From Malacoraja senta (lineage: Eukaryota), in the NCBI GenBank assembly GCA_038087875.1, contig JAXLNO010001232.1, forward strand, positions 1 to 64,000: a stretch of DNA of 64,000 nt, read 5' to 3'. Both the position numbers and the translations under genes were made by a program. Of the stretch, positions 1-64,000 are shown one piece after another (position 1 is the first letter of the stretch; each line of letters opens with the position of its first letter). The notes under the pieces are model-generated. The model ran no database searches, had not been told where the DNA came from, and saw nothing but the letters and a program-made list of their open reading frames with translations.

Positions 1-14100: not shown

Positions 14101-14275
14101 CTACTATCCCTTTGTGAGCTTCCTTTCCCGTTAATTCTGGGGGTCATTAACCATCCCTTTACTCTCTTTCCCTTTAATTCCGTCCTCGACTATCCCATTT
14201 GACCCCCCACCCACCTTATTCAGTTTTAAACCACCCGTGTAGCAGTGGCAAACCTGCCTGCCAGAATGCGTTGTA
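11150..14275 (-). mobile_element. CR1 LINE, near-complete ORF2 (APE endonuclease + RT) with frameshifts, (TGTTTCTA)n tail
   Basis: Endonuclease motifs YMNARSIRSK, GITETW and MGDFN; RT motifs [23 protein letters not shown] and HLEYCVQFWSP; tail at ~11153. Confidence 0.93.
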
Positions 14276-15648
14276 CCATTGTTGTTGAATTTTCTTGGGC
14301 CCTCAATCAAACTTATTGTTGTAATATATCTCTCTTTTTAATATTCGAGTATGAATCAGGATTTCTACACGAAGAAAACGTGAAGAGAGANNNNNNNNNN
14401 NNNNNNNNNNNNNNNNNNNNNNNNNNNNNNNNNNNNNNNNNNNNNNNNNNNNNNNNNNNNNNNNNNNNNNNNNNNNNNNNNNNNNNNNNNNNNNNNNNNN
14501 NNNNNNNNNNNNNNNNNNNNNNNNNNNNNNNNNNNNNNNNNNNNNNNNNNNNNNNNNNNNNNNNNNNNNNNNNNNNNNNNNNNNNNNNNNNNNNNNNNNN
14601 NNNNNNNNAGTAGCACATGGCCGCATTTGGCCGCATCACAGGAAAGCACACCATTATCTCTATTTCGTCAGAATATCATGTTCAAAAATTCATTTCTACA
14701 AGCAGAATTAGGCTATTCGGCCCATCAAGACTACTCTGCTATTCAATCAGGGCTATTCTATCTATCCTTCTCAACCCCATTATCCTGCCTTCTCTCCATA
14801 ACACCTGGCACACATACTAATCGAGAATCTATCAGAAGAAAGGGCTCGTTCCGAAACGTCACCCATTCCATCTCTCCAGAGATGCTGCCTGTCCCAGTGA
14901 GTTACTCCAGCAATTTGTGTCTATTTTAAGAATGTATCAAACTCTGCCTTAACAAATATCAATTGACATGTCCTCCACTGCCATCTGTGGCAATGATTTC
15001 CATAGGTTCACCACTCTCTGGCTAAAATAAATCCTCCTCATCTCCCTTTTAACGATACACCCTTTTATGCTGAGGCTGTGCCCTCTTGCCCTAGATTCTC
15101 CCACTAATGGAAACATTCTCTCCACTTCCACTCCATCGAAAAGGCATTGGAATCTGTACTGTTCAGTTCTGCTATAACGAATGCGATCTANNNNNNNNNN
15201 NNNNNNNNNNNNNNNNNNNNNNNNNNNNNNNNNNNNNNNNNNNNNNNNNNNNNNNNNNNNNNNNNNNNNNNNNNNNNNNNNNNNNNNNNNNNNNNNNNNN
15301 NNNNNNNNNNNNNNNNNNNNNNNNNNNNNNNNNNNNNNNNNNNNNNNNNNNNNNNNNNNNNNNNNNNNNNNNNNNNNNNNNNNNNNNNNNNNNNNNNNNN
15401 NNNNNNNNNNNNNNNNNNNNNNNNNNNNNNNNNNNNNNNNNNNNNNNNNNNNNNNNNNNNNNNNNNNNNNNNNNNNNNNNNNNNNNNNNNNNNNNNNNNN
15501 NNNNNNNNNNNNNNNNNNNNNNNNNNNNNNNNNNNNNNNNNNNNNNNNNNNNNNNNNNNNNNNNNNNNNNNNNNNNNNNNNNNNNNNNNNNNNNNNNNNN
15601 NNNNNNNNNNNNNNNNNNNNNNNNNNNNNNNNNNNNNNNNNNNNNNNT

Positions 15649-15991
15649 CTCTTTCCGTTTTTTTATTTTCTCTCCTCACTCTCTCTCCCTTTCTCTCTCT
15701 CCCTTTATCTCTCTCCATTCCTCTCCCTATTCCTCTCTCCCTCGTTCTTTCTCTCCCTATTTCCTGCCCTATCCCTCCTATTGTTCTCCCTCTTTATTTT
15801 TCTCTCCTCCTATCTCTCTCCCCCTGTCGCTCTTTGTCTCTCCACCTTCATCTCTTCCTCTTTCTCGCTTCCTCTTTCACTCTCCCTCTGTCCGTCTCCC
15901 ACTTTCCATCTTCCTCTTTCCTACTCCACCTTTCCCTCTACATCCTCCATCCTCCCTCCTCTCTCTCCCGCTTTCCCACTCCCTCTTTTAG
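15649..15991 (+). repeat. Very long polypyrimidine tract ending in the TRBC exon 1 acceptor
   Basis: At least 340 nt of C/T, continuing into an N-block, ending TTTTAG at 15991. Confidence 0.9.
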
Positions 15992-16342
15992 ATCCCAAAT
16001 TGAAGCTGCGATCTCCCCAAATTACAATTCTCCAGCCGTCTGACCGTGAAATTAAAAACAGGGGCAAAGCCACTGTGGTTTGTCTCATCACTGATTTTTA
16101 CCCGGACAACATAAAAATTAAATGGATTCTCGATGACGTTGTACAACCCAAAAATAGTCCTAACATCCATACAGATCCAAGCTCCCAAAGCGAAGACGGA
16201 GAGAAGACCTTCAGTATAAGTAGTCGCTTTCGATTGGACGCCCGAGATTACGCAAAGGCCAAGAAAGTCGTCTGTGAAGTAGACCACTACAGGAATGGAT
16301 CTACGCCTCAAACTGAACAGGGAACCCACAACATCAAACACG
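15992..16342 (+). CDS. TRBC: TCR beta constant region exon 1 (Ig C1 domain)
   Basis: (D)PKLKLRSPQITILQPSDREIKNRGKATVVCLITDFYPDNIKIKW...FSISSRFRLDARDYAKAKKVVCEVDHY...NIKH. Conserved Cys, Trp and FYPD; AG acceptor at 15990-15991, phase-1 GT donor at 16343. Resembles shark TCR-beta C from recall. Confidence 0.95.
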
Positions 16343-18019
16343 GTGAAATTTCTAACCCCAATGTCTTGTAAAGCTTTAGCATGACATCCCAATGTCTATA
16401 CTCAATGCTCTCACTGATGAAAGCCAAAAGCCTACTTAACCACCCTATCTACTTGTGATGCCACTTTTGATGAACATCTTCCCTATAACCGGGTGAACAA
16501 AACGTTACGGAATATTCCATATGTGTCCTCACCAATATCGTGTGCAACTGTAATATGACCTCCCAAATCCTATTTTTAATTCTAATTTGTTCTTGGTCGT
16601 CATCAGTCAGGGTATTGGGCTTCTTTTAACAGAAGCTGAATTTCAAATAATGGAAGCTGACTTATCTGATTTGCAAAACTATCGTCTGTGGAATAATTGT
16701 TTTCTGTTTTAACTTACAAAAGAGCCACAACAATCCCTCTCTCTCCAGTGGAATAAAAACCATGGTTTTATTATCTGGAAGGTATCTCAAAACCCATAAG
16801 GTCATAAGTGAAAGGAGCAGAACGAATCCATTCGGCCCATCAAGTCTACTCCGCGATTCAATCACGGCTGATCTAAATCTCCCTCCTAAAACCATTCTCC
16901 TAACTTCTCCCCATACCCCTTGACACCCGTACCAATGGGAAATCTATCTCTGCCTTAAAAATATCCATTGAAAGTCTTAACAGCCATTTCATAATTCCAC
17001 ATATTCACCACCCTCTGAATAAATACATTCCTCCTCTCCTCCTTCTTAAATGAACGTCCATTAATTATGAGGCTGTAACCTTTTGTCCTAGACTCTACCT
17101 CTAGTGGAAACATCCTCTCCGCATCCACTCGTTGCAAGCCTTTCGCTATTCTGTATGTTTTAATGAGCCCCCCCCCCCCCCCCCATCTTTCTTCTAAACT
17201 CCAGCGCCATCAAACGCTCAACCTATGTATGATTCCTGGGATCATTCTTGTAAATCTCCTCTTGACCCTCGCCGGACCGTATGTATTTTCACCGCTCTTT
17301 ATATAGATTTTTGATAGAATATAACTTTATTTATCCCAGGAGAGATGTGAAGGATTTCAAGAAATCGACTCCAAGGTCCCTAGGTCAAAGAGTACATAAG
17401 CCACTCCTTGGGATGCCTGTAACACACTGCCAGGACAGGTGATGGAGACAGATATGAGGTAGCGTTTATGGGCTTTTAGATAGGCACACGGAAGTGCAGG
17501 GAATGGAGGAATATGGTTCACGTACAGGCAGATAAGATTAACAAGGAAATGCAAAAGCCGGTAAACACACGAAAGTACACAAACGTGGTTTACGAGAATG
17601 ATCCCGGGGATGATTGTTAACGTTCGATGAGCGTTTAACGGCGTCAGAGCCTGTTCTCGCTGGAGTTTAGAAAGATGAAGGGGGAACTAGATGAGGCCCG
17701 GGTAGAGTAGATGTGGAGAGAATGTTTCCATTCGTGGGAGAGTCTAGGACCAGAGGCCATAGCCTCAGAATAAAAGGACGTAGCTTGAGAAAGGAGATGA
17801 AGAGGAATGTCTTTAATCAGAGGGTGGTGAATCTCTGGAATTAATTACCAGCGAAGGCTGTGGGGGCCATCAATTGATATTTTTAAGGCCATCGACCATA
17901 ATCACCCGTACTTTATTTAGTTTTTATTTAGTTTAGTTTAGTGATACAACTTGGAAACAGGCCCTCCTGCTCAATGAGTCCAGGCCAACCAACAATCCCT
18001 ATATTGCATACTGGGGATA

Positions 18020-18215
18020 CTGGGAATTTTACCCAAGTCAATTAGTCTACAAACCCGCACTTCGTTGGACTGTGGGAGGAAGCCGGAGCACCCGGAGGAA
18101 ACCCACGGAGTCATAGGGTGAACGTGCAAACTCCGTACAGACAGCACCCATACTCAGGATCAACCCCGATTCTCCGGCGCTGTAAGGCAGCAACACCACC
18201 GCTGCACCACTGTTT
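18020..18215 (-). mobile_element. V-SINE (HE1-type) copy
   Basis: Reverse complement of the tRNA head and V-core (GTGGGAGGAAGCCGGAGCACCCGGAGGAAACCCACG on +). Confidence 0.75.
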
Positions 18216-18382
18216 TGCCCTCACCTGAGGATATTGTGAAGTGTATATGGAGTCAATGGTGGGAAGTCTGGTCTGTGTGAAATACTAGGCTTCATACACA
18301 ACTCTGCAATTTTTCGTAGCTTCGTCTCATAAATGGGTATATATGATAACACTGAACGCATTTTTCATATTTCTTCTTACAG

Positions 18383-18403
18383 AGACTTGTGGCTTGAGTA
18401 AAG
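18383..18403 (+). CDS. TRBC: TRBC exon 2 (connecting peptide, ETCGLSK, interchain Cys)
   Basis: 21-nt micro-exon, TTCTTCTTACAG|AGACTTGTGGCTTGAGTAAAG|GTGAGT, phase 1-1, in frame with exons 1 and 3. Confidence 0.9.
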
Positions 18404-19988
18404 GTGAGTGGCTCTACTTAAATAATATACCGTCATTATTTTAAGACTGTTTGCCCTTTCTGTGTCAGTTAAAACTTAATAGTCTCACTGAGCCATATAC
18501 ACGTGCAAAAAGACACTTCAGCTAAACTTGCCCACGCCAACCAACATGCCACATCTACACTATACCATCTGCCCGTTCTTGCCCACATCCCTCTAAAGCT
18601 TTCCTCTCCAGTTAACTGTCCAAACGTTTCATAAACGGTGTGATAGTGCCTGCCAGAACTATCCCCCCGCCCCCCCGGCCGCATGTTTCATCCCTCGGGT
18701 TCCTATTAAATCTTTCTCCCGCTCATCCCCTTCACCTTACACATATGGCCTCTGGTTCTCGATGCTCCATACTCTGGGCAAGAGACTGTGGATCTATTTG
18801 ATCTATTCATCGCATGATTTTGAACAGCTCTATAGGATAACCCCTACACTACAAGGATTAAAGTCCTAGCCTGACTCAACCTTTCCTGTAGCTCAGACCC
18901 TCGAGACTTGGCAACATTTATGTAAATATTCTTGGCATCCTTTCCGGCTTAACAACATCTTCCCATAAATAGGGTGACCAAAACTGAACACAATACCCAA
19001 TATGTGGCCTTACCGATGTCTAGCACAGCTACTATATCAATTATGTCCTCTGGGTCCTGATTCCCTATCGTGGGGGTAAAAGACTGTACATTTACCCGAT
19101 CTATTCCCCTCATGCTTTTATACAATATCAGATCACATTATCCTCCTGCGCTCCTAAGAATACATGTTTAGCCTGCTCAAACTCTCCCTATACCTCAGTC
19201 CTGGCAACATTCTCGGAAATATTCTCTGCACAATTTCTCGCACATCAACATATTTCCTATAACATGGTGAAAACTATAGTCCAAATGTGGCCTCACCATT
19301 GTCTTCCTGTAACATGCGTTCCAAATTTCTATACTCAATACTCTGACTAATGAAGGTAATGTGCAATGTCAGCCTCAGAAGACGGCTACGGGAATGTATC
19401 TGCCGACTCGAGCCGGGCCGGAGATACAGAGCCCCGGCCGCAGGGGGGTAATCTGACCATCACGCCGCCGCGGAAGTCCCGATGAGGTCGAGATCAGCAG
19501 CCACACTCGGCCTCAGCGTCACATTTTCCATGCGCATTTCAAGGAGGGATTTCAAGTATGCTCTCGTAACATGTTTGAGCTAAAGGAGGTGCCAGACCAC
19601 CAGTTGATGGAAAATCAGTGGTGGTAATGTATATTTGTGCTCCCGCTTTCAGGGAATTATGGACTTGGACCGCAAGATCCCTCTGTACATCGATGCCGTT
19701 GAGGGTCTTGCCACTAACTATAGAATTTCACCTTGCATACGACCTCCCAAAGTGCAACATCTCGCACGTGCTCAGATTAAAGTCCAACCGCCATTTATCT
19801 GCCCATTTATGTTGCTGATCTTTCTCCCACTGAATACTTTGACAGCTTTCCTCACAGTCCGCAACCCCAGCGTTTGTTAATTCACAATTTTCTGTTATGT
19901 TAAAGTGCCTATATGTTAATTTATTTGTTAAATAAACTCATTCTTAACTCTAGATGTTCTTTACCACATCTTTATATTCATTTAACAG

Positions 19989-20095
19989 AAGCTAAAATTC
20001 AGACAATGGAAACTGCGAAACTGACTTACCTGATCCTGATTTGCAAGAGTATTCTCTATGGAATAATTGTTTCTGTATTAGCTTGCAAAGCCAAG
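19989..20095 (+). CDS. TRBC: TRBC exon 3 (transmembrane), EAKIQTMETAKLTYLILICKSILYGIIVSVLACKAK
   Basis: TTTAACAG acceptor, AAG|GTAAGT phase-0 donor, 107 nt. The TM carries the conserved Tyr...Lys...Tyr pattern with a single Lys, as in beta chains. Confidence 0.93.
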
Positions 20096-20617
20096 GTAAG
20101 TCTTTCTGGCGAACAGAAATCCAGATATATATCCAAGATATATCCCGTTGAGTATAGAAGTTGTGAGAGCATGCTGCAGTTATATGAGATGTCGGGGAGG
20201 CCACAGTTAGAGTATTGTGTTCCACTTTGGTCACTATTATAGGAAAGATGTTGTCAAACTTGAAAACCTCAGAGAGGATTCACCACGATGTTGCTAGGAC
20301 TCGAGGGACTGAGCTATAGGGAGAGATTGAGCATGCTATGGCTTTATACATTGGAGCGCAGGAGGGCGAGAGGTGATCTTATAGAGGTGTACAAAATCAT
20401 GAGAGGAATAGATCGGGTAGTCTTTTGCCCAGAGTATGGGAAATGAGAACCAGAGGACAGAGGTTAAGGTGAAAGGGGAAAGATTTAATGAGAACCTGAG
20501 GGGTTAATTTCTCATACAAAGGATGGTGGGTGTATAGAATGAGCTGCCACCGGAGATGTTTGAGGCAGGTGCTATCGCACCGTTTCAGAAACATTTAGAC
20601 AGGTGCTTGGATTGGGT

Positions 20618-23600
20618 AGACAATAGACAATAGACAATAGACAATAGACAATAGACAATAGGTGCAGGAGTAGGCCATTTGGCCCTTCGAGCCAGCACTG
20701 CCATTCAATGTGATCATGGCTGATCATCCACAATCAGTAACCCGTTCCTGCTTTCTCCCCATATCCCCCGACTCCGCTATTTTTAAGAGCTCTATCTAGT
20801 TCCCTCTTGAAAACATCCAGAGAACTTACCTCCTCCGCCTTCTGAAGCAGAGAATTCCACAGACTCACCACTCTCTGTGAGAAAAATTGTTTCATCGTCT
20901 CCGTTCTAAATGGTTTACTCCTTATTCTTAAACTGTGGCCCCTGGTTCTGGACTCCCCCAACATCGGGAACATGTTTCCTGCTTTTAGCGTGTCCAAGCC
21001 CTTAAAAATCTGATATGTTTCAATGAGATGCCCTCTCATCCTTCTAAACTCCAGAGAGTACAAGCCCAGCTACTCCATTCTCTCAGCATATGACAGTCTC
21101 GACATCCCGGGAAGTAACCTTGTAAACCTACGCTACACTCCCTCAATAGCAAGAATGTTCTTCCTCAAATTAGGGGACCAAAACTGCACACAATACTCCA
21201 GGTGTTGTCTCACTAGGGCTCTGTACAACTGCAGAAGGACCTCGTTGCTCCTATATTCGATTCCTCTTGTTATAAAGGCCAAAATGCCATTCGCTTTTTT
21301 CACTGCCTGCTGTACCTGCATGGTTACTTTCATAGACTGATGTACAATGACCCCCAGATCCCGTTGTACTTCCCCTTTTCCCAACTTGACGCCATTTAGA
21401 TAGTAATCTGCCTTCCTGTTTTTGCTACCAAAGTGGATAACCTCACATTTATCCGCAATAAACGTCATCTGCCATGAATCTGCCCATGCATTCTCATGGC
21501 ATCCTCCTCACAGTTCACACTGCCACCCAGCTTTGTGTCATCTGCAAATTTGCTAATGTTACTTTGAATCCCTTCATCCAAATCATTGATGTATATTGTA
21601 AATAGCTGCGGTCCCAGAACCGAGCCTTGCGGTACCACACTAGTCACTGCCTGCCATACTGAAAGGGTCCCTTTAATCCCTACTCTTTGTTTCCTGTCTG
21701 CCAACCACTTCCCTATCCATGTCAGCACTCTACCCCAATACCATGTGCCCTAATTGTGCCCAATAATCTCCTATGTGGGACCTTATCAAATGCTTTCTGA
21801 AAGTCCAGGTGCACTACATCCACTGGCTCTCCCGTGTCCATTTTCCTAGTTACATCTTCAAAATATTCCAGAAGATTAGTCAAGCATGATTTCCCCTTCG
21901 TAAATCCATGCTGACTCGGACCGATACTCTTACTGCTATCCAAATGTGCGGCTATCTCATATTTTATAATTGACTCCAGCATCTTCCCCACCACCGATGT
22001 CAGGCTAACTGGTCTATAATTTCCCGTTTTCTCTCTCCCGCCTTTCTTAAACAGTGGGAAAACATTAGCTACCCTCCAATCCACAGGAACTGATCCTGAG
22101 TCTATAGAACATTGGAAAATTATCACCAATGCATCCACGATTTCAAGAGCCACTTCCTTATCTACCCTGAGATGCAGACCATCAGGCCCTGGGTATTTAT
22201 CAGCCTTCAGTCCCATCAGTCTATCCAACACCATTTACTGCCTAATGTGGATTTTCATCAGTTCCTCTGTCAGCCCAGATCCTCTGGCCACTACTATATC
22301 AGGAAGATTGTTTGTCTCCTCCTTAGTGAAGACAGATCCAAAGTACCTGTTCAACTCATCTGCTATTTCCTTGTTCCCCATAATAAATTCAAATGTTTCG
22401 GTCTTCAAGAGTCCAATTTTGGTCTTAACGATTTTTTTCTTCTTCACATACCTAAAGAAGCTTTTACTTTCGTGCTTTATATTCTTGGCTAACTTACCTT
22501 CGTACCTCATCTTTTCTCCCCGTATTGTATTTTTGGTTATCTTCGGTTGTTCTTTAAACATTACCCAATCCTCTTGCTTCCCGCTTATCTTTGCTACGTT
22601 GTAATTCTTCGTTTTAATTTTTTATGCTGTCCCTGACGTCCCTTGTCAGCCATGGTCGTCCCTTTCTCCCCTTGGAATCTTTCTTCCTCCTAGAAATGAA
22701 CTGATCCTGCACCTTCTGTATTATTCCTAGAAACACCTGCCATTTTTGTTCCACTATCATCCCTGCTAGTGTATATTTCCAGTCAACTTTGGCCAGCTCC
22801 TCCCTCATGGCCCCATAGGCCCCTTTATTCAACTGCAACACTAACACCTCCGATCTACTCTTCTCCCTCTCCAATTGTAGATTAAACCTGACCATGTTAT
22901 GGCCACTGCCTCCAAATGGCTCATTTATAAAGGACCTCGAGGTCCTTTATCAAATCCGGTTCATTACATAACACTAAATCCAGAATTGCCTTCTCCCTGG
23001 TTGGCTCCAATACAAGCTGTTCAAAGAGTCCATCACGAGGGCACTCAACAAAGTCCCTTTCTTGGGGTCCAGTACCAACCTGATTTTCCCAGTCTACCTG
23101 CATGTTGAAATCTCCCATAACAACCACAATATTACATTTGCTACAAGCCAATTTTAACTCCTGTTTCATCTTACGCCCTATGTCCAGGCTACTGTTTGGG
23201 GCCTGTAGATTAGTCCCATTAGGGTATTTATACCCTTACAATTCCTTAGTTCTATCCATACTGACTCCACATCTCCTGTTTCAATGTCACCCCTTGCAAG
23301 GGACTGAATTTGATTCCTCACCAACAGAGCAATCCCACCCCCTCTGCCCACCTGTCTGTCTTTTCGATAGGATGTATACCCTTGAATATTCTGTTCCCAG
23401 TCCTGGCCCTCTTGCAGCCAGGTCTCAGTAATTCCCACAACATCATACTTGCCAGTTTCTAACTGAGCTTCAAGCTCGTTCACTTTATTCGCGCATTCAT
23501 ATACAGTACTTTGACCTCCGTATTCACTTCCCCATCGCAATTGGCCCAGACCTTACACTGTTGTCCATTCTCAAGCTTTCCTTCCCATTAATTCGAGCAT

Positions 23601-24540
23601 CTTTTGTAATTTTTACTGTAGCCATTTCCCCTTCAACTCAATCTTTATACTCCCAATTTGTCAATCCCTCCGCCCACTATTTAGTTTAAACCCACACGTG
23701 TAGCCCTCGCAAATCTGCCTACCAGAACGTCGGCCCCCCTCCAGTTAAGGTGTAACCCGTCCCTTTTGTACAGGTCACCCCTACCCCAGAAGAGCTCCCA
23801 GTGGTCTATAATTCTAAATCCTTGCTCCCAGCACCAGCCCCTCAGCCACACATTCAGATTCCCAATCTCCCTGTTTCTGTCCTCACTAGCACGTGGTACT
23901 GGAAGCAATCCAGAGATAACCACCCTAGAAGTCCGGCATTTCATTTTTCTTCCCAACTCTCTGAAGTCAGGTTGGAGAACCTCCTTCCTCTTCTTCCCGA
24001 TGTCGTTTGTGCCTTCGTGCACAACTACTCCCGGCTGCTCACCTTCTCTCTCTCGAGGACGTTCAGAATTCGGCTCGTGACATCCTGAACCCTGGCACCA
24101 GGGAGGCAACAGACCATCCTCGCATCTCGCCTGCCGCCACAGAATCATCTATCCGCTCCTCGGACAATGGAGTCACCCAGCACAAGGGTACTGCCCGACT
24201 TCGCTCTCGCCGGTCGAGTCCCATCTCCAGAATTGGAGCCACCGACGTGTCCGCCGCTCGGACTGGGAACATTGTCTCCCCGGACAGTTCCCAAGACGGC
24301 GTACCTGTTTTCATTAGGCACAGCCACCTGAGTCTTCTGCACTCAACGATTTGCACCCTTTCTCCCCGTCACACACCTTGGTTCTTACCGAAACCTCGGC
24401 GTGACTACCTCACTGTAGGTCCTGTCCAGGAAACTCTCGTTTTCCCGGATGGCCCTGAGGTCATACAGCTGCTTCTCCAATGCCCCCACACTGTCTTTTA
24501 GGAGCTGAAGCAAGACGCACTTGCCACAGTTGTAGCAGCC
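20618..24540 (-). mobile_element. CR1 LINE, near full length: ORF1 (Cys motif + SGNH esterase) and fragmented ORF2, (CTATTGT)n tail
   Basis: ORF1 CYNCGKC (~24500-24535) and esterase motifs VLGDS (~24160) and VVHEGTND...VVISGLLPVP (23681-24148); ORF2 endonuclease and RT pieces 20734-23540; tail repeats 20618-20660. Confidence 0.93.
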
Positions 24541-25389
24541 AGAGGCTCCATTTGTGTCCCTGATTGAGAAGGATATGGTACAAACGCCGGCAGTTGGGAC
24601 TAGTTTAGATTGGGCATGTTGGTCCGCATGGGCCTGTTTCCATGCTGTGTGACTCTATGACTCTATATCCACATGTCAGGGGAATTGGAGCTATTTTTCA
24701 TTGAGCTGGGAATCATTGAGTCGTAGTCATACAACACGGAAACATGCCCTTTGTCCCAACATGCCTATGCCGCCCAAGATGCACCATCTACACTAGTCCC
24801 ACCTGCCCGCGTTTGGCAAATATCCCTCTCAACCTATCTTATCGATATACCTGTCCAAAAAAACATTGTGATAACAACTGCTTTAACTACCTCCTCCAGC
24901 AGCTCTGTCCATATACGCACCTCCATATGTGTATAAAAGTTGCCCCCCCATGTGCATTAATTCTTTCCCCCACCCGCCTCACTTTAAGGTATTTCCTTTG
25001 GTTCTCGATGCCCCAGCCCTGGATAACAGACTCTGCGCGTTAAACCTATCTATTCTCCTCATGATTCTGTACAACTCCATACGATCACACCTCATCCTCC
25101 TCCGTCCAAGGAAGAAAGTCCTAGCCCGCGCAACCTCTCCCTGTAGCTCAGGCATTTGAGTCTTGGCAATGTCCTTGTAAATCTTCCCTGTACTTGTTTC
25201 AATATTAAAGGGACACAAATTGCTGCAGTAACTGAGCGGGTCAGGCAGCATCTCTAGAGAACATGGATATGGGTGAGATCGGTCTAGACCCAACGCATCA
25301 CGTGTCGATAATCTACAGAAACAGAAACATGGACAAAAATGTTTAGTGGGATATTCCGTTTTGTTATCGCATGTACCGAGGATAAAGTG

Positions 25390-25860
25390 AATAACGTTTA
25401 GTGCAAAGAATAAACATTGAAGTCCAATAAAGTCTGATTAAAGATAGTTCAACAATTTTAAATGAGGTAGACGGGAGATCAGGACGGCTCTCTAGTTGGT
25501 GAGAGTGCGGTTTAGTTGCCTGATAATAGCTGGGATGAAACTGTCCCGGAATCGTGAGGTATGCGTTTTCAAACTTCTGTATTTCGTCCCCGATTAGAGA
25601 GCGGAGGAGTCACCGGGGCGAGAATGCTCCTTGATTATGCTGGTGGCTTTGCCGGGACAGCGTGGTGTGGATGGATTCAGTGTTTCGATTGCACGATTGT
25701 CTGTTCTGCGTCCACACCTCTTTGTGATTGCTTGCGGTCTTGAATGGAGATGTCCCCAAAACATACTGCGATGCATCCCGACAAAATGCTTTCTACGGTA
25801 CATTTGTAGAACTTGTGAGGATTGTTGGAAAAATGGCAATATCAAATATTCAGAGGAAGT
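25390..25860 (-). mobile_element. Rex1/Babar-like LINE fragment
   Basis: Same RT C-terminal family as the 4310-4700 and 36329-36770 fragments. Confidence 0.5.
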
Positions 25861-26064
25861 AGAGGCATTGGTGTGCTTACCTGAGAATGGGCCAAACACG
25901 GGCAGGTGGGACGGATCCAGGTGGGACGGGTGCAGATGGGACACCTTGATTGGCATGGGAAAGTAGAGTCAAATAGCCAGTTTCGGGGCTGTGTTGACGG
26001 AGACCCTCTATGCCGCTCCCCTCTCTGCTTCTCTCTCACTCTATCTCCTTCCACACCACCGCCC

Positions 26065-26535
26065 TCCTCCTCCCTTGCTTTCTCTTATGAGGAAAGGTTC
26101 AAAAGACTAGGCTTGTATTCACTGGAGTTTAGAAGGATGAAGGGGATTCTTATAGAAACATGAAAAATTATAAAAGGACTGAACAAGCTAGATGCAGGAA
26201 AAATTTTCCCAATGTTGGGCGAGTCCAGAACCAGGGGCCACAGTCTTAGAATAAAGGGGAGATAATTTAAGACTGAGGTGAGAAAAAACTGTTTCACCCA
26301 GAGAGTAGTGAATTTATGGAATTCCCTGCCACAGAGGGCAGTGGAGGCCAAGTCACTGGATGGATTTAAGAGAGAGTTAGATAGAGCTCTAGGGGCTAGT
26401 GGAGGGAAGGGATATGGGGAGAAGGCAGGCACGGGTTATTGATAGGGGACGATCAGCCATGATCACAATGAATGGCGGTGCTGGCTCGAAGGGCCGAATG
26501 GCCTCCTCCTGCAACTATTTTCTATGTCTAAGTCT
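26065..26535 (+). mobile_element. CR1 3' end
   Basis: YEERFKRLGLYSLEFRRMKG...; typical 3' UTR ending CTCCTGCAACTATTTTCTATG. Confidence 0.85.
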
Positions 26536-26759
26536 ATGCCTATGTCTCTCTTCCGACAGTTTACGTTTTTAAACTTTATTCGTAATAATTCTATAAATAA
26601 AGCATGAAATGTTAATATAATGTGATTCCGGCCACGACGGGAAAAATGTCGACCGGAATATGTTTTAAAAACAATTATCGTTACCGCGTTGTTTTTTTCG
26701 CGAAGATGTAAAGACAACCACATATACACACACGTACAAGATAAGAGTTTTAATAAGTA

Positions 26760-26884
26760 CTAGACCAAGTGCATACCCGTTGGGTCCGTTCCCGCAACGC
26801 ACGGTTGCGAGGGGAGGGGGCGGCCTGAGGCGTCGCACACACACTAACCAACCTCTCACACATACACACACACTAACCACCCCT

Positions 26885-26915
<31 letters not shown>

Positions 26916-27594
26916 TTATATTAAGAAGGGAGGGAGGAGAGTGGTAGGGCCGCCCAGCAGCCGTCGGCCTCAGAGTGAGCCTCAGCTGCATGGCCTCGTA
27001 TCCTCGGCGCTTCAGACCTCGAGTACGCGGAGGGGGGAGGGTGGAGTGGGCGTGCGGGCGTGATCCCGAGTGAGCCTGCGGGTCGCCAGCGAGAACGGCG
27101 AAAAGCAGCGGGGGGACCAGCCGATCTTTGGCTTCCGCCAGCGTGACAGAGCCGGGCCGGGGGGGGGCTAGTGGAGGGGAGCCGGACGGCAGCAGCCATT
27201 ATGGTCGCGCGGTGCACGCGATGAGAAGGTGGCCAGCGGGAGGCGAAAAAATGAGTGAGTGGGGGGTGGAGTGAAGGGTTTTATTTAAAATGTGTATAGA
27301 AAAATGACTAAATTTAATGAGTGGATTTGCGAATGTAAAAGTAAAATCGCTAGGTCGCGTGGGGCACGCGATAAGAAGGTGGCCAGCGGGAGGCGAAAAA
27401 ATGACTGATTGGGTGGGAGGATTTTATTTTAAATGTGTACAGAAAAATAACTAAATTTAATGAGGAGTGGATCAGCGAATGTGAAAGAAAAATCGTTGGC
27501 GAACTGGTAAAAATCTCGGCGTATTTGCGTCTGGTTTTCGCGGAGTAATGAATCAAAGGCAAAATTCAAATGCAAAATGACGCGAAATGACACA

Positions 27595-27659
<65 letters not shown>

Positions 27660-27682
27660 ACATAGTTTCAAAAGTATATAGA
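26760..27682 (-). mobile_element. Non-autonomous Helitron (~920 bp)
   Basis: On the minus strand: A|TCTATA 5' end (27682), 3' hairpin ACCC-AAC-GGGT about 10 nt before CTAG|T (26763-26760), no target-site duplication. Contains an internal ~130-bp duplication and (CA)n. Confidence 0.7.
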
Positions 27683-27842
27683 TATGATGATTATGTGGTT
27701 TCATGCTTTCGCGACTTTTTTACATTATGATTCCATTAATTATATTAATGATTCCATAATGTCATAGCATCAAGATTACATGATTCCTATTTAGTGATTT
27801 TGATCTATGATTCCAGGATGTCATGATTTTGTAAGTTGGTAA

Positions 27843-29185
27843 GTTACTGGACAGAATTCTGAGGGATAGGATATACAAGCATTTGGATGGGCAAGGGCTG
27901 ATTAGGGGCAGTCAGCATGGTTTTGTACGAGGGAGGGCGTGTCTCACAAATCTGATTGATTATTTTGAATATGTGAGCAAAACGGTTGGTGAGGGCAGAG
28001 ATGTAGTTGTTTTGTACATGGACTTTATTAACGCGTTCGACAAGGTGCCGCATGGAAGACTATTCTGAAAGGTTCGATCTCATGCGATCCAAGGTGAGAT
28101 AGCTTAATCGATAGCAAATTGGCTCCATTTAAGGAAGCAGAGGGTCTTTGTTGAAGGTTGCTTCTCAGAATGGAAGCCTGTGACTTGTGGTGTGCCACAG
28201 GGTCCGGTGCTGGCCCCCTTACTATTTGTCATCTACATCGATGATTTGGATGAGAACAACAGGGCAAGATTAGCACGTTTGCTGATGATACTAAAGTTAT
28301 TGGTTTTGCAGTTAGTGAATCAATTTGTGAACGATTGAAGCATGATCTGGACCGATTGCCTATGTGGGCGGAGGAATGGTTGATGTAATATAATACAGTG
28401 AAATGTGAAGTGTTGTATTTTGGGGCGTCGAACAAGGGCAGGACCTACACAGTAAATAGTAGGTCTCTGAGTAGTGTTGTAGAGCAGAGGGATCTGGGAA
28501 TAAAAGCGCATGGTTCGTTGAAGGGCTACTCGTAGGTAAACAAGGTGGTCAAAAAGGCCCTTTGACCTTCATCTGCCAGAGTATTGAGTATAGAAGTTCG
28601 GAGGTCATGTTGCAGTTGTATAAAACTTTGGTGAGACCGCATTTAGAATATTGTGTTCAGGTCTGGGCACCATGTTATAGGAAATATAACATCAAGCTTG
28701 AAAGGTTTTAGAAAATATTTACGAGGACGTTGCCAGGACTAGAGGGTGTGAACTGTAGAGATAGGTTATGTAGGCTGGCTCTCTATTCCATGGAGCGCAG
28801 GAGGATGAGGCCAGATCTTATAAAGGTATACAAAATCATGAGAGGAATCGATCGGGTAGATGTACAGAGTCTTTTACACAGAGTAGGGGATTCGAAGACC
28901 AGAGGACATAGGTTCAAGGTCAAGGGGAAAGGATTTAACAGGAATTCGAGTGGTAATTTTTTCGCACAGAGGATGGTGGGTGTATGGAACAAGCCGCCAG
29001 AGGAGGTTGTTGAGGCTGGGACTATCCCATCGTTTACGAAACAGTTGAACAGGTACATGGATAGGACAGGTATGGAGGGTTATGGACCAAGGGCAGGCAA
29101 GTGGGACTAGGGTAGCTTGGACATTGTTGGCCGGTGTGTGCGAGTTTGGCCGAAGGGCCTGTTTCCGCACTGTATCACTCTATGA
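27843..29185 (+). mobile_element. CR1 5'-truncated copy (RT to 3' end)
   Basis: HGFVRGRACLTNL, AFDKVPHGRL, MPGLEGVNCRDRLCRLALYSMERRR...WD*; inserted into an AT-rich CATGAT repeat. Confidence 0.85.
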
Positions 29186-29189
29186 GTAT

Positions 29190-29590
29190 GAGTCTACAAT
29201 ATCTCAAATTTCCTAATTTATCATTTCATGGCTCCATGATTTTAATGATTTTGTGGCTTTATCATTTCATGTTTCCATGATATATCTGATTTCTGAATTA
29301 TTCAACTTCACGATACCTTTGCTTTCAAGATTGTATAACTTTATTGTTCCATGATATCCCCTATTTCAAGATTGAATAATTTCATGGTACCATGTCTCCA
29401 ATTTCAACATTATATGACCATGATTTCGCTGATTTTGTGACGTTATGACTGTGATTCCATATTATTTATGAATTCAGGATTTAATAATTGAGTAGTTCTG
29501 AGATATACCTGATTTCAGTTTTGTATAACTTTATGATTCCATGATATCTCTGATTTCAGGCCTGCGTAACCACGATCCCGTGATTTCAGG
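29190..29590. repeat. AT-rich degenerate satellite (TTTCATG/ATGATT units), also at 27684-27840
   Basis: Recurrent CATGATTT and TATGATTCCATGAT units on both sides of the CR1 insertion. Confidence 0.7.
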
Positions 29591-29860
29591 ATCATACGAA
29601 CCTACCTTTCCTCAGATTTGAAATCATTTTGGATTATTAATTCGCTTTGCTGCGTTAGTTAGCTGCGTTTGCTCATGACCTGTTACCTGTTTCACTCGGA
29701 AATCAATGTTCTTGTGATCCGGAGAGTTGGTTTTCCGACGGACATCAAACTATAATCTTTGCAGAGGCCTCTGAATTCACCAGAGATCTTGCAATCTGCA
29801 TCTTTATGTACGTGGTGGTATCTTAAGCAATAAAGAGAGCGTTACTGCAAATAAATCTCT
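29560..29860 (+). CDS. Candidate TRBC terminal exon (cytoplasmic tail + 3' UTR), acceptor uncertain
   Basis: Non-repetitive block with two AATAAA signals (29829, 29850). Possible phase-0 starts: 29560 (ACVTTIP*), 29590 (DHTNLPFLRFEIILDY*) or 29616 (I*, best pyrimidine tract CCTACCTTTCCTCAG). Confidence 0.35.
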
Positions 29861-29959
29861 CGTTTCTCATTTACTTATGTCATATTTGCATAAAACGTAA
29901 ATAGTCAGAATTCAAGGGGCCTGAGCTACAGAAATTTCATAAATTATAGGAGCAGTATT

Positions 29960-32900
29960 AGTCAAGTCTTGAATCATGGCTGATCTATATTTCCCTCTCA
30001 ACTGTATTGTCACGCCTTCACCCCATAACCTCTGAAGCCTGTACTAATCAATATTTTGACAAACGCATCCTTTATCCATTGACCTGGCCTCCACGGCTGT
30101 CTGTGGCAATGAGTACAGGCCACAGATTCACCACCCTCTGGCTAAAGAAATCCCTCCACATCTACATTCTAAAGGAACATCCTTTTATTCTGAGTCTGTG
30201 GCTTCTGGCCCTAGACTCTCCCACTAACCATAAAAACATATCCACATCAACTCTATCCAGTACTTATACTATTTGGTACGGTTCTATGAGGTCCACCTAC
30301 CCCCCTCATCCTTCTAAACTGCAATGTGTACAGGCCCAGTATCATCAAATGCTAATGAATTAATCAAATCATCCTTGGATCATTCTTGCAAACCTCTGCT
30401 GGACACTCTCCAATCTGGGTGAGGGAGAGGTTTGAGCAGGCTAGGCATTTATACCTTGGAACACGGTAGATGTTGTATATATGGATTCCAGCAAGGCATT
30501 TGACAAGGTTGCGCATGGTAGGCTGCCCTGGAAGGTTAGATGGCATGGGATCCAGTGAGAGAGAGCTGAATGGATAGAAAATTGTGTTCATAGAAGGAAG
30601 CAGAAGGTGTTGCTGAAATGTAGTTTTTCGACTGCATGCCTGTGACTATTGGTGTGCCTCAGGGTTCGTTGCTGGGCCAATTGCTATTTGTCATCATATC
30701 AATGATGTGGATGAGAACATACAAGGCATGATTAAGGTCATAATGTAAGGAATAGGAGCAGAATTTGGCAATTCGGCCCATCAAGCCTACTCAATCATTG
30801 CTGATATATCTCTCCTCACCCTTTCTCCTGCCTTCTCCCCATAACCTCTGACATCTGTACTATTCAAGAATCTATCTATCTGTGCCTTAAAAGTATCCAC
30901 CTAGTTGGCCTCTACAGCCTTCTGTGGCAGAGAATTCCACAGATTCACAACCCTCTGACTAAATACATTTCTCACCATCTCCTTCCTAAATAACGTCCTT
31001 TAATTTTGAGGCTATAACTTTTAGTTCTACACTCTCCCGCCAATGAAAACAACCTCTCCACTTCCATTATATCTACTATTATTTATGTTTCAATGAGGTT
31101 GTTCTAAATTCCAGCGAGTACAGGCACAGTGCCGACAAACGCTCATCAGAGGTTAACCTACCTATTCCTGGGATCATTCTTGTAAACCTCCTCTGGGCCC
31201 TCTCCTGAACCAGTAAACCTCATCTGGGCCCTCTCCTGAACCAGCACTGGATAGACTCGGCTTGTACTCGCTAGAATTTAGAAGATTGAGGGGGGATCTT
31301 ATAGAAACTTACACAATTCTTAAGGGTTTGGACAAGCTAGATGCAGGAAGATTGTTCCCGATGTTGGGAAAGTCCAGGACACGGAGTCACAGTTTAAGGA
31401 TAAAGGGGAAATCCTTTAGGACCGAGATGAGAAAAACATTTTTCACGCAGAGAGTGGTGAATCTCTGGAACTCTCTGCCACAGAAGGTGGTTGAGGCCAG
31501 TTCATTGGCTATATTTAAGAGGGAGTTCGATGTGGCCCTTGTGGCTAAAGGGATCAGGGGGCATGGAGAGAAGGCAGGTTACATGATACTGAGTTGGATG
31601 ATCATCCATGATCATATTGAATGGTGGTGCAGGCTCGAAGGGCCGAATGGCCTACTCCTGCACCTATTTTCTATGTTTCTATGTTTCTATCCTACTTCAG
31701 ATCTGGTGCCCAGAATTACTCACAGTATTCCAAATGCGGCCTTACCAGCGCTTAATATAGTCTTGACATTTCATTCCTGTTTTTGTATTCTAGCCCTCTT
31801 GAAATATATGCTAGTATTTTGTTTGCTTGCTTTACTCCCGATTCTACTTGCCGATTAACTTTTTGGAAATCCTGCTCCTTCACTGCCAAGTCCATTTGCT
31901 CCTCCGATTTCTGGATTCTCTCCCCATTTAAAAAATAGTCTACACCTTTATTCCTACTTCAAAAATGCATTACTCCACATTATGCAGCACTATGTTCCAT
32001 CTGCCACTTCTCTGCCACTCTTCCAACCTATCAATGTCCTTCTGCAGAGTCCCTGTTTTCTCTATACTACCTGCCCCTCCACCTATTTTCGTATCAACCG
32101 CAATTTTTTCCACAAAGACTTCAACCCACTCGTCCAGATCATTAGTATACAATTCGAAGAGTAGCGCCCCCAGCACCGACCAACTCCACTAGTCACTGGC
32201 AGTCAACCAGAAAAATAACCCATTATTGCCAGCTCTTTGTCTTCTGCCATCCAGCCAAGCAGCTATCCATGTATACGCACTTTGATACCGTGGGCTCTCA
32301 TCTTCCTAAGCAGCATAACGTGTGGCACCTTATCAAAGGCTTTCTGTTGATATAAGTAAATGACATCTCCTTTGTCTGTCCTGCTATCTACTTCCTCAAA
32401 GAATTCCAGCAAATCTGTCAAGGAAGACCTCCCCTTTACAAAGCCATGCTGACTTCGGCATATTTTATCGTGAACATATCAGTACTCTGAAACATCCTTT
32501 TTCATGATCTTTAAAATCTTACCCAACAACTGAAGTCAGATCAACCGGCCTCTAGTTCCCACTGTTATGCCTTGCTACCTTTTTTTGTGCAGCGGGATAC
32601 TATTGGCAATTTTCTAATCATCTGGAACAACTTCTGACTAGTGATTCCTAAAATAGCATTATCAATGCCTCCACAAACACTAAAGTCACTTATTTCTGAA
32701 CCATATAGTGCAGTCCATACGGCCCAGGTGACATCCAACTTCATCCCTTTTAGTTTCCCAAGCATCTTCTCCCTGGTAATAACCACTACACTAACTTCAA
32801 CCCCTAACTCTTGAATCTCAGGCACGTTGCTGGCGTCTTCCTCTGTGCAGACTGATGAAAAAAGTTATCCAACTCCTCTGCCATTTCCTTATTCCCCATT

Positions 32901-34897
32901 ATCACTTCACCCGCATCATTCTCCAGCAGTTTAATGTACACTCTTCTCTCTTTCTTACACTTCATATAAATGAAGAGAGTCTTGCTATTCTTTTTTTAAT
33001 ATTATTGCTTTCGTATTTCATCTTTTCTCCCCGTATTGTATTTTCTGTTACAATCTGTTGCACTTGAAAAGCTCATCAATCCTCTGGTTTCCCGCTAACC
33101 TTTGCACTGTTATCTTTTAGGTATATACTGTCCTTGACTTCCCTTGTCAGCCACGGACGCGGCTGTCTCCCCCAAGAATCTTTCTTCCGCTTTGGAATGA
33201 AATGATCCTGCATATTCCAGATTTGTCCTTAAAATTCTTGCCATTTGGTGGTCTACCGTCATCCTGCTAGGGTCCCATTGTAGTCAACATTGGCCATCTT
33301 CTCCCTCATGTCTCTGTTATCCCCTGCAATGCCGACACATCCAATTTCACCTTCTCCCTCTCAAATTGCATATTAAAACTTATCATGTTGTGGTCGCTAC
33401 CTCCTAATGGTTCATTTATCTTGAGTTCCCTGATCAAATCCGGTTCATTACATAACACTAAATGCAAAATTACCCTTTCCTTGGTAGGCTCCATCACAAA
33501 CTCCTTTAAGAATCCATCTCGTTGGGTCTCTACATATTCCATTTCTTGTAAACCAATACCAACCTAATTTTCCCAATTCCCTGCATATTGAAATCTCCCA
33601 TGATCAACGTAGCATTGCCCTATTTGCATGCCAATTTTATTTCTTGATGTACCCTATTCAATGGCTACTGTTTGGGAGCTGTAAATAACTCCCATTAAGG
33701 CCTTTTTAGCCTTATAATTTTTCAGCTCTATCCACAATAATTCTACACCTTCTGACCCTATTTCACCCTCACCCCCACTCCCTATGCCTACTTCCTGTCA
33801 TTCCGATATGACGTATAACCCTGAATATTAAGCTCCCAGCTCCGATCGTCTTGCAGCCACGTCTTCTGGGATTTTCTTAAGATGTAACTAGGAAAATGGA
33901 CAAGGGAGAGCCAGTGGATGTAGTGTACCTGGACTTTCATAATGCATTTGCTAAGGTCCCCCATAGGAGATTAGTGGGCAACATTAGGGCACATGGTATT
34001 GGGGGTAGAGTGCTGACATGGATAGAGAAGTGGTTGGCAGACAGGAAACGAAGAGTAGGGATTAACTGGTCCCTTTCAGAATGGCAGGCGGTGACTAGTG
34101 GGCTACCGCGAGGCTCGGTGCTGGGATAGCAGCTATTTACAATATACATCAATGATTTGGATGAAGACAACGGGATCTGGGTGGTCATTGTACATCAGTC
34201 TATGAAAGTACCCATGCAGGTACAGCAGGCAGTGAAAAAAGCGAATGGCATGTTGGCCTTTATAACAAGAGGAATCGAATATAGGAGTAAAGAGGTCCTT
34301 CTGCAGTTGTACAGAGCCCTCGTGAGACCAAACCTGGAGTATTGTGTGCAGTTTTAGTCCCCTAACTTGAGAAAGGACATTCTTGCTATTGAGGGAGTGT
34401 AGCGTAGGTTTACAAGGTTAATTCCCGGGATGGCGGGACTGTCATATGCTGAGAGAATGGAGAAGCTGGGCTTGTACACTCTGGAGTTTAGAAGAATGAG
34501 AGGGGATCTCATTGATACATATAAGATTGTTAAGGGCGTGGACACGCTAGAGGCCGGAAACATGTTCCCGATGTTGGGGGAGACCAGAACCAGGGGGCAC
34601 ATTTTAAGAATAAGGAGTAAGCCATTTAGAACGGAGACGAGGAACTTTTTCTCACAGATAGTGGTGAGTCTGTGGAATTCTCTGCCTCAGAGGGCGGTGG
34701 AGGCGGTTCTCTGGATGCTTTCAAGAGAGAACTGGATAGGGCTCATAAAAATAGCAGTCAGAGGATATGGGGAGAAGGCAGGAACGGGGTACTAATTGGG
34801 GATGGTCAGCCATGATCACATTGAATGGCGGTGCTGGCTCAAAGGGCCGAATGGTCTACTCCTGCACCTATTGTCTATTGTCTATTGTCTATTGTAT
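29960..34897. mobile_element. CR1 cluster: plus 3' end 31245-31690, degenerate minus EN-RT 31700-33870, plus RT-3' end 33870-34897, older fragments 29960-31240
   Basis: ORFs 31262-31858, 33896-34129, 34157-34357 and 34430-34795 carry CR1 RT motifs; (TGTTTCTA)n and (CTATTGT)n tails. Confidence 0.85.
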
Positions 34898-35006
34898 ATG
34901 TAATTCCCACAACATCATGCCTACCAATCTCTAAATGTGCTACAAGCTCGTCCACTTTGTTTCCTTTTGTACGCGCATTCAAATACAACACTTTAATTCA
35001 GTAGTG

Positions 35007-35549
35007 ACCTGTGACACCACTTTCGGGGAACTATGCACCTGCACTGTTAGATCCCACTGCTCCACAACACTCCTGTCTACATGAGACGCCACTGTCAGGG
35101 AACTATGTACCTGCATTCCTCGATCTCCACGCTCCACAACAATCCCTGTCTTCCTGTGACGCCAACTTCAGAAACAATATACCTGCACTCCTATATCTCT
35201 CAACTCTACAACACTCACCATCTACCTTTGATGGTACTTTCAGTGAACTACTGTATGTACCTGCAGTCCTAGATCCGTCTGCTCGACAACACTCCCTGAT
35301 TACGTGTGACTCCGCTTTCTGGGAACTATGTACCTGCACCTCTAGATACATCTGCTCTAGAACACTCCATCTCCACCTGTGACACTACTTTCAGGGAACT
35401 ATGCACCTGCACCCCAAGATCCCTCTGCACTGCAATACCCCCTGTCTACCTGTGACGTTAATTTCAGGGAACTATTTACATTCACTCCAAGATCTCACTG
35501 CTCTTCAACACTCCCTGCCTATATGCGATACTACTTTAAGGGAACTATG
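35007..35549. repeat. Minisatellite, about 8 units of ~71-76 bp, derived from an internal CR1 ORF2 segment
   Basis: Approximate consensus TGTGACNCCACTTTCAGGGAACTATGTACCTGCACTCCTAGATCCCTCTGCTCTACAACACTCCC; the reverse complement corresponds to the CR1 peptide GSVVEQRDLGVQVHSSLKVASQV. Confidence 0.85.
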
Positions 35550-35599
35550 GAGGGTGGGGGGGAGGAAGAGGTAAGTGGAAATAAATCACTGGTTTGTTT

Positions 35600-35910
35600 C
35601 TGACTTGCACAGTTTGGCTTCCGGTGGCTTCCGGAAATTCTGAGTCAAACGGAAAAAAAAGCCGACAGAGATCGAACAAATGCAGGCGAATCGAGAATAA
35701 CAAGTAGCAGGTGCCTGAGAGAAGGCGGCAGTTCATGCGGATGTGGTCTAAACAACAATTGTCTGTTCCACTACACCGTTGCCTGTCTAAAGTAGGTCAC
35801 ACCATCTCCGCCCGGTTTGTGGTCTAACTAGTTCTCGACATTTGAGCGTTAGTGTGTCGTAGGGGGAAGGGACGTCGCTTGGTGCTCTGCTCTGAAAGCA
35901 CCTGTTTATT
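35600..35910. promoter_or_regulatory. Candidate TCR-beta 3' enhancer (E-beta-like)
   Basis: Ets cores CTTCCGG (35618, 35628) and CCGGAAAT (35631), AP-1 TGAGTCA (35641), E-boxes CAGGTG (35708) and CACCTG (35899), Ets-Runx composite GGATGTGGT (35739-35747), second Runx TGTGGT (35818), Myb-like CCGTTG (35776) and GACGTC (35871). Unique sequence about 6 kb 3' of the putative last C exon. Confidence 0.55.
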
Positions 35911-36328
35911 TGCCTTTCTCTCCCTATCTATCCCTCTCACTCTCGCTCTANNNNNNNNNNNNNNNNNNNNNNNNNNNNNNNNNNNNNNNNNNNNNNNNNN
36001 NNNNNNNNNNNNNNNNNNNNNNNNNNNNNNNNNNNNNNNNNNNNNNNNNNNNNNNNNNNNNNNNNNNNNNNNNNNNNNNNNNNNNNNNNNNNNNNNNNNN
36101 NNNNNNNNNNNNNNNNNNNNNNNNNNNNNNNNNNNNNNNNNNNNNNNNNNNNNNNNNNNNNNNNNNNNNNNNNNNNNNNNNNNNNNNNNNNNNNNNNNNN
36201 NNNNNNNNNNNNNNNNNNNNNNNNNNNNNNNNNNNNNNNNNNNNNNNNNNNNNNNNNNNNNNNNNNNNNNNNNNNNNNNNNNNNNNNNNNNNNNNNNNNN
36301 NNNNNNNNNNNNNNNNNNNNNNNNNNNN

Positions 36329-39300
36329 GGAGCTGTTCCCAAACCATGCTGTAATGCATCGCGATAAATTGTTTTCTATGGCGAATAGAGGTTGAACAGG
36401 GGTGTTGGGGACATGCCGAACCTCTAAAGCTTTCTAAGGCAGTAAAGGCGTTGGTGTGCTTCCTCGGCCATTGCTTAGATGTGACTGATCCAAGACTATA
36501 TGCTGGTGATATTTTCTCCTCGGAACTTTGATCTTATCAAATTTATTTCTACCCAACTTTAGGAGTGAAATGAGAGAGTAGCCAGGGTATCTGATGATGT
36601 TGGCCGCCTTTTTGAGGCAGTGACTCCTATAGATCCCTTTAATGGTGGGGAGGTCAGTACCAGTGATGGATTTGGCAGTGTCTACCACTCTCTGTAATTT
36701 CCTTTGTTCATGGGCATACAAGATGCCCAACCAGGCCGAGATGCAACCTGTTAACATGCTCTCTACTGTATGTGAGCTACAGGGAGAAGCTTTGAAAATT
36801 GGAAGAGTTGCAAACATTGAATAAGGCTGTCAGAAGATACAGCGGGGTGGAGATCAGCTGCAGAAATGAGTGGAAAATGGCAGATGGAGTTTAACATGAG
36901 CAAGTGTGTGAGCTGTTGCACTTTGTGAGTTTGAATGTAAGGTGAAAGTCTACAGTTATTAGCAAGATCCTCAACAGCACTGATATTTAGTGTTAACTTG
37001 GAGTCCAAGTTCATAGCTCACTGAAGGGGGAAGCACAAGCAGATAGAGCGGTAAAAAAAAATCAAGAGAGTATTTGTTGATCGAGTCAATGGAAGGGAGG
37101 TCGGTTTCCGTGATGGTCAGAGCTGCGTCCGCAATTCCACCGCTCCTGGCAGCGCGTTCAAAGTCCCCACGACCTTCTGTGTATAAAAAAACTTGCCACG
37201 CATATTTCCTGTAAAATTTGCCCCTCTCACCTTAAAGCTACGCCCTCTAATATTTGACATTAGTATGGTGGTGCAGGGGGGGGTGGGGGTAGATTCTGAC
37301 TGTTTATCCCATCTACCGCTCTCGGAAAGTTATATTACTTCTTTCTGGACTCCAATCAACCTGTGAGGTTCCGGGGAAATAATCCAAGTCTGTGCAACTG
37401 CTCCTTGTACTTAATACACTCTATTACTTTCCCTGGGCATTTATCTGTCCACATAGTTTGGGAAGATGGGGAATCTAACCGACTCTCTCTTATTCGCTCC
37501 CTCTTTCCGTTTCAAGGTATGGTAAGTGTTGGGGGTGAGAGGGAGAGAGCATGAGATAGTGTAATACTCCCACCCAGTGGCGGAGAACCACCACTGCGAT
37601 TCCTACACTCCGCCCTGTCTCTGTGACCACCTCCCAGCCGGCACTTACACCCCTCTCCCTGTTTCTCTGACTCCCTCCCTCTCCAGACCCGTTTCCCCTC
37701 TCCCCGTCACTGTACCCCCCTCCCCTCCGGCCCCTACACACTTCTCCCCATGAAGAGGGGAAAAGAGGGAGTGACCGGGGTGAGATTGGTCTTTGTTTAT
37801 TTTGGTGGCCTTGAGCGGCGGCATGAGGTGTAGATGGTGTCGATGGTGTCCATGGAAGAGAGATTAGTTTGCGTGATGGTCTCGGCTGCTTCCACAATTT
37901 TCTGCTGTTTTTTGCGGTTCATGGAGGGAGCTGTTCCCAAACCATGCTCTAATGCATCCCGATAAAACAAAATTCATGGCGTATCTGTAGAGGTTGAACA
38001 GAGGTGTTGAGGACATGCCGAACCTCCAAAGCTTTCTAAGGCAGTAAACGCGATGGTGTGCTTTCTAGTCCATTGCTTAGATGTGACTGGTCCAAGAATT
38101 TATGCTGGTGGTATTTACTCCCCGGAACTTTGATCTTATCAAATTAATTTCTACCCAACGTTAGGAGTGAAATGAGAGAGTAGCCAGGGTGGTATGGGTA
38201 TCTAATTATGCTGGCCGCCTTTTGAGGCAGTGACTCCAATAGAATACTTTGATGGTGGGGAGGTCAGTACCCGTGATGGATTGGGCAGTGTCTACCACTC
38301 TCTGTAATTTCCTTTGTTCCTGGGCATTCAAGATGCCGAACCAGGCCGTGATGCAACCAGTTAAGATGCTCTCTACTGTATGTGAGCTACAGGGAGAAGT
38401 TTTGAAAATTGGAAGAGTAACAAAACATTGAGGAAGGCTATTAGAAGATACAGTGGGATGGAGGTCAGCTGCAGAAATAGGCGATAAAATGGCAGATGGA
38501 GTTTAGCATGAGCACGTGTGTCATCTGTTGCACTTTGTGAGTTCGAATGTAATGTGAAAGTCTACAGCTATTAGCAAGACCCTCACAGCATTGACGTGTA
38601 GTGTTAACTTGGAGTCCAAGTTCATAGCTCACTGAAGGTGGCAGCACAAGTAGATAGAGCGGTAAAGAAATTCAAGCGAGTATTCGTTGATGTGTAGATC
38701 GAGTCGATGGAAGGGAGGTCGGTTTCCGTGACGGTCAGAGCTGCGTGCACAATTCCAACGCTCCTGTCAGCGCGTTTCAGGCCCCCACCAGCTTCTGTGT
38801 ATAAAAAACTTGCCCCGCATATTTCCTGTAAAATTTGCCCCTTTCACCTTAAAGCTGCGCTCTCTAATCTTTGACATTCGTACGGTGGTGGGGGTGGGGG
38901 GGTAGTTTCCGACTGTATATCCTATCCACCGCTCTATCGGGTCTCCAATCAACCTGTGAGGTTCCGGAGAAATAATCCAAGTCTGTGCAAACTCTCCTTG
39001 TACGCTCTAATCATTTCCCTGGGCATTTATCTGTCCAAATAGTTTGAGAAGAGAGGGAATCGAACCGCCAATGTATCCACTCTCTCTTATTCGCCCCCTC
39101 TTTCTGTTACAAGAAATGGGTAGGTTTGGGGGTGAGAGGGAGAGAGCATGAGATAGTGTAATACTCCCACCCAGTGGCGGAGAACTACCACTGCGAATCC
39201 TACACCCCTCCCAGTCTCTGTCACCTGCTCCCCTCCGGCGCCTCTACCTCTCTCCCGATGTCTGTAACACCGTCGCCTCTGGCCCCAACACACCGCCCTG

Positions 39301-39420
39301 TCTCTGTGACCACTTCCCAGCCGGCACCTACACCCCTCTCCCTGTTTCTGTGACACCCTCCCTCTCCAGACCCGACGCCCACTCTCCCCGTCACTGTATC
39401 CCCCCTACACCCTTCGGCCC
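36329..39420. repeat. Local tandem duplication of a ~1.4-1.5-kb composite (36329-37720 vs 37927-39420) of Rex/Babar and CR1 fragments
   Basis: Both units begin GGAGCTGTTCCCAAACCATGCT and stay collinear to CCCCTACAC. Confidence 0.85.
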
Positions 39421-39439
39421 CTACACCGTTCTCCCCATC

Positions 39440-39900
39440 CCTGTGACCCGTTCCCCTCCCCGCCCTCAGAGACGGGGTGGGGTTGAGGGAGAGGGAGAGG
39501 GGCGGGTAAGAGAATAAGAGGAGGGGAGGGATGGGGTGTGAGTGAGGGGTAAGGGAAGTATAGGGGAGTGGGACAGCATGAGGGGAGATACAAGGGAGGG
39601 GAGGGAGTGACGAGGAGAGAGAGGACCTGGGGAGAGTGTGACGAGTGTTACAGAGGAGAGGTGAGTTAGACGGGAGGTGAGGGGGGAGATAATGGGGTGA
39701 GGGGAGAGAGGGAAGAGGATGGGGAGTTAGAGGAAAGGGGATGGGACGAGGGGGAGGAAGGGGCGAGTGAAGGGGAGGGAGAGTGGAGGGGAGCATAAGG
39801 TAGGGAGGGGACAGTTGATGGGCATGTGGAGTTGAGGAAGAACGGAGCAGTAGAGTGGGAGGGGTGAGGGAGTGATGAGGAGGGAGGGAGAGTGTTCGGC
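39440..39900. repeat. Purine-rich (GGA/GAG) low-complexity tract
   Basis: G/A-dominated sequence; source of the spurious Pro/Leu/Ser-rich ORFs. Confidence 0.85.
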
Positions 39901-49045: not shown

Positions 49046-52000
49046 TGATCCCAGACTCGGTGAAGCACGACTGATCGTGACCTAACGTTAGAAAGTGCCG
49101 CAAACATGCAAGGTGGGGACAGGCTTACTGCTCGAGACTCCGCGCTCCGTGCGGTGAGGGAGTTCCCGTCGGTCTGACATTGACGGGGCTTAAGGATACT
49201 GATCCGGCCTGCAGGTAGTAATGGCGATCGGGGATCCCGCCGGTTGGTTCGCTCTGGGCGGCCGGCCGGGTTTTCTCTCCAACATGCTGATCAAGCTTGC
49301 TGGGCGGCTTCTGAGGATTGTCAACGGGAGAGCACGTTTGTATTGGCCGGATTCACGTACTCTCCCAAGCGGGTGAGTGCAGCGGGTTGTCTTCTCCCAG
49401 CCCCCGATAGTCATCGGGTGGGAGCGCCTGAGGCTGCTTGGTGGGGCTGCGAAGGTGCACTCTGTTGTAAAAGAACGGAGATCGGGCACTTCCCTGTTCC
49501 TCCACTTTAAGATGTTACTAGACTAAGTAGGACCTGTTGTTTCTCAGTCACACGGGAGGCCTGGTCCCCCAACGCAGCCCATTCCCCAACGTAATATTCC
49601 ACCACTCACCCGTTCGCCCAACGCAAAACGTTCCCCCAAAGCAATATTCCAACACTTACCTATATCCCCTAACTGCGCAGGCGTGGCTCATTTCCCCTCA
49701 TTCTCCAGCACTCCCTCCACCTCCTCTTCATTTGTGGGAGGGGAGGAGGGGGAGGGAAGTGAGCTGTGTGATAGAAGGGTGTGTGTAGGCGGGAGGAGGG
49801 GTGTATGGGCGGGGGGGAGGGGTGTGGGCGAGCGGAAAGGGTGTGTGGACGGGGGAAAGGGGTGAGAGGGAAGGGGAGGGATATGGGGCGGGGAGGGAGG
49901 GGTGTGGGGGCTGGGGACGGGTGTGTGGGGGGCGTGGGGCGTTGTGTGGTTGGGGGGTTGTAGGACAGGACAATCGACTGACGCCTACTGCATTCCTAAC
50001 GACTTAATCAGTGTGTTCTCGATGACACTTTCCCCCACCAAGTTTCAAAACCAACTACAATCCCCCGTCACTTCGGTCACCTACAAAGTGAACCCACACT
50101 CTCCATCCATTCCCGCCCTCCACAGAGACGCTCACTGCAACTCGTTGGTTAATCCATTCCCACCCACACCATTTATTTGCACCTACGGGTGATGTACCAC
50201 CTGTCATTATACCTCCGCCCCCGCCTCCAACCAGGGAACCCAGCAGACCTTCCAAGTGAGGCTAACGTTCATGTGCACCTCCTCGAACTCACCTACTGCA
50301 TGCGCTGTTCCCATTATGGCCTCTGGTACATCGGGGATACCGTGCGGTTTAAACTTTGAATTCTTAAATTTCAGGTGACATCTATCAATCACCGAAACCC
50401 CATCGCTTTCCCCCATTCCACACATATTCTTTCAGTTATAGCCTTTGTCCAACCAACGAACTAAAGCAGCAACCACCTGTGCTCATCGGTTGTCCTGTCC
50501 CTCCTCTCTTCCAGCTCCCCCCCCCCTCGCCATAATCAGTTTGAAGAAGTGTCCCAATCCGAAACGTCATCTGCCTATGTTATCCATGGATCCTGCCGAA
50601 CCCGCGGAGTTACTACAGCACTCTGTCTTTTTTTGTGATGAAACACCTGCAGTTGCATGTTCCAAACATATATAGTAATCTATTTAACAATGCGGTCTAT
50701 ATATTTCAACTCCAGGGCGATTCAATGGATTATTTGAAAACGTCTTAGTCATTGTCTTAAGCAGAGACCGTTCCCTGCGCAACTCGCTGGTTAAATCACC
50801 CTTTTCCTTCCCAAACTAAGTCCTTCCCGGTACATTCCTCTGCACCGTTGGAGATGAAACAACTGTCCTTGTACATCCTCCTTCGGCTCATTCCAAAACC
50901 CCCGACAGTACTTACAGAAAGTGCAGAGTTTCACTTGCTCATCCTCCAACCTCGTCTACTGTGTCCGTTATTCTATGTGTGGACTCATGTACATCGGCGA
51001 GCCCAAGCTTAGAATTGGCGATCCTTTCGCTCAACACCTTCGTTCAGTCCGCCTGGAACTACCTGATCTCATGGTTGCCAATCTCATTCATTCCCCTTCC
51101 CATTCGAACGCTGACCTTTCTAACCTGGGAAACGGCTTTTCACAAACAGCATCAATGATTTTGGCCCGAGAGTCGTTCTTTTCTTAGAAAAATATACAAA
51201 CATTACAAGCACGCAATAATCCACCACTCACCCCTTCCCCAACGCAACCCTTTCTCCCAACGCAATATTCCACAACTCGCCCATGGCCCCTAACTGCGCA
51301 GGCGCGGTTCATATCCCCTCATCCCCAGAACTCTCTCCCGCTCCTCTTCAATTGTGGGAGGGGGAGGGAAAGTGAGGGGGAGGGAAGCGGAGTGTGTGAG
51401 GGAGGGGTGCATGTGGGCGGGATGAGGGGGGTGTGGGCGGGGGAGACGCGTGTGGGCGGGATAAGGGCTGTGTGGGCGGGTGGAGAGGTGGATGGGCGAT
51501 GTGGAGGGTGTGGGGGCGGGGACGGAGTGGGGTGTGGGAGCGGGCGGGAAGGGTGTGGGTGCGGGGTGAGTGTGTAGGGGCTGGAGGGGGTGTGGGGCCG
51601 GGGGTGTGTAGGAGCGGGCGGGGATGTTATTGGGGGTGGTTTTGAAGGCGTGGGGGTTGTGGGGTGAGAGGTGTGTGTGCGCGGGTGGAGTGAGCGCTCG
51701 GAGAAAAGACGGGGGGAGAGTAATGAGGGAGAGGGTGTAAAACTCCGCTGGGGGTGCCGCATGATGGCAGCCTCTGCCTACAGTCTGTTTTCTTCCTATC
51801 TTTTTTTCTTTTTAGTTTGTTTAAAATTTGATTTGGAGGACTTTTTTGTATTTTATGTGGGGGAGGGAGGTAGGGTAAGGGAAAACCGTTTCCCAGTCAC
51901 TTCCTGGCGAGGATGCAACTATTCTCCGAGTCGCGTCCTTGACCCCCTCCTCGCGGCCTACCAACTGGATTGGCGCGGCCTTTCCTGCCGGGGATCGGAC

Positions 52001-52909
52001 CAGAGCGTCAGCAGCGGCGGCGGCTCAGCGCTTGATACATCGCGGAGCGGGCGATGCCTTACCTGGGATAGCCGTTTGAAGCTCCGGAGTGTTGGGCCTG
52101 CTGTATCAACAGCGCGGAGCTGTGGCGCTGACCAACATTGCGGAGTTCTGGGACCTTTTGCCGAGGGCCGCCGGCGTTGAATCTCCGCCCAGCTCGGCCA
52201 GTGGACTTCGGGAGACGCGGACTCCGGGAGGAAGTGGCCGATTCGCAGTCCAAGCCGCTGAGGATGTTCATCCCGGAGATAGGGCCTGAAAATTGGGTCG
52301 GCCGTAGTGGCGAATGCGGGGGGCTCGGACCGCCTATAACTGAAGCTCGCAAATAATGGCACACCCTACGTTGTAGCATTCCTGTGGTTATCACCATAGT
52401 GTCAAGGGGGGGGAAGAGAAGCGAACGAAACACAACGTTTGATAGGAACTCAGCGTGTCGGGCAACACCTGTGGAGAGAATGGGCAGGAGGCGTTTTGGA
52501 TTGTAACCCTTCTACACATTGATTATGGTAGGGAGGGAAAACTGAAAAAAAAAAGAAGGGGTGCAATATGTCAGGCAGGTGGTAAGTGGCTGCATTTGTG
52601 GGGGCTTTAACTGGCAGATGTGTGGAATAGCTGAACTAGACTGGAGGTAATAAAACAAGATTCAGAAAGGGAATCAGATCAGGTAAAGTGGAGTGAAATC
52701 TAAAACCAGGGGGATGTTGATATAGTTCGAAGGTAGCAGGGAGGAGACGATACGTGGGGACGAGGGTGAAATTGGGGACTTGGGAATAGGAAATTAGTGT
52801 CGAGAGGAGGGGAAAGGAGTATGAATTCAGCGGTAAGATACTGGGAGAATCTCCCGTCTCGAGCTCACTACAGTCCGCAGTGCCCAATGTATGAGTTAAT
52901 TTGACATAT

Positions 52910-54615
52910 AACAATATAACCATATAACCATATAACAATTACAGCGCGGAAACAGGCTATCTCGGCCCTTCTAGTCCGTGCCGAACACTTACTCTCACCT
53001 AGTCCCATCTACCTGTACTCAGACCATAACCCTCCATTCTTTTCCCGTCCATATACCTATCCAATTTATTTTTAAATAATAAAAACGAACCTGCCTTCAC
53101 CACTTCCACTGGAAGCTCATTCCACACAGCTACCAATCTCTGAGTAAAGAAGTTCCCCCTCATGTTGCCCCGAAACTTTTGTCCCTTAATTCTCAAATCA
53201 TGTCCTCTTGTTTGAATCTTCCCTACTCTCAATGGAAAAAGCTTATCCACGTCAACTCTGTCTATCCCTCTCATAATTTTAAAGACCTCTATTAAATCTC
53301 CGCTTAACCTTCCGCGCTCCAAAGAATCAAGACCTATCTTGTTCAACATTTCTCTGTAACTTAGGTGCTGAAACCCAGGCAACATTCTAGTAAATCTCCT
53401 CTGTACTCTCTCTATTTTGTTGACATGTTTCCTATAATTTGGCGACCAAAACTGTACACCATACTCCAGAATTGACCTCACCAATGCCTTGTACAATTTT
53501 AACATTACAACCCAACTTATATACTCAATGCTCTGATTTATAAAGGCCAGCATACCAAAAGCTTTCTTTACCACCCTATCTACATGAAATTCCACCTTCA
53601 GGGAACTATGCACAGTTATTCCTAGATCCCTCTGTTCAACTGTATTCCTCAATTCGCTACCATTTACCATGTACGTCCTATTTTGATTTGTCCTGCCAAG
53701 ATGTAGCACCTCACGCTTATCAGCATTAACCTCCATCTGCCATCTTTCAGCCCACTCTTCCAAATGGCCTAAATCTCTCTGTAGACTTTGAAAATCTATT
53801 TCATTATCCACAACACCACCTATCTTAATATCATCTGCATACTTAGTAATCCAATTTACCACACCATCATCCAGATCATTGATGTATATGACAAACAACA
53901 GTGGACCCAACACAGATCTCTGAGGCACTCCACTAGTCACCGGCCTCCAACCTGACAAACAGTTATCCACCATTACTCTTTGGTATCTCCCATTCAGCCA
54001 CTGTTGAATCCATCTTGCTACTCCACTATTAATACCCAACAATTGAACCTTCTTAACAAACCTTCCATGTGGAACCTTGTCAAAGGCCTTACTGAGGTCC
54101 ATTTAGACAACATCCACCGCTTTACCCTCATCAATTTCCCAAGTAACCTCTTCAAAAAATTCAAGTAGATTAGTCAAACATGACCTTCCAGGCACAAATC
54201 CACGTAGACTGTTCCTAATCAGACCCTGTTTATCCAGATGATTATATCTATTATCTCTAAGTATCCTTTCGATTAATTTGCCCACCACTGAAGTCAAACT
54301 AACAGGTCTACAATTGCTAGGTTTACTCTTAGAACCCTTTTTTAAACAATGGAACAACATGCGCAGTACGTCAATCCTCCGGCACCATTCCCGTTTCTAA
54401 TGACATTTGAAATATTTCTGTCATAGCCCCTGCTATTTCCGCACTAACTTCCCTCAATATCCTAGTGAGTATCCTGTCAGGACCTGGAGACTTGTCCACT
54501 TTTATATTTTTCAAAATTGTCAGTATATCCTCTTCTTTGATCCTCATAGTTTCTATAGCTGCACTACTTGTTTCCCGTACCTCACATAATACAATATCCT
54601 TCTCCTTGGTGAATA
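52910..54615 (-). mobile_element. CR1 5'-truncated copy with a 367-aa open RT C-terminal frame (52999-54102)
   Basis: MDLSKAFDKVPH...GVPQRSVLGPLLF...YADD...WD*; (TTATATGG)n tail at 52910-52935. Confidence 0.92.
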
Positions 54616-55645
54616 CCATCTGTACGGATGGGTTAGTGAATGAGATTGCAGACGACAGTGGGATTGGTGTAGTGGCCGCTAGTGAGGAAAGTTGTCAAAG
54701 CATTCAGCGTGATAAGGATCATCTGCAGATATGGCGGAGGGTGGGAGGGGGTGGCAGATGGAGTTTAATCCGAGCAACTGCGAGTTATACTTTGGAATGT
54801 AGAATTAAAGGGGAACGTATCAGTTTATGGCAAAATTTCAACATCTGATGTGCAGAGAGGCCCTGTTGTCTTAGCTGCCTGAAAATGGCAACGCTAATAG
54901 ATAGACTGGTTGATAGGCATATAGTTTTGTTGGGACTGAATATAACAGTGAGGAAGTCACAATGCAGCTCTCGAAGAATTTATTTAGGCCTCATTTTGAG
55001 TCTCGCGTTCACTTCTGGTCGCTCCATTAGAGGAACAATGTGGAGGCTCTGGAGGCGGCGCAGAAGAGGTTTATTACAATGTTGTTTGTAATGGGGGCAT
55101 TGCCTACAAGCAAAGGTGTGACAGACTTGGATTGTTTCATCTGATCGTTGGAGGTTGAGTCCTGATACACGTATATACAGCTATGAGAATATAGATATTG
55201 TCGACACTCAGAACCTTTAACCCAGGGTGGATGTTTCAATGACGAGAGGGTACCACTTTGAAGTGGGAGGTGCAAAATATAATGGATATGTGTACGGCCA
55301 GTTTTTTCTTAACACATAATTGTGGTACGCACTCCTAGGGCTGGTGCTGGAGGCAGATAACATAGGAGCGTTGACAAATATTGCATATATGCCGATGGAT
55401 ATGCAGGGAATGGGGGATATGGATCACAGGTAGGCTAGCAGATTAGATTAATTTGGCATCATGTACGAAATTGATATGGTGGGCCTTAGAACCTTTTCCT
55501 ACGCTGTACTGTTTTAAGTTCATTCTGAATGTTCAAACAAACGATCACTTCAACAACTAGATTCCTGTGGCTCTCACCATTTTTCAACCAAAATGTTCAA
55601 AACACGGCCTGGAATACCGGTTATATTTAGAAAGAGAAAAACCGT

Positions 55646-55715
55646 CTCCTCATCAAGAAATTGAAACCCGGTCTCCTGCGTGACAGGCGGCGATACTAAA
55701 CACTATGAAGGAGGA
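55646..55715 (-). pseudogene. tRNA-Asp(GTC) pseudogene
   Basis: TCCTCCTTCATAGTGTTTAGTATCGCCGCCTGTCACGCAGGAGACCGGGTTTCAATTTCTTGATGAGGAG; Asp anticodon loop CTGTCAC intact, but D-arm deletion and damaged B box and T stem. Confidence 0.8.
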
Positions 55716-57221
55716 AAAGTTGTGCACTCTGTTTTGAGAAGCAGCGAAAGGAATATAGGTGCAACAGGAGGGGGGCGAGCGGGGAGAAATGGGTGCGAGT
55801 TCAGATGGGGAACAGGTTGGGGGCGTGGGGGGGCGTGATTGGTTACCTAAAATGTGAGAATTCAATGTTCACGCCTTTAGATTTTTATTCACCGAAAACC
55901 TGCACCTTTCAGACTTTCACTTCTCACCGTCTCACTCATCTGCTCCCGGCTTGTTCATCGAAACATCGCTCATTAAATGACATGCTCGTGTTGAATTCTT
56001 TCCTGAGGATGTGGTTTCTCTTTTTTAAACGAGTGTAAACGGAACTACGAGTCCTATTGTGTTTTTGTTGTTAGAAATCAACAGCGGGCCTGGTGATCAA
56101 GTCACAGAGTCACACTGCACTGGAGACGGTTCGGTTCTCCAATTGCCGATGGAATCCTGAACACGTCGGCCTTCCACCTGCAGCAGGTCCTGGCCGTAGC
56201 GTCACCCATCCTTTTTCTTCAGAGATTCCGCCATACCCGCTGAGTTACCATCTTTACATACCATCTTTCCGTATTAAGTGCTTCACCTGTTCCTGACACT
56301 TTCCTTCCACACATTCCCGCAGACGCATTGAGTGAGTCGTCGTGATTGTTGGGACTTTACGGGAGTTGCTATCTGTCAGCAGCAATCTGTGTTTAATGTG
56401 CTCCGAGTGCCGAGCTCATTCACTCAGTGTAAACCCCGAATGGCGCTGAGATACAAACTCGTTGAGGGGATATTCGGGGAAAAGCCTTCTTCGAATATCC
56501 GATGAACACCAAACTCTTTCCTCCAACTCCATCGTCGCTTTACGCCATTTTCTGTTTAAAATAAAGCATGCCATTAAGCAGGAAACTCGTCCCGCGCCGT
56601 GGATTGAATCATTGCCTCCCACGTGACAGCCCAACAAACCGACCATTTTATTAGCGAAGAACTGTAATCAATAATGCAACCATTCGTTCAAATGTCAATG
56701 TTCAGCATGGCTTCTTTGACAGTAAGATTCGCCAATCAGAAATCCACCGCACCTTCGAGTCTCTCTAGTTCTTAACTATCGTTCACTTATAGTCGTCAAG
56801 TACCAGCCGAATACGGGGTCCATTTAGCGGCCAATTGTCTGTTTTTCGAAAGAACATTTATAATTGGAAAAGGACAAAGAGTGTAGGAGTAACTCCACGA
56901 GTCAGGAAGCATCTCTGGATAACTGATAGGTGACGTTTTTCATCGGAACCGTTTCTTCAGACAGATCCCGGTCATGGTAAAGATGAGGCAATGGGAGCTT
57001 AGATATTGTAAGTTATTGAAGAGTGAGAGATGTTTCGGATGTATGCGGTAAGGGACTGGACAAGGGGATTAGGTGGAATCGAGGTATGTGGAGATTAGTT
57101 CTTTTGGACAGGAAGAGGCAAAGAAATTGGACTTTGAGAAGGAGATGGAAGCGGGCAAAGCGGGGCTTAGGGAAGATAAGGTTGAAGACTGTGGATGGGA
57201 AAATCGGCAGAAAATTTTGTA

Positions 57222-59210
57222 AGTTTCTATAAGATCCCCCCTCAATCTTCTAAATTCTAGCGAGTACAAGCCGAGTCTATCCAGTCTTTCTTCAAATGAA
57301 AGTCCTGACATCCCAGGAATCAGTCAGGTGAACCTTCTCTGTACTCCTTCTACGGCAAGAATGTATTTCCTCAGATTAGGAGACTAAAACTGTACGCAAT
57401 ACTCCAGGTGTGGTCTCACCAAGACCATGTACAACTGCAGTAGAAGCTCCATGCTCCCATACTCAAATCCTTTTGCTTTGAATGCTAACATACCATTCGC
57501 TTTCTTCACTGCCTGTTGCACCTGCATGCATACTTTCAATGAGTGGTGTACCATGACACCAAGGTCTCGTTGCATCTCCCCTTTTCCTAATCGGCCACCA
57601 TTCAGATAATAGTCTACTTTCCTGTTTTTGCCACCAATGTGGATAACCTCACATTTATCCACATTATACTGCATCTGCCATGCAATTGCCCACTCACCCA
57701 ACCTATCCAAATTGCAGCCTCCTAGCATCCTCCTCACAGCTAACACTGCCCCCCAACTTCGTGTCATCCGCAAACTTGGAGATGTTGCATTCAATTCCCT
57801 CGTTCAAATCATTAATATATATTGTAAATAGATGGGGTCCCAGCACTGAGCCTTGCGGTACCCCACTAGTCACTGCCTGCCATTCTGAAAAGGACCCGTT
57901 TACTCCTACTCTTTGCTTCCTGACTGCCAGCCAGTTCTCTTTCCACATCAATACTGAACACCCAATACCGTGTGCTTTAGGTTTGTATACTAATATCTTA
58001 TGTGGCACCTAGTCGAAAGCCTTCTGAGTCCTGATATTACACATCCACTGGTTCTCCCTTATCCACTCTACTAGTTACATCCCCGAAAAATTATATAAGT
58101 TTCGTCAGGCATGATTTACCTTTCATAAATCCATGCTGACTTTGTCCAATGATTTCACCACTTTCCAAATGTGCTGCTATCCCATTTTTAATAACTGACT
58201 CTAGCAGTTTCCCCACTCCGATGTTAGACTAACTGGTCTGTAATTCTCCGTTTTCTCTCTCCCTCCCTTTTTAAAAAGTGGGGTTACATTAGCTACCCTC
58301 CAATCCTCAGGAACTACTCCAGAATCTAAAGAGTTTTAAAAAATTATCACTAATGCATCCACTATTTCTGGGGCTACTTCCTTAAGTACTCTGGGATGCA
58401 GCCTATCTGGCCCTGAGGATTTATCGGCCTTTAATCCATTCAATTTACCTAACACCACTACCCGCCTAACCTGGATTTCACTCAGTTCCTCCATCTCATT
58501 TGACTCCCGGTCCCCTGCTATTTCCGTCAGATTATTTATGTCTTCCTTAGTGAAGACAGAACCAAAGTAATTATTCAATTGGTCGGCCATGTCCTTGTTC
58601 CCCATGATCAGTTCACCTCTTTCTGACTGCAAGGGACCTACATTTGTTTTAACTAATCTGTTTATCTTCACATATCTATTAAAGCTTTTGCAGTCAGTTT
58701 TTATGTTCCCTGCCAGTTTTCTTTCATAATCTATTTTCCCTTTCCTAATTAAGCCATTTTCCTCCTCATGGACTGAATTTCTCCCAGTCCTCTGGCAGGC
58801 TGCTTTTTCTGGCTAATTTGTATGCTTCATCGTTTGTTTTGATACTATCCCTGATTTCCCTTGTCATCCACGGATGCACTACCTTCCCTGATTTATTCTT
58901 TTGCCAAACTGGGATGAACAATTTTTGTAGTTCATCCATGCAGTCTTTAAATACCTTCTATTGCATATCCACCGTCATCCCTTTAAGAATCAATTGCCAG
59001 TCTATCTTGGCCAATTCACGTCTCATACCCTCAAAGTTACCTTTCTTTAAGTTCAGAACCCTTGTTTCTGAATTAATTATGTCACTCTCCATCCTAATGA
59101 AGAACGCAACCATATTATGGTCACTCTTGCCCAAGGGGCCACGCACAACAAGACTGCTAAATAACCCTTCTTCATTACTCAATACCCAGTCTAGAATAGC
59201 CTGCTCTCCC
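57222..59210 (-). mobile_element. CR1 ORF2 internal fragment (tether + RT), frameshifted
   Basis: [52 protein letters not shown]. Confidence 0.9.
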
Positions 59211-59219
59211 TAGAATACC

Positions 59220-60760
59220 CTGCATAAAACGCATCTATTCTCCGACATCTCCCTCGCCTCCAAAGTGATAACACAACTAGTCACATCTTCCCATCTCCAC
59301 CTCTTTCCACGCTCCACAAAGACATTTCCCTCCGCAATTCTTTGATTCTCTCATCCCATCCCACCTAATTTACCTCTTCCCCTGGTACTTTCTTCTGCAA
59401 CTACATGAGATGTTACACCTGCCACTGTAATTACGGTCCTAATCTCACCCCGTTAGTCTGGGTCAGTAACACACTGAATCTACTAATTTTATCAAGTCTA
59501 CTAACTTTATCACTGAATCAACTAACTTTATTTTCCAAACACAGACACACTACCTATACGATACCTAATCCAACACCGGTGGTCCGATCCTTGTCTCTAG
59601 TAGTCCAAGCCCTTGAGCCTCGTGCGAATAGTACACCTCCAGAACGTCAGCACGGTCCCAAGGGCTACCCCAGAAAATCGTCACACTCTCATGTGTTCTC
59701 CCCTCTTTTATACCTTCACGGACCCTCGGCACGAAATACATGGGGGAGGGGCAAATCTACAAGCCAATCATCGATAAAAATCATGAAATACATTCATTGA
59801 CAGTTCCATAACCCAGAATATCACATGACATTGTTTCTACAGAAAGCACTTAATGGGAAACAGTTCTATTAAGCAAATAAACATTTTACCAGGTAATGTA
59901 AACAATTCGGGCAAGACCCATCTCCTAGACCAATCACGAACAATGGCGCAAAGACCATGCAACATAGTTAACAAACAATATTACAACCCATCATTTCCCA
60001 AGCAATCCTGAGCATGCATTTGCAGCAGGACCTAGCCCCTTCAGCAAAACCCTCATACGTATTAATAATTAAAGGACATCTGGACAACAACGTGTACACA
60101 ACTTCCTCTCAGGCCACAGACATTCTGGAGCCATGACACACCTGGTTTTTGCAGCTTTTCCAAAATATTTCAAGCAGCTTTTGCAAAAGCAGAAATCCTC
60201 CATTTTGTCAGGCACCTAAAATGCCCAATATTAGCACCACTCTACCGCCGCCAATGACTCCATCCAGGGACCCCAGCTGTCCCCCATGGGAGACAGGAGT
60301 TCACAGGCACCTCATCTAAACGTCTACCCCATCTTGTATTCCCGATGTGGCATCCGGTACATAGACGAGATTAAGTGGTATGATCGTTGCATTGTCCAAT
60401 GTCAGGTAACATCAAACAATCCGCCAACCCCCTTCTCCTTCACCCCACCTCACCCCTTTCTTCCCTCGAACCTCCTATGTGCAGCAGCCGGACTCAAACC
60501 TATTTCATCCCTTCGCCCACATGTCTTCCTCCGTAATACATTCGCAGCTCTCCAATGCTTTTGTCTCACACCTGTTGTGTCAGCTCTGGCATTTGTCCTA
60601 CACTCTGGCTTCGGTGCAACCATTTGGCTGTCAAAAGCTCCCCTCTTCTGTGTTCACCTATTAACTGCCCCTCCTCACTTCCAGCTCCTCCACCCCCGCC
60701 ACGTCCTTCTGAAAAATTGTCCCGGTCAGGGTTACTGCTCGACTCGGGGAGTTACTCAAC
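59220..60760 (+). mobile_element. Old Penelope-like fragments (linker and GIY-YIG remnants + terminal repeat)
   Basis: TTSHIFPSPPLS...PGTFFCNYMRCYTC (59270-59425), NVYPILYSRCGIRYIDEIK (60320-60375), degenerate terminal repeat 60700-60780. Confidence 0.5.
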
Positions 60761-61074
60761 ATTTTGTGTCTTTTTTGTAAACCAGAATCTGCGATTGTTT
60801 CCTTCTATTTGTCTATACTAATCACGAACAGTGCGGTCGATATATTTCAACACCGTTCAAAAACGATTCTGAGTATCATCGGCATTGTGAAAGTACTTGG
60901 AAGCACAGACGAAAGGATCCAGATTCCAAACACCACCTTTGTGTAAATCGTTCGTTTTTAGATACTTTTATATTTTCTGAGCGGGTCGTGTGACCATTTC
61001 TATAATCTCGTTTCCGTTAACTACACACATTCCTATCCACGTTGGTGAATCCACCCCCCCCCCCCCCCACACGT

Positions 61075-62300
61075 TCTAATTTAATCACACCCGTGTAGCA
61101 CTACCGAACGTGCATGCCAGAATATCGTTTCTCCTCCAATTAAGATGCAACCCGTCCCTTTTGTACAGGTCTCCTCTTCCCCAAAATAGATCGCAGTGAT
61201 CTAGAAATCTAAAGCCCTGTCCCGTGCACCAACTGCTCAGCCACACATTCAGATCCCCTATCTTCCAGTTCCTACTTTCACTAGCACAAGGTACTGGAAG
61301 CAACCCAAAGATAACCACCCTAGAAGTCCTGCTTTTCAGCCTCCTACCTCGTTCTGTACACTCACGTTGCAGAATCTCCTTGCTCTTCTTACCCACGTCA
61401 TTTGTGCCTACATCCATAACTACTTCCGGCTGTTCACCTTCCCTATCGAGGATGTTCTTAAGTCGGTCTGAGACATTTTGGGCCCTGGCACCAGGGACGC
61501 AACCCACCTTCCCCGAGTTTCGCCTGTCGCCACAGAATCTCCTGTCCGCACCTCTGACAATGGAGTCATACTACACTATGGCGGCCTGACGTCGGTCGAG
61601 CCTCAGCACCAGGGTTTGAGTCACAGACCTGTCCGCTGATCGGACTGGAACCGTCCTCGGCCCCGACAGCTCCCAAGAGGGTGTACCTATTTTCAAGAGG
61701 AACTTCCACCGTGGTCCCCTGCACAAGTTTCATCCCCTTCATTTCCGCCTCTAACCGTCGCACCACGTACTTTTGGAGTGAAGACATGAATGTAGGTCCT
61801 GCACAGGAAGTTATCGTCTTCCGCAGGTTATCCAGCTCGTCCTGGAGGAGGTGCAGCTGGACACACTTCCCACAGGTGGAGTAGTCAGTGCCCCAACCTG
61901 CAGCAAACGCACTGCAGTAATATTCCTGCCATCACGTCAATAAGTTTCAAATTTTAAATTAAATTAAACACACAACCGGATAACTGTAGCCTCCTTGCCG
62001 CAGACTCTTGAGCCAATGTCTTATACTTCACCTCAACTACACCGCTCCCAACAGGAACCAAATTTGATTTATCTAATCAAGACAACTATCCACTCAAATA
62101 ATTAGGATGTCTCAGCCAATCCACTCCCTCGCTGGTCTGGTTACTTCTCCTCTGCGACCTTCAAAGTATCTGCCCGGGATGTCCCTTTGCGCTCTTTTTA
62201 AAGCTCCCGAACTCTACTCACCTAGGAGTAAGACTTCCTTCAGTCAATCCCCTCACACGCTGGTCTGGCTGCTGCTCCTCTGCGACCTTAAAGGCAATTA
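61075..62300 (-). mobile_element. CR1 5' part: 5' UTR and ORF1 with SGNH esterase
   Basis: VVMDVGTNDVGKK...VVIFGLLPVP...YKRDGLHLN (61085-61507); paralogous to 23681-24540. Confidence 0.85.
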
Positions 62301-62819
62301 GCCCGCGGCTCGGGATTGTTTAACTATTCACTCATTTATTTTGCTCAAGGACTAGCCGGGGATTGGGGTCGCATTTGGCCCCTATAGTATGTTGTTGGAA
62401 AGGACATTTGTAAACGGGAAAGGACACAAAAGGCTGGAGAAAGGCCGCGGGTCAGGCAGCATCTCTGGGGAACATGGATATGTAATGTTTCGCATCGGGA
62501 CCGTTCTACAGACAGACTACGTCCATGGTAAGGCAATGGGGGACCATTGAAAGGAGACTTTCAATTTTAAAGTTATTGAAGAGTTGAAGGGAGTGTAAGG
62601 TGTCTCGGATGTATTTGGAAAGGGAGTGGACGGGGGTAGGATGGAAACGAATGATGTGCAGATCAAATCAGTGCGGCAGGTGCAGGCGGAGACGATGGGT
62701 CTGTCAGGGCAATACTGTTCGTGGATAGTGGAGGGAGATAGAAACGGACACTGTTTGACTTTGGAACAATTAAGTTGGATACTTGTGGATGACGAGATCG
62801 GCAGAAGTGGTGAGTAGCC

Positions 62820-63050
62820 TACGGTGAAAGTGGAGCAATGTGGGCCCAGAAATTGAAAGTCATTGCAAAGCTGAGGAGGATTTTAGGAGTCTGGGATGTA
62901 TGTTGGAAGGGATTGGCCAAGGAGGATAGGGTGGAATTGAGGAAGGTGGAGATTTTTTTAATAGGGCAGGAGCAGGCAGACACGATTGGTCTGCCAGGGC
63001 AATCCTGTTTGTGTTTTTTGGGACAGAGATGGAAGCCAGCAGTGCGTGGC
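62820..63050 (-). mobile_element. Penelope-like RT N-terminal remnant
   Basis: KPRTAGFHLCPKKHKQDCPGRPIVSACSCPIKKISTFLNSTLS resembles the PLE RT start (PKIHK...GRPIVS). Confidence 0.7.
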
Positions 63051-63839
63051 TTAGAACGATAGGGTTGAGAATTTGATACAAGATTCAAGATACATGATAC
63101 ATTTATTTGTCACATGTACCAATTGGTACAGTGAAATGTGTGGTCGCCCAACAGCCATACAAATAAATAATAAAGAGCACAGGAGAATTGCAGACATGTC
63201 CATTAAGTTTAATGGTAAAAATGAGGCAATGCGGCCTTGAAATTGAAAGCCATTGAAGAGTTGAGAGGCGTGTGAGGTGTCATGGATGTCGTAACTCAAT
63301 CTGACGAAGGGCATCGACCCGAAACATCACCAATCCATGTTCTCCAGAGAGGCTGCCTGACAGCGAGTGACTCCAGGATTCTGTGGCTTTTGGTGTAAAC
63401 TAGCACCTGCAGTTCCTTGTTGTTAAATTTCTAATCATGATTTGTTTTCGTGGTTGCCGATGTGAAAGGCAGATGTGGAGAGATTGTAGTTCATCAAATG
63501 TTGCAGATGTCCACTCTCACTTCAGTCGGATTCCGGGTGAAGAATCACTGAGTCTTGTGTAACATCGGTATTCTGGAGAATGCGGACTTCAAGTGGACTG
63601 GACTGGAACCGTATCAGTATCCTCAAACTTGTGTTTCTTATTTTCTTTTGGTGCTTTTGAAATTGAATTCTGTCCTTGATTTGTGTACTGTGGTGTTTTT
63701 TTATTTAATTTATTCCGATTATGTGTTTTTTTGTTTTGTTGTGATTCTATGCATTGTAAGGTGTCCTTGGGTTTTAGAAAGGCGCCAGTAAATAAAATGA
63801 TTATTATTATTATTATACTATCAAGGTGCGTTTCCCGGC

Positions 63840-63866
63840 TACCGCAGTATAATTTTTTTTAATTTG
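63840..63866 (+). pseudogene. 3' remnant of a duplicated tRNA-Gly cassette
   Basis: GTTTCCCGGCTACCGCA resembles the tRNA-Gly 3' end GATTCCCGGTCATCGCA; both flanks (63460-63610, 63870-63960) match the 43654 gene flanks. Confidence 0.55.
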
Positions 63867-64000
63867 CTATTGACGGAATTGCCAACATCTTAAATAACTC
63901 GAGGGGCCGAATGGTCTACTCCGGATAATTGCCGTACAACTTCCTGAATCTATTTGAGATCGAACATTTCCTTTGGCATGGAAGATGAACGGGATGCCGT

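What the first reader, a model, noticed from the sequence alone, without database searches (positions are those of the whole stretch)
35600..35910. Candidate cartilaginous-fish TCR-beta enhancer with an E-beta-type Ets-Runx composite
Seen: a ~300-bp non-repeat island with three Ets cores (35618-35638), AP-1 (35641), two E-boxes (35708, 35899), GGATGTGGT (35739-35747) and a second Runx site (35818). Both Runx sites read TGTGGTCTAA. Established: mammalian E-beta lies a few kb 3' of the last C exon and depends on GGATGTGG Ets1-Runx1 composites. Inference: this is the corresponding enhancer, about 6 kb after the putative polyA, which would imply that E-beta logic is shared across jawed vertebrates.
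Basis: partly seen in the sequence, partly recalled or inferred. Interest (0 to 1): 0.78.

Follow-up and report, generated by a model that had tools for sequence, protein, structure and literature searches.

The report
Candidate skate TCR-beta 3′ enhancer
A 300-base, low-copy stretch about 15 kb downstream of a skate T-cell-receptor beta constant gene carries a dense set of T-cell transcription-factor sites, and a bamboo shark has a matching cluster in the same place, so it is a credible but untested candidate for the gene's enhancer.

Summary
The neighbouring gene is a TCR-beta constant gene: J at 1366-1414, C exon 1 at about 15992-16343, hinge at 18381-18402, TM exon at 19987-20096.

Read depth shows the island (35548-35907) is low-copy DNA between two high-copy repeats. 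It is not unique. Four skate-like organisms each hold an ortholog (about 92-95% identical) and a second copy (about 87%). That copy's homology starts at 35583 in every one and ends at 35846-35888 where the contig spans it.

Only one useful outgroup locus could be fetched, bamboo shark TRBC plus 10 kb. Generic alignment to it is no better than shuffles. The skate-defined motif scan nevertheless peaks there 9.4 kb 3' of TRBC on the same strand (0 of 1000 shuffles reach it). That region shares two collinear exact 11-mers with the island (17 of 3000 shuffles) and similar site spacing. The shared blocks read as an NFAT:AP-1-type composite and a ROR-element-like site followed by a RUNX site.

Homology to mammalian E-beta was not tested, and there are no expression or chromatin data.

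Verdict: plausible TRB 3' enhancer, confidence about 0.5.

The parts
35583..35888 (+). Core of the low-copy element. This is the block over which the second genomic copy (about 87% identity) aligns. The left edge is the same in all four organisms.
   Evidence: table 8 (records 8, 16, 23, 30) and table 2 (depth about 20-150).
35615..35634 (-). Perfect 10-bp tandem duplication of TGGCTTCCGG, giving two CCGGAAGCC high-affinity Ets sites one helical turn apart.
   Evidence: No indel is reported here in any ortholog or paralog contig (table 4).
35633..35647 (+). GGAAA-TTC-TGAGTCA, an NFAT:AP-1-type composite with the 3-bp spacer of the IL-2 ARRE2 element.
   Evidence: ARRE2 sequence and spacer are from PMC13103735. 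The pattern is expected 0.01 times per window. Its only occurrence in 141 kb of shark loci is L001 22290-22304. Position 35639, in the spacer, is A in most other contigs.
35708..35713 (+). E-box CAGGTG.
   Evidence: MAFFT places it opposite CAGCTG in the shark. It lies 75 nt from the composite, against 81 nt in the shark.
35739..35748 (+). GGATGTGGTC, an ETS/RUNX composite of the TCR-alpha/beta enhancer type.
   Evidence: The composite definition is from PMC2787013. The shark has CGGAAGT at the aligned place, 106 versus 107 nt from the NFAT:AP-1 block.
35789..35799 (+). AAAGTAGGTCA, a ROR-response-element-like site (AGGTCA preceded by an A/T-rich 5-mer).
   Evidence: Exact collinear 11-mer in L001 at 22469-22479. 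The RORE definition is from PMC11545807. It lies inside a 58-nt run with no listed differences among skate species.
35818..35827 (+). Second RUNX site, TGTGGTCTAA, 29 nt after the RORE-like site.
   Evidence: The shark has TGTGGTA 30 nt after its copy of the 11-mer. No listed difference in 35786-35843 in organisms B, C or D.
35899..35904 (+). E-box CACCTG, outside the paralog block and next to the repeat that starts at 35908. Its membership in the element is doubtful.
35007..35549 (.). Left boundary: a 73-bp tandem array belonging to a very high-copy repeat family. It is not part of the element.
   Evidence: Depth is 10^3-10^5.
15992..16343 (+). TRBC exon 1 (C1-set Ig domain).
18381..18402 (+). 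TRBC hinge exon (ETCGLSK), with AG and GT splice sites.
19987..20096 (+). TRBC transmembrane exon.
1366..1414 (+). TRBJ segment (SNSEAYFGIGTKLVVL) with a 12-spacer RSS upstream and a GTGAGT donor.

Best explanation
The 305-bp low-copy element at 35583-35888 is most likely a lymphoid (T-lineage) cis-regulatory module belonging to the TRB locus, the cartilaginous-fish counterpart in position and logic of the 3' TCR-beta enhancer.

Inferred mechanism: RUNX factors bind the two TGTGGTC sites, one of them next to an Ets protein on the GGATGTGGT composite. Further Ets or GABP-type factors bind the tandem CCGGAAG pair, and E-proteins bind the CAGGTG box. Two blocks that are also present in a shark would add activation- or stage-dependent input: an NFAT:AP-1-type composite, and a ROR-element-like site fixed about 30 nt before a RUNX site. 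The assembled complex would open chromatin over the upstream D-J-C region and drive germline transcription, rearrangement and TRB expression.

Shown here: the sites, the low copy number, the position 3' of TRBC, and a comparable and partly collinear cluster 3' of bamboo-shark TRBC.

Inferred only: factor binding, enhancer activity, the target gene, and homology with mammalian E-beta.
For: 1. The gene is TRBC and the island is 3' of it on the same strand.
2. The island is the top motif window of the 64 kb.
3. It is low-copy DNA between high-copy repeats.
4. As an independent test, the same motif set applied to bamboo-shark L001 peaks at 22331-22700, which is 9.4 kb 3' of TRBC. The score is 8-9 against 4 for the next window, and 0 of 1000 shuffles reach 8. 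There are four TGTGGT within 185 nt, which 5 of 1000 shuffles match.
5. The island's best blastn hit in L001 falls in that same region, and the shark region's best non-low-complexity hit in the skate window is the island.
6. Two collinear exact 11-mers on the same strand occur in only 17 of 3000 shuffles. Among 326 real control segments, the 37 with this property lie at TRBC exon 1 or, judged by eye against the ORF lists, within LINE/TE-derived sequence.
7. Spacings agree between skate and shark: 75 vs 81 nt to the E-box, 106 vs 107 nt to the Ets site, 29 vs 30 nt from the RORE-like site to RUNX.
8. Within skates, 13 variable sites lie in 35751-35881 but none in the 58 nt holding the RORE-like and RUNX sites (p about 0.011).
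9. Mouse E-beta needs its two Runx sites and its Ets sites (PMC5288706). The human site reads CAGGATGTGGT (PMC2787013).
Against: - Generic local-alignment and anchor-chain scores between the island and L001 are at shuffle level.
- The 11-mer in the NFAT:AP-1 block depends on a T at 35639 that most other skate contigs read as A, so that exact match may be partly coincidental.
- The ETS/RUNX composite is not conserved in the shark.
- Many ortholog-only and paralog-only differences in 35583-35750 were not displayed (95 rows hidden), so motif conservation there is unknown.
- Related skates differ by only about 5-8%, which gives little power.
- The second, divergent TRBC type (L002, L003) shows no such cluster within 10 kb.
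- Tandem CCGGAAG sites are typical of housekeeping promoters (PMC2787013).
- No GATA site lies in the low-copy part, and the CRE-like GACGTC is lost in the other species (35874 G>A).
- No RNA, ATAC or reporter data exist.
- The motif set and several of the tests were defined after looking at the data.
Confidence: 0.5

Rival explanations
1. It is a non-functional remnant. Unique or two-copy DNA left between transposon insertions happens to hold a cluster of short motifs, and the shark resemblance is coincidence.
For: Between 2% and 4.5% of shuffled 64-kb windows contain an equally good cluster. Generic alignment to the shark is not above shuffles. Two of the motif pairs are simple local duplications (a 10-bp tandem, and a repeated 10-mer). 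Orthologs are too close to be informative.
Against: The shark cluster was found with a motif set fixed beforehand, is far outside its null (0 of 1000 shuffles), and coincides with the best sequence hit, on the same strand and the same side of TRBC. The collinear 11-mer pair has p about 0.006. Substitutions are unevenly distributed and avoid the RORE-like and RUNX block.
Confidence: 0.22
2. It is a real regulatory element but not an E-beta equivalent. It could be an activation-responsive (NFAT:AP-1) enhancer, or a GABP/Ets-type promoter of an unannotated transcript or neighbouring gene that merely lies near TRBC.
For: Tandem CCGGAAG sites 10 bp apart are the promoter-type Ets motif that ETS1 and GABPA co-occupy (PMC2787013). 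The best-conserved block is an NFAT:AP-1-type composite, which is not a described E-beta component. CpG observed/expected is 0.94 against 0.58 for the window. A second copy exists elsewhere.
Against: No RNA run holds the island, and there is no Rfam match there. No other gene was recognised nearby, only LINE, Penelope, tRNA and U1-like sequence. The CpG value is only in the top 10% of windows. Its position and strand relative to TRBC are the same in skate and shark.
Confidence: 0.2
3. It is a fragment of a transposable element (LTR, SINE or LINE 5' region) whose own promoter supplies the Ets, AP-1 and RUNX sites.
For: The paralog has a sharp edge that is identical in four organisms (35583) and a discrete length of about 305 bp. 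The element sits among LINE fragments and next to a TE-derived tandem array.
Against: Only two copies at 80% identity or more appear in each of four genomes, against 10^3-10^5 word depth for the true repeats beside it. There is no other copy in the 64-kb, TE-rich window. The shark region lies outside the neighbouring 5'-truncated LINE and has no copy in 118 kb of other shark sequence. No terminal repeats were seen.
Confidence: 0.08

Closest known systems
Mammalian TCR-beta enhancer (E-beta; about 560-bp core 3' of C-beta-2, elements beta-E4 and beta-E6)
   Same: It lies 3' of a TRBC gene. It has two RUNX sites about 80 bp apart, one in a GGATGTGGT ETS/RUNX composite identical to the core of the human site CAGGATGTGGT. 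It also has E-boxes.
   Different: It is about 15.5 kb rather than a few kb from the last recognisable C exon. There is no GATA site in the low-copy part. It carries extra tandem CCGGAAG sites, an NFAT:AP-1-type composite and a RORE-like site. Sequence homology was not tested and function is unknown.
Bamboo shark (Chiloscyllium punctatum) region L001 22287-22660, 9.4 kb 3' of TRBC (unannotated)
   Same: Same side and strand relative to TRBC. It shares the GGAAATTCTGA(G/C)TCAAA and AAAGTAGGTCA blocks in the same order, with an E-box, an Ets site and a RUNX site at nearly the same offsets. It is the top motif cluster of its locus.
   Different: The shark has four RUNX sites, three or four E-boxes, two or three GATA sites and a decamer-like GGTGACATCA. 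It has no ETS/RUNX composite and no tandem CCGGAAG pair. Overall identity is at chance level.
NFAT:AP-1 composite elements of cytokine genes (IL-2 ARRE2)
   Same: GGAAA, a 3-bp spacer, and an AP-1-type heptamer in the same orientation and spacing as mouse ARRE2, GGAAA-ATT-TGTTTCA.
   Different: Here the AP-1 half is a consensus TGAGTCA and the element lies in an antigen-receptor locus. Binding was not tested.
Housekeeping-promoter Ets motif (CCGGAAGT, redundantly bound by ETS1 and GABPA)
   Same: Two CCGGAAG cores one helical turn apart.
   Different: There is no evidence of a transcription start or transcript here.

Membership tests
E-beta-type TCR-beta 3' enhancer | Lies inside the TRB locus, 3' of the (last) C-beta gene | tested here: met
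TRBC exons are at 15992-20096 on the plus strand and the island is at 35583-35888. Whether this is the last C gene of the locus is unknown.
E-beta-type TCR-beta 3' enhancer | Two RUNX sites with adjacent Ets sites (beta-E4 and beta-E6 type composites) | tested here: met
   There is one GGATGTGGT composite and one solo TGTGGTC 76 nt away. The definition comes from PMC2787013 and PMC5288706. Only one of the two sites is a composite.
E-beta-type TCR-beta 3' enhancer | Accessory GATA, E-box and CRE sites | tested here: inconclusive
   An E-box is present at 35708. No GATA site lies in the low-copy part. The CRE-like GACGTC at 35871 is not kept in the other skates. The shark region does have GATA and CRE-like sites.
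E-beta-type TCR-beta 3' enhancer | Sequence homology to mammalian E-beta | not tested
E-beta-type TCR-beta 3' enhancer | T-lineage-specific accessibility and enhancer activity; needed for D-J rearrangement | not testable with these tools
   No RNA run holds the island. No ATAC or ChIP data could be reached.
E-beta-type TCR-beta 3' enhancer | Counterpart at the syntenic position in other cartilaginous fish | tested here: inconclusive
   Orthologs at about 92-95% identity exist in three related organisms. The bamboo shark has a significant motif cluster and collinear blocks. Generic alignment is not significant, and only one usable outgroup locus was obtained.
Conserved non-coding element (conventional definition, about 70% identity over 100 bp or more) | Alignable block between distant lineages | tested here: not met
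   The best skate-shark blastn hit is 18 of 20 matches (E 0.026). Local scores are at shuffle level.
Interspersed repeat / transposable element | Many dispersed copies | tested here: not met
   Two copies per genome at 80% identity or more, against 10^3-10^5 word depth in the flanking repeats. No other copy in the window. Copies below 80% identity were not searched.

The most novel reading that the evidence does not exclude
A TRB 3' enhancer has been retained since skates and sharks split. Its conserved core is not the textbook ETS/RUNX composite. It is instead an NFAT:AP-1-type composite plus a ROR-element/RUNX pair at fixed spacing. The enhancer was duplicated in skates, perhaps together with a second TRBC: the unnamed protein P0013 is 85% identical to this C gene, close to the 87% between the two element copies. 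If it is also homologous to mammalian E-beta, the enhancer would date to the origin of the TRB locus in jawed vertebrates.
Probability: 0.3. Interest if true: 0.75.

Novelty: new member of a known kind. Interest (0 to 1): 0.58.

Why it matters
My paper searches found no description of a TCR-beta enhancer in any cartilaginous fish. How antigen-receptor loci were regulated in the earliest jawed vertebrates is known almost only from coding sequence. This gives a defined 305-bp candidate in a skate and a matching 400-bp candidate in a bamboo shark, each with named sites to mutate. That turns 'is E-beta logic ancestral?' into a question that thymus ATAC-seq and reporter assays can answer. It also points to inputs (NFAT:AP-1 and ROR) that are not part of the classical E-beta description. 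The regulatory network itself (RUNX, ETS, E-proteins) is already expected to be conserved, so a positive result would confirm and refine current views rather than overturn them.

Tried and rejected
- **An Ig light-chain cluster instead of TRB.** The best PDB matches of exon 1 are kappa constant domains. I rejected this reading because the nearest database proteins are shark TCR-beta chains, and because hinge and transmembrane exons follow.
- **Exon 4 and polyA.** Regex and degenerate-DNA searches for the TSYNKRFV-type tail found nothing in 20097-36000. AATAAA hexamers at 29829 and 29851 (seen) cannot be tied to TRBC.
- **Rfam.** There is nothing in or near the island, only two tRNAs elsewhere in the window.
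- **RNA runs.** None holds the island.
- **Other cartilaginous-fish loci.** Look-ups for Mustelus (two), Pristis, Hemiscyllium, Scyliorhinus canicula, S. torazame, Carcharodon and Heterodontus gave no DNA, because the record was missing, the file too large or the gene range too long. L002 and L003 turned out to be a divergent second TRBC type and hold no counterpart.
- **Generic similarity tests.** Smith-Waterman under three scoring schemes, and 8-mer chaining, were both at shuffle level.
- **CpG island.** Observed/expected is 0.94, but that is only the top 10% of a weakly CpG-depleted window.
- **V-beta promoter reading.** No V-set ORF is present in L001 or in the skate window.
- **Shark region as part of the adjacent LINE.** Rejected, because that LINE is 5'-truncated near 21850.
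- **Earlier scan notes.** Nothing bears on this element.

Full report
**Observation.**
- TGGCTTCCGG is repeated in perfect tandem at 35615-35634. This gives two CCGGAAG Ets sites on the minus strand plus a third GGAA.
- The other sites are TGAGTCA at 35641, CAGGTG at 35708, GGATGTGGT at 35739, TGTGGTCTAA at 35742 and again at 35818, and CACCTG at 35899.
- The island is bounded on the left by a 73-bp tandem array (35007-35549). On the right it is bounded by CT-rich sequence that runs into an N stretch (35951-36328), which I left alone.

**Gene context.** I first had to find the C gene, because my ORF screens missed it.
- Exon 1 lies at about 15992-16343 on the plus strand and is a C1-set domain.
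- Its best solved-structure matches are kappa light-chain constant domains. The large protein database, however, gives shark TCR-beta chains: 50% identity to Mustelus, with relatives named TCR-beta in Heterodontus and Ginglymostoma.
- An unnamed cDNA-like protein, P0013, is 85% identical in exon 1 and 97% over 38 residues of the transmembrane exon, or 92.5% over all 40 by tblastn.
- P0013 let me place the hinge exon (18381-18402) and the TM exon (19987-20096), both with proper splice sites. It also confirmed a TRBJ with a 12-spacer RSS at 1366-1414.
- The short last exon was not found.
- What is firm is that the island lies 15.5 kb 3' of the TM exon, on the same strand, with LINE fragments filling most of the gap.

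**Repeat status.** I laid contigs of four public runs on 34900-35950. X1 is the same organism; X2, X4 and X6 are three others.
- The tandem array has word depths of 10^3-10^5, and the sequence from 35908 onward about 10^3-10^4. The island sits at about 20-150.
- In each organism that island depth is the sum of exactly two contigs. One is an ortholog that runs on into the array. It is identical in X1 and roughly 92-95% identical in the others.
- The other is a second copy of about 87% identity. Its homology begins at 35583 in all four organisms. It ends at 35846-35888 in the three organisms where the contig spans it; in X6 the aligned piece stops at 35750.
It is an old two-copy element of about 305 bp.
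- No indel is reported at the 10-bp Ets duplication in any contig, so that duplication predates the copy event.
- The displayed differences avoid the Ets, AP-1, E-box and RUNX cores. However, 95 rows were not shown, and in 35583-35750 differences confined to one of two overlapping contigs are probably among them. I do not claim motif conservation there.
- Where organism D has a single contig (35751-35912), 13 variable sites are listed and none falls in 35786-35843. The longest invariant run is 58 nt (p about 0.011).
- 35874 G>A removes a CRE-like GACGTC in the other species.

**Chance.** The island is the best 310-nt window of the 64 kb (8 hits, next 5) and the only one with all five classes. 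Only 2% of shuffles reach 8. This test is circular for the skate, so I used the same fixed motif set elsewhere.

**Outgroup test.** Most cartilaginous-fish assemblies could not be fetched. Three loci could.
- L001 is the bamboo shark TRBC, with exon 1 at 10001, the TM exon at 12265 and the gene end at 12925, plus 10 kb.
- L002 is a second, divergent bamboo-shark TRBC.
- L003 is whale shark, of the L002 type.

Results against L001:
- The island's best blastn hit is 35630-35649 against 22287-22306 (18 of 20 matches, E 0.026). A second, collinear exact 11-mer (AAAGTAGGTCA) follows at 35789 against 22469.
- The shark region searched back against the skate window returns the island as its best non-low-complexity hit.
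- Generic statistics do not support homology. Smith-Waterman scores under three schemes, and an 8-mer chain score, are at shuffle level.
- The narrower event 'two collinear exact matches of at least 11 nt' occurs in 17 of 3000 shuffles. Among 326 real skate control segments, the 37 showing it lie at TRBC exon 1 or, judged by eye against the ORF lists, within LINE/TE-derived sequence.
- Independently, the fixed motif scan peaks in L001 at 22331-22700, with 8-9 hits against 4 for the next window. No shuffle of 1000 reaches 8. There are four TGTGGT within 185 nt, matched by 5 of 1000 shuffles.
- L002 and L003 reach only 5-6 and show no RUNX cluster.
- The shark region is outside the neighbouring 5'-truncated LINE, holds no V gene, and has no copy in the other shark loci.
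- MAFFT, unprompted, puts the E-boxes and the Ets sites opposite each other. Offsets from the first shared block are 75 vs 81 nt to the E-box and 106 vs 107 nt to the Ets site. From the second shared block to the next TGTGGT they are 29 vs 30 nt.

One caveat applies. The T at 35639 inside the first 11-mer is A in most other skate contigs, so that exact match may owe something to luck. The position is in the spacer of the composite described next.

**What the shared blocks are.**
- GGAAA-TTC-TGAGTCA has the NFAT core, the 3-bp spacer and the AP-1 position of the mouse IL-2 ARRE2 element, GGAAA-ATT-TGTTTCA (PMC13103735).
- The pattern GGAAA-N3-TGASTCA is expected 0.01 times per window. It occurs at the island and once more in a TE-like part of TRBC intron 2. 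In 141 kb of shark loci it occurs only at L001 22290.
- AAAGTAGGTCA fits the ROR response element, an AGGTCA core preceded by an A/T-rich 5-mer (PMC11545807).
Mouse E-beta does need its two Runx sites and its Ets sites (PMC5288706). But the shark has a plain CGGAAGT at the aligned place. The composite is therefore not the conserved part.

**Reading.** The most likely explanation is a T-lineage regulatory module of the TRB locus, an E-beta counterpart in position and logic. I put this at about 0.5. The rivals are:
- a functionless remnant with a chance motif cluster (0.22);
- a real element with another role, either an activation-responsive enhancer or an Ets-type promoter (0.2);
- a transposon fragment (0.08).

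Nothing here tests factor binding, activity, the target gene, or homology with mammalian E-beta. The claim 'shared across jawed vertebrates' remains an inference.

**Novelty and score.** My paper searches found no description of a TCR-beta enhancer in cartilaginous fish. This is a predicted new member of a known kind, with modest cross-species support and clear experiments to settle it. Interest is 0.58.

Noticed in passing
window 16558-16701 (+): Degenerate copies of the TRBC transmembrane-exon sequence (KLTYLICKTIVCGIIV and TSQILFLILIC) lie in intron 1, about 3.3 kb upstream of the real TM exon. They look like a decayed partial duplication of the exon.
   Followed up: no
window 20097-36000: The last TRBC exon (the TSYNKRFV-type cytoplasmic tail of the related protein P0013) could not be found. 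A LINE fragment starts within about 100 nt of the TM exon donor. This C gene may use a diverged tail exon or may be defective.
   Followed up: partly
window 35007-35549: The 73-bp tandem array belongs to a very abundant repeat family (word depth up to about 10^5) shared by at least four skate-like organisms. Loose ends show the unit embedded in a longer common element.
   Followed up: partly
window 18872-18886 (-): A second exact match to the NFAT:AP-1-type pattern GGAAA-N3-TGAGTCA lies inside TRBC intron 2, in sequence that looks like the antisense strand of a LINE tail. The pattern is expected 0.01 times per window.
   Followed up: no
window 648-820, 2272-2475, 14391-14608, 15191-15647, 35951-36328: The N runs have irregular lengths, and several adjoin CT- or GA-rich low-complexity sequence. 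One of them ends only about 350 nt before TRBC exon 1.
   Followed up: no
L001 versus L002 and L003: The bamboo shark has two TRBC genes only about 46% identical in exon 1, on different contigs. The whale-shark locus fetched is of the second type. Only the first type shows the 3' RUNX, E-box and ETS cluster within 10 kb.
   Followed up: partly
L001 22358-22368: GGTGACATCA in the shark element matches 9 of 10 positions of the V-beta promoter decamer / CRE motif AGTGAYRTCA. The motif is recalled from memory and was not checked in a paper.
   Followed up: no
window 43654-43725 (+) and 48101-48174 (-): Two tRNA genes score well above the Rfam threshold. They sit in the region where other notes report U1-like and Penelope sequences.
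   Followed up: no
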